Assembly (NCBI GenBank): GCA_043228905.1
Contig: JBHGNT010000010.1
Span: forward strand, 9,486,001-9,550,000
Length of the DNA stretch: 64,000 bases
Origin: Azolla caroliniana
Lineage: Eukaryota; Plantae; Polypodiophyta
Reading direction: 5' to 3'
In this document: piece by piece, positions 1 to 64,000 of the stretch
Layout of the letters: each line of letters opens with the position of its first letter
How positions within the stretch are numbered: the stretch's first letter is position 1
Translations under genes and position numbers: made by a program
Notes under the pieces: generated by a model
The model's database searches: none
Told to the model about the DNA's origin: nothing
What the model saw: the letters and a program-made list of their open reading frames with translations, nothing else

Positions 1-2053
1 GCTTGTTCCGGCTCCGATTTCGCTCGTTGGGGAAAGGAAGTCAGTGTTGCTTCCCGAGCTGGCAAGCTTCACAAATTTGTGCCTTTCGGCCACTAAATTT
101 GGGCAATCCGAACACTACCTGTTTCGATTGCAGATCTTGAAGCCGCTGGTGGTTGACGTGGCCTATCCACTTGTGCCACAAGTCGATGTCCGACTCGGAT
201 TTTTGTCCCTTCGCGAACATTGCAATGCCGCCGTCAGTGGAGTCGAGGATGAACATCCTCCCATCTCTGCGCCCTTGCGCAATCACACGGCCTTCTTCCT
301 CAATGAAGCACCCGAGGTGTGTAAACCGAACCTCCATCCCTTGGTCAACGATCTGTCCGACCGAGACCAAGTTTTTCGTGATTGTCGGAACGTGCAACAC
401 GTTCATGAGTTTCCCTTTCTGCCCGACATGGCTAAGGGGAACTTCTCCGACATTCGCGATCGGATGCGGAGTGTCGTCTCCAGTTGCGACTACTCCAGGT
501 TGTATCGGATTTTCAAGGTATGAGAACCACTCCTTATGGCTCGTCATGTGGTTTGACGCGTCGGAGTCTACGTACCACACCTCGTCCGATCTCGGGGTGG
601 TCTGTTTCATTGAGTTTGCTTCGTGTCTCGTCACAAAGGCAGTCCCTTCTCCGGCTCTCCCGGAGTCTTCGGCGTAGTGCGATCGCTGCCGATTTCCCTT
701 GTCGGTATGTCTGGAGCCGTTCCCGGAACCAGTTCTCTCCGAATCGGCGCGCTTCTTCCAGCACTCACTTTCCCTGTGGCCTTTCTTGCCACAGTACCAG
801 CACTCCGCGATGGACTTCCCTTGCCGGTTCTCATCGCTTCGGCTCCCCCTGTTTCCGAAGGGTTCGGAGTTGCTGTCGGCATCACTTCAGTGCCTTCTTC
901 CTTGATCTCGTCGGCCGCCTCCATTGCGCGCCGACTCGCCTCATCCTCCACGTCCACGAGGCCTATCTCCCTCCGTGTACAACATTCTGTTGTCGGTGTG
1001 CATGCTTGTAGACGCACTCGCGTGGTTCTCCTCTACCAGGAGCATCGACTGTAAGTCGAAAAAGGACGGCGTATTCTCCCGGGTACACACAGCCGTTCGG
1101 AACGCTCCGAACTTCGACGCCAAACCTCCGAGACAGATCTGGACCATCTCGCTCTCCTCGATGTTCACCTCTATGGAGGCGAGGGAGTTGCAGATATCCT
1201 TGATCTTCGAGGTATAGTCCGCCACCGACAAGTCGCGTTGTCGTAGGTTGCTCAACTCCTGTCGGAGCTGAAGCTTCCTGGTTGTGGTGCTCGTGGCGAA
1301 AATCTTCTTCAGATTTTCCCACGCACCCTTCGGCGTCTTTGCATCCCGAACATAGCTCAATAGCTGTTCGCCCACACACGACGCGAAGTAGTATAATACC
1401 CTGCTCGCCGATTGCTCCCACGACGGAAAGTCTCTGTGTGTCGATTCGGGTGCCGCGTCATTAGCTCCTTCGACATAACTCCAATAGTCGTGCCTGAGCA
1501 GGTACTGGTGCATCTTGTAGGACCAAGACACGTAGTTGGTTCTGTCGAGCTTCTCTGTTGGAAGCGAGCTCGCCATGCCTCTATCCATCGTTCTTCTTGT
1601 TCTTCTTCGTCAAGTTGTGTCGGCTGCAGAGAGGTTCTCAACCCTCGCGCTCTGATACCATGTAAAAAGTAGCATGCGGAAGCAAGTATAAAGACAGAAC
1701 AGAAGGGAGAACACTCAGGTTTAATGGAGAGCTTAAGCTTACACGGTATACGCGGGAGAGACAGAGAGAGTGAGAGAGAAGACTCAAAAACTATATTCAA
1801 TAATAATACTTAATCTGTACATAAGACGTGCTCAGTGAACACTTTTCTACAAGTCCTAGAAGGACTGACCGAAGTACTGACAGTACTTCAATGCTCATCA
1901 AGAGCTCCTACACTAACTCCCAAATATATTCCTCACGAAATATCTTTCCTAACGACCTCCGGTTTACGCACTCGACCTAACCGATCTGTCCCAACTGATC
2001 CGGTCCTCGGCTTCTTCAGCCGATCCGGCCGATGTTGAGCTTGTCTCTCAACA
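1..2053 (-). mobile_element. Ty1/copia LTR retrotransposon, 5' part (continues past the left edge); frameshifted gag-protease-GAG_pre-integrase
   Basis: 5' LTR 1661-2053 (minus strand TGTTGAG...TACA). PBS TGGTATCAGAGC (tRNA-iMet) at 1649-1660. Gag ORF 941-1588 (EKLDRTNYVSWSYKM...). Protease WYVDSDASNHM and pre-integrase LWHKWIGH...CEAC in ORF 41-634. Same family as 41288-47192. Confidence 0.93.
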
Positions 2054-4525
2054 ATAGCTTTTTACCCTCTCATTTGGTGTCATTTCCTATTTGTCTTTCT
2101 CTCTTGCTCTCTCTCTAACGTAACCCCCTTGGGAGGGGAGGTGAAGCCATTCTAGGCTTCACCCCCCACCCCAACAACACTTTTGGCACGACCGACAGGA
2201 TGACCCTCCATTGGAGAAGAAGTCACGTTTCCCTCCCTTGCTCTCCCTCTCCAACTAAAGTTTCTCTCTCCCTCTTTGCATCTCTATGTGTGTGTGTGTG
2301 TGTGTGTTAAAAAACATACAACTCAAGTTTGGGTGCCATTGATTTCAAGCAAGTAAGGAAGTGTATGCAGCTAAAGAAAGCTAAACAGATCGAGGAAGCT
2401 GAGAGAAAGCATGTTTAGGAAGCAAGAAGAAGAGCTGAACTCCATGGCGGTTCCCTATTCTAGAGATGCCATGGCAAAATATGTCCACAGTTAGGCCTCC
2501 CAACTGTGTCTCTACAAGTTGCTGCAAGGTCCCAAAAAGAAGGTGCTTTAGACCTTTGGTCTGACAAAGATGGACCTGAACATTTTTGAATCTCAAGCTC
2601 TTCACAACTATGGCCTCTACCATCACACCCCACTCAATCGCTTTCTTCCCAACTCTTTGCCCCACCTCTTTCTTCCCAACTCTTTCTTCCCAACTATGGC
2701 CTCTACCATCCTAACTCTGAAGAATGAGGAACTTCTTCAGAGACTATCCGACATCCCTTGACATGCGGTTAGACGATCGAACGGACGAAGATAGTCAGCA
2801 GACGGCGACGGACAGACAAATGACCGATAGCCAGCGGACGGACAACCGCAAACACAGCCACGGAGACGGACCGGTAGTCGGCCAACGACCGCGGAGACAA
2901 CCGAAGGACAACCGACCCCGAAGGGCAGCCGAAAGACTGAGACACAAACCTGGACAGAGGTTCGACGACCGGCGAACGGTGAACAGCCAACAGATGGCAA
3001 CGGTCGAGAATGACCATGGCCGAGAGGACATCTGAGATGCGGCCGAGAGTACTGCCAAGCGATGGCCCAAAAACGACAGCCGAGACACGCGGCGAAAAGC
3101 ATAGCAAAGACGCGAGGCCATATTCGGGACCCAGAATACGCCCGAGACACGTTGCCAAGATGCGCGGCCCAGAATACGGTTGAGGTGCGCGGCCGAGATG
3201 CGTTGTCGAGGTGTACGACCAAGAAATGGTCGAGAAACTGAGACGTTGTGGAGACACAGCTGAATGGTTGCCATCAGACAGCCACGACTGACGAACAAAG
3301 ACGGCCAGACGAATCGCCGGCCGGATAGATGGCCACGAACAGAGCTGGCCAGCCGGTTGGACAACGGACAACAGGGCAATAGAGGCGACGCATAGGTAGA
3401 TGGAGAAGGGCCAGAGACGGCCAATGGAAGAAGAAGAACTCAAGAAGAGGAAAGGAAGAAATGAGAAGATACGTGGAAGACATAAGGATGCACAGAAAAC
3501 AGAAGAAGAAAAAGGAAAAGAGGTGAACAAGATCGAAACAAGGGAGCAGGGGAAAGGAAGGGGAATAGAAGACAGAGAGAAGAAGAACGCTGAAAAAGAC
3601 AAAGAAGAAACAAAAATAGACACAACGAATTCGACTACAGAAGAGGAATAAGAAAGAATAGAGAGAAAAAGAAAATAGAAGAAAAAGAAAGAACACACAA
3701 AGAGAAGGAAAACAGGAAGAAATGAAGAGCACTAAGAAGAAGCAGAAGAAGAGAAGAACGCACAAGAAGAAAAAGAGGAGCTAGAAGGAAACGAAGAAAG
3801 AGATGAGGGGTATGAAGAGAAAATTTCATAAACATAAGGGCAGAGAAGATGAAATTTCGAAAACTCTAGGGCCGAAAATAAAATTTCAAAACATTTGAGG
3901 GTAAAAATTTTAGAGACCAAGGGTACAAAATCCAAAGCTCAATTCGCATGAAGAAACCGAAAAATACACATACATGTAACAGAATCATGAGGCCCATGCC
4001 GCAATGGAGGAGCCAATTGGTGTGTGATCCAATTGAGCGACATGCTGACCGAACGAGAAGGTTCGAGTCAAGCAATGGTCTGATCGAAGTTATCGATCGT
4101 AGAGCTATGATCCGGTTGATGGATTTCCTACCGTTGAGATGACCGATGGAGTTCTGGTCGTTAATAGTTGCCATGGTGAGTGGGTTCACCGTGTGATGCA
4201 TTGTCCCACAGGCGTGCCATGTGTTACCCGTAGGAGTTGTACGGGGCGGTATAAGGGTAAAACATGTTAAAGGGGTTGTTCGGTATGTGTAATGTATATG
4301 AGTGTGAGGATGAGTATGTGTAAGCACATGCATGTAACGGTCTCTTTTTGTAACGGACATATTATTTATCGTTACATTATGTACTTAGTCTATTAAAACC
4401 CCTTATGGGGGCACATAAGGAATATAGCTTTTTCCCCTCTCATTTGGTGTCATTTCCTATTTGTCTTTCTCTCTTTCTCTCTCTCTAACATAACCCCCTT
4501 GAAGGCTTCACCCCCCACCCCAACA
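2054..4525 (+). mobile_element. Non-autonomous LTR element, family A copy 1 (5' LTR cut by the copia at 1-2053)
   Basis: LTR remnant 2054-2176 matches the end of the LTR at 4222-4525 (TGTTACCCG...CCCCAACA). PBS-like TGGCACGACCGACAGGA at 2184. No gag/pol motifs. Internal GC-rich, purine-rich and 3' regions are homologous to 8800-10155. Confidence 0.88.
2341..2580 (+). pseudogene. Captured fragment resembling the N-terminus of plant DEAD-box RNA helicase RH33/RH48
   Basis: One frame from 2341 reads KQVRKCMQLKKAKQIEEAERKHV*EARRRAEL...VAARSQKEGALDLWSDKDGP, with two stops. This resembles the RH33/RH48 N-terminal motifs as I recall them (KRMHEKKAR, LYEARIRTEI, ADRFMKAGAEDFWNENDGP). Confidence 0.65.
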
Positions 4526-6223
4526 AAACACACTTGGATATATTTGATCGAGAAGTCTTATTCCGTTTTCGGGACCTAAAGAATCATGTTGAACGAGAAA
4601 CCGGACGCAAGATCAAGTGTCTGAGATCGGATGGCGGAAAAGATTACATTTTCGGTCAGTTCACGAGTTATCTATAGACGAAGGGAATCCGACGAAAGTT
4701 CTCCTGTAGATACATGCCAAAGTAGAACGGTGTGGCCGAGCGTCGGAATCAGACATTGGTAGAAGCGGCAAGGATGATGCTAGAATAGAAATGCATGCCC
4801 CGGATTTATTGGGCCGAAGCAATTCAGATTGCTATCTACATACAAAATCGGACATCTGTCTTAGGGACAAAGGTGTCACTACACGAGCTGTATTTCGAGC
4901 GAAAGCCGAATTTAGCGCACCTTCGGGTATTCGGCAACATTGCCTATGTGCATGTGCCAGATGAGAAGAAGAAGAAACTGGATGCAAAATCCGAGAAGTG
5001 CATCCTGGTTGACTACTCCGACGAACATAAGGTGTACAAGTGTTACAACCCCCGTTCAAAGCAAGTCCATGTTAGCCATGATGTCATCTTCGACAAATCA
5101 ACATCTTGGTACTTCTCATCACCCGAACCCAAACCGATTGTTGTGGATGATGCAATTGATTCCAGAATAGAAGGAAGCATAACGGAATCTGAACCAGATA
5201 GTCCGACTTCCCTCCAAATCAGTGGATTGAATCCAGACTGGTTGAGCTGAAACGGTCAACCCGATGACGAGCCGACGAGTAGTGAAGACTCGGTCGTGCT
5301 CTCCCCGCACCAGGAACCGAGGAGACGGATCACGCGTAAAGAAAAAGGGAAGAAGAAGCTGCCGGAGTATGACAGATAGGGAAGAGTCGGATCGGAGCGA
5401 GTCCGATTCCGGAAAGAACAAAGTCGGATCTTTGAAAGAGAAGTCTGAGTTGACCAAGAGGTCCACGAAATCGAAGAACCAGAAGTTGCGCAGTTCCACT
5501 CGCCAAAAGCACCATGTAGTTCGGTACAGATATAAGGAGTATATGGCGCTCATTATGAGTACATGGTGAAGGTGGCAACCATGCGTGAACCGGAGAGCTA
5601 CGCTAAAGCGCCTAAGGATCCGGATTGACGGAAGAGATGCACGCACTCATTGAAAATGAGACATGGAACTTGGTGGATGTATTGAAAGGAGTGAAGCTAA
5701 TCGGTTGCCGGTGGGTATACAATGTCAAATACAACATTGATGGCTCCGTTAACCGGTACAAGGTCCGATTAGTGGCAAAGGGCTATGCACAACAACACGA
5801 CATTAACTATGATGAGACGTTCACGTTGGTCGCAAAGATGACGATCGTCTATGTCTTGCTTGTGGTTGCAGCAACAAAGGGGTGTCATCTACATCAAATG
5901 GATATGAAAAATGTGTTCCTGCAAGGTGATCTTGAGGAACAAGTATACATGGTTCAGCTCCTCGGATTTCAATCCAGAATGAACACGTTGGCCATTTACG
6001 GACTGAAGAAGTTCCTTTACGGAGTAAAGCAAGCCCCGCGTGCTTGGAATGCAAAAATCACGCAACATTTGAATCATATGAGGTTTGTCGCGTCGAGTTC
6101 ATACTCTTCCCTGTTCATCCAGCGGGGACGGAAAGGACCGATAAGCATTTTGCTTTATGTTGATGATTTAGTCATCGCCGGCGCCAACCTGGACGAAATT
6201 GACCGCGTCAAGTCCGAACTCGC
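4526..6223 (+). mobile_element. Degenerate Ty1/copia integrase-RT fragment (host of family A copy 1)
   Basis: Integrase motifs HTWIYL, LRSDGG, YWAEA and HLRVFG (ORF 4795-5250). RT motifs IGCRWVY, LHQMD and LLYVDD (ORF 5625-6248). Stops and frameshifts present. Confidence 0.9.
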
Positions 6224-6493
6224 TGTCAGGAACTACGTGCTCCGATGAACAACGCTCAGACACAACCAAGCTTAGAATCAAACACAGAAAACGGGTGATG
6301 AACGCACGACACAGTGAAGAGAAGAGTACACAGGATGTTAATGTGGAAAACCCAAACTAGGGAAAAACCACGGCAGCCCACAGACTGCAAACTATCACTA
6401 TATCAGAATGTACAATAGTAGAGCACCGAGGCAACGACCTCGAGCTTGCTATCTTCGCCACAGGCGGCGGTTACAACATAGGCAACGACCTCT

Positions 6494-6528
<35 letters not shown>

Positions 6529-6991
6529 TACACTATTGCGCGCTCTAATCTTGCACCAACAAGAATGACAACAGACAACACTCTAAGTTTGCCCTAAGTC
6601 ATATTTATACTAATATGACTTTTCGGCTATTTACAAATATAGCCCCGATGGACTCTCAAAAACATATTTCCGAATATGTCCCTTCATCCAGTTAGCACTC
6701 CTCACCGGGCTTGCATCATCCGGCGCTTGCCGGGCACACATCATCTGGTTCTCACCGGGTCTTCTGTAGCCGGGTACTCCACATCCGGATTCGGTCTCGG
6801 CCTATCGGCCTCGATCGAGTTTGCTCATCAGTACTGTTCTTCTCACTTCCCATTCGGAGGGACCTGTTTCCTAACAAACTCCCCCTTCACTCCGGCATGG
6901 GATATCTTACTAGTCCGATCCGCTTCCGGCATGCATCCAGCTTGTCGGGTATCAATACTTTGGTTAGCATATCTAACCCGTTCTCGACCGT

Positions 6992-9900
6992 TGTTACCCG
7001 TAAGAATATACGGGGAGGCATAAGGGTATGTGTAATGATGTGGTTGATGTGTATGTGTAAAGTAAATGAGTATGTGTGAGCACATGCACAATTATGTGCA
7101 TGTGACAAGAGTGTAACAGTCGTCTCTTTTGTAACGGTCACTATTTACCGTTACATTATGTATTATATAAACCCCTTATGGGGCAAGTAATGGATATACA
7201 TTTTTCACCTCTCATTTTGTGTCATTTCCTAGTTGTCTTCCTCTCTTGCTCTCTCTCTCTAACGTAACCCCCTTGGGAGGGGGGTGAAGCCATTCTAGGC
7301 TTTACCCCCCCCCACCCCAACAACACTTTTGGCACGCCCGAACGGCCGACCTCCCTTGAGAAGAGGTCACTCTCTCCCTCCCTCCCTCTCTCGCTCCATC
7401 ACTAATCCCTAACTAATCCGTCGTTCTCTCCCTCTGTGTGTGTCTATTTGCTCATTGTGAGAGAGTGATGCAAAGCATAGCTATGACACGATGGACCAGC
7501 AAGGTAAGAGATCCATAGCGTCAGAAAGAGGAAGATCTCGAGATCAAGTGAGTGTAAGAAAGAGGAAGATCTCCACATCAAATGAGTGTTGGTGCCTCTG
7601 AAAAATCTGATGAGGTAGTTCAAGGTTCAAAATAAGAAGAAGATAAGATGCTCCATAAGCATGCAGCAGAGGTCCAGTCAGCCATGTCTACCGTCCTTTT
7701 CTGCCATGATGGGTCATCCCATCACGAAGTTGTCCGCTCAGCACATGGCTTCTTACTCTCTGTGCGATGACGATCACCTCCTCACATCTTGCTCCTTGCC
7801 TGCTACTGTTCTTCATCACGCATCGTACTCGATTCTCTGCTACATAGGGTTTAGAACTTCTGTTGGTGCCCTCCCTCAAAGAGGACAAGTAGTGACAGCC
7901 AGGGTAGCTTCTGGCTGTAGAAGAAACTCTAATGCTATTTTCTTGAGGAAAGTATAGAGGAAGTATAATTTCCAAGCCTCGCGAAACTTTTTCTAGACCT
8001 TGGCAGAATCAGGTACAGGGTTGGAGCGCACCACAATGGAAGATATGGATATTACAGTCCGCACTCATCTAAAGGGTGGAAGTTCATTCTTCCCAAGTAT
8101 GTGAAGTGTCTGTGAATTGCTGGAATGCTATGAGGCATACTCGAAGCAACAACACCACTGGCATTCAGGACCGATGCAGTAGAAGGAAAGGGAACTCTTT
8201 CTATTTCGTCTTTGTCTTCCAAATATCATTCATCCAAGATCTTGATTTGGAAGAAAGGGAACTTGATATTCGTTTTCTCTTTTTCTTGCTTGGGAAGCTC
8301 ATACTTCCATTCTACTCATTCAATCTGTTCTGCATAATTCTTCCCATGACCATGTTTATTTCCTGAGGCCCAGTTGCCTGGATGGGTTGTGTACTATGTA
8401 CTAGCACTGATGTTGGCTTTTGAATGTTTTACCCGCTCCAAAATCATTCCCTAAATTGTTCCTTACCTTCTCTTCGAAAACACTATGTCAGTAACCATAT
8501 TCAATCCTATGGTTTCAGGTTTAATTCAGCTTGGAAGTGCCTATGAGTGGGTTGTGACCAAGATTGTTGGTAGAGCTTCGGAGACAGATTTAATGGGCAT
8601 TGCTGAAGAGGGAGAGCATCATCAATGCGTCTGTTGCAGACATAGATGCTAAAAAGAGTGAACAAAACAATGGGAGTGTTCATGCTAGGAAGAGAAAGAT
8701 GAATCGTATCTATAGCAAGCAACTTGTGATCGCATATGTTCTACTCATTACGCTCAGACAAGAACTTCTTGTTGCACAACAATGATTAGAGAGATTTCAC
8801 CAAGGTATATGTGGTCCGCCGGACAGAGGTCCAACAGTCGGTGCCAGCAACCGCCGAACAAAGACATAGGGTGGCTGAGTGTAAGACCGAGACACGTGGC
8901 CTAGAGCACTGCCGAGACGTGAGAATATGGCCGAGATGCACGGTCGAGAGTATAGCCGAGATGCGTGGTTGAGTGTACGGCCGAGACGCGTGACCGAGTG
9001 TACGGCCAAGTGATGGCCGAGAGAAGGTTGGGCCTCAAATCGGCTGAGAGATCAGCGTCAGCCAAGAGCCTACCGTGATACAGCGACAACCGACGGCGGC
9101 GGACAGACAGAGAGCCGGCCGAAGGAGAGAAAGAGACAGCCAAGCCACAGACATTCGGAGGATAGCGGACGAACAGTGACGACCGGACAGACGGTCCGGC
9201 AGTCGGCTAGCCAAACGGTCGAGAAATTGAGGCCGAAAGACGGCCCCAAATAGAGCCTACCCGTGCATAGGCGCGGGTGGGCAGCCGAACCGGCTGAGAG
9301 ATGACCGACGTCTGACAGAGGGCCGGAAAGACACGGCCAACGGGCAGGCCGAACAGAGACATCCGTGGATAGCGGATGGAGCCAACCGGCCAATGGAGAC
9401 GGTTATGGACAAAGCCGGTCACAGGACAGGGCGGCCGACGGACAGCTAGCTAGACCGCCGACAGACGGCTAGACGGTGGCCGGATGGCGAGTGGAAATGA
9501 CGGCCGGACAGAATGACAGATGCAAAGAAGGTCGCCAGGAGAAGACCGACGCAGAGAAGAAAGAGAAGACATACGCAAGAAAAGAAAAAGAAGAAAGGAG
9601 GGAGACGAGAAAAACAGACGAAGAAGAAATTAGAAGAAAGAAGAAGATACAGATAGAGAGAGAAAAAGACAAAAAGAAGAAGAAGAGGGGCCCAAAAGAA
9701 AATTTGAAAAATAGAAGGGCATTTCATAAAATTTCAATAATTCGAGGGCATAGCATCGAATTTCAGAAGCTTGGGTGCAGAAAGAAAATTTCGAAAACAC
9801 AAGTGCCAAAAATAAAATTTCAAAAAATTTTGAGGGTAAAAATTTTAGAGACCAAGGGTACAAAATATAAAACTCACTTCACATGATGAAAGAAAGAATA

Positions 9901-10444
9901 CACAAATGCACAACACGATTTCACGACCCATGCCACATTGAACTAGTCGATTGGTGTATGATCCAATCGCGACTTGTGCTGACCGAACGAGAAGGTTCGA
10001 GTCAAGCAAAGCTCCGATCAAAGTTATCGATCGTAGAGCAGTGGTTCGGTTGAGGGATTTCCAACTATTGAGACGATCAATGGAGTTCCGATCGAGAAGA
10101 GTTGCCATGGCGAGTGGGTTCACCGTGCAATGCACTGTCCCACAGGTGTGCCATGTGTCATAAGGGTATGTGTAATGATGTGGTTGATGTGTATGTGTAA
10201 AGTAAATGAGTATGTGTGAGCACATGCACAATTATGTGCATGTGACAAGAGTGTAACGGTCACTATTTACCGTTACATTATGTATTATATAAACCCCTTA
10301 TGGGGCAAGTAATGGATATACATTTTTCCCCTCTCATTTTGTGTCATTTCCTAATTGTCTTTCTCTCTTGCTCTCTCTCTAACGTAACCCCCTTGGGGGG
10401 GTGGGGGTGAAGCCATTCTAGGCTTTACCCCCCCCACCCCAACA
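6992..10444 (+). mobile_element. Non-autonomous LTR element, family A copy 2
   Basis: 5' LTR 6992-7322. 3' LTR 10156-10444 is near-identical but has two short deletions. PBS TGGCACGCCCG at 7330. Imperfect TSD ACCGT/ACCGC. Interrupts a copia RNase H whose sequence resumes at ~10445. No retroelement ORFs. Confidence 0.92.
7995..8785 (+). pseudogene. CSLC: Captured cellulose synthase-like C (xyloglucan glucan synthase, GT2) fragment, degenerate
   Basis: Collinear CSLC motifs across frameshifts: LAESG..LERTTMEDMDITVR (8000-8062); [23 protein letters not shown] (QxxRW motif region, 8111-8179); [16 protein letters not shown]; [21 protein letters not shown]; PAPKSF; [34 protein letters not shown] (from 8461); RKRKMNRIYSK. 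Confidence 0.9.
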
Positions 10445-10935
10445 ACCGCTGTGTGGATCTTCGTCAGCGCGAACTCCTGGTCATCTACTCTTTCCCAGAT
10501 ATCGTGATACTTTCGCTGGATATGCTTCGTCCGGGAATGCTAGGCCGCATTCTTAGCAAGGTGGATGGCACTTTGACTATCGCAATAGAGCTAGTATTCA
10601 TCTTGCTAGATACCGAGCTCTCCGATGAAATCCTTCATCCATAATATTTCCTTGCCGGCTTCCACAACCGCCATGTACTCCACCTCCGTGGTTGACAACA
10701 CAACCGTCTTCTGCAGCCTTGACTGCCATGAAACAGCTCCCCCTTCATATGTCATTACATACCCGGATGTAGACCGGCTGGTATCCACATCAGCCGACAT
10801 GTCTGAATCGGTAAAACCGTCAAATTGAGGTTTACCGGAGCCGAATCGGAGACACATATTTGAAGTGCCCTTCAATTACCGAAGTATCCATTTGACCGCA
10901 TTCCAGTGCTCCTTGCGGGGATTGCTCATAAACCG

Positions 10936-13704
10936 GCAAAATTACCCAAGACGTTTTGCGCTGAGGCGCTGTCGACAGCGACGTATGTGATAAACAGATC
11001 ACCCTCAGTGCCCTTGGATAGAGACACGCCGCAGAAGGTGTGGACCGGTAAGGATGTGTCCTACTGGCATCTGAAGGTGTTCGGGTGTCTCGCATACGTG
11101 CATGTTGCTAAGGACCGGAGAGGAAAGTTCGATCCAAAGACCCGGCCATGCATATTCCTCGGATACGGCGATGATGAGTTCGGCTACCGAGTGTGGGATC
11201 CGGTTGACAAGAAGGCTTTCCGGAGTCGAGATATTATCTTCATGGAGGACAAGACTCTTGCCGACTGGAAGTTGGAGAAGAAGATAATGAACTCCGATAA
11301 GATTCGGACACACCCGGCTAAGAGCCGGTTGACACTCGAGGAACCAGCCGGTTACGGTGAGGATACCGAACCGGCAGAAGAAGAAGTAGAGGAAGCTGAA
11401 ATCGGAACCGGCCAAGATCCCGAATCGGATTCGGATTAAGAACAAATAGAGGAGCCGGTTGCCAAAAGCCAAAGACGGAGATATCTTCTCAGAGAGAGAA
11501 GGGCCCCCCGGAGATTTCCGGATGCAGAGCATGTGCTGTTGACCGATGAGGGAGAGTCGGAAAGCTTCGAAGAAGCGAAGGATGACACCCACAGTCGCAA
11601 ATGGTTAAGTGCCATGCAGGATGAGATGGATTCCCTACATGACAACCATACGTACAAATTGGTGGAGTTGCCGAAAGGAAAGCGAGCACTCCGAAACAAG
11701 TGGGTGTACAAGTTGAAACCGGGAGATGTCGGCAACCCCCGAGATACAAAGCCAGGATCGTGGTGAAGGGGTTCCAACATAAGAAGGGCGTGGACTTCGA
11801 CGAGATATTTGCCCCGGTAGTAAAGATGACCTCCATCCGGACGGTGCTAAGTATAGCGGCAAGCATGGACCTCGAGGTAGACTAGCTGGACGTGAAGACG
11901 ACATTCCTTCACGATGACCTCGAAGAGGAGATCTACATGCAGCAACCTGGAAGGATACGCGGAGAAAGGGAAGGAGCACTTGGTTTGTCGGTTGAAGAAG
12001 AGCCTGTACGGACTGAAGCAAGCTCCCCGACAATGGTACCGGAAGTTCGACTCCTTCATGACCGATCAAGGGTACCACAAGACGCAGGCCGATCACTGTG
12101 TGTTTGTGAAGAAGTTCGAAGGAGGCAACTTCCTGATACTCCTTTTGTACGTGGACGACATGTTGATCGTCGGACGGGACCAAGACAAAATACGGATGCT
12201 GAAGAAGGCTCTCAACCAAACTTTCGCAATGAAAGACTTGGGTCCGGCAAGACAGATGTTGGGGATGCATATCATCCGGGACCGGCCAACGAAGCAATTG
12301 TGGTTATCACATGAGAAATACGTGACAAAGGTGCTTCAACGATTCAACATGCTAGAAGCAAAACCGGTCGGATCGACACTCCCGGCAAACTGCAACCTAT
12401 CCAGTAAGCAAAGCCCGAAGACGAAAGCAAAGAAGGCTGATATGATGAAGGTTCCATATGCCTCTGCCATCGGGAGCTTGATGTACGCAATGGTGTGTAC
12501 TCGACCAGATATTCGATACGCAGTCGGAGTGGTGAGCCGGTTTATGGGCAATCCTGGTAAGGTGCACTGGAACGCGGTCAAATGGATACTCCGGTACCTG
12601 AAGTGCACTTTGAATATGTGTCTCCGATTCGGACATGTCAGCTGATGTGGATACCAGCCGGTCTACATCCGGGTATGTAATGACATATGTAGGGGGAGCT
12701 GTTTCATGGCAGTCGAGGTTGCAGAAGACGGTTGCGTTGTCAACCACGGAGGCGGAGTACATGTCGGCTGTGGAAGCCGGCAAGGAAATATTATGGATGA
12801 AGGACTTCATCGGAGAGCTCGATATCCGGCAAGATTAATACCGACTCTATTGCGATAATCAAGGTGCCATCCACCTTGCTAAGAACGCAGCGTACCATTC
12901 CAGGACGAAGCACATCCAGCGTAGGTATCACTGGATCCGGGAGCGAGTAAAAGATTGAGAGTTCGCGTTGACGAAGATCCACACGGCTGAGAACGGGTCA
13001 GATATGTTGACCAAAGTACTGATACCCGACAAGCTGGATGCATGTCGGAAGCGGATCGGACTAGTAAGACATCCCATGCCAGAGTGAAGGGGGTGTTTGT
13101 TATGAAACAGGTCCCTCTGGATGGGAAGTGAAAAGAACACTGTTGATGAGCAAACCGGATGTCGAGTACCTGGCAACGGAAGACCTGGTGAGAACCGGAT
13201 GATGAGTACCCGGCAAGAGCTAGATGGTGTAGGCCCGGTGAGAAGTGCTCACCGGATGAAGGGACATATTCGTAAATATGTTTTCTAAGAGTCCATCGGG
13301 GCTATATTTGTAAATAGCTGAAAAGTCATATTAGTATAAATATGACTTAGGGCAAACTAAGTGTAGTTGTCATTCTTGTTGGTGCAAGATTTGAGTGCGT
13401 AACTGTGTACAGAGAGAGAGAGAGAGAGGAAGAGGTCGTTCGTTGCCTCTATTGTAACCGTCGCCTGTGGTGAAGATAGCAAGCTCGAGGTCGTTGCCTC
13501 GGTGCTTTCCTATTGTACATTTTGATATAGTGATAGTTTGCAGTCTGTGGGCTACCGTGGTTTTTCCCTAGTTTGGGTTTTCCACGTTAACATCCTGTGT
13601 ACTCTTCTCTTCACTATGTCGTGCGTTCATTACCCGTTTTCTATGTTTGATCCTAGGCTTGGTTGTGGCCGAGCATTGTTCATCGGGAGCGTGTATTCCT
13701 ATCA
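10936..13704 (+). mobile_element. Tork/Tnt1-like copia 3' half (integrase C-terminus, RT, RNase H, PPT, 3' LTR)
   Basis: AKLPKTFCAEA, HLKVFG, SLYGLKQ, LLLYVDD and STSGY motifs. PPT ~13085-13097. LTR 13098-13704 (TG...CA) is homologous to 6224-6876. Short deletion near 12630 between CCGATTC microhomologies. Confidence 0.92.
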
Positions 13705-16206
13705 TTGCCCATTCTGTTTTGTTGATGATCTTTAGTTAATTAATATAGCACTCTTCAGTGCATAAGCTGTCATCCCCCTACTGTGTATTTTCTTATTATT
13801 ACTTGGTTATTCTCTCTGATTTCTTCTCTTGCTTATTCACCCACTCTCACACAAACACCCTATGCTTCTAAATACTCAACTCTACGATTCTTTACATGGT
13901 ATCGGAGCGTGAGGGTTAGAGACCCTTCACTGAGCTCTACCATTGAAACTGTGTGAGCAGCTAGAGACATTGTTTCAAACCAGCTATCATCGGTGTAGTG
14001 TTGCATGGCAAGAGGCTCACGTTAAAAGGAGCATATGAATCAAGCAAAATCAGAGAGATGAATGCACAAATGGGTGTGCACTTCCAACAGAGAAGTTGGA
14101 CAGGCACAACTACGCATCTTGGGAATATAAGATGCAACAATACTTAGTTGGGCAAGGGTATTGGAGTTATATCGAGGGAGCTTAGGAAACAACCCCCGAT
14201 ATTACAAGTCCCAACTACCCCACATGGCAGCAATGGGCTAGTAGGGTAATGTATTGTTTGGCAACATGTGTGCGAGATCACATGTTAAGCTATATTCGAG
14301 ATGTGAAAGCCCCAACAGAAGCGTGGAAAAACTTGAAGAAGATTTTCACGGCTTCAACTATAGCGGGAGAACTTCAACTCCGGCAGGAATTGAACAATAT
14401 TCGGTAGGGGGATATGTTTGTGACGGACTATACCCTCTGGATCAAAGACTTATGCGATTCACTTGGCTCCATCAATGTCACAGTTGATGATGACGAGATG
14501 GTGCATATCTGTCTTGGCGGCCTTGCACAAAAATATGGCTCATTTCAAACTGCCATAACAAGGGAGAACCCCCTAAGCTTTTTCGACTTGCAATCCATGT
14601 TAATGGTTGAGGAGAACCATACATGGTCGAAAAGCATAACATCTAATGGGCAGATGCTATATACACATGATGATCTCAGTCGAGGTCACGGTCGTGGTCA
14701 TGGAAATCGGGGGAGGAATGGCCGAGGAAGAGGTGGACGACGTCCACAACAGTTTAATTCCAAGCAGCAAGAAGGTCGAAACAGCCGAGGGAATTCCGGC
14801 AAAAAGGGGAGCTTCCACCAACCTGCATCAACCAGGCAGAACCAACAATTTGAGTGTTGGTATTGTGGAAAGTTTGGCCACTTTGAAGCCGAGTGTCGGA
14901 AGAAGAAGAATGACTCGGCTGCCTCACACCGGCAATAAACAAACTATGTTGTGATGGCTGACCTAGAAAACAAAGGGCCAATGTTTGTTATGTGACACCG
15001 AGCGAATAACATGATAACAAGTGTTTCCCAACTTGATGATGTCTGGTTCGTGGACTCAGGTGCCTCAAATCACATGACAAGTCATCAAGAATGGTTCATG
15101 AATTTGAGGGAACCCGAGAGACCCGGCCTGGTGGAGACCGGTGATGACTCCACACACATGATTGAGCACATCGGAAATGTGGCCCTTAACAATCACGACA
15201 ACAAGGGCTACATGAAGGATGTACTACATGTCTCGACAATCACAAAGAATTTGGTCTCGGTTGGCCAAATTGTCGAGCAAGGAATGCAAGTACGATTCAA
15301 CCAGGAAGGTTGCTTCATCGAGGATAAGGGCCAACTTATCGCTCATGCAAGAAGAGAAGGTTGCATGTTTATTCTTGATGTGACCGAGGTGAACACAACA
15401 ATGTATGCAAAGGGACTCAAGGTTGATTCTGATATTGAGTTGTGGCACAAAAGGGTTGGCCATGTAAACCTTGGTAAACTCCGATCAATGCAAACAAAAG
15501 GGGTTGTGCACGGATTGCCACAATTTACTTCGAAACATCCTGATAATGTATTTGAGGCGTGCCAACTAGGAAAGCAACATAGGCATCTGTGAAAGTGTTT
15601 TTAGAATCTAAGCCATTGAACATTAGGAGAATATAAAGTATAGATAATTCACCTTTTGAGGATAAGAACACGAACTAAGACCTTAGGGAAGAAGTCAAAA
15701 GTAAAAGTACGAGACCAAGAGAAAAGTAAAAAGAGAAAACGCAGACTATAAAAAACAGTAAAAATAGAATGGTCATAACTCCCTCGTTGTTTATCCAAAT
15801 ATCACGTTTAAATATGGATTAGAAAGCTTGTAAAAAGAGCTTTCTATAGCTTTTTAAATCGCTTAATTTGGATATCGGATGAGGGAGATATGACGATTAG
15901 AAGGTTGATGTGTCATAGCTAAAAATAGGGAGATAAAAAGCTTCCAAAAATAGCATGAACGTGGATAAGAAGAGGAAGGTTATAAAAGAAGAAGTAATAT
16001 TAGTGAGAAGGGGGAAGAGTGAAGGCCAAAGAGTGGATGAGGAGTGTTAGGAAGAAGTGTCTTTGTGGAAGAGGATGTGTCTTAGAAGAGGAAGGTCTTT
16101 GGTTTTAGTTCAATGTGGAGTTTGTCTCCTTTGTATTCTCTTGATGTTGGAATATCAGAACATTCTTATTTCTTGCTCGCTTTCTCTATCTTTTTTCTTA
16201 GTTTCT

Positions 16207-17962
16207 TGAGTTATATTCTCTAATCATAATTACCTAGAGCTATATAATATATTATGATTTTCAACTCCATCTAATCGGTTTGGTCAAGCCCTCATATAGT
16301 GTATAACTATCTATTATCTTATACATCCTATCATTTTGGCGCTCCAGGGAGGGCGGATCCTTTCCGTATAGGAGGGAGAAATTACCATTTAATTGTGTTA
16401 CTATATTACATTAACTTAGCTATGCAATTTGCATTTTCAGGTGAAAGAACACAAGATGCGGGTGCCTTTTTGGCATCTTTTGAGCATCATGCTGTCTCTA
16501 TTGGACGCATCACCGACAATGAGAAGTTACCTTTATTAGTAGCTACATTCTATGGTCGAGCTCGAGATTGGTATGACTCTCTTCCTCCAAACCAACAGGG
16601 AGCATATCAATTGTTGGTGCACCAGTTTCGTGCCAAATATATTCAACGACGAAGTGCAACCGAAGTAAGGGAAGAGCTATTTCGACTAAAGATGGAATCA
16701 CCAATTGGTTTCACTAAGTATGAAAGAAATTTCAAGGATTTGTGGACTACATGGATTCGTCTTCGTGGCGGCACTGAAGACGAGTGGTAATAGTGAGTTA
16801 TATTCTCTAATCATAATTACCTAGAGCTATATAATATATTATGATTTTCAACTCCATCTAATCGGTTTGGTCAAGCCCTCATATAGTGTATAACTATCTA
16901 TTATCTTATACATCCTATCATTTTGGCGCTCCAGGGAGGGCGGATCCTTTCCGTATAGGAGGGAGAAATTACCATTTAATTGTGTTACTATATTACATTA
17001 ACTTAGCTATGCAATTTGCATTTTCAGGTGAAAGAACACAAGATGCGGGTGCCTTTTTGGCATCTTTTGAGCATCATGCTGTCTCTATTGGACGCATCAC
17101 CGACAATGAGAAGTTACCTTTATTAGTAGCTACATTCTATGGTCGAGCTCGAGATTGGTATGACTCTCTTCCTCCAAACCAACAGGGAGCATATCAATTG
17201 TTGGTGCACCAGTTTCGTGCCAAATATATTCAACGACGAAGTGCAACCGAAGTAAGGGAAGAGCTATTTCGACTAAAGATGGAATCACCAATTGGTTTCA
17301 CTGAGTATGAAAGAAATTTCAAGGATTTGTGGACTACATGGATTCGTCTTCGTGGCGGCACTGAAGACGAGTGGTAATAGTGAGTTATATTCTCTAATCA
17401 TAATTACCTAGAGCTATATAATATATTATGATTTTCAACTCCATCTAATCGGTTTGGTCAAGCCCTCATATAGTGTATAACTATCTATTATCTTATACAT
17501 CCTATCATTTTGGCGCTCCAGGGAGGGCGGATCCTTTCCGTATAGGAGGGAGAAATTACCATTTAATTGTGTTACTATATTACATTAACTTAGCTATGCA
17601 ATTTGCATTTTCAGGTGAAAGAACACAAGATGCGGGTGCCTTTTTGGCATCTTTTGAGCATCATGCTGTCTCTATTGGACGCATCACCGACAATGAGAAG
17701 TTACCTTTATTAGTAGCTACATTCTATGGTCGAGCTCGAGATTGGTATGACTCTCTTCCTCCAAACCAACAGGGAGCATATCAATTGTTGGTGCACCAGT
17801 TTCGTGCCAAATATATTCAACAACGAAGTGCAACCGAAGTAAGGGAAGAGCTATTTCGACTAAAGATGGAATCACCAATTGGTTTCACTGAGTATGAAAG
17901 AAATTTCAAGGATTTGTGGACTACATGGATTCGTCTTCGTGGCGGCACTGAAGACGAGTGGT
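16207..17962 (+). repeat. Three tandem 587-bp units comprising LTR U5 end + PBS + gag 5' end
   Basis: Units start at 16207, 16794 and 17381. Both junctions read GAGTGGT-AATAG-TGAGTTA. Two distinguishing SNPs seen among the units. Confidence 0.96.
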
Positions 17963-20481
17963 TTAAAATGGAACGATTCAAGATGGGTCTTGATATGTAT
18001 TTCCGTTTGGAAGCAAACTTGAAGGATCCCACATCGTTTCAAGCTCTTATCCAAGTTTGTCAAGCTTATGATCGACAAGTGAAGATGATGAGCTCCTTGG
18101 GGGATCCCCAAATGACGGCTTTGGGTGCAAATTTGATGCCTCGTGCCAACTTTCAAGCCTCATCTTCAATTGTGCATGGGGGACAAGTGTTTCCAAATGT
18201 GTATACCACCACAACAATAAACCCAACAAGTATATCCCAAGAAGTTGAACAAGTGAGGAGTGAACAAGATACCATGGCATTGGTAAATCGGCGCTTTGAT
18301 GAAGTGATGACCCACTTGCGACAATCCCAAGCAATTCACAACACTATTCCCGATAGTGGTGGCTCTAGAGGGCATCACGGTGTAATTTGTTATTCTTGTC
18401 AAGAGGAGGGACACATCTCAACAAGATGTCCTCATCGACAACAAAGAGGCATGGGAAGAGGCATTTATCACGTGCAAAGGAATGGACAACGACCTAACAA
18501 CAATGAAGTCGAAGGAAACGTAACACTCCCTATGGCTCAGGTTCCTACAATTCCTCATAATGCGAATCTTCTTAATTTTATTGATGATAGTGATAATTCT
18601 TTTGAAGTAGCTCCTGTGAAAAGGACAAGGTCCTCGCAAAAGGAGAAAGAAGTTGAAGGAGAATCTAGTGCCTCAAGACAAAAGAAGAAGTCTAAGGAGA
18701 ATGAGAAAGAGGAAAAATTGAGAAGGAGACACTCTAGAAGAAAGATCAAGATGGAGGACATTCCTATGGGTGAAGGTGTAGAAGCTTTCAATTTGAAGCA
18801 TGAGTTGATTTCAAGTGGACCAAGGATAACATGGCCGCAACTTCTCCAATTATCTCCCACATTACGAAAGGAGTGGGGGCGACTTGCAAGTATTCGCCAA
18901 AGTCGGAAGACTGTGCATTATGTGGGAATCGTGCGAGTAGAAGATCGAAAGGACATACGACCCACCATCCCCGTCTCCATCAAAGGGTTTCACATCAAAG
19001 ATGCGTTGGTTGATAGTGGTGCTAGAGTAAGCTTGATTTCTGAATTTGTGGTAAACAAAGTGGGAATTCCTATAAGTAGGTCATCTTCGGCAAGAGTGGC
19101 TGTAGCCGATGGTGGAGTGGTCCATTGCATTGGCATAGTGGAGGATGTTGTCATCAAGTGTTTTGGGGTAAGCATTTCCATGGATTTTCATGTAATACCA
19201 CTAAAAGGACCGTCATATTCTTTGGTACTAGGACGACCATGGATGCAAGAACTCAATGTTGTCCAAGATTGGAGCAAAGGTTTGATGACCATAACGCCAT
19301 CAAAAGGAGTGAGCATACATTATGATATGCGGCAACAAAGACTTATTGAGAAAGAAGAAGATGGAATAACTGAATATGATAGTGGGTCCGCATATGAAAG
19401 TGATGAAAGTGAAGATTCCTCGTCAGAATGGGAAATGACCACATCATATGCCGTTTTGAAGGAAGAAGATGATGAAGGAGGTTTAATTACTATGGAGCAA
19501 AAAGAGAAGATGATTTCTAAAGATCTTAAAGGGCAAGAGAGGCAACAATTTATTAATTTGATTTCTGAATTTCCTAACCTTTTCATTAGTGATTATGCTC
19601 ATATTAGGGGTGTAGATGTCATCCAACATCACATAAATCTAAAGGAGGGTACAACTCCCGTTGCGCAAAAGTTGCGAAGGCTAGGTCACGTGCAAAAGGA
19701 GGCCTTATTAAAGGAAGTCAAAGCTTTGTTGCGTGCACAATTCATTTACCCAGTGGAAGATTCTGAATGGGTTTCGCCCATTGTGGTGGTACCTAAAAAG
19801 AATGGAAAATGGAGGGTTTGTGTTGATTACAAACCTCTAAATGCGGCTACCAAGAGGGATCACTTTCCTCTCCCTTTCCAAGATGAAATATTAGATGAAA
19901 TTGCGGGTCATGAAATGTACTCTGTTTGTGATGGCTATTCAGGTTATTTTCAAATTCGTATTGCGGAAGAGGATCAAAAGAAGACGACATTCATCACTCC
20001 ATGGGGATGCTTTGCATATCGATGCATGCCCTTTGGACTCACAAATGCTGTTTTTACATTTAATCGTCTTGCTATTCATGTATTCCAACCATTCTTTGGA
20101 AAGTTTGTTAGAGTCTTTATGGATGACTTTGCAATTTATAGTAGCAGGAAAGACCATTTGGAAAAGGTTCGCTTGGCATTCAAAAGATTGGAGGAATGCA
20201 AAATGCAACTCAACCCAGAGAAGTGTCACATAGGTGAAAAGGAGGTGGTGATGCTTGGTCATGTGGTGTCTCAAGAAGGAATCAAAGTGGATAGCTCAAA
20301 GATTGAAGCAATTCAAAAGATGACAACACCCACGAGTATCAAAGATTTGGAGCACGAATTGCTAAATGGGCTCTACTATTGGCGGAGTTTGATTTTGAAG
20401 TCAAATTGGAATCAACTATGCGTGCCGAATTGGCGGATCTTCTCACCTTTAGAGAAACCTTTCATGAAGAAGACTTGGTAA
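17596..20481 (+). CDS. Gypsy Gag-protease-RT polyprotein, truncated after the RT palm by a deletion/frameshift
   Basis: ATG at 17596 (MQFAFSG). Zinc knuckle CYSCQEEGHISTRC, protease LVDSGA, RT motifs SEWVSPIVVVPKK, DHFPLPF, MPFGL and FMDD. Homology ends at TPTSIKDL (~20349). Confidence 0.9.
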   Translation: MQFAFSGERTQDAGAFLASFEHHAVSIGRITDNEKLPLLVATFYGRARDWYDSLPPNQQGAYQLLVHQFRAKYIQQRSATEVREELFRLKMESPIGFTEYERNFKDLWTTWIRLRGGTEDEWFKMERFKMGLDMYFRLEANLKDPTSFQALIQVCQAYDRQVKMMSSLGDPQMTALGANLMPRANFQASSSIVHGGQVFPNVYTTTTINPTSISQEVEQVRSEQDTMALVNRRFDEVMTHLRQSQAIHNTIPDSGGSRGHHGVICYSCQEEGHISTRCPHRQQRGMGRGIYHVQRNGQRPNNNEVEGNVTLPMAQVPTIPHNANLLNFIDDSDNSFEVAPVKRTRSSQKEKEVEGESSASRQKKKSKENEKEEKLRRRHSRRKIKMEDIPMGEGVEAFNLKHELISSGPRITWPQLLQLSPTLRKEWGRLASIRQSRKTVHYVGIVRVEDRKDIRPTIPVSIKGFHIKDALVDSGARVSLISEFVVNKVGIPISRSSSARVAVADGGVVHCIGIVEDVVIKCFGVSISMDFHVIPLKGPSYSLVLGRPWMQELNVVQDWSKGLMTITPSKGVSIHYDMRQQRLIEKEEDGITEYDSGSAYESDESEDSSSEWEMTTSYAVLKEEDDEGGLITMEQKEKMISKDLKGQERQQFINLISEFPNLFISDYAHIRGVDVIQHHINLKEGTTPVAQKLRRLGHVQKEALLKEVKALLRAQFIYPVEDSEWVSPIVVVPKKNGKWRVCVDYKPLNAATKRDHFPLPFQDEILDEIAGHEMYSVCDGYSGYFQIRIAEEDQKKTTFITPWGCFAYRCMPFGLTNAVFTFNRLAIHVFQPFFGKFVRVFMDDFAIYSSRKDHLEKVRLAFKRLEECKMQLNPEKCHIGEKEVVMLGHVVSQEGIKVDSSKIEAIQKMTTPTSIKDLEHELLNGLYYWRSLILKSNWNQLCVPNWRIFSPLEKPFMKKTW

Positions 20482-22301
20482 AGCTACGAAAGGCACTTCC
20501 CGAGCCGGATATGGAGGATGCATTCACCTTATTCTTTGATGGGGCATTTCGCAAAGCCACAAACATAGCCGTGGGTGGGATTATTCTCAAGGATCCTCAA
20601 GGAGACAGAGTAAAAAGTGAAGGTATTACATTAAGTGGTGTGAATTCAAATAATGAAGCGGAGTATGCTACCTTGTGTTATGGTCTTCGTCTATGTAAAG
20701 CTATGAAGATAAAAAGATTAATTCTTAAGGGTGATTCCTTATTGGTAATTAAACAAATTCAAGGCAATTGGAAATGTCAAAGTGATGGGCTTAGAAATTT
20801 TTATAAAGAAGCAATGAGTCTACTAAGGTCTTTTGAAAAGATACAGGTTAAGCATGTGGGGAGATTATACAATAAAGAAGCGGATGCATTAGCTCAAGCC
20901 CAATTAGATAAGATCAAGGAAGGTTTCGTTGGTGTTTTGGAGACGTGCAAAGATGTAGACTCCCTAGAGGAAGTACATAATTTTCTTAATAAAGGAGAGT
21001 TTCCAAATAACCTCAATGCTTTGCAAAGAAAGCGTTTGGTGGCAAAGGCTTCACAATATCATTTGGTGGGTGAAGATTTGTACAACAAAGGGAAAGATGG
21101 AGTTTTACGAAGAGTTCCTAACAAAAGCGAGATTATAAAGATACTCTTTATGTTGCATGAAGAAGTTTGTGGTGGGCATTTAGCCCATGATATAATGATA
21201 AGAAAGATTTTACTAATTGGTTTTACATGGCCTACTATCCATAGGGATGTGCATGTTTGGTGTAGATCTTGTGATGCATGTCAAAAAGCGGGAATAAGAC
21301 ATCTACAAAGTGGACCTTTACAACCCATTGTGGTGTTTGCTCCATTCGAGAAATGGGGAATTGATGCAGTAGGACCTCTTCCGAAAACTCAACATGGTAA
21401 AGAGTTTATTTTGGTGGCCATTGACTACATGACAAAGTGGGTGGAAGCTATAGCAACTTCCTCGATTAAAGCCAAAGATGTAGCCCAATTTGTGTATAAG
21501 AATATTTGTACTAGATTTGGAGTTCCCATGGAGATTGTATCCGATCATGGACCCGGTTTTAGGAGTGAAATGTTAGCTTGTCTATTAAGCAAGTTGAAGA
21601 TTAAGCATCGATATTCAACGCCTTATTATCCTCAAGCAAATGGTGCAGTTGAGAAAGTGAATGGGCTTATAGTGAAGAATTTGACAAAGTTAGTGCAAGA
21701 CAAAGTAAGAACATGGGATAGGTATTTGGATGATACTCTTTGGGCTTATAGAGTTTCTTATAAATCCTCCACAGGTTTTACTCCTTTTTATTTGGTTTAT
21801 GGAAAAGAAGCGTTACTTCCGATCGAACTTGAGATCAAAAGTAATAGACTAATGGAGGCATCGCATCGCTCAAAAGGAAATGATGTGATGAGTCGTTTAG
21901 CGAGCAACCATCTACTACAATATTCAAGAGAAGAAGCTGTGGAGCATTACTTAAATCAAGCAATGAAGAGAAAGGAGGCATATGACAAAAAACACAAGGG
22001 CAACCACATTGAAGAAGGATCATTGGTTCTTAGGTATGATAATAGATATGATTATATTCAAGGACAAAAGCTTGATAATAAGTGGGAAGGACCCTTTGTG
22101 GTTCACAAAAAGTATGACAACGGAAGTTACCAATTGAAAGATGTGGATGGAGCACTTCATTCTTATCGAGTGAACGGATGGCGCCTTAAAAAGTATGTAA
22201 CTCGGGGACCTACTTATATTCCCCAAGTTACTAATGATATTGTTGATACGGATGGATGGGAGCAAGAAGTGGACTTGTTTCCCCATACATTATTTTCTTA
22301 A
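20350..22301 (+). CDS. Remainder of gypsy pol: RNase H C-terminal tail, archaeal-type RNase HI (aRH), integrase
   Basis: GARIAKWALLLAEFDF (native RNase H tail). aRH motifs FFDGA, NNEAEY, GDSLLVI and NKEADALA. Integrase HEEVCGGH...CDAC, WGIDAVGP, SDHG, PQANGAVE and WEGPF. No native start codon; out of frame with the upstream ORF. Confidence 0.9.
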
Positions 22302-24269
22302 TAGTCCATATTGTAGACCCATCTTTCTCTCTATTAACAAAAAGGAAGATGGTAATAGTGATTATCTTTTTTATTTGTAGAGAATGTGAGGTTTTTCCTA
22401 CCGATTAGCGGGGGTTTTACTCACATCTTTTTATTTTCTTTTTATTATATCTCTCTCATTGTCTATAGCCAAGAGATTGGCGAGAGAGCTTTTGTTTGTT
22501 AAGTACTGTCAATAAGTGCTTCGCCATAAATGGCTTAGCCTCTAACAAGGGGGAGGGCTAAATGTGAAAGTGTTTTTAGAATCTAAGCCATTGAACATTA
22601 GGAGAATATAAAGTATAGATAATTCACCTTTTGAGGATAAGAACACGAACTAAGACCTTAGGGAAGAAGTCAAAAGTAAAAGTACGAGACCAAGAGAAAA
22701 GTAAAAAGAGAAAACGCAGACTATAAAAAACAGTAAAAATAGAATGGTCATAACTCCCTCGTTGTTTATCCAAATATCACGTTTAAATATGGATTAGAAA
22801 GCTTGTAAAAAGAGCTTTCTATAGCTTTTTAAATCGCTTAATTTGGATATCGGATGAGGGAGATATGACGATTAGAAGGTTGATGTGTCATAGCTAAAAA
22901 TAGGGAGATAAAAAGCTTCCAAAAATAGCATGAACGTGGATAAGAAGAGGAAGGTTATAAAAGAAGAAGTAATATTAGTGAGAAGGGGGAAGAGTGAAGG
23001 CCAAAGAGTGGATGAGGAGTGTTAGGAAGAAGTGTCTTTGTGGAAGAGGATGTGTCTTAGAAGAGGAAGGTCTTTGGTTTTAGTTCAATGTGGAGTTTGT
23101 CTCCTTTGTATTCTCTTGATGTTGGAATATCAGAACATTCTTATTTCTTGCTCGCTTTCTCTATCTTTTTTCTTAGTTTCTTGAGTTATATTCTCTAATC
23201 ATAATTACCTAGAGCTATATAATATATTATGATTTTCAACTCCATCTAATCGGTTTGGTCAAGCCCTCATATAGTGTATAACTATCTATTATCTTATACA
23301 TCCTATCAGCATCCATTCCTAAGCGAAAGAAATGTGAGTAAAGGCTTGATGGACGTCATCCACTCAGATGTATGGGGCCCAGATCAAACAACGACAATCG
23401 GTGGGTGTAGGTACTTCGTTACCTTCATTGACGACTCTTCGCGGCATACCTGGATATGCCTGATGAAGTTGGAAATTGAGGTCTTCATCCACTTTCTCAA
23501 GTTAAAGAATCACGTGGAAAATGAGACGAATCGCAAGATTTGATGCTTACGGTCTGATGGTGGCCAAGAATACTTCTCAACCGAGTTCAAAGCGTTTCTA
23601 GAAGAGAAGGGGATTCGCCGGGAATTCTCTTGCCGGTACACACCACAACAAAACAGTGTTGCTGAGCGGAAGAATCACACAATTCTTGAGATGGCCTACA
23701 CCATGCTGCAGGAGAAGAACATGCCCAAGATCTATTGGGTAGAGGTAGCAGTTACAGTTGTGTATCTCATCAATAGGTGCACGACTAAGGGTGTCCATGG
23801 CATCACCCCTCACGAGAAGTATTTTGGGACAAAGCTAGACCTTTCGCACTTGAAGGTTTTTGGTAGCATTGCATTTGTGCATGTCCCCGATTAGAAGTGA
23901 AGAAAGCTTGACCCAAAATCAGAGAAGATGATCCTCGTCGGTTACTCGCTTGAGCAAAAGGTTTATAAGTGTTTTAACCCCATCACTTGACAGTCACAAA
24001 TAAGCCGAGATGTGGTATTTGATGAGGTGACATCATGGTATGGGCCAACATTAGTGACTCCCACTGTGCTCGAAACAAGCAGATCTAGAGCAGATTCTCA
24101 GAGTGAAGAAGAAGAAGAGATCCTAACGACCATTATGGGTGGAGAACCAACAGAGAGTTTTCCCACACTCCAACGGACTGGACCTAAGGTGTCATCCAAC
24201 AATCAGAGTCTTGCACAACATGAAGAAAACTCTGATGTGCTATCACCTTGGTGTTACACCCGTAGAATA

Positions 24270-26783
24270 ATCGACTCTCTGTTGTCGACTCTTCGATTGT
24301 CGGCTATTTCCGAACAGTCGGTTCCTTCAGCTCTTCGACTGTCGGCTACTTCCGAACAGTCAGCTCCTCCTCCCACTAGAGGGACATATTCCCAACAAAC
24401 TCCCCCTTTACTCCTATGGGAGGGAGTCAGTCAATCCCGTCTTCTGTCGATAGATTCTAAGTCTGTCCATAGGTAGGTTCTCCGTGACCATGTCGGATCC
24501 ATTGTAGTCAGTATGGATCTTCACAAGAGAAAATTCTCCTTCTTCAACTCTCTCCCGCAACCAGTGATACCTTCTCTATATATGCTTGGTTCGGGAGTGG
24601 TATGCAGCATTCTTGGCAAGGTGTATGGCTCTTTGGCTATCACAGTGAAGCAAGAACTCCTTTTGCTTCATCCCTAATTCGTTGAGTAAATTTCTCATCC
24701 AAATTAGTTCTTTGCCGGACTCTACCGCTACCATATACTCTGCCTCTGTAGTCGACAAGGCTACAGACTTCTGCAGTCGTGACTGCCATGACACTGCTCC
24801 CCCTGCATAGGTCATCACGTACCGTGATGTGGATCGGCTTGAGTCGACATCTCCCGACATGTCTGAGTTGGTAAAACCTTCCAGGACAGGTTTTCCGACA
24901 CCATACCCTAGACACACCCCTAAGGTGCCTTTTAAGTACCTGAGTATCCACTTCACCGTTGCTCAGTGTTCTCTTCCTGGATTACTCATATATCGGCTTA
25001 CTGCTCCCACAACAAATGTTATGTTTGGTCTCGTACAATCCATAGCATACATTAGACTACTGATGGTCGAGGCATATGGTATCTTCCTCATCTCAGCCTT
25101 CTCCTTCTCCCCTTTCGGGCACTGCTTCGCATTCAACCTGCAATTTGTCGGCAACACCGAGCTGACCGGCTTTGCATCCGACATGTTGAACCTTTCTCGG
25201 ATCTTCGTCACATACTTATGTTGTGACAGCCATAGCACCTTGTGAGTTCTACCTCGAACTATGTGCATTCCTAAGATCTGTCTAGTTGGTCCAAGGTCTT
25301 TCATGGAAAACGACCTGCTTAGAGCTTTCTTCAAGGTTCCGATCCTTTTTGTGTCTTGTCCGACTATCAACATGTCATCAACATATAACAAGAGAATCAA
25401 GAAGTCTCCTTCTTCGTACCTTTTGACGAACACATATTGATCGGCCTATGTTTTCTGGAACCAGTGTTCCATCATGAAGGACTTGAACTTCTTGTACCAT
25501 TGGCGTGGAGCTTGTTTCAGACCATACAGGCTTTTCTTCAGTTGACACACCAGGTTCTCTTTCCCTTTCTCCTCAAAGACTTTGGGTTGCTGCATGTAGA
25601 TTTCTTCTTCTAGCTCCCCGTGCAGAAATGCGGTTTTAACATTCAACTGTTCAATCTCCAGATCCATACTGGCACTATGCTCAGAACAGTTCGAATGGAT
25701 GTCATCTTCACGACTAGTGCGAATATTTCGTCAAAGTCGACGCCCTTCTTCTATTAGAAACCCTTCACAACTATGCGGGCTTTATATATGGGTTCACTGT
25801 CAACTTCTCCAGTCTTCACCTTGTAGACCCACCTATTCTTGAGTGCTCTCTTACCTTTCGGCAGCTCTACTAGATCATAGGTGTAGTTCTCGTGCAAGGA
25901 TTCCATCTCATCTTGCATCGCGCTCAGCCATTTTTTTCTGTGCTCATCAGCAATGGCTTCTTCATAACACTCCAGTTCACCTTCATCAGTCAAGAGGATG
26001 TATTGATTGGCATATGTAGTTGGTGCTTTCCTCTCCCTGAGTGGGTATCTCCTTCCACTCGTTGTTGGCTCTCTTTCGGATGTCTCTGCCAACTCTTCTC
26101 TCCACTCGGGTTCTTGCACATCAATCGGCATCTCCAGGTTGGACGACTCCAACTCATACTCTTCAATTGACCTTAGCAGCTCTACCAACTCTAACTCATA
26201 GTCGGTCGGTCTTTCTGAGTCGACCGACTCGGATTCGGCTGAGCCGACTGGCCATCTCCGAACAATCGACGTTGTCGGTTCACTTGACCTTAGGTCGACG
26301 ATAGTCGGGGTTGACTGGGGAGTCGTATCCGACTTCTGTTGCTTCTAGTCTTCAATCGTCTTATCTTCAAGAAAGACTACGTCTCGACTTCTCACCACCT
26401 TTCTGTCAAATAGGTCCCATAGCCTATAGTCGAACTCATCTTCTGAGTATCCCATGAATATGCATGCTTTCGACTTACTGTCAAGCTTTGACCTCTGATC
26501 CTTCGGTACATGCATATACCCCAAACATCTGAACACCCACGCATGAGAGAGCATGCTCCTTACTCTCTCCATGATAGTTCGATTCATCCTCTCTACAAGC
26601 TCGTTCAACTCTGGGGTCTTTGGCACTGTGTATTCAATCCGAATACCTTGGCACTTGCAATATTCCTCGAGTTGCCCTCTATACTCGCCACCGTTGTCAG
26701 TTCAAACAACCTTCAACTTCCGACCCGACTCTCTTTCGGCTCTTGCCTAGAACTCCTTGAAAAACGATAATACTTGATCCTTC
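24270..26783 (-). mobile_element. Degenerate Tork-like copia 3' portion (integrase, RT, RNase H, PPT, partial LTR)
   Basis: ORFs 26345-26626 (TPELNELVERMNRT), 25446-25667 (SLYGLKQ), 24963-25433 (LLLYVDD) and 24576-24956 (RNase H). PPT at 24398-24408. LTR 5' end CCCAACA at 24397. Confidence 0.9.
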
Positions 26784-27354
26784 AACTTCATACATTGAAT
26801 GTTTATATCATATACTCTTGTTCCTTGAATCATACTTTGTCTCAATCTTCTTTCTTGAATCATACATTGTCTCTATCTTTTATCTATGCTCGTCTCTCTC
26901 TCTCACACACACACTCACACACATTACTTGTAACTCTTCTTCTTACTATCCTTAACCATTCTATCATCACCATACAAGCCTTATTAAAAGTTAAGTTTCT
27001 TCAACTCCCCTTAACCTTAGTCCCCGCGACTTCGCCGCACGAACCACAACTACCCCGACAACGTGTCGTTCTTCTTCGGCACCGTAAACCACCGATTTGA
27101 ATACGGGGCACTCGACGGTTCGAGGATGCCCATCTCCACCTTCTGCTTCAGAAGCTCCATCAACTTCGGGATGTGAGCTCTCGGCACCAGAATCGGTTTG
27201 AGATTCCACAGTACATGCAGTACCGTGAAGATCACCATCGGTTCGACGATCGTCGGGTCCACGCACCCGATCTCCTCCGGCGAGAACGCGAAGGCTTTCC
27301 CATGCCTTCAGAGCATTCTCCGAAACCTGTCCTCCTTCGCCGGCAGTAGAAAGC

Positions 27355-30300
27355 TGTTGGGAATCAACGCTTGGATTCACCTTCACCGCTCGGCCACAAC
27401 CGATTAATCGCGGATCAATGTAGCAGAAAACAGGAAATACAGAGAAAGACGCGATACACAGGGATTAACGTGGAAAACCCTATACGGGAAAAACCACGGG
27501 AGTGCGAGACTCCGAACCAAACTATGCACAGAGAAATATACAATGACGAGCTCCAAGGCGACGACCTTGAGCTCGCTGTCCTCGCCACAGGCGGCGGAAA
27601 TACACAGAGGCGTCTACCTCTTCCTCTCTCTCGCTCTATCTCTCTCTCTCTCTCACGGCTGCTCCCTCTTCACTCCTCTTGAGTGGAAAAACAGAAAAAT
27701 GAGAAGCAACAGAAAAACTGTTTGCCCTAAGTCATATTTATACTTATATGACTTTGGGCTATTTACAACTATAGCCGTCCCTGCATCCGGATCGCTCTTC
27801 GGGTACATTCGTCATCCGGCACCGAAGCCGGGGTATTCGTCATCCGGATCCGAAACCGAAACCGGGCTTGTCGGCATTCATCTCCGATATCCGACCATCC
27901 CATCCGAAGGGACCGTAATCCCAACAAACTCCCCCTTCACTTCGGCATGGGATGTCTCTCCAATCCGACCCTCTTCCGGCATGCTTCCAGCTTGTCTGGT
28001 GTGAGGACCTTGGTCAGCATATCCGACCCGTTCTCGTCCGTGTGGATCTTCGTCAGCACGAACTCCTTGTCCTCTATCCTTTCCCGGATCCAGTGGTATC
28101 TACGCTGGATGTGTTTCGTCCGGGAATGGTAGGCCGCGTTCTTCGCAAGGTGGATGGCACTCTGACTATCGCAGTAGAGTCGGTACTCCTCTTGCCGGAT
28201 ACCGAGCTCTCTAATGAAGTCCTTCATCCATATTATTTCCTTGCCGGCTTCAACAGCCGCCATGTACTCCGCCTCCGTGGTTGACAACGCAACCGTCTTC
28301 TGCAGCCTCGACTGCCACGAAACAGCTCCCCCTGCATACGTCATCACATACCCTGATGTGGACCGGCTGGTATCTGCATCAGCCGACATATCAGAATCAG
28401 TAAAGCCTTCGAGTTCGGGCTTACCGGAGCCGAATCGGAGGCACACGTTTGCCGTGCCCTTCAGGTATCGGAGTATCCACTTGGCCGCGTTCCAATGCTC
28501 TTTGCCGGGATTGCTCATGTACCGGCTCACCACTCCGACTGCATATCCGATGTCCGGTCTCGTACACACCATGGCGTACATCAAGCTCCCGACAGCTGAG
28601 GCATACGGCACTTTCATCATATCCTCCTTTTCAGCCTTTGTCTTGGGACTTTGCTTGCTGGACAACTTGCAGTTTGCCGGTAGGGTTGATCCGACCGGTC
28701 TTGCTTCCGACATGTTGAACCGTTGAAGCACCTTTGTCACGTACTTCTCTTGTGACAGCCACAACTGCTTCTTGCTCCGGTCCCGGATGATGTGCATCCC
28801 TAGTATTTGCCTCGCCGGACCCAGGTCCTTCATTGAGAAGGTTCGGTGAAGAGCCTTCTTCAGCATCCGTATCTTGACCTGGTCCCGTCCGACGATCAAC
28901 ATGTCGTCCATGTACAGGAGGAGTATTAGGGAGTCTCCTCCTTCGAACTTCTTCACAAACACGCAGTGGTCGGACTGCGTTTTGAGGTACCCTTCGTCGG
29001 TCATGAAGGAGTCGAACTTCCGGTACCATTGCCGGGGAGCCTGCTTCCGTCCGTAAAGGCTCTTCTTCAACCGGCATACCAGGTGCTCCTTCCCTTTCTT
29101 CTCGAATCCTTCCGGTTGCTGCATGTAGATCTCTTCTTCGAGGTCACCGTGAAGGAATGCCGTCTTCACGTCCATCTGTTCTACCTCGAGGTCCATGCTT
29201 GCCGCTATGCTCAGCACCGTCCGGATGGAGGTCATCTTCACTACCGGGGCAAATATCTCGTCGAAGTCGACGCCCTTCTTCTGCTGAAACCCCTTCACCA
29301 CGATCCTGGCTTTGTATCTCGGGGGGTTTCCGGCATCTCCCGGTTTCAGCTTGAACACCCACTTGTTTCGCAGTGCCCGCTTTCCTTTCGGCAACTCCAC
29401 AAGTTCATATGTGTGGTTCTCATGCAGGGAATCCATCTCGTCCTGCATGGCACTCAACCACCTGCGGCTCTGGGTGTCATGCTTTGCTTCTTCAAAGCTC
29501 TCCGGCTCCCCCTCGTCGGTTAGCAACACGTGCTCTGGTTCCGGAAATCTCCGGGGGGCCCTTCTCTCTCTTAGAGGGTATCTCCGTTCCGGAGCTTCGG
29601 TAACTGGTTCTTCCGATTCTTCTTCATCCGAATCCATTTCGGGATCGGGGCCGGTTCCGGTATCATTTTCATCTTCTTCGGCCGGTTCTGTTTCTTCACC
29701 GTCTTCGGCCGGATCCTCGAGTGCTAACCGGTCCCTTGCCGGTCGGGACTGCTCCTCGTAGAGTTGATCCTCACCGGTCGACTTGGAGCTCTTCATCTTC
29801 TTCTCCGACTCCCAGTCGGCGAGCGTCTTGTTCTCCATGAAGATGATATCACGACTCCGGAATATCTTCTTGTCGACCGGGTCCCATACTCGGTAGCCGA
29901 ACTCGTCGTCGCCGTAACCGAGGAATATGCATGGCCGGGTCTTAGGATCTAGCTTTCCTCTCCGGTCCTTTGCCACATGCACGTATGCGAGACACCCGAA
30001 CACCTTCAGATGCCGGTAGGACACTTCCTTACCGGTCCACACTCTCTGCGGCGTGTCTCCGTCCAAAGGAACTGAGGGTGATCTGTTTATCACATATGTC
30101 GCCGTCGACATTGCCTCAGCCCAAAACCCCTTGGGTAATTTCGCATGCGCCAGCATACTCCGGACCCGCTCCATTATGGTCCGGTTCATCCTCTCGGCCA
30201 GCCCGTTCAGTTCCGGCGTCTTCGGCACAGTAAACTCGAGTCGGATTCCCTTCGAGCGACAGTACTCCTGGAACTGCCCTCGGTATTCCCCTCCGTTATC

Positions 30301-32611
30301 CGCTCGTATCGCTTTCAGCTTCTTGCCGGATTCTCTTTCCACTCTCGCATGGAGTTCTTTGAAGACGGACAACACTTGGTCCTTTGTCTTCATCGGTGCC
30401 GTCCACAGTTTTCGGCTATGATCATCGATGAATGTTACGAAGTACTGGGCTCCGCCATGTGACTTCGTCTCTACCTGACACACGTCAGTGTGCACCAACT
30501 CCAATGGTGCGCTACGTCTCGTCGGTGGCCTTGAGTGGAAGGAGGTTCGGTTCTGCTTACCGGCCAGGCAATCGGTGCACTTCTCCAGGTGCACGTGCTT
30601 CACTGGGATGAGGTTGTCTTCTGCAAGCCTCTTCATCCCCTTCTCACTCATGTGGCACAGTCTTTTGTGCCACAGCTCACCGGCAGTGTCGGCTGCCACA
30701 TTCAGCTCTTCCGGACATAACCGGGCATTCATCAGGTACAGTGTGTTGACCTTCCGGGCCCGAGCCACTATCAGGCTCCCCTTGCTGAACTTCATGACAC
30801 CGTCCCGGATGCTACCCGTGTAGCCTTCATCATCTAGCCTCCCGGCCGAGATCAGGTTCAATCGGACCTCCGGAACGTGTCGGACATCTTTCAGCAGCAT
30901 TTTGCATCCGGTCGGGGTTGTCAACCACACGTCTCCTATGCCGGCAATCCGGCACGTACCTTCATTTCCCATCCGAACACAGCCATGCTCACCGGCTGTG
31001 TAGGATGAGAAGTATCTTCTCTCCGGGGTCAGGTGGAACGATGCTCCGGAATCGACCACCCAGGTCGTCTCATCGCCGGCAACGTTTAGCTCACCTTCTT
31101 CGGTGATGAGCATGATTTCTTCCTCACTTGCCGCGAGTGCCGTTGTTCCTTTCCGGTCCTGCCCTCGCCGATCCGAACCTCTCCGGTCCGTGGCTCCCCG
31201 GTATGCACCGTTTCTCTCCGGTGACTTCTTCGAGTCGGTGTCGTCGGCTCCGTTGTCTTTCCGGTAATGCCGACAATTCTTTCGGAAGTGCCCCGGCTTC
31301 CCACAGTGGAAGCATGTGGGTCTTCCTCTTGACTGCGACCGGGTCCCCGACTTCTCCCGTCTTTGCGGACTCCGGTTCCATTGTCTTCCCCGATCCGATT
31401 CGGTAAACAGCATCTTCGGGTCGGAGGCCGGTTCCTTATCTCTCCGACGCGCTTCTTCATTCAGAATACTTGTCTTTACCGTTTGTAAGGACAAGTTATC
31501 TTCGGTGCACGAGGTGCTGAGAGTCACCACCAAGTTCTCCCAGCTTTCCGGCAATGTACACATCAGGATGATGGCTTGCATTGCATCCTCCAACGGGAAC
31601 TTGATCGCCGCAAGCTGATTCACGAATCCCATGAACGTGCTTACGTGTTCCACCATACTCTCGCCGTCCCGGTACTTGAGATTCACTATCTTCCTCATCA
31701 GGGAGGTCCGGTTCAACGCATTCTTCCTCTCATAGAGGCCCGACAGCTTCTTCCACATCTCGTATGCGTTGGTGTCGTTCGCCACATGTTGTAGGACGCT
31801 TACATCGACGTATTGTCGGATCGTCGCTACGGCTTTCCGGTTCAGGAGCTTCCACTCCGACTCAAGTACCCCTTTCGGTATTTCCGACCTGTCAATCGGT
31901 TCGTACAGGTCCCGAACAATCAGAAGATCCTCCATCTTGATCTTCCAGTCGGCGTAATTCTGTGCATTCAGCACCATCATCATCGGCTGCCCGCTGCCGC
32001 CGCCTTCCATTTTCTGCAACAGTCGCTCTGATACCAGTTTGTTGGGAATCAACGCTTGGATTCACCTTCACCGCTCGGCCACAACCGATTAATCGCGGAT
32101 CAATGTAGCAGAAAACAGGAAATACAGAGAAAGACGCGATACACAGGGATTAACGTGGAAAACCCTATACGGGAAAAACCACGGGAGTGCGAGACTCCGA
32201 ACCAAACTATGCACAGAGAAATATACAATGACGAGCTCCAAGGCGACGACCTTGAGCTCGCTGTCCTCGCCACAGGCGGCGGAAATACACAGAGGCGTCT
32301 ACCTCTTCCTCTCTCTCGCTCTATCTCTCTCTCTCTCTCACGGCTGCTCCCTCTTCACTCCTCTTGAGTGGAAAAACAGAAAAATGAGAAGCAACAGAAA
32401 AACTGTTTGCCCTAAGTCATATTTATACTTATATGACTTTGGGCTATTTACAACTATAGCCGTCCCTGCATCCGGATCGCTCTTCGGGTACATTCGTCAT
32501 CCGGCACCGAAGCCGGGGTATTCGTCATCCGGATCCGAAACCGAAACCGGGCTTGTCGGCATTCATCTCCGATATCCGACCATCCCATCCGAAGGGACCG
32601 TAATCCCAACA
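27355..32611 (-). mobile_element. Full-length, very young Tork/Tnt1-like Ty1/copia retrotransposon
   Basis: 572-bp LTRs at 27355-27926 and 32040-32611, identical by eye. TSD AAAGC. PBS iMet at 32025-32036. PPT at 27927-27938. Single uninterrupted ORF. Confidence 0.98.
27937..32010 (-). CDS. Copia Gag-Pol polyprotein (1357 aa from ATG 32010)
   Basis: Gag, zinc knuckle CFHCGKPGHFRKNC, protease WVVDSGASFH, integrase (LWHKRLCH, HTDVC, RADNGGEY, AERMNRT), RT ([17 protein letters not shown]) and RNase H (GFTDSD, TEAEY, YCDSQ). No internal stops. Confidence 0.97.
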   Translation of the reverse strand: MEGGGSGQPMMMVLNAQNYADWKIKMEDLLIVRDLYEPIDRSEIPKGVLESEWKLLNRKAVATIRQYVDVSVLQHVANDTNAYEMWKKLSGLYERKNALNRTSLMRKIVNLKYRDGESMVEHVSTFMGFVNQLAAIKFPLEDAMQAIILMCTLPESWENLVVTLSTSCTEDNLSLQTVKTSILNEEARRRDKEPASDPKMLFTESDRGRQWNRSPQRREKSGTRSQSRGRPTCFHCGKPGHFRKNCRHYRKDNGADDTDSKKSPERNGAYRGATDRRGSDRRGQDRKGTTALAASEEEIMLITEEGELNVAGDETTWVVDSGASFHLTPERRYFSSYTAGEHGCVRMGNEGTCRIAGIGDVWLTTPTGCKMLLKDVRHVPEVRLNLISAGRLDDEGYTGSIRDGVMKFSKGSLIVARARKVNTLYLMNARLCPEELNVAADTAGELWHKRLCHMSEKGMKRLAEDNLIPVKHVHLEKCTDCLAGKQNRTSFHSRPPTRRSAPLELVHTDVCQVETKSHGGAQYFVTFIDDHSRKLWTAPMKTKDQVLSVFKELHARVERESGKKLKAIRADNGGEYRGQFQEYCRSKGIRLEFTVPKTPELNGLAERMNRTIMERVRSMLAHAKLPKGFWAEAMSTATYVINRSPSVPLDGDTPQRVWTGKEVSYRHLKVFGCLAYVHVAKDRRGKLDPKTRPCIFLGYGDDEFGYRVWDPVDKKIFRSRDIIFMENKTLADWESEKKMKSSKSTGEDQLYEEQSRPARDRLALEDPAEDGEETEPAEEDENDTGTGPDPEMDSDEEESEEPVTEAPERRYPLRERRAPRRFPEPEHVLLTDEGEPESFEEAKHDTQSRRWLSAMQDEMDSLHENHTYELVELPKGKRALRNKWVFKLKPGDAGNPPRYKARIVVKGFQQKKGVDFDEIFAPVVKMTSIRTVLSIAASMDLEVEQMDVKTAFLHGDLEEEIYMQQPEGFEKKGKEHLVCRLKKSLYGRKQAPRQWYRKFDSFMTDEGYLKTQSDHCVFVKKFEGGDSLILLLYMDDMLIVGRDQVKIRMLKKALHRTFSMKDLGPARQILGMHIIRDRSKKQLWLSQEKYVTKVLQRFNMSEARPVGSTLPANCKLSSKQSPKTKAEKEDMMKVPYASAVGSLMYAMVCTRPDIGYAVGVVSRYMSNPGKEHWNAAKWILRYLKGTANVCLRFGSGKPELEGFTDSDMSADADTSRSTSGYVMTYAGGAVSWQSRLQKTVALSTTEAEYMAAVEAGKEIIWMKDFIRELGIRQEEYRLYCDSQSAIHLAKNAAYHSRTKHIQRRYHWIRERIEDKEFVLTKIHTDENGSDMLTKVLTPDKLEACRKRVGLERHPMPK

Positions 32612-33545
32612 AAAGCCACCCCCACCAACCTTGAGCTCCCGTAGCGTTATGTCGGTGAACTGGTGCCCTATGCCAGCCGGATTCCGTAAACTGGGGTCCG
32701 ACGTAACCCCTTTTATCCGCTCCTCATTGCCCTCCGGCAAGGGTGCCGCGACCGGCCTCACCTTTTGGTCCACAGTCTTGTACTTTGTATCCACGCGGGC
32801 CGTCCGATCCGACCCGATCTTTTCCCCGAAGTCCGCGATGACTTCGTACATTCCCATCGAACCTACCAGAACAGTCCGGTCTTCTCTAAGGTCTTCACCG
32901 ATCACCTTTTGCAACTCGCCCAAGGTGTCGTCAAAAGAGACCGCCTCCACGGCGCCGCTGATGTCTTCGTCGAGGAAGAGGACTCCGCATCCCCTGAGCT
33001 GCTCCTCCGCTCGCTTCCTTTCCCGGCAGTTGACGTCGGCCATAGTACAACCTTCGTTGTTGGAGAACCAAAATTTCCTACCTATGGTACATGTCTTCTT
33101 CCGTAGTGTACATTTGTGGGGTTTTTCCCGAGTGTCCGGACTATCGCGGCCCCACGCCTTGATAGCCCTCTTTAAAAATCCCCTCGAGTTTCGCCATCGA
33201 GGGCCTCGTGGTTACGCTCATGGTTTGGTCGCACCGTCAGGAACTAGACCGAGTGACGCCCGTCCTGGCTCTTGACTCTTGCATAGGCCGAACCGTTGTC
33301 TAGCACCTTGGTCTCCATCCGTGCCGCCGTGATGTACGGCTCTCCTAGTATAACCGAATGCGAGGATGTCTCCTGCATGAAGAAGTGTTGGTCGATCTCG
33401 ACATCGCCGATTTTCACCCGTACGTTTGGACAGGCTCCATGTAGTTCTTCCGTGGCACGCGTCGCTGCCCTTATTTTCCAGCCATGCTTGGTGTTGATCG
33501 GCCATTTACCCTTCTTGTAGAAATCCATGGACATCAGGTTGATTT

Positions 33546-34170
33546 TGTTGTAGGTTTTAGAGTTAGGGTTAGGGTTAAGGACGATGATAATCATGATAAA
33601 GATAGACATGGTGGTTATGATGATGATGGAGAGTATGGGATTGATGGCGAGAGAGATCATGTGCATTGAGAAGCATTGCGGGGTGGGGGGTGGTGCCTAG
33701 AATGGCTCCACCCCCCTCCCAAGGGGGTTCAACGTAAGGGGAGATAGAAGAGAGAGATGACAAGAGAGAGATTGAGAGAGAGAGAAATGTTCATTCATTT
33801 TTCATTCATTCCCCATAAGGGGTTAAATAGTACAAGAGGGGGTAGATACAAAGGGGTGTAAGCCCCCTAGAGCATTCATACTGGACACTCACTCACACCT
33901 CCTCGTATCCATCCACATGCACACACGTGTGCATGTGTTCACATATGTATCGACTCACAATTACATTTATGCCCCCTACACACACACAACAATCATCATG
34001 ATAACATTTGACCCTCGCTCATCACATTGACTCTCCGTACATCTCGTACGGGGTAACACAATATCGACTCACAATTACATTTATGCCCCCTACACACACA
34101 ACAATCATCATGATAACATTTGACCCTCGCTCATCACATTGACTCTCCGTACATCTCGTACGGGGTAACA
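33546..34170 (-). mobile_element. Solo LTR related to family A, with a tandem duplication of its 5' end
   Basis: TSD GATTT (33541-33545, 34171-34175). Minus strand starts TGTTACCCCGTA and ends CAACA. Shares AACCCCTTATGGGG and CCCCCTTGGGAGGGG...GCCATTCTAGGC with family A LTRs. ~110-bp duplication 33948-34058 / 34062-34170. Confidence 0.92.
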
Positions 34171-36642
34171 GATTTCGGATCCATGGTCTACCAAAGCCAC
34201 CACCGGTTCCGGAACGTTGTCGATCCGTACAGGGGTTTCCGTAGTTGCCCTGGCCCAATGCGGCTTCGTGTAGTGACTTTCCGCCAACTCGTCTTCTAGG
34301 GCCACGTCTTCCAAGTGTGTGGTCCGCACCTCCACCGGCTTCTCCGGTTCCGGCTCCGTCAAGAGCCTCTTCCGCTTCACCAAGTCTACGATGGAGTCGT
34401 GGAACTCCCTCTTGGCGATTCCCAGCACCTCCTGCAACGACAACTCCACTTTACTGTTGAGGATACGTTCCTCCAGAACCTTTCGCAGTTCTGTGGTCCT
34501 TTCGATTTCTGTGCTCAACCGAAACCCCACCTGCTTCTTCCCGTCCGGCACGCTTGGGCTGCCGGCACCGGTCGGTTTCGGTCTGAACCGGGTCTCATAC
34601 CTCTGCGGGGGACCGACCCCTCCATCCTTTCCTACCCATTTGTCCTCGACCAGAACCTCATAGTTCTGGCAAGCGGCTTCTACGAAGCCCATTTTCTCTT
34701 CGACCGGATCGTCCCAACCGGTGACCTCTTGAACCCTCTGCTCCGCGCGATCCGCCTCTTCCTTCTTTAGCCGAACTCCGGAGAGGCCTTCTAGCACTAG
34801 CGGCCAGAATCCGGAGTCCTTCGCCTTCATCACCCCCGACCCAAATTCCCGCTGACACTGAGTAGTTAATGGCTTCAACCTATCGTGCCGCGGCCTCTTC
34901 CATCAACCTCTTCATTCCGCCGCGCCCCGTATTTAGTTCTAAGGCTCTCCGGGTCTTGCTCGCGTGCACCCGCCCGTTCTAGAGGTACACCACGTTGGTC
35001 CTGAGCGCATCGGCAAAATCCGCGCAATCCTTTCGAATGTGACCGATCGCGTCACACCACATGCACCGTTGCCCAGCCGGCGGCCTCCGGTCGCGAGGTT
35101 GTTCGCCACTGTCTCTCCGGGCCTGTGCGATCTACAGGTCGCGCACCATCTGTGTTAGCTCCTCCAGAGCCGCTCCTCCGGATGGGCCTCTGACCGTGTC
35201 CTTCGATGCCGACCCCGAATCTGACCAAATTCGGGTCTCTTCCTTCCTACCGGCCGGCACCGATACCGGCTCCTCGAGCCTCCTCCCCGGGACCGGCCCT
35301 GACCCCGACAAGCTTCCGTCGCTCCAATCGCGCCGTTTGTCGAAACGGTTGCAGACCCGTTTTACCACGGCCCAGTCTGCTGTGAGCCCTTCGTCCGTTT
35401 CCAATAGGGGACCCACCTTTTCCCTATCGAGCGCGTCCACCAACTTGACAAACAGTAGTACTTGACGAGCACCGTCCGGTCCAGCGTCAACAGCCACGCG
35501 AACCGTTTTTCGAACTCCTTGAGGAGCACCGACGTGTTCCTCCCTTTTCCGGGGCTTTCCACCCACGCCATGAAGTTCCGCCTCGACAGCCGAAGTGAGT
35601 CGTCAAACCCGTACTTCTCGAGGAGCTGCAGCTCGAACTCCTCCCAAGTCTGGCATCCGGCCAGCACCTCGAGCACCTCCGCGTGGATGCCCGGCGTTAC
35701 CACCCGAGGGAATCCGGACAGCCGCCTGTCCATTGGGATATCCCTCATGATCATTTCGGCCCGGTAAGCCTCCAAATAACTGGTGGCGTCTTTCCCTCCG
35801 AACCGGCCTATAGAGCCGACGATCGATTCAATGGCTCTATCGAGGGTACCCATCCCCTCACGAGTGCTTACCAGTCGGTCGACGGCTGTCGCCATTGCCT
35901 CTGCTAGCTCTGATCCCCTCATCTGATCCCCTCATCTTTCGACTCCTTTGCCGCCCGTTCACGTCGGGTTCACCAAATATGTCGCATTGTTACACGCGTG
36001 CGTGTAGAAGGGGCGGGACCACGGGGGTCTTGGACCGAGGAGCGAGAGAGAGAGAGCGAGAGCGAGAAATTCACAGACACGCAGAAGCGAGAAGGAGAGA
36101 TATAGAACGGAACACTTGATTACAATAACAAGAGATTACAAACTCCGACGGTTACAACCAGCAAGGCGGCGATGGGCCCGACACGGGGACCCTACTCACG
36201 CACACAGACGGAACACACTGGACCCAGAGAAACGCAAAAGAAAAAGCCTCTGCTGGCAGCACACGGGCTGCCCACGAAGCAGAGGCGTCGAACTCCCCGC
36301 ACCCACAGAGAATGACGGTCGGAGGAGGAAAGAGAGTTCGGCCCTCAGTCCTACAGCACTTCGTCCTCCTTAACGCATGATCCCCTTCTCTTCCTTCTCT
36401 CCTCTCCTTAAATAGTTCCCAAAAAGGGGTGCCCCTTTCCCTAGTTAAATCGCTTTATTCCCTGTCCCTTCTGACAGAGATACGCACAATCCCCCCTAAT
36501 AAATGTGCACTACTTAGTATTTACATCAGTTGATCCATTTATGAATCAATATCAAAATATCAATTCATGCGTCCATCTGTGTAAGAGCCGGTTCATGCGC
36601 CTTTTTGCCCAAATCCGCCTATGGCCGGTTTTCTTCACGACA

Positions 36643-39600
36643 CCGGAAAACGACAAGAGAAGACCGCGCCGAATTGCTGGTACTGTGGCAAGAAAGGCCA
36701 CAAGGAGAGTGAGTGCTGGAAGAAACAAGCCGACTCGGACAAAGCTGGACGAGAGGAAGAGACCCAGGAAGGCGTCAAAGATCGCACTACGCTAAGGGCT
36801 TCGAACGAGCCGGAAATGGAGCGGGCCCTGCCTTCGTAATGAAGCGTAAAGCCAATTCAATGGCCTTGAACACCTCGAATTCGAGTGAGGTGTGGTATGT
36901 GGATTCCGGAGCGTCAAATCATATGACGAACCACGAGGAGTAGTTCTCATACTTGGAGAAGCTAGAATCACGAGGGGTTGTCGAAACGAGAGATGACACC
37001 CCGCATACCATCGAACATGTCGGTGAAGTTCCCCTCAGCCACGTCGGGCAGAAAGGGGAGCTAATGAATGTGTTGCACGTCCCGACAATAACAAAGAACC
37101 TTGTGTCGGTCGGACAGATCGTCAACCAAGCTATGCAAGTTCAATTCACACATCTCGGCTGCTTCATTGAAGAGGAAGGCAAAGTGATCGCGCAAGGGCG
37201 TTGGGAAGGGAGGATGTTTATTCTCGACACTAAGCAAGTCGGAACCGCGTTGTACGCGAAAGGACAAAAGGTCGAATCGGATATTGACCTGTGGCACAAG
37301 CAGTTCAACCACGTAAATTTCCCACGGCTTCGTGAAATGCAGACGAAGAACATTGTTTTCCGGTTGCCGAAATTTCATGGCCGGAATGGCCAAGTCTGCG
37401 AAGCCTATCAGATGGGAAAACAACACTGACTTCCATTCCCCAATGAGCGTAATCGTAGTCGAAGTCCGCTGGATTTTATCCATTCGGATGTGTGGGGACC
37501 AGCACAGAACGTGAGTCTCAGTGGAAGCCGTTACTTCATAACCTTCATCGATGATTTCACTCAGCACACGTGGGCATGCATGATCACGAAGAAGAGCGAA
37601 GTCTTCACATGTTTCTTGGAGGTGAAGAGCCTCGCGGAAAGGGAAACTGGGCGCAAGATCAAATGCCTACGGTCCGATGGCGGGAAGGAATACTTCTCCA
37701 ACCAGTTCTCTTGTTATCTACGATAGGTGAGACTTCAACGCGAATTCTCATGTAGATATACACCGGAGCAGAACGACATAGCCGAGCAGAAGAATCGGAC
37801 GATTGAAGAAGTGGCCAGGGCAATGCTTGAAGAGAAGCATATGCCGAAATTCTATTGGGCTGAAGCCGTGAAGAGGGTTGTCTACCTGCAGAATCGGACT
37901 TCTGCTAATGGAGGAGTGTCGCCACATGAGTTGTATTTCGGAAAGAAACCGAATTTGGCACACTTGAGGATTTTCGGTAGCATTGCATATGTGCATGTGC
38001 CAAAGGAAAAGAGGAGGAAGTTGGACGCCAAAGCCGAAAAGTGCATCTTAGTCGGCTATCCAGACGAACAGAAGGGGTATAAATGTTATAACCCCCGAAC
38101 AAAGGAAGTACGCGTAAGTCGGGATGTCGTGTTCGACGAATCCGCTTCGTGGTACTTGCCTTCACCTCCAGTACCTCAAGACTCCATTCCGATTTCTGAA
38201 GAAGAAATCGGCGAGACTGAAATGCCTCCGCTTGATGAGGACATCGGAGCTCTGCGAGAGAGTCCGATCTCATTTCAGCTAAGCGAGCCGAATGAGGGGT
38301 TGGGCCAAGATGACCAACCAGATGATGAGACGACGAGTAGTGGAGACTCGGTCGTAATGTCCCCGCGTAAAGAACCGAGGAGACGGTTTACGCGCCAGGA
38401 GAAGGGGAAGAAGAAGACGCCAGAATACGATTTCGGTAGTGCCAAGTCAGTTCGAAGCAAATATGATCTCGAGCGAGTCAAGAAGGAACCCTCATGGAAG
38501 AGGTCGTCGGTAGCCGAAAAGGTCGTGAAATCGGGTAATTACGAATTATGCCGATCTACCCGCCTCAAGAATCCCGTAAGGAGATATGGGTATAATGAGT
38601 ACATGGCGCACCATTACGCGTACATGACGCGAGTGGCGGAAGTGCGTGAGCCGGAGAGCCACGCAAAAGCAGCGAAAGACGTGAATTGGCGTGCCGCAAT
38701 GGAGGAAGAGATGCGCGCATTGGCGGAAAATGGAACCTGGGACCTGGTTGACACACCAAAGGGTGTAAAGCCGATCGGATGCAGATGGGTGTATAAGGTG
38801 AAATACAACACCGATGGCTCTGTCAACCGCTACAAGGCTCGTTTAGTAGCTAAAGGCTACGTGCAAAAGCACGACGTGGTCTATGATGAGACCTTCATGC
38901 CTGTCGCGAAGATGACTACCGTGTGAGTCCTGTTAGTCGTAGTCGTGGCAAAGGGGTGGCACTTACATCAGATGGATGTAAAGAATGCGTTTCTGCAAGG
39001 TGTTCTTGAGGAGCATGTGTACATGGTACAACCCCTCAGATTTCTATCCGAACAAAACACCTCGGCAATTTGCCGATTGAAGAAGTCCGTATACGGCCTA
39101 AACCAAGCCCTGCAAACTTGGAACGCAAAGATTACGCAATGGCTGCGTAAGATGGGGTTTACGGCATCAAAGTCCGACTCTTCATTATTTGTTCAGCAAG
39201 GTCAACACAGCCCCGTAAGCCTGTTGCTGTATGTTGATGACTTAGTCATCGCCGGTGCCGACCTGGACGAAATCCGCCGCATGAAGTCTGAGCTTGCGAC
39301 ATCGTTTGAAATGAAGGATCTCGGAGACCTCCATTACTTCCTGGGATCGAAGTGATCCATACCCCCGAAGGCATATTGATCAGCCAACGTCATTACGCGC
39401 TAAATGTGCTCTTCAAGTTCAGAATGGCAAACTGTAAGCCCATCTCCACCCCTCTGGATAGAAACGTGAACCGCTTCACCCAAATTCAGGCAAGGCGTGC
39501 GACCCAACACTGTTCCAACAGATTGTCGGGAGCCTTATCTATTTGATGATTACTCGGTCGAATCTTAGCTACCCGGTCGGCTTAATCAGTCAATTCATGT

Positions 39601-40900
39601 CGCAGCCTATGGCCGAACACTTTCAGTGCGCGCAACAGATACTGTGTTATGTCAGCGGCACGAAAGACATGGTGTTGTTTTATCGGGCAGGCGTAGCCGA
39701 ACAATTAGTCGGTTACACGGATGTCGATTGGGCCAGCAACGCCAGTGATCGTAAATCCACATCGGGATATGCCTTCTCGTTAAGAAGTGCGGTGATCGCG
39801 TGGAGCAACAAAAAGCAACCGACAGTAGCACTATCGAACACGGAGGCCGAATATCGAGGGGCGACTGTCGCTACGTGCGAAGTCATTTGGCTGAAATGGC
39901 TATTACGAGATCTGCATGTGGAGGTGTATGATCCGACGACGATCTATTGCGACAACCTCAGTAGTATCCACCTTGTGAAAAACCCTGTGTTCCACGCCCG
40001 GACCAAGCACATTGAGGTGCATTACCATTTTGTCCGCGAGCGGGTCCTTTCAGGAGAAGTTGAATTGGTGCATGTTTCGAATGATCGGCAGATTGCCGAC
40101 ATCTTCACAAAACCTCTTGGTCTCGACAAGTTACGACATTTCTCGGGTGCGCTTGGGTTGCGTCACCTCGACACACCGAACTTGAGGGGGAGAAAGGAAG
40201 AAAAGGGACAAGAGCGTGAAGGAGCGGAGGTAAGCATCACGACGGAAGTGACCGTGACACGGAATCGGATGAAGAATTCGATTTCGGGCCAGCTGAAGAA
40301 AAGAGCAAGGGTCGTAAGCATAAGAAGGAGCCGAGGACAACCGAAACAGGGGGAGATAAGGCCAAGACTAAGACGTGGTTGGATGTTGTCAGGGGCCATG
40401 CGGAAAAAAGGGCAGCAAAGGATGCGCCAACTCTGCAACAGCAAGGAAGCTGAGAAGGGCCGTGTGAGCAGACAAGCCGACCGAAAGGGTCGAGGCGCGC
40501 GGAACCGAACGGGTCGAGGAGCGTGAGCGAGGTGTGTGGAGCCAAGAGAAGCTGGAGTGTAGATCCGGCGGAGCAGGAGGAACCTCAAGTTGAGCTTGAG
40601 GGGGAGTGTTGAGTTACAAGCTCAACATTGAGTGCGTAATACGCAGCGTAACCCAGTGCGTAGACTAAGTGCGTGAAAAAGTACACACAACCTGGCCGAT
40701 CGGTGCGTAAACCGAAAGGCCGTTAGAGAGATACTCCTCGTAAGGAATAATTTTGGGAGTGACTGTCGAGGCTCATTTATGAGTAGTCAAGTACTGTCAG
40801 TACTTGTGTCAGCCCGATTGTCAGGGCTTGTATAAAAGGTGCTCACTGAGCACGGTGTATGTACAGAGAGTCATTATTTTGAATCTGAGTTTTTCTATTG

Positions 40901-40947
<47 letters not shown>

Positions 40948-41062
40948 TATCTCCATCTCCATCTCCATCTCTGCATTTCATGTGTTTATCGAACTCTCTT
41001 ATTCCTCCGAACTGTGTACTCTGTGCTTATGCACACACTTCCGCACAACGTATTCTTTTACA
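36643..41062 (+). mobile_element. Degenerate Ty1/copia (gag C-terminus to 3' LTR)
   Basis: CWYCGKKGHKESEC, WYVDSGASNHM, integrase, RT LLYVDD and RNase H (ORF 39543-40526). PPT at 40595-40606. LTR 40607-41062 (TGTTGAG...TTTACA) contains a (CT)n tract. Confidence 0.93.
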
Positions 41063-41109
41063 ACAATGATAGTTCACAAGAATTTCCATATGGTTAACAC
41101 AACACAATA

Positions 41110-44100
41110 TATTGTGTGTTAAAAGTCAGAGGTTCGAGTCTATAATGTGACAGATTCATCGGCCTCATCTTTAGTGATCGAGTGGTTGGAATTGTCGTAG
41201 GTCCGAGTCAGAGTCGGTAGAGAGTATCATGATGCCGACTTGTCAAATTCGACATCTCAGCCCAATTTTTCGGGAGTTGTAACACTTTGTAAACGTAAGT
41301 GTTTGCGGAAGCGTAAAACAGAGAACAACGCAGAGAGAGACAGAGACAGAGACAGAGAGAGCAGAACGTAATTTCCAAAATTATATCAAGACTCTATATT
41401 TACACACTGTGCTAAGTAGCACTATTTATACAAGTCCTCTTGGGACTGACAGAAGTACCATGTACTTCAATGCTCACACGAGCATCTGACACTTACTACG
41501 AGACTATAGATACCTAGTAGTCTATCCTATTCTAGGCTTCCGATTGGATTGCCGGTTACGGATTGCACCCGGCCTCCACTGCTTGCCGGTTCGGTTGCTC
41601 GCCGTCATACCGATCTGTTTCGCCCGATCCGTCTCGCTTACCGGCTCCGGTTGAGCTTGCCGCTCAACACTCCCCCTCAAGCTCAACCTGAGGTGGGGTC
41701 GTAGTGTCGACCTCTGTGGCAGTCGGTTCTTTCAACCGACTTCTCCTGGCATCACTCCGCCTTGCTCGTGCTCCTCGTCCGGTCCGGTCCCGTATGCCGC
41801 GACCCCTTCGGTTCTGCGCGCCTCGACCCTCTCGGTCGGCATGTCTGCTCAATAGGCCCATCTCAGCAGTCACGTTGTTGTGACTTCGGCGCTTGCCGAT
41901 CCGTTGGTTTTCCCACGATGGCATCAACTTCCGCTGTGTCCGTGTCCCCTTGGCCTTCAGTCGATCCGACTCATCCGGATCCATCTGTTGATCCGAGTCA
42001 GCTATCTCCGACTCGTTCCAGCTCTTGTCCGAATCGGTACACTCTGATTCGACTTCCGGCTTCAGGCCTCTCACCACATCGGACCACTTCCGTGTCTTGG
42101 CCTTCTCCATGCTTCCCTCGGCTTCTTCAGCCGGTGAACCAAAATCGAATTCTTCATTCAACTCCGCATCATGGTCAGTACCGTCGTGATGACCTCCGCA
42201 CAGCATGCACTTCTCTTCCTGAGTGCACAACTCTTCTTCACAGCCGCTTGCTCCGACCTGTTCGGATGTGTCGACTTCCTTCGTCGACTCGGCTTCCTTT
42301 ATCTTCTTGTCTCCTCTTCTTCCGGCTCTCCTCTTACCGACGGGTTCAACAGTTTGTTGGCCTTTGCCCGTTTCGGTAGAGACTTTGCCCTTGCTTCTCC
42401 CCCTCAAGTGCGGCACGTCGAGATGCTGAATACCAAGCATGTCGGTAAAGTGCTGCAACTTGTTCGATCCGAGCGGCTTGGTGAAGATGTCGGCAACTTG
42501 CCGATCCGTATGAACATACCGTAGGTCAACTTCACCGCTCAGGACCCGCTCACGCACGAAGTGGTAGTGCACCTCGATGTGCTTTGTGCGAGCATGGAAC
42601 ACGGGGTTCTTGGCGAGTTGCAGGCTGCTCATGTTATCGCAGTAAATCGGGATCGGGGTCGGTACCTCGATCCGCAAGTCTCGCAGCAGTCGCCGAAGCC
42701 AGATGGCTTCACAAGTGGCAACGGTAGCGGCCCGGTACTCAGCCTCAGTGCTTGACAAAGCCATTGTGGGCTGCTTCTTGCTGCTCCACGCAACGGCCGC
42801 GCTACCTATGGAGAACATGTATCCGGAAGTGGAGCGGCGATCAAACGCATCGCCATCCCAGTCAGCATCTGTGTAACCGACAAGCTCTTGGGGTATACCT
42901 CACCGGTATAGCAATCTCCGGTCCTTAGTGCCGCTGACATACCGTAATATTCGTTGCGCGCACTGAAGGTGCTCCACGGTCGGCTTCTGCATGAACTGGC
43001 TTACCATGCCGACCGGATAGCTGATGCCGGGTCGAGTGATGGTTAAGTAGATCAGGCTTCCAACAGCCTGTCGGAACCGTTTCTCATTGCAGGCCGGTCC
43101 GGAGTTGGGACGGAGCTTCTGGTTCCGGTCCAGGGGTGTGGAGACAGGTCGGCACTCCGTCATGCCGAACTTATACAACATATTCAACACGTAATGTCGT
43201 TATGAGAGCAATATGCCGTCGGGGGTCCGGATCACTTCGATCCCAAGAAAATAATGAAGGTCCCCCAGGTCCTTCATTTCGAATGCGTCCGACAACTAGG
43301 ACTTGACGCGGTTGATTTCAGGAAGACCCGGTCCGGTGATGACTAAATCATCCACATACAAGAGTATACATACTGGACCGTCAGAGCCTTGCCGGATGAA
43401 CAAAGAAGAGTCCGACTTAGAGACAACAAACCCCAGCTTACGCAACCGGTGCGTGGTCTTCCCGTTCCAAGCTCGGGGGGCTTGCTTCAAGCCATAAAGC
43501 GACTTCTTCAGTCAGCATACCGCCGACTTGTTCATCTCCGAGTGAAATCCGGGGGGCTGAGTCATAAAGACTTCTTCTTCAAGCTCTCCTTGAAGGAAGG
43601 CGTTCTTCACATCCATCTGGTGAAGATGTCACCCCCTTGCCGTAACAACCGCCAGTACCACACGAACCGTCGTCATCTTCGCCACAGGAGCGAAGGTCTC
43701 GTCGTAGTCGATTCCGTGGGTCTGCGCGTATCCCTTCGCCACTAACCGGGCTTTGTACCGGTTAACAGAACCGTCAGCGTTGTACTTGACCTTGTACACC
43801 CACTTGCATCCGATCGGTCTACACTGACGGGGAGGATCAACTAGGTTCCAAGTTTCGTTGGCATCGAGTGCCCGCATTTCTTCGTCCATAGCGGCACGCC
43901 AATTTGTGCCCTTTGCCGCTTCTGCGTAGCTCTCCGGCTCACGCACTTCTGTCACCTTAGTCATGTACGCATAATGATGCACCATGTATTCATTGTACCC
44001 GTACCGCATGACGGGATCCTTCTGGCAGGTTGATCGGCGCAACGCACCGTCACCTGATTTAAGGCCCTTCTTGGCCAGTTCGTTCTTCGTTGCCGAAGAT

Positions 44101-47100
44101 CTGCCTTTCTCCTTTCCGGAGTCGGATACGCACCGATCCGACTCATCGTTGCCAGTTTCGAATTCCGGCATCTTCCTCTTCCCTTTCTCTTTGCGCGTGA
44201 ACCGTTTTCTCGGTTCCTTGTGCGGGGAGAGCACGGCAGAGTCTCCACTACTTGCCGTCTCTTCATCCGACTGGTCCAACTGACTTAGACGCTCGTTCGG
44301 TCCACTCAACCGAAATGATTCCGGACTCTCATCTTGAGTCCCGGCTTCATCATCCTCTGCCAGGGCTGATTCAGGCGCACTGGCCTGATCTTCCGGCATT
44401 GGGTCGGGATCGGAAGTCGGAGTCGGTAGGGAGTACCAGGATGCCGATTCGTCGAACTCGACATCCCGGCTAACTCGGACTTCCTTCGTCCAGGGGTTAT
44501 AGCACTTATACCCCTTTTGCTCTTGAGCATAGCCGACTAGAATGCATTTTTCTGATTTTGCATCCATCTTTCTCCGCTTCTGATCCGGCACATGCACATA
44601 CGCTATGCTGCCGAATATCCGAAGGTGTCTTAAGTTCGGCTTGCGCCCGAAATATAGCTCATGAGCTGACACCTTATCACCAATGCGGTTTTGTATGTAG
44701 ACGGCCGTCTGGACCGCCTCCGCCCAGTAGAACCGGGGCATGCTCTTCTCCTCCAGCATTGTCCTTGCCGCTTCGACGAGTGTCCGGTTCTTCCTTTCGG
44801 CCACACCGTTTTGCTCCGGTGTGTATCTACAGTTGAACTCTCGCCGAATTCCCTTCTGCTGCAGATAACTAGTGAATTGGCCAGAAAAATATTCCTTTCC
44901 TCCATCCGACCGAAGGCATTTGATCTTCCTCTCCGGTTCCCGTTCCACCATCTTCTGGAGGCTCCAGAAACAGTCAAAGACTTCGCTCTTCCGCTCAATG
45001 AGGTAGATCCAAGTATGTCGAGTATAGTCGTCGATGAAGGAGACGAAGTACCGGCTCCTGCCAAGGCTTATACTTTGTGCCGGTCCCCACACATCCGAAT
45101 GGATGAGATCGAGCTTGTTACGGCTCCGGTTCCGTTCAGTGGGGAATGGAAGCCGGTGTTGCTTCCCAAGTTGGCAGGCTTCACAAATTTCGGCTCTCCG
45201 GCCGCTGAACTTTGGCAAACCGAAAACGACTTGTTTCGTTTGTAGGTCTTGAAGCCTCCGGTAGTTGACGTGGCCTATCCGCTTGTGCCATAGGTCGATG
45301 TCCGACTCGACCTTCTATCGTTTCGCGAACAGAGCGGTGCCAATGTCATTGGTGTTGAGGATAAACATCCTCCCGTCTCTGCGCCCTTGCGCAATGACTT
45401 CGCCCTCATCCTCAATGAAGCACCCAAGGTCCGTAAACCGCACCTGCATCCCCTGGTCGACAATCTGACCGACGGACACCAGGTTCTTCGTGATCGTCGG
45501 AATGTGTAATACGTTCATCAGCTTCCCTTTCTGTCCGACGTGGCTTAGAGGGACTTCTCCGACGTGCACGATTGGGTGTGGAGTGTCGTCTCCGGTTTCG
45601 ACTACTCCTAGTTGATCCGGTTTCTCCAGAAAGGAGAACCACTCTTTGTGGCTCGTCATGTGGTTCGACGCGCCGGAATCAACATACCACACTTCCTCCG
45701 TTTTGGAAGTGGTCTTCTTCATTGAGTTTGCCGTGTGATTCATCACCAGGGTTGGCCCCTTACCGGCCTTTCCGGTTCCGGATCCTCCTGATCCGTTTGC
45801 GTAGTGCGAGTTTTGCCGGCCATCCTTACCGGTCTTGCCGGATCCGGATTTGTCCGAATCGGCACGCTTTCTCCAGCACTCGCTTTCCCTGTGGCCTTTT
45901 TTTCCACAGTACCAGCATTCCGTAGCGGATTTGTCTTGCCGGCCTCCGGCACCGCCTTGACTCCCCCTGCTTGTGGAAGTCCCGGAACTGTTGTCGGCAC
46001 ACTCATAGTGCCTCCGTTCCTGCTCTTGCCGGCCACCTCCATTGCGTGCCGACCCTCCTCTTCCACCACGCCCACGGAACCAATCCGTTCCCGTGTACAA
46101 CATTCGGTTGTCCGGGGATGCACTGGTAGATGCACCGGCGTGGTTCTACTCTACAAGGAGCATCGACTGTAAGTCGAAGAATGAGGGGGTATTCTCCCTT
46201 GTACACACCGCAGTCCGGAATGCTCCGAACTTGGACGCCAGGCCTCCGAGACATACCTGCACCATCTCGTCTTCCTCTACGGTAACATTGATAGAGGCGA
46301 GTGAGTCGCAAATCTCCTTTATCCGGCCCGTGTAGTCTGCCACGGACATGTTCTTCTGTCGAACATTGCTCAACTCCTGTCTGAGTTGCAGCTTCCGGGC
46401 AGTGGTGCTTGCAGCAAAAACCTTTTTCAGGTTCCCCCAAGCATCCTTCGGTGTCCTAGCGTCACGGATGTGACTGAGCAGCTGATCGCCGACACTGGAT
46501 GCGAAGCAGTACATCACCCTGCTTGCCACCTGTTCCCATACCCGGAAGTCCTTGTGTGTCGAGTCTGGCGCCACATCATTTGCTCCTTCGACATAACTCC
46601 AGTACCCGTGTCCAAGCAGGTACTGGTGCATCTTGTAAGACCAGGATGCGTAGTTGCTCCTATCAAGCTTTTCCACCGGGAGCGACGTAGCCATGCCTCT
46701 ATCCATGTCTTCTACTGTGTCTGTTTTCGACTTGTTAGGGTTTTCTTCTCAAGAGTAAATGTCTGTAGCAGAGGTTCTCAACCCTCACGCTCTGATACCA
46801 TGTAAACGCAAGTGTTTGCGGAAGCGTAAAACAGAGAACAACGCAGAGAGACAGAGAGAGCAGAACGTAATTTCCAAAATTATATCAAGACTCTATATTT
46901 ACACACTGTGCTAAGTAGCACTATTTATACAAGTTCTCTTGGGATTGACAGAAGTACCATGTACTTCAATGCTCACACGAGCATCTGACACTTACTATGA
47001 GACTATAGATACCTAGTAGTCTATCCTATTCTAGGCTTCCGATTGGACTGCCGGTTACGGATTGCACCCGGCCTCCACTGCTTGCTGGTTCGGTTGCTCA

Positions 47101-49923
47101 CCGTCATACCGATCCGTTTCGCCCGATCCGTCTCGCTTACCGGCTCCGGCTTATTCAGCCAATCTGGCTCCGGTTGAGCTTGCCGCTCAACACACTTGTA
47201 CCCCTTTTGCTCATGTGAGTAGCAAACTAAAATACACTTCTTTGACTTTGGGTCCAACTTCCTTTGCTTCTCATCGAGCACATGCACATAGGCAATACTC
47301 CCGAATACCCTCAAGTGTCGTAAGTTTGGCTTCCTCGAAATAAAACTCATGTGCCAACACCTTTTCCCCGATCCGGTTTTGGATGTAGATCGTTGTCCAT
47401 ACTTCTTCAGCCCAATAAAACTTGGGCATGCTCTTCTCCTCCAGCATTACCCTTGCCACTTCCACAATCGACCAATTCTTCCTCTCAGCTATGCCGTTTT
47501 TCTCTGGCGTATATCTACAGCTTAATTCTCTCCGAATTCCCATCTGCTACAAATAACAGTTGAATTGGCTGAAAAAGTATTCTTTCCACCATTCAACTGT
47601 TGGCACTTTATCTTCCTCTCCGTTTCCCTTTCTACAAGGCTTTTCAGGTTCCAAAAATAGTCGAAGACTTCACTCTTCTTTTCGATGAGGTAGATCCACG
47701 TGTGCCAACTGTAGTCCTCAATGAAGGAGATGAAATATCGACTCCCGCCAAGTCTCACATTCTATGCCGATCTCCATATATTTGAATGTATTAAGTCATG
47801 CTTGTTTCGGCTCTGATTTCGCTTGTTGGGGAATGGAAGTCGTTGTTGCTTCCCAAGCTAGCTGGCTTCACAAATTTGGGCCTTCCGACCACTAAATTTT
47901 GGCAATCCGAATACCACTTGTTTCGATTGCCCTTGAAGTCTTCCGTAGTTGATGTGGTCGATCCGCTTGTGACATAAATCGATATCCGACTTGACTTTCT
48001 ATCCTTTCGCAAACAGTGCAGTGCCAACGTCATTGATGTTGATGATGAACATCCTCCCTTCTTGGCGCCCTTGCGCAATAATCTAGCCCTCTTCCTCAAT
48101 GAAGCACTCAAGATGTGTGAATCGAACTTGCATTCCCTGGTCGACAATCTAGCCGACCGACACCGGGTTCTTTGTTATTGTCGGGACATGCAAAACGTTC
48201 ATTAATCTCCCCTTTTATCCGACATGACTTAAGGGGACTTCACCGACATGTTTGATAGGGTGTGGAGTGTCGTCTCCGGTTTCGACCATTCCCAGTTGCT
48301 CCAGTTTCTCTAGATATGAGAACCATTATTCATGGCTCGTCATATAATTTGATGCTCCACTGTCGACGTACCACACCTCATTTGATTGTGAAGTGGTCTT
48401 CTTCTTCGAGTTTGCCTTGTGTTTCATCACGAAGGTTGGCCCCTTCCAAATCCTTCCGATCCTTCAGTGTGGCACGATCTTTGCCGATTCTCATGTTCGA
48501 CTTTGCCGGATCCGGATTTGTCTAAATAGGCGCGCTTCTTCTAGCACTCGCTCTCCTTGTGGCCTTTCTTGCCACAGTACGAACATTCTGTGTCAGCCTT
48601 TGATTGCCGGTTCCCGGAGCCACCTTGACTCCCACTGCTCATGGAGGGTCTAAAACTAGTGTCGTCATTTCGGTTATGCCTTTGTGTTTGCTCTTGTCGA
48701 CCGCCACCATTGCATGCCGATCCACCTCGTCCTCCACACCCATGGGGCCGATCCACCTCTATGTACAACATTCGACTGTTCGATTGAGTGGTCCTTGACC
48801 CACTTGCATGGTTCTCTTCGATCATGAGCATTGATTGCAGATCGAAGAAGGACGGTGGCTTCTCCCGTGTGCATATTGCCGTCCGGTTGGCCCGTACCTC
48901 TATGTTAGACCACCACGGAAGATATACACCATTTCATCTTCGTCCAACGTCACATTGATGGACCCCAACACATCGTAGATCTCCTTTATTTTGGTGGTGC
49001 AATCTGTGACTGACATATCCCTTTGCCGGATATTGTTGAGCTCTTGCCGGAGTTGCAACTTATGGGCAATGGTACTTGCGGCGAAAGTCTTCCTCAACTT
49101 TTCCCATGCCTCCTTTGGCATATTCGCATCTCTGATATAGCCGAGCATCTAATTGTGCACACAGGACGCGAGGTAGCAACAACACTCTGCTCGCTGCTTG
49201 TTCCCATATGGGAAAGTCATGCCCCAGTAGGTACTGGTGCATCTTGTACGACCAAGATGTGTAATTGCTCTGATCAAGCTTTTTTGTAGGAAGCGAGCTT
49301 GTCATGCTTTTGTCCATGTCTTTCTTCTTTCTTTTTGTTATTTATTGGAAGCTAGGTTTTGGTCTGTCTAAGCTCTTTGTGTCAGTAGTAGAGGATTCTC
49401 AACCCTTGCGCTCTGATACCCTGAGAAGAATAGCGTGTGGAAGCTAAATGACATAACCGGTTACAGTTGGATAGCAACAACATCTAAATGAATGTTTAAT
49501 GGAAAGCTCAGGAAATACACACATAGCGAGTACCGGGGGGGGGGGGGGAGAGAGAGAGAGAGTAGAGAGCAGAACATAACGTCTATTTTAAAAATAACAC
49601 TCAATACTATGTATATACTAATGTGCTCAAAGAGCACTTTTATACATGTCCTTAAAATGACAGACAGAAATACTGACAAGTACTTCAATGCTCGTACTGA
49701 GCAATAGACACTAACTCCCAAAAGTATGCCTATGTACTAGGTTAGGATTGTAGGCCTCTAACAACTTAACGGTATCACACTAATCCAACTGTTCGTTCCG
49801 GACACCAATCCGGTTCCCATCCAATCCAACTCTCAGTTGCAGACACCGATCTGGCTCTTCGATCTGATCCGACTCTCAAATTATTTAGCCGATCCGGCCC
49901 ATGTTGAGCTTGTCCACTCAACA
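41110..49923 (-). mobile_element. Older degenerate copia (5' LTR to integrase C-terminus), split by the copia at 41288-47192
   Basis: LTR 49422-49923. PBS-like 49410-49421. Gag 48541-49317, protease and integrase 47193-48400. Reading KGYKC|YN continues on the far side of the insertion at 41287 and below. Confidence 0.88.
41288..47192 (-). mobile_element. Full-length Ty1/copia with a few disabling mutations
   Basis: LTRs at 41288-41669 and 46801-47192 (similar, several SNPs/indels). TSD CACTT (41283-41287, 47193-47197). PBS at 46789-46800. PPT at 41670-41681. All pol domains present but split by stops. Confidence 0.96.
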
Positions 49924-51244
49924 TTCCTCTTCCTCTATCCTCAACCTTATTGGAAGCACTACATCAATGCCACATACCTTTTGCAAAAGTGCCTCCATCT
50001 TTGATTTCTTCCGAAACCATCGTTGCTCTCGTTGGCATGACTCAAGCACTGTACATGACCAAGATTTGATCCCCACCGAATCTCGGCCATACTTGAAGAG
50101 CAAGAGTGGGTGAAGTAAATTTGATGTGACATATGCATTAGAATAAATCAATATATATAACTATTGTAGGATTACAATGATGTACATCAACTCACATTTT
50201 GAAGGAGCATCTTTAAATGATGATTTTCCGGTATGGGATCCATGCTATTTTCAGCCTTGATCTTTACAAATGTGTTGCTTCTATAACCCCTTCATACAAA
50301 AACCTTGCAACTAAAACCAAGGTTATCACACATGCATCACTATGGTACCCTAGTATAAATTGTTCAAAAATGAATTGTGACATACCTCCCTTCATTGTGA
50401 TATGCATCACCCCACTCAACATCAAACATTTCGAACTCTTTGGACCAAGCATCCATCTATACAAGCAATCTACCTAAAAATAACTATGATCTTCCAACCA
50501 GAATAATCTAAACCCTAATACTAGATTTAGAAACATACAAGTTTTCAAAAATCATGCAAACAAACATTGATAAATGCCTCTTGCAACTTTTCAAAAATCA
50601 TCCAATAAGATAATAAAACCATTTTCATAAACATTTGTACGTAAACCCTAGTACCATTTTCAACAAGAATGTAAACCGTAGTACCATTTTCAACCATCCA
50701 TTTGCACAAAAACTAAAAACTTTCAAAAAACTGGAAACCAATAAAGTACATACCTAGCAAGAAAGCAAGTGGAATGTAGGTGCAGGTGCACGTCAATAGT
50801 TGAAAACAGAATCCCTCCTAAAACCTTTGGTCATATGTTATCAAAACAGTGAAAAATGACAAGCATCAGAGATTTATTACACAAAAATTATAAGTTGGGT
50901 GACCACAATTAGTAGGGCTCCCATTATGAGTCGAGCGACTGCTTGTCTGTCAATAGGGCGACTGCATAATGTGAAGTGGGGCAACTCATTTTGAGTCGAG
51001 CGACTGCTTGTCTGTCAATAGGGCGACTGCATAATGTGAAGTGGGGCAACTCATTTTGAGTCGAGTGACTGCTTGTGAGCATGGCAATTGATGATTGTGA
51101 AGTCGTCCGACTGAAGGGTGTGAAGTCGGGCGACTGATATTTGAATGGTCGGGCGCCTAGTGACAGAGGCTGTCAGCTTTTTGATTGACACACTTTTTTT
51201 ATTGATACAGATCGGACGGTGCAGATCGCACACGCCCTTTACCC
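49924..51244. mobile_element. Possible DNA-transposon terminal remnant
   Basis: Degenerate coding-like minus-strand stretch 49924-50470. AAACCCTA motifs and repeated GGGCGACTG/GAGCGACTG motifs. Ends with ...GCACACGCCCTTTACCC (TIR-like); no partner end seen in the window. Confidence 0.35.
50927..51077. repeat. 65-bp tandem repeat, ~2.3 copies
   Basis: TGAGTCGAG[C/T]GACTGCTTG begins at 50927, 50992 and 51057. Confidence 0.93.
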
Positions 51245-51339
51245 GTCTGTGGCCACGATTCCCTGGCCAAGCCTCTTTATGATTTGGGCACAAATAGAGG
51301 AGTGTCATCCCATCCCATCCCAAAACACAAACAAAAGGA

Positions 51340-51490
51340 AAGAGAGAGAAAGAGAGGGGTCAGAAAGAAGAAGAAGAAGAAGAAGAAGAAGAAGCAGGAG
51401 ACCTCTTTGCCCAAAGGGGGAGGAGTGATGATGTACCATATCCCTTTCCTCTTCTCTCCTCTCCTCTGTTGACCTAAGAAAGAGGGAAAC

Positions 51491-51521
<31 letters not shown>

Positions 51522-51582
51522 AAGAGAGTGAGTGAGAGAGGAGAAGGGCCTCTGATCTGTGTATCCTCAGAGAGACAGACAC

Positions 51583-51613
<31 letters not shown>

Positions 51614-51627
51614 GATAGAGAGAGAGA
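51340..51627 (+). promoter_or_regulatory. (GAA)n and (GA)n microsatellite-rich promoter/5' UTR of the KH gene
   Basis: Long GA and GAA tracts directly upstream of ATG 51628. GAGA tracts are known BBR/BPC-type binding sites; function here is inferred. Confidence 0.55.
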
Positions 51628-54600
51628 ATGAGGCAGTCCCCGAAGCCCATGAATTCTCTTCCACCTTACCTGCAGACCTTCTCTCCCAGCAGCAATAACG
51701 CTTCCTCCCCTCATCATCATCATCATCACCACCACAACAATCATCATCATCACCATCGCTCCTCTTCCTCCTCCTCGTCTGACCTCGACAAGTACGTGCG
51801 TGGCTGCTGGAGGAGCACCATTGATTGAGAGTACATATGTGTGCGTGTGTGTATATATGTCTAGCCCCGTTTCCTTTTGTTTGTGATATTGTCTCCTCCT
51901 TTCTCTGCTCAGATACCTATCAGAGCTTCTGTCGGAGCGCCAGAAACTGGGCCCTTTCATGCAAGTGCTGCCCAACTGCAGCAGGCTTCTAAACCAAGGT
52001 GTGTGTACATCCACCTTTCCCTGGATCGACATCTCTTTGCTCTTAAATCTTCCATCGAGAATCAGTCTACAGTTGCTTGTACCGAACTGATCTAGCGTTA
52101 TGGGTTCTGGTTCTCATATGTGTACAATTAGAAGCCCCATGTCCTATGAAACTCTCTGAATTGATTCCGAGATGATGAAATACAGATGTGGGCAAGATAA
52201 ACCTCTCTATAAAAGTTGTGCTTTTTTATTAACGATGAAGAAGCTTTTTTAAAACGAAAACATTGTACAATATGAGGAAAATATATCTGACAGCAGCTGG
52301 AAAATCCTTACTATAATTGCTTTAGTAGATGTTTTCTTAAGCAGGGGATATACTTCATTGGAAATTGAGGGATTATAACTTGAAATATGTTGAGAATACA
52401 GCACAACGTTACGAAGAAGCACATCCTCTTCCCATCCTGTGTCTCATCCTCCTAATGTCTGTAGCATTTATGTTTATTATGCACAAAATGCACATTTTGT
52501 GCATTTTGATATGGTGACCTTCCGAGGATCAATATGGTTTGAGCTAAAACAAAGCACATTGGGGATGAATTCTTTCATGGTGACCTTGATATGATAATAT
52601 CATGGTTGGAGTGAATAGAAAGCTTAATATTGATGAGAAAGTTATTATATTGAAGAGTTCTAGTATTCCTCAAGACCTTGAGGTGTCCGACATTATACTT
52701 ACTTTCACTTGTTTGCAATAATCATTATGAACATATATGCTCTCAACAAAATTCTCAGTTTCTTTAATAGTGAATAAGTTACCATCAGCCTTGTGTATGA
52801 GCTTACAGCGTAGATTGCTGGAATTTATGAAATGCAAACCATGGATAAAGAGGGCTTAAATGTACTCATATTAATGATAAAGACCTTACATAATCAGGGA
52901 TATACATATGTTTTATCAATGTGAGATGGAAAAGAGGAAGATACTGATTTCAATGTGGACTGAGCATGAAGGGTCAGTTTCTTAGAGAGGTTTTTGAATT
53001 ATAGTTGAATCTTCCAATACAACCTGAATGATGAATGTGATAATTATAAGGCCTAAAATGACACACTTCTTATTATATTGCCAACAATAAGAGACCCTAG
53101 AATGGGTCAAAAAGGTCATGGCTAAACATTTCCTTTTTTCCATATATATTTGGAGAAGAACTAGGATTCCCCTTTTTTAGATGACATAGTTGCCTCCTTT
53201 CTTTCTAGTACATCGCAGGGGTTAAACACATCATCTCTTCTTTAGCAATCCGTCCTGCCTAGTCATTATTCTCTTTCCTGCCCATGTCCTTGAGTCTATC
53301 TTGATTTATCCAGTGTGGAGATGGTGGACCAAGTATGTTGGCTGATAGATCATGGTCAAGGGACCCTCACGACTCATGAATCGAAGGTTAATGCTGGTGG
53401 GCTGCACTTTGATAAAAATTAAGAGCCTTCTGCTCATTTTTTGAAACCATATACATGCACCTGCTTTGTTTTGACTAAATGTAGTCCACTCACTTTTTGA
53501 AACTGTGTCATGTTTATCTAGTTTCTTGAGGTTTCTACTTCTTGATATTGTTCTTTGCTGATAGATGACAATCCATGCTGACTTTGTAATGGTTTAACAT
53601 CTTTAAACTTTAGAGAATGACATTTTAACATTTTCAATATTAAATCGGTTACAATTATTTATGTCCAATCTAGCACATTCCCTTTTGTTTTAAGGTGGTG
53701 TGATAAACTAGTCAATCGTATTATTTTGAGGGAGGGTCCAGATTTGACAATACCTCTTTTTTTGTACTTTCGTATCTGGGTCCTATATACATTTGTTGGA
53801 AAACTGTGGCTTTGGTTGGATCTGATTGAAACACAAGCAAAGAGGAAACAAACAATTTGTCCTGATCCAAGCATGATAAAAAGGATATGGAGTTCTTTAT
53901 TGCCATAAGGAGATTTCCATTGACTTCCTCTGTAGCCAAACTCCACTCTTTTGAAAAATCATTTGAACTTTTGTCCCAGTGAACCAGTTATATTCTTCCA
54001 TGGACCACGTTCCGGTAATAGTATGATGTGATGCGATTCTTTTGAAAATCCAAAAGGGGACAGGTGGAATTGGGATGAAGCTCCATAGATATCTATGATT
54101 GGAAAAGTCATCTGAACTTTCGTAGGTTCTTTTTGCAGCCTTGATGGTCTGATGAACCACTTATTCTTCTTCCATGGACCACATCCCCTTGGCAATGGTA
54201 TAATGTTATGTAGCTCTTTTGAAAATTTGAAGGGACATTAGTAGAAATGACATGAAGCGTTATAGATGTCTGAGGAGGCTATAGTTCTATTTGCATGGTG
54301 CATGGTTATATAGGATTGCTTTTCATCCCCTGGAAATAAAGAGATACTAATGGTTATAGGCTGTAATATCTATTGTTATTTTTGCTGGCTGTATCTATTT
54401 GGATCCATTAGCATGCATAATATACCATCCAGATTTTAATGTTCTTTAACGTTTTACTTCTGTATTTTCTAGTTAGTTGGCATGTTCTGTATCCTTTATC
54501 CCAATTGGCTAATTTTTCGTTATACAAGGAGCCTCTTTTCATTCACTTGTGTTATCCTTGACACCTCAAAGCTCAGGAGCTATGCCTCTATGTTCAACTC

Positions 54601-56930
54601 AACAAATGGGCTGAAAAACATGGTAAAACAGCTGTGCAACAAGCGTGTTTTCTGTCCTAAACATAGCACTATTGATCATCTCGATCGTCTAAGAATAGCA
54701 ATAGAGAAGAGTTGGCTTACCGAATAACCTAAATGTGTAAGTCAGTTGATAGCAGTGGGATGGAATATTCCTTTTCTGTTAACTGATTTGATTTAATATG
54801 ACCTAACTCCCTAGATATAAGCTAGTTCTAGATTGTACTTGTTTTAAAGTCAATATCAAATACTTCAAGACTAAGTACATCTTAACATGCCAATAGAGAA
54901 TATTCTTCTGGTCGACCCAACTAGTCGACTGGACTCAATTAGTCTTCTACAGGCCATGTTGATTATTCCCTGTGTATTCCTATATTTGATCAACTAGTTG
55001 TACTGATTAGTCTATCCCATTGCCTTACTTCCCTCTTTCCTAAATACATTCTGGCCGTCTCATCAATGGTTTCCACATTGAAACCTCATCGATCCATATG
55101 GTGGAGTTGCACAATAGCTACTCCTCATTTTGGTTGTTATCACAATATGTGAACTCTAAGAATACATATGGGGATAAACGGATGGTGTTCATGGAATCTG
55201 GGGAATATGAAGACCTATGGTGCTTGGGACAATTCTTGCAAGATTTCAAGATACATAGAGATAAGTTCTTGAAGGACAACGATACAACCACACCAGCTCA
55301 TCAACAAAGGACAATCATGACTTTTTTAGCCACATTACTTACCACCCCACAAGTCAATCAAGGAATACATAAGTGGGGTCCTGACCAAGGCACTTTAAAG
55401 GGGCCACAATAGATTAGCCTATAGCAATGTGTCATGCACACGAACATTTGGATCACAGCCTTGTCACCATTGTCAACAAATAAAGGACATTATCACCTGG
55501 CACTGAAGGTGTTGCTCTTGCTTTGAATGTCTCTCCATCTTGGACCATGGATATTTTTTCGAAGAGAAAAGTTTTAGTATATCTAAGTTTAGAATCCTTA
55601 GATCTTTGGCAATCTAGATTCTTTAGTATCCTATGTTTAGTTATATAAATTTTGGTTTGATCTCAATTATAGAGGATTTTGGGCCCCTTAAAAGACGTAA
55701 AATAGCTTTCTTTCTTTCTATCTCTCTCTCAAGTTTGCTTGTTTAAATCCATTGTTGTTATTCTTACTGGTGGATAGATGGAAAAATACAAGTTTTGAAG
55801 ATTTCCTATTATATCAAAATACTCTTTGATTTTTATTGCTCACCATTGGTTGAGGTGCAGAGATCATGAGGCTAACTAGCTTGGTGGGAACTTCTTCGTT
55901 TGGGGATCATGATATTTTAGATCCTAGTTTACTTTCATCTGGAGGCATGACTCCAAATGGGACAGGGTTTGATTGTAATGGATGGTCTTCCTTCCAATCA
56001 GATGTAATATTTTGAATCTTAAGATTACTAGTAATTGCTTCAGCCTTTAAGCCAATTACTTGAAAAATCTGGGTTGACTATCTTTGATTTCTCTTAAATT
56101 TTAACAGAGACTGGTCCAACAGGCATCGGCCATGGCACTGCGTGGATTTCCTGGAGGCTCTCCTGGTCCAATGATCAAACGAATCATACGGATTGAAGTG
56201 CCAATAGAAAAATACCCGAATGTAATTCTGTAACTATATCAGGATTTACATCAGAGATTCATATTCATATTTTATATATTATTCTCTACATTCAAGCATT
56301 TTGCTGATACTCTTTTAATATGGCTTTCAGTTCAATTTTGTTGGCCGCTTGTTAGGACCACGAGGCAATTCATTGAAGCGTGTTGAAAGCACTACTGGGT
56401 GCCGGGTGTTCATTAGAGGAAGAGGTTCAGTGAGAGATACAGATAAGGTAGTTTTCATTGCCATGTAATGTATGTCTTAGGTTCACCATGATATGCTCCA
56501 GACAAATGTTGTAAGACTTTGCATTATGTATGCTTGCTAGGAGGAACAACTTCGAGATAAACCTGGTTATGAGCATCTTAACGAGCAGCTGCATGTACTT
56601 ATTGAAGCTGAGCAGCCTGCCAACGTGATTGACCTTCAGTTGAACAAGGCTAGAGAAATAATTGAAGATCTTCTTAAGCCAGTGGTATGTTTCTCATATG
56701 CTATTTAAAAAATGGCTACACATGAAAATTAATATGTAAAGATTCAAAATGCATGTACACCTTAATTCTTACAGGATGAGACACATGACTACTTTAAAAA
56801 GCAGCAACTTCGTGAGCTTGCCATGTTAAATGGAACCCTGAGGGAAGAGTCACCATCCAATTGGAGTGGAAGTGTGTCTCCCTCTCCCTTCAGCAACTCT
56901 GGAATGAAGCGCGCAAAGACACGGGGATAG
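51628..56930 (+). CDS. STAR-family (QUA1-KH-QUA2) RNA-binding protein, SPIN1/At5g56140-like; 7 exons, 307 aa
   Basis: Exons 51628-51791, 51913-51998, 55861-56003, 56108-56221, 56331-56447, 56541-56684 and 56775-56930. All introns are GT-AG and frame-consistent (924 nt). QUA1 [31 protein letters not shown]; [24 protein letters not shown]; QUA2 [15 protein letters not shown]; C-terminus GMKRAKT. Confidence 0.96.
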
Positions 56931-59102
56931 TCCAAGAAAATGTGTGATTGTACTGGTTTTATCAAAGTAGTCCTGTGCTTCCAATCAAGTACAAGAGAAA
57001 TGGGACGATGGACACAGGGCAACAACCAAGTATTCCATATTATATCTCTACCTGCCTGAATCCAGTCTCTGTGACGAATCATCTTTTATGGCTGCAGGGA
57101 TCGGTGAGCTTGCGAGATTAATTTATCCTGAATAACCAGTATGATCAGTTTGTTGCTTTATGGGGATGTAATATAGTGGAGGGAGACAATTTCAGCTCTA
57201 CGGCTGTGGTATGAAAGCCGGAATTGCTAAACATTGAACATTGACAATAGGATAATACAAAATATTTTGACATTTAATTTCAACTTTTTAACTGAAGATG
57301 AGGGGATGGAGTGTGTATACAAGAGACAAATGCAGGTCAAGTGGCGCGATTTTGTGCACATTTCCAACTGTCTACTCTAGCACTGGCATTTTGGGATTGA
57401 TTAATGGTTATGGTTTTGGCAGCAAGTCGTGGATTGATATTCCAGCTCAAAAATAGCTTCATTGGACTTCTGAATGAAGCGACAAGTGTGTATGATTCTC
57501 TCCATAAATAATGACAATTTATTTTTCCCATTTCTAGTTGGCTTGACAACATCCCTTCAAACTTACAGAATTTAACAACTTTCCTTGTAAGTATTTTTAA
57601 TCTGAAGCAAAGCATTATATTGGAGATGAAATGAACTTGTTATACTGTGGTTATCTTAATTTGGCAACCAGAAGAATTAGAAAATGGGAGAATGAAAAAT
57701 TCCTATCCCCCTGCCACCCAACCCTCCAAATAAAATGTTGCCTTAGAAGTTCGTGGTTTTCAGGTAGGTAGATGCATTGTCTCTAAAAATGGGTTGAAAA
57801 GGTGGCATGATCAATAATGTGAAGGTGTTAATGGTGATATTATTAAGGGAGAAGGTCAAGTGGTGGAACGGATGCAGATATGTTCAGCGGTGGTCTATTT
57901 AAACCTCTCACTGAGATGAGATGAGGAAAGCTGCATTTGAAAAATACTACATAAATGATTTCTTTACTACCATAGCAGGTAAAGCTTGTGTAAGAAACCT
58001 CGAGGTCATAGGGGCGAGTCTTTGGCAAAGCTTGTTAATCAGTTTTTACAATGACTCTAGAAAATTCTCATCTCATTGACCTTTCTACAAACCTCCAAAA
58101 CCCTTTTCTGCCTTTGAACTTATCATCCTAAGGTTTTGTCAAATTTCTTACCTCAGTTTTTCTAGGAAAATCCAACCTCTTGAAGTCCAGTACAAATTGA
58201 AAGCTTCAGCTACTATCACTGTAGTTATGCATCTGAGGTGAGTTGCTAAAGCTCGCGTTCTTGTTCTTGTGGTCTTTGGCCCCGGTTCCATCTTTGAGTG
58301 TTGATCTTGGATGCAATCATGCATCAATATCAAACCTGTTATTCAGCTTTTTTATCGAGTTCTCACTATTAAGTTATTCTTCCTTATTTGGTTCATAATA
58401 TTTCAGCAAGAATAAGCTCATTCTTATGTCCCCCTGACAAAACGGAAAAAGCCCTAGAAGTTACTTCCTTGGACTAATGAAAGATAGAAAAGACTATTGA
58501 ACGGAAGATTAAATTAACGTCTTGAACGATGCCAACTTGTTCTATGAAACCCAGAATTGTTACAACCATATGGTGAAAATTCAAGAATGCCTACTGTGTT
58601 CGTTACTCAAATTGTGTTACATTTTATAACGTAGAAATGGCTAGACTTCTCTCTCATTAGGTAAATAAATGATAGAGCAAGCTTTGGTAAATGATCATTT
58701 TGTTAAAACCACTCTAATAATATAATATGTTAGTTAGAAGTGCACATGCCTTGTGATAAGTTAATATGTTTAAGCATGAAGAGACATGGTGATCTTAGAT
58801 GGCTTGAACTCTAGAACAAAGTTATGTTTATTGCTATTTATGTTATTTGATTGGTGTTAAAATATTTTCATCTTGAATATATTGCGACTAGCCACACTCC
58901 ATTCAAAGTGATATCATCAATCATGATTTCTTATTTTTCGTCATTGCTATTATAAACAGACATCATTTGACCCCATTAGCTCTTTCACAACTACACATTA
59001 TGGAAGGAGTTAATGCTAGGGATGAGTTGGGTTTCTTGGAGGCATATATATGCAACCAAAATGCTTAGGGGGAGCAATCTTGTTGCGTTCAAAAAATCAT
59101 AT

Positions 59103-60142
59103 TGTTAGAGCTTAATCCTAATGTAAGCAAAAGATAAGGAAAATAGAGAAGAGAGAGAAAGATGGGTACTGATCCACCCGCCCACGCTTGAGCGAAGGGA
59201 TCGAGATGAATTCAAGCCTCAATCAACGTCCCATACTATCGTCGTGGTATCGAGTCATACTTGGTACTAGCATGTTCGCTACAAGAGTTGATCACCATAA
59301 GATCAGAGTCTTGATGTAGTCGATAATGTATCAAATGAGGGTAGCTAGGCCTCATATTTATAGCTAGACCTAAGGCCCCCAGGCAAGTTCACACTTGGCT
59401 TTAATGGGTTATCTCAATCCCTAGGATTAAAAGTAATCCTCCCTTCTTTACACTCTCGGTTAACCCTCACAAGTTATCCTCGTGGGTAGAATACTACAGT
59501 ACAACTTACCACAAAATATTATATGGTCATGTCCGTAATATACTCCCCTCTTAAAAACATTGCACTCTTGCAATGAAAAGTTAGGGAAGTAGTTGTACGA
59601 GTATTTACTCGTTCCCATGTAGCATCTCTTATAGATAATTTTAAATTCTAGGATTATTTTAGAACGCAAAAGTTCCGTTTTAACATCGAGAATTCTCTTT
59701 GGTACATGTGGTTTAGAATCTAAATCTTCAGAAGTAACTAGAGTTTCAGTTGTAACTATATTGTTGCCAAAACCAAGTAGTTCTTTTAGATGACTTACAT
59801 GAAAAACCGGATAGATGTTGACACCATTAGGAAGTGTGAGACGATAGGCTGATGAACCAATGCGTTTGAGGACTGTCAAAGGTCCACAAAACCGTGGGGC
59901 TAACTTAGCACACTTACCCGTAGACAATGTTTTAGAATTGTGAGGTACACGTAGAAATACCTCCTGTCCAGGGTTGAATACACAAGGTTTCTTATTATGG
60001 CCGGCATAAAAACACGCTCTGTCTTGAGTAGTTTTTATATTATCTCATACAATATGAAACAAATATTGCATATCCCTTAGAAAGTTTTGCGTACTTCCTC
60101 ACACAGTTCCTGCTTGCACAGTTCCAACTCTTGTTTAGATGT
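59103..60142 (-). mobile_element. Chromovirus-like gypsy 3' remnant (integrase tail, chromodomain, PPT, LTR)
   Basis: KLAPRFCGPL...AYRLTLP...IYPVFHVSHLK and chromodomain-like PKRILDVKTELLRSK in ORF 59460-59927. PPT AAGAGGGGAGTA at 59541-59552. Probable LTR 59103-59540. Confidence 0.8.
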
Positions 60143-60801
60143 TGTCGTGAAGATTTTCGTCCATAGGGGGAAAACCGAGCGGAGTCAGCAAAACCAGGGT
60201 GTGCAACGTTGCACACGCACATGATGTATTTGTAAAATATTAATAAGAACAAAATTGTAAGAAATGCACCACAAGATTCCTAAAATGTAAATGTGATGTG
60301 CAAAATTGTAAGAAATGCACCACAAGAATCTAAGCAAATATCCCCCATTGAATGAAGGGGATATTTAGTTTCTCTTTTTTGTAACAGCTTCCTCTCCTTA
60401 TGCTATAAAAGGAGAGGAAGGGGCACCATTGAGGGGTTGCCTATTTTGAGTAAGAAGAGGTATACAACTTAGGTCGAGAGTATCTATTCGGTTTAGGGTT
60501 TCTTCATTTCTTTCTTTACTTATCCTATTAGGGTTTACATTCTACTCATGTCTTAAGTCCGGCCCACGCGGCCGCGGTTGTAATATCATTGAGGCTTTCA
60601 TGCCCATAATATACATAACTTCTTGAATCTTGTCTCTTTCTACTTCCTCTACCGTGTTAATCTCTTCCGCTTTGCTCATACCTGTCTTCCCATCTACTCA
60701 GTCCAAGACCCCCGTGGTTCCGCCTTATTCTACACGCACGCGCGTAGTAACGCGATATCTTTGGTGAACCCGACGTGAATAGGCGGCAAGGGAGAAAGAG
60801 G

Positions 60802-62229
60802 ATGGAAGAAGAAGACATCATGGAAGCAATGGCGAGGATGGTGAGGGATTTTGCAAGGCAAAGAGAAAGACGGGACGAGGCGTACGAGTATGATCGACGC
60901 GAGTTTGGTCTATGGGTAGCATCGGTGAAGCCTCCTCAGAGCGTAATGAAAGCATTCCGAGAGTTCGAGCATCGTTTTGCTCAACTCTCGGATCGGGATC
61001 GAAGATCGGTGGGGGCGGACAAGGTCCTACTATTTTTAAAGTCGGTCGATGAAAAAGGGAGAATGGCCATTTTACCCGAACTCGAAGACGATAAAGGGGT
61101 GTACGGCCTCATTGAGGATTGGAACGAGGTAGAGAGGGTATACCGACAACACGAGGAGATGCGATCATCCACAACACGGCCCGCAAGCGGCGGCGAAAGG
61201 AGGATGGTGAGTGACTACGTGTCACCACCGACGGAGGAAAGCTCACCGCGGAATGGTTCGGTGGAGCTAGACATTGAAGCCTTGGTACGGGAAGCGTACG
61301 AGATCGTGAAGGCACAAATCGAAGCCGAAGAAGGGTCTACTATGGAGACGGGCCCGAGAGGATCGGAGGACGCGGAGGAAGACGCCTCCCTACACACGAA
61401 GGACGGGGCCTATGCGGAGGCCGAAAGAACGTACAACGGTGACATGGGAGAGGGTGCGGAGCGAGCCACTCTCTCATCTTGTGGGAAAAGGACGGCCACG
61501 GATAAGGCCGGGAACTATGGAGCAATGAACACCACTTCGAGAGTGGGCGTAAGTTTTGGGATGCAATTGCCTGAAACATTCTACGAGGAGGTAGCAAGCA
61601 TAATTGAGGCTTGCGGAATCAAGGAAGAGATAGCCATAGACCACGACGTCCAAATGAAAGTGGCTACGAACATGACATCGGCGAGTGATGGTGCCGAGAC
61701 TTTTCCCACACCTATTCTAGAGACTTTGGCGGTTGGCCCCGAGAACCCACGTGAGACCGGAGAGACGGAAGGTGGCGGTGGCAAAGCGGGCAACCAAGAC
61801 GAGGACGAGGAGAACGAGGACGAGGAGGTAGCAAGCATAATCGAGGCTTGCGTAACCAAGGAAGAGATAGCCACGAACCACGACGTCCAAATGAAATTGG
61901 CTACGAACATGACATCGGCGAGTGATGGTACCGAGACTTTTCCCACACCTATTCTAGAGACTTCGGTGGTCGGCCCCGAGAGCCCATGTGAGACGGGAGA
62001 GACGGAAGGTGACGGAAGCAAAGTGGGTGACCGAAACGAGAACGAGGAAGATTGTAGCGGATGGAGGAGAGACCCCTTGACACCGAGACCAGAGACTACG
62101 GCAGTTGCGCCCGAGTGCGGACATAAGACCGGAGAGGTGGGCAGTGGCCGTGAGGAGGCGTGGCCCGGAGCGGGCACATATGAAGAGGATGCGAGGCCCG
62201 GAATGGGCATATCCAAAGGTACTAAATAA
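60802..62229 (+). CDS. Gag-derived protein with a long acidic, internally repeated C-terminal region
   Basis: N-terminus FREFEHRFAQLSDRDRRSVGADKVLLFLKSVD...LEDDKG..LIEDW resembles the gag at 35132-35922. 79-aa repeat at 61584 and 61821. No zinc knuckle or protease motif seen. Confidence 0.7.
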   Translation: MEEEDIMEAMARMVRDFARQRERRDEAYEYDRREFGLWVASVKPPQSVMKAFREFEHRFAQLSDRDRRSVGADKVLLFLKSVDEKGRMAILPELEDDKGVYGLIEDWNEVERVYRQHEEMRSSTTRPASGGERRMVSDYVSPPTEESSPRNGSVELDIEALVREAYEIVKAQIEAEEGSTMETGPRGSEDAEEDASLHTKDGAYAEAERTYNGDMGEGAERATLSSCGKRTATDKAGNYGAMNTTSRVGVSFGMQLPETFYEEVASIIEACGIKEEIAIDHDVQMKVATNMTSASDGAETFPTPILETLAVGPENPRETGETEGGGGKAGNQDEDEENEDEEVASIIEACVTKEEIATNHDVQMKLATNMTSASDGTETFPTPILETSVVGPESPCETGETEGDGSKVGDRNENEEDCSGWRRDPLTPRPETTAVAPECGHKTGEVGSGREEAWPGAGTYEEDARPGMGISKGTK

Positions 62230-62901
62230 GAGGCCGGGAGTGGCAAAGAGGAGAGAGTTGGGAACCGACCCGACCGAAAGACGAACTGGTCGATAATCCG
62301 ACACGACTGGAAGACGACGCGGAAGAAGTTTGGAGCTGGGGCTGATCAACCGGGCCTGACCGGAAAGGCAGCAGACTCGGCCGGAATTGTTCGGCCGAGC
62401 CCGACACGACCGAATACGAATGTGGAAGTAGGCCGACCAAGCCAAAAACCGAACGACCAAGACCAGTCCCAAAAAGGGCTAAGCTGGCCTAATTGGAGAT
62501 CATGGCGAGTGAACCGCAACACTCGGTGGGAGGCGGTGAACACGAAGAGGCCAAGCATGCACGAGGAGTACAACTCGGCGGGAGACCGAGAGCGAGAGGA
62601 ACCCTCCACACCTATCCTTCAGACTTTGGCGGTTGCGGGTCGACGTGAGACCAAAGAGATGGTGGGTGGCAGCGAGGAGTCGGAAGTCGGAGCGAACAAG
62701 GATACTAGAACGGGCATCCGATACGGAATGACGGATGAGCGGGGCCAAGACGATAAACCGGAGCCGGAAGGGGCTATGGCAACGAAGGGAGAAGAGGCTG
62801 ACGCGGAGGTCAGGACTACGGCGGAAGAAGCGTGTAACACGAACCATGCATTATGGCGTAAAACGAAGCATGCACTACGGCTGGCGAAGGGCCAACAAGC
62901 A

Positions 62902-64000
62902 CCTAGTAGCTAATTAGCTACTGGCAACTAATTAGCTATCCTACTAGCTAATTAGCTATCATAGTAGCTAATTAGCTACTGACATAGTTGTGTAAAGTAG
63001 CTAATAAGCTATCCTAGTAGCTAATTAGCTACTGGCAGCTAATTAGCTGTCCTAGTAGCTAATAAGCTATCCTAGCTATTGCATAGTTGAGAAAGTAGCT
63101 AATTAGCTTTCATTGTAGCTAATTAGCTATCCTAGCTACCACCATAGTTAGTAAAGTAGCTAATTAGCTATCCTAGCTACTACCATAGTTAGTAAAGTAG
63201 CTAATTAGCTATCCTAGCTACTACCATAGTTGAGTAAAGTAGCTAATTAGCTATCCTAGCTACTACCATAGTTGAGTAAAGTAGCTAATTAGCTACCATA
63301 GTAGCTAATTAGCTATCCTAGCTACTACTATAGTTGTGTAAAGTAGCTAATAAGCTATCCTACTAGCTAATTAGCTATCCTAGTAAGTAATTAGCTATGG
63401 TACTAGCTAATTAGCTAGTACTATAGTTGTGTAAAAAAGCTAATTAGGTATCCTACTAGATAATTAGCCACTGGCAACTAATTAGCTATCCTAGTAACTA
63501 ATTAGCTACTGCCATAGTTGTGTAAAGTAGCTAATAAGCTATCCTAGTAGCTAATTAGCTACTAGCAGCTAATTAGCTATCCTAGTAGCTAATTAGCTAT
63601 CCTACTAGCTAATTAGCTAGTACCATAGTTGTGTAAAAAAGCTAATTAGCTATCCTACTAGCTAATTAGCTACTGCCAACTAATTAGCTATCCTAGTAGC
63701 TAATTAGCTATCCTACTAGCTAATTAGCTGCTGGCAACTAATTAGCTATCCTACTAGCGAATTAGCTATCCTAGTAGCTACTGCCATAGTTGTGTAAAGT
63801 AGCTAATAAGCTATCCTAGTAGCTAATTAGCTACTGGCAGCTAATTAGCTATCCTAGTAGCTAATTAGCTACTGGCAGCTAATTAGCTGTCCTAGTAGCT
63901 AATAAGCTATCCTAGCTACTACATAGTTCAGAAAGTAGCTAATTAGCTATCCTAGCTACTACCATAGTTAGTAAAGTAGCTAATTAGCTATCCTAGCTAC
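62902..64000. repeat. Tandem array built on the palindrome TAGCTAATTAGCTA
   Basis: Dozens of exact or near-exact palindrome copies separated by a small set of linkers (TCCTAG, TCCTAC, CTGGCA, CATAGTTGTGTAAAG). Confidence 0.97.

Follow-up and report, generated by a model that had tools for sequence, protein, structure and literature searches.

How does an LTR retrotransposon start its plus strand when the polypurine tract (PPT) is missing and a copy of a tRNA end lies in its place? In retroviruses and LTR retrotransposons a tRNA primes the minus strand and a PPT primes the plus strand, and the sections of PMC5371799 consulted treat this as a general rule. The window, by which we mean the whole stretch of 64,000 nucleotides that was analysed, is a nest of plant LTR retrotransposons, and the question is raised by two related non-coding elements within it, at about 2054-4530 (copy 1) and 6992-10444 (copy 2). 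In our view, the two copies are best read as non-autonomous members of a Ty3/gypsy lineage in which a split tRNA-Arg site replaces the PPT and at which a second host tRNA-Arg likely primes the plus strand; we give this reading a probability of roughly 0.55. The parts of the two copies are as follows.

2054-2179, + strand: copy 1, 5' LTR of which only the 3' part is left, ending at 2176 or 2179; 96% to 4424-4501 by alignment
2184-2194, + strand: copy 1, sense PBS TGGCACGACCG, short and with one mismatch
2195-4179, + strand: copy 1, internal region, non-autonomous
4180-4189, + strand: copy 1, tRNA T-arm box GTGGGTTCAC, tRNA positions 49-58
4190-4202, + strand: copy 1, spacer of 13 nt that separates tRNA positions 58 and 59; most copies have a small hairpin at this point, which is weakened in copy 1
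4203-4219, + strand: copy 1, tRNA-Arg 3'-end copy, positions 59-76 minus one base; a PBS when read on the minus strand
4220-4221, + strand: copy 1, 2-nt spacer TG ahead of the 3' LTR
4222-4530, + strand: copy 1, 3' LTR, start TGTTACCC; end at 4525 or 4530
6992-7325, + strand: copy 2, 5' LTR; end at 7322 or 7325
7330-7340, + strand: copy 2, sense PBS TGGCACGCCCG
10114-10123, + strand: copy 2, T-arm box
10124-10136, + strand: copy 2, hairpin spacer GTGC-AAT-GCAC
10137-10153, + strand: copy 2, tRNA-Arg 3'-end copy
10156-10444, + strand: copy 2, 3' LTR; a deletion lies close inside its 5' end

The LTRs are direct repeats with TG...CA ends, the exact 3' end being uncertain by 3-5 nt. Target-site duplications of Ty3/gypsy elements measure 4-6 bp. 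The flanks of copy 2, ACCGT and ACCGC, are a possible target-site duplication which is not clean when compared with empty sites; copy 1 is truncated. The internal region of copy 1 holds two long open frames without a Pfam match, and similarity to the lineage polyprotein or to the extra ORF described below was not found in it. ARAGORN found no tRNA gene in the window, nor in the 60 that were scanned of the 90 related loci introduced below, and an Rfam search of positions 1900-10600 returned four weak matches only (E 0.79-4.4).

In both copies GTCCCACAGGYGTGCCA ends 2 nt ahead of the 3' LTR (4203-4219 and 10137-10153) and is followed by TG and then by the LTR start TGT (4222 and 10156). When up to three mismatches were allowed, this 17-mer matched the window twice, compared with a mean of 0.13 in shuffled sequences, 1 of 100 of which reached two. 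The initial annotation had placed the motif at this distance, had reported the sense PBS TGGCACG at 2184 and 7330 and had stated that no PPT adjoins either 3' LTR, and all three observations stand. In the 80 nt ahead of the 3' LTR the longest purine run is 4 nt in copy 1, and in copy 2 it is 8 nt but lies 54 nt away. Control elements in the same window have normal PPTs, namely AAGGGGGAGGG ahead of 22563 in an unrelated gypsy element bearing archaeal RNase H (aRH) and GAAGGGGG ahead of a copia LTR near 13100.

The window has other residents as well. A gypsy element with a Tat-type archaeal RNase H and identical 746-bp LTRs spans 15588-23308; within 16207-17962 there are three tandem copies of a 587-bp unit comprising the end of the LTR, the PBS and the start of gag, which may be real or an assembly slip. 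A minus-strand copia element at 27355-32613 has an unbroken frame of 1374 codons and identical 574-bp LTRs, which indicates a very recent insertion. The end of the window (62900-64000) is a satellite array with an AGCTA-rich unit of roughly 20 bp.

The absence of a PPT could be spurious if the true LTR boundary lay further upstream, a case that the initial annotation had raised. Contigs of public DNA runs were aligned twice, with four runs each time (five runs in all, from organisms A-D). At 4222 the contigs break off into unrelated flanks in 4/4 runs (agreement 0.37-0.43), which fixes the LTR start there. At copy 2, 61, 51, 62 and 50 contigs in the four runs cross from the motif into the intact LTR start. 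Within 4150-4270 we observed no gaps or joints, and no alternative letter reached 8% at positions 4204-4221 in any of four runs; many flanking positions are likewise invariant at this threshold, so that the result speaks for retention within the family and not for special constraint. The comparison is less biased than one of loci chosen by the motif.

Since the motif pattern was derived from the two window copies, the real test is provided by loci from metagenomes. A search for the 17-mer with TGT after a gap of 1-7 bases found 107 loci, of which 17 were set aside by eye, together with two viral matches, as non-family (gap of 5-7 or bacterial-looking context). The 90 loci kept are plant LTR elements of several LTR families, with starts that include TGTTGGC, TGTTGTC, TGTTACC, TGTTATC and others. 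Although the pattern allowed gaps of 1-7, the gap to the LTR is 2 nt in 88 of the 90 and 3 nt in the other two; the motif thus keeps its distance in other copies and families, as the initial annotation had proposed to check, among loci which were chosen by the motif, so that motif-less relatives could not appear, and which may come from few or related host species, whose relatedness inflates conservation counts. In the 40 nt ahead of the LTR, 19 of which are fixed by the pattern, the longest purine run is 3-4 in 86 of 87 loci and 6 in one. The two motif matches in viral contigs are both unrelated to the family, and these contigs held no relative of the coding protein P0005.

The links between the window family and the coding families are the shared site and locus L018, in which an LTR 82% like that of the window is followed by the 14-nt PBS type and leader found in L019 and L029, a join that could be an assembly product. 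The match of the PBS after the 5' LTR is 14 nt in the gag-bearing families, compared with about 10-11 nt in the window (in copy 1 with the mismatch), where the PBS lies 4 or 7 nt from the LTR end. We also note a minus-strand LTR at 33545-34170 of the window, about 73% to the family, in which the first 111 bp are duplicated; L029 contains a close copy that continues into the same sequence downstream, and in L082 this LTR type is also preceded by the motif. Locus L030 (1195-1883) is a fold-back in which two partial elements lie head to head, and the 17-mer of the inverted element has an A-to-G variant. In L004, L041, L050 and L100, a segment of about 150-165 bp of the conserved 3' internal region, directly ahead of the site, is duplicated in tandem.

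The interpretation of the site depends on the polarity of the element. We first suspected an element running on the minus strand, for which the motif would be an ordinary PBS: it is the better tRNA match, a gap of 2 nt is typical of a PBS, an ATG follows the motif on the minus strand, and no other internal part is shared as widely as the 350 nt beside the motif (depth about 25,000-29,000, compared with 430 after the sense PBS; X1). This candidate was dropped when coding sequence was located in the relatives. Downstream of the LTR that follows the motif, L031 and L071 have the sense PBS TGGCACGCCTGGTG and then gag on the plus strand. The gag of L031 matches Pfam Retrotrans_gag with an E value of 5.5e-05, just under the curated cut-off, and the gag products of both loci match P0004 and P0005 at 34-45% with E values of 1e-30 or better. 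In L076 the RT-RNase H region is on the plus strand upstream of the motif, and an extra ORF lies on the plus strand upstream of it in 31 of 31 matching loci, ending just before the motif. In short-read assemblies a collapsed LTR may connect a 3' end with a 5' end, and LTR direction is kept in such joins. The open frame on the minus strand has no excess of third-position changes (11/7/12) and no Pfam match, and the other end of the element also lacks a PPT. The plus strand is therefore the sense strand, as the initial annotation had taken it to be. Its suggestion that the element may replicate from either strand is not supported by the one-way coding polarity, to which the sole exception is a fragment of the lineage integrase in L082, on the minus strand and inverted relative to the extra ORF and the motif (768-1598 as oriented); we read it as a rearrangement, and it has been counted both for a minus-strand element and against priming by a tRNA. 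Replication from the minus strand, or from either strand, is in our judgement very improbable. A practical consequence of the better tRNA match at the 3' end is that annotation tools relying on PBS and PPT for orientation can assign this lineage the wrong direction.

The site itself is larger than the 17 nt given in the initial annotation. It covers about 40 nt (4180-4219 in copy 1), and the 17-mer lacks one base of a tRNA end in register. Upstream of the 17-mer, and outside the search pattern, lies the box GTGGGTTCGA, followed by the 13-nt spacer. In bacterial tRNA-Arg(UCU) genes identified with ARAGORN (3/5 matches) the same box is joined directly to GTCCCAC, the seven-base acceptor strand, G and CCA, and from this order the site can be assigned as tRNA positions 49-58, spacer, and positions 59-76 less one base. 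The likeness to tRNA-Arg(UCU) that had been claimed for the motif is thus borne out against a bacterial proxy in place of the host's own tRNA, with one gap in the match. A tRNA-pattern search of the viral contigs gave three phage-type matches, one of them called tRNA-Glu, so similar tRNA ends occur outside Arg in prokaryotic sets.

At least 7 of the 10 bases of the T-arm box are present in 75 of the 82 loci with enough flank, compared with 9 of 2378 control windows and 0 of 19 non-family matches. The break in the layout falls at the tRNA 58/59 boundary, and position 58 is the most variable of the box (A 31, G 18, C 8 and T 7 in 64 rows, five of 69 with a poor box having been left out). tRNA position 58 carries the modification m1A58, and variability is expected of a base that faces it. 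A spacer stem of at least 4 bp occurs in 30 of 82 loci, compared with 16 of 574 controls. Three of the four hairpin pairs change on both sides (69 rows): one pair occurs as T-A, G-C and C-G, and the next as G-C and A-T. For the whole structure there are 40 such cells against a shuffled mean of 15.3, a count of sequences that corresponds to few independent events. In the largest family the register of the stem is shifted, and the helix is 74% paired. The sense PBS of the gag-bearing families has the same layout, consisting of the 14-nt match, a hairpin and CGAAC. Both site types cofold with the proxy bacterial tRNA tail as three-way junctions, and five inverted sites gave net energies of -20.6 to -32.8 kcal/mol with RNA parameters applied to the DNA strand.

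A site of this kind could also act through the RNA of the element itself. The tRNA-like stretch would survive RNase H, be cut at or near CCA and be extended in the manner of a non-purine PPT, with the reverse transcriptase recognizing a tRNA mimic. Position and 2-nt gap would be the same, and PPTs are described in excerpts of PMC3185511 as lacking a common consensus and as able to hold a pyrimidine, so that they need not be all purine. RNAalifold favours a competing six-pair hairpin inside the motif on the RNA strand, with changes of the G-U type only and no compensatory ones, and T immediately precedes the core in all 80 distinct rows. Against this, the site alone folds no better than shuffled sequences as RNA or DNA (z from -0.40 to +0.92 in 8/8 folds), the 5' strand of the acceptor is not conserved across families when compared by eye, and a self-primer would have no need of a T-arm box in a split arrangement resembling that of the sense PBS. 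The change G53A, found in 21 of 64 rows, breaks the intramolecular T-stem, which is lost in the largest family, but is tolerated as a wobble pair in a tRNA:DNA duplex. Box changes compatible with wobble pairing stand at 60 against 24; these transitions are dominated by about three family-fixed events, which makes them weak evidence. We regard self-priming as possible but clearly less probable than priming by a host tRNA.

A further suggestion of the initial annotation was that the two tRNA-like sites pair with each other and circularise the RNA. In a fuller form, pairing with the 5' PBS region would circularise the RNA or gate access of the tRNA and so aid strand transfer, and the plus strand would start from some other remnant at the boundary. 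The complementarity exists: in 4/4 elements 9-13 base pairs can form at the CCA end, with net energies of -11 to -17 kcal/mol, and Ty3 draws its RNA ends close to each other through a bipartite PBS, according to excerpts of PMC5371799. The conserved 17-mer and the T-arm box are left unexplained, since the window-type sense PBS diverges after 9-10 nt and neither of them follows it. The pairing is also weaker than that of the same inverted sites with the proxy tRNA tail, and it accounts neither for a plus-strand primer nor for the fixed 2-nt gap. We consider this role unlikely, while the possibility of the pairing itself stands.

It may be asked whether the site has any present role in priming. 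All of the plant loci may derive from one or a few related hosts, which would suit a relic of a tRNA fragment that an ancestor acquired on one occasion and that was kept by descent or for an unrelated role such as packaging or RNA 3' processing. The site has been kept while LTRs, upstream sequence and proteins diverged (the LTR starts differ, and the extra ORF is about 31-47% identical between families), changes in the hairpin are compensated, and no PPT is present to do the job. A mere relic therefore seems to us improbable, more so than pairing between the two sites.

Priming by a host tRNA-Arg is favoured by the position of the site, which is that of the plus-strand primer, by its tRNA docking layout and by its facing minus-strand DNA; among the three ideas of the initial annotation, a tRNA acting on minus-strand DNA is the best-fitting. 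The proposed route would be as follows. A first tRNA would prime the minus strand at the sense PBS, and RNase H would then clear the RNA and expose the minus-strand DNA. This DNA could pair with positions 76-59 of a second tRNA, with one tRNA base bulged, and with positions 58-49, the hairpin being looped out as a three-way junction. The reverse transcriptase would extend the CCA end of the tRNA over the 2-nt spacer into U3. Removal of the tRNA by RNase H would leave the usual two extra bases for integrase, which acts on such a two-base overhang. A tRNA:DNA hybrid is a substrate of RNase H, which counts against priming by a tRNA; more speculatively, the bulge, 11-12 nt from the 3' end, might help the primer to escape early RNase H cutting. 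Extended to the lineage, the proposal is that an entire Ty3/gypsy lineage of non-seed plants without a PPT would start both strands with host tRNA-Arg, each through a three-way junction, on RNA and on minus-strand DNA respectively; judged from sequence, we think this slightly better than an even bet.

The window copies are non-coding, and gene order is known from the relatives only. The RT-RH of L076 is 67-74% identical to seven proteins, including P0004 and P0005, which are full single-frame GAG-PROT-RT-RH-INT polyproteins with the Ty3/gypsy order and are linked to the site through L031, L071 and L076. The archaeal RNase H domain PF13456 is absent from P0001-P0009 and present in the unrelated window element at 20307. 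The precomputed Pfam domains of P0001-P0009 include no chromodomain, and in P0004 little sequence follows the integrase. A selected subset of RT domains, which included no named reference lineages, was placed in a tree with FastTree, where the L076-related proteins group in a single clade (support 1.0), with P0008 and P0009 next to it. The clade lies outside the angiosperm group and apart from the aRH-bearing RTs, near a fern protein (Adiantum) and two liverwort proteins (Riccia), with weak support for the deeper nodes. The host of the lineage is likely a non-seed plant. The extra ORF encodes up to about 870 amino acids (L019, 844-2541), with a long coiled-coil-like middle and an acidic proline-rich tail that ends in a conserved ILDI motif; it matches no Pfam family and has only 10 homologues (P0121-P0130), none of them named.

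The feature is real and lineage-wide, and full-text searches, with incomplete coverage and subscription journals mostly outside it, found no description of a tRNA site in place of a PPT. A high-copy lineage that integrates at a sharp LTR boundary without a PPT indicates that the tRNA/PPT rule can be broken, and it offers a natural system for studying how reverse transcriptase and RNase H choose, spare and remove a plus-strand primer. If the proposed route is correct, it would be a second way of plus-strand priming in LTR retroelements.

Comparison with known elements places the lineage close to the plant non-chromovirus Ty3/gypsy elements (Athila, Tat/Ogre/Retand, Phygy and Selgy, as described in parts of PMC6317226), with which it shares GAG-PROT-RT-RH-INT in the coding relatives, the lack of a chromodomain, a non-Met PBS and a 3' extra ORF; unlike them, it has no PPT. 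The missing chromodomain at the integrase end separates it from chromoviruses. Arg primers are given in the same excerpts for TatIII, Ogre and Retand, all of which have archaeal RNase H, and the lack of this domain here indicates that the lineage is not Tat (TatI-III, Ogre, Retand). Athila has listed primers of the Asp, Asn or Ala type, whereas the primer here is Arg-type and the RT falls outside the angiosperm clade, in a tree that held no named reference elements. Phygy and Selgy, compared by listed primer, differ as well, with Trp and Ala, respectively.

LARDs and TRIMs are types of non-autonomous LTR derivatives. The window copies resemble them in having LTRs and priming signals but no coding region, and differ in carrying an inverted tRNA site instead of a PPT.

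The closest parallels to the site itself are the bipartite PBSs of Ty1 and Ty3, which engage the T arm of the tRNA (PMC5371799, in part). As in those elements, the template pairs with the acceptor end and the T arm through two segments split by a loop. The Ty1 and Ty3 site lies on RNA and primes the minus strand, with the plus strand started from a PPT, whereas here a second such site is inverted and occupies the PPT position. Like a PPT, as characterized in passages of PMC3185511 and PMC5371799, it is a fixed signal that immediately precedes U3 and would define the left terminus of the linear DNA; unlike a PPT, it is a copy of a tRNA end with purine runs of 3-4 nt. The lineage is a variant of the Ty3/gypsy elements, and its probable route of plus-strand priming would be new.
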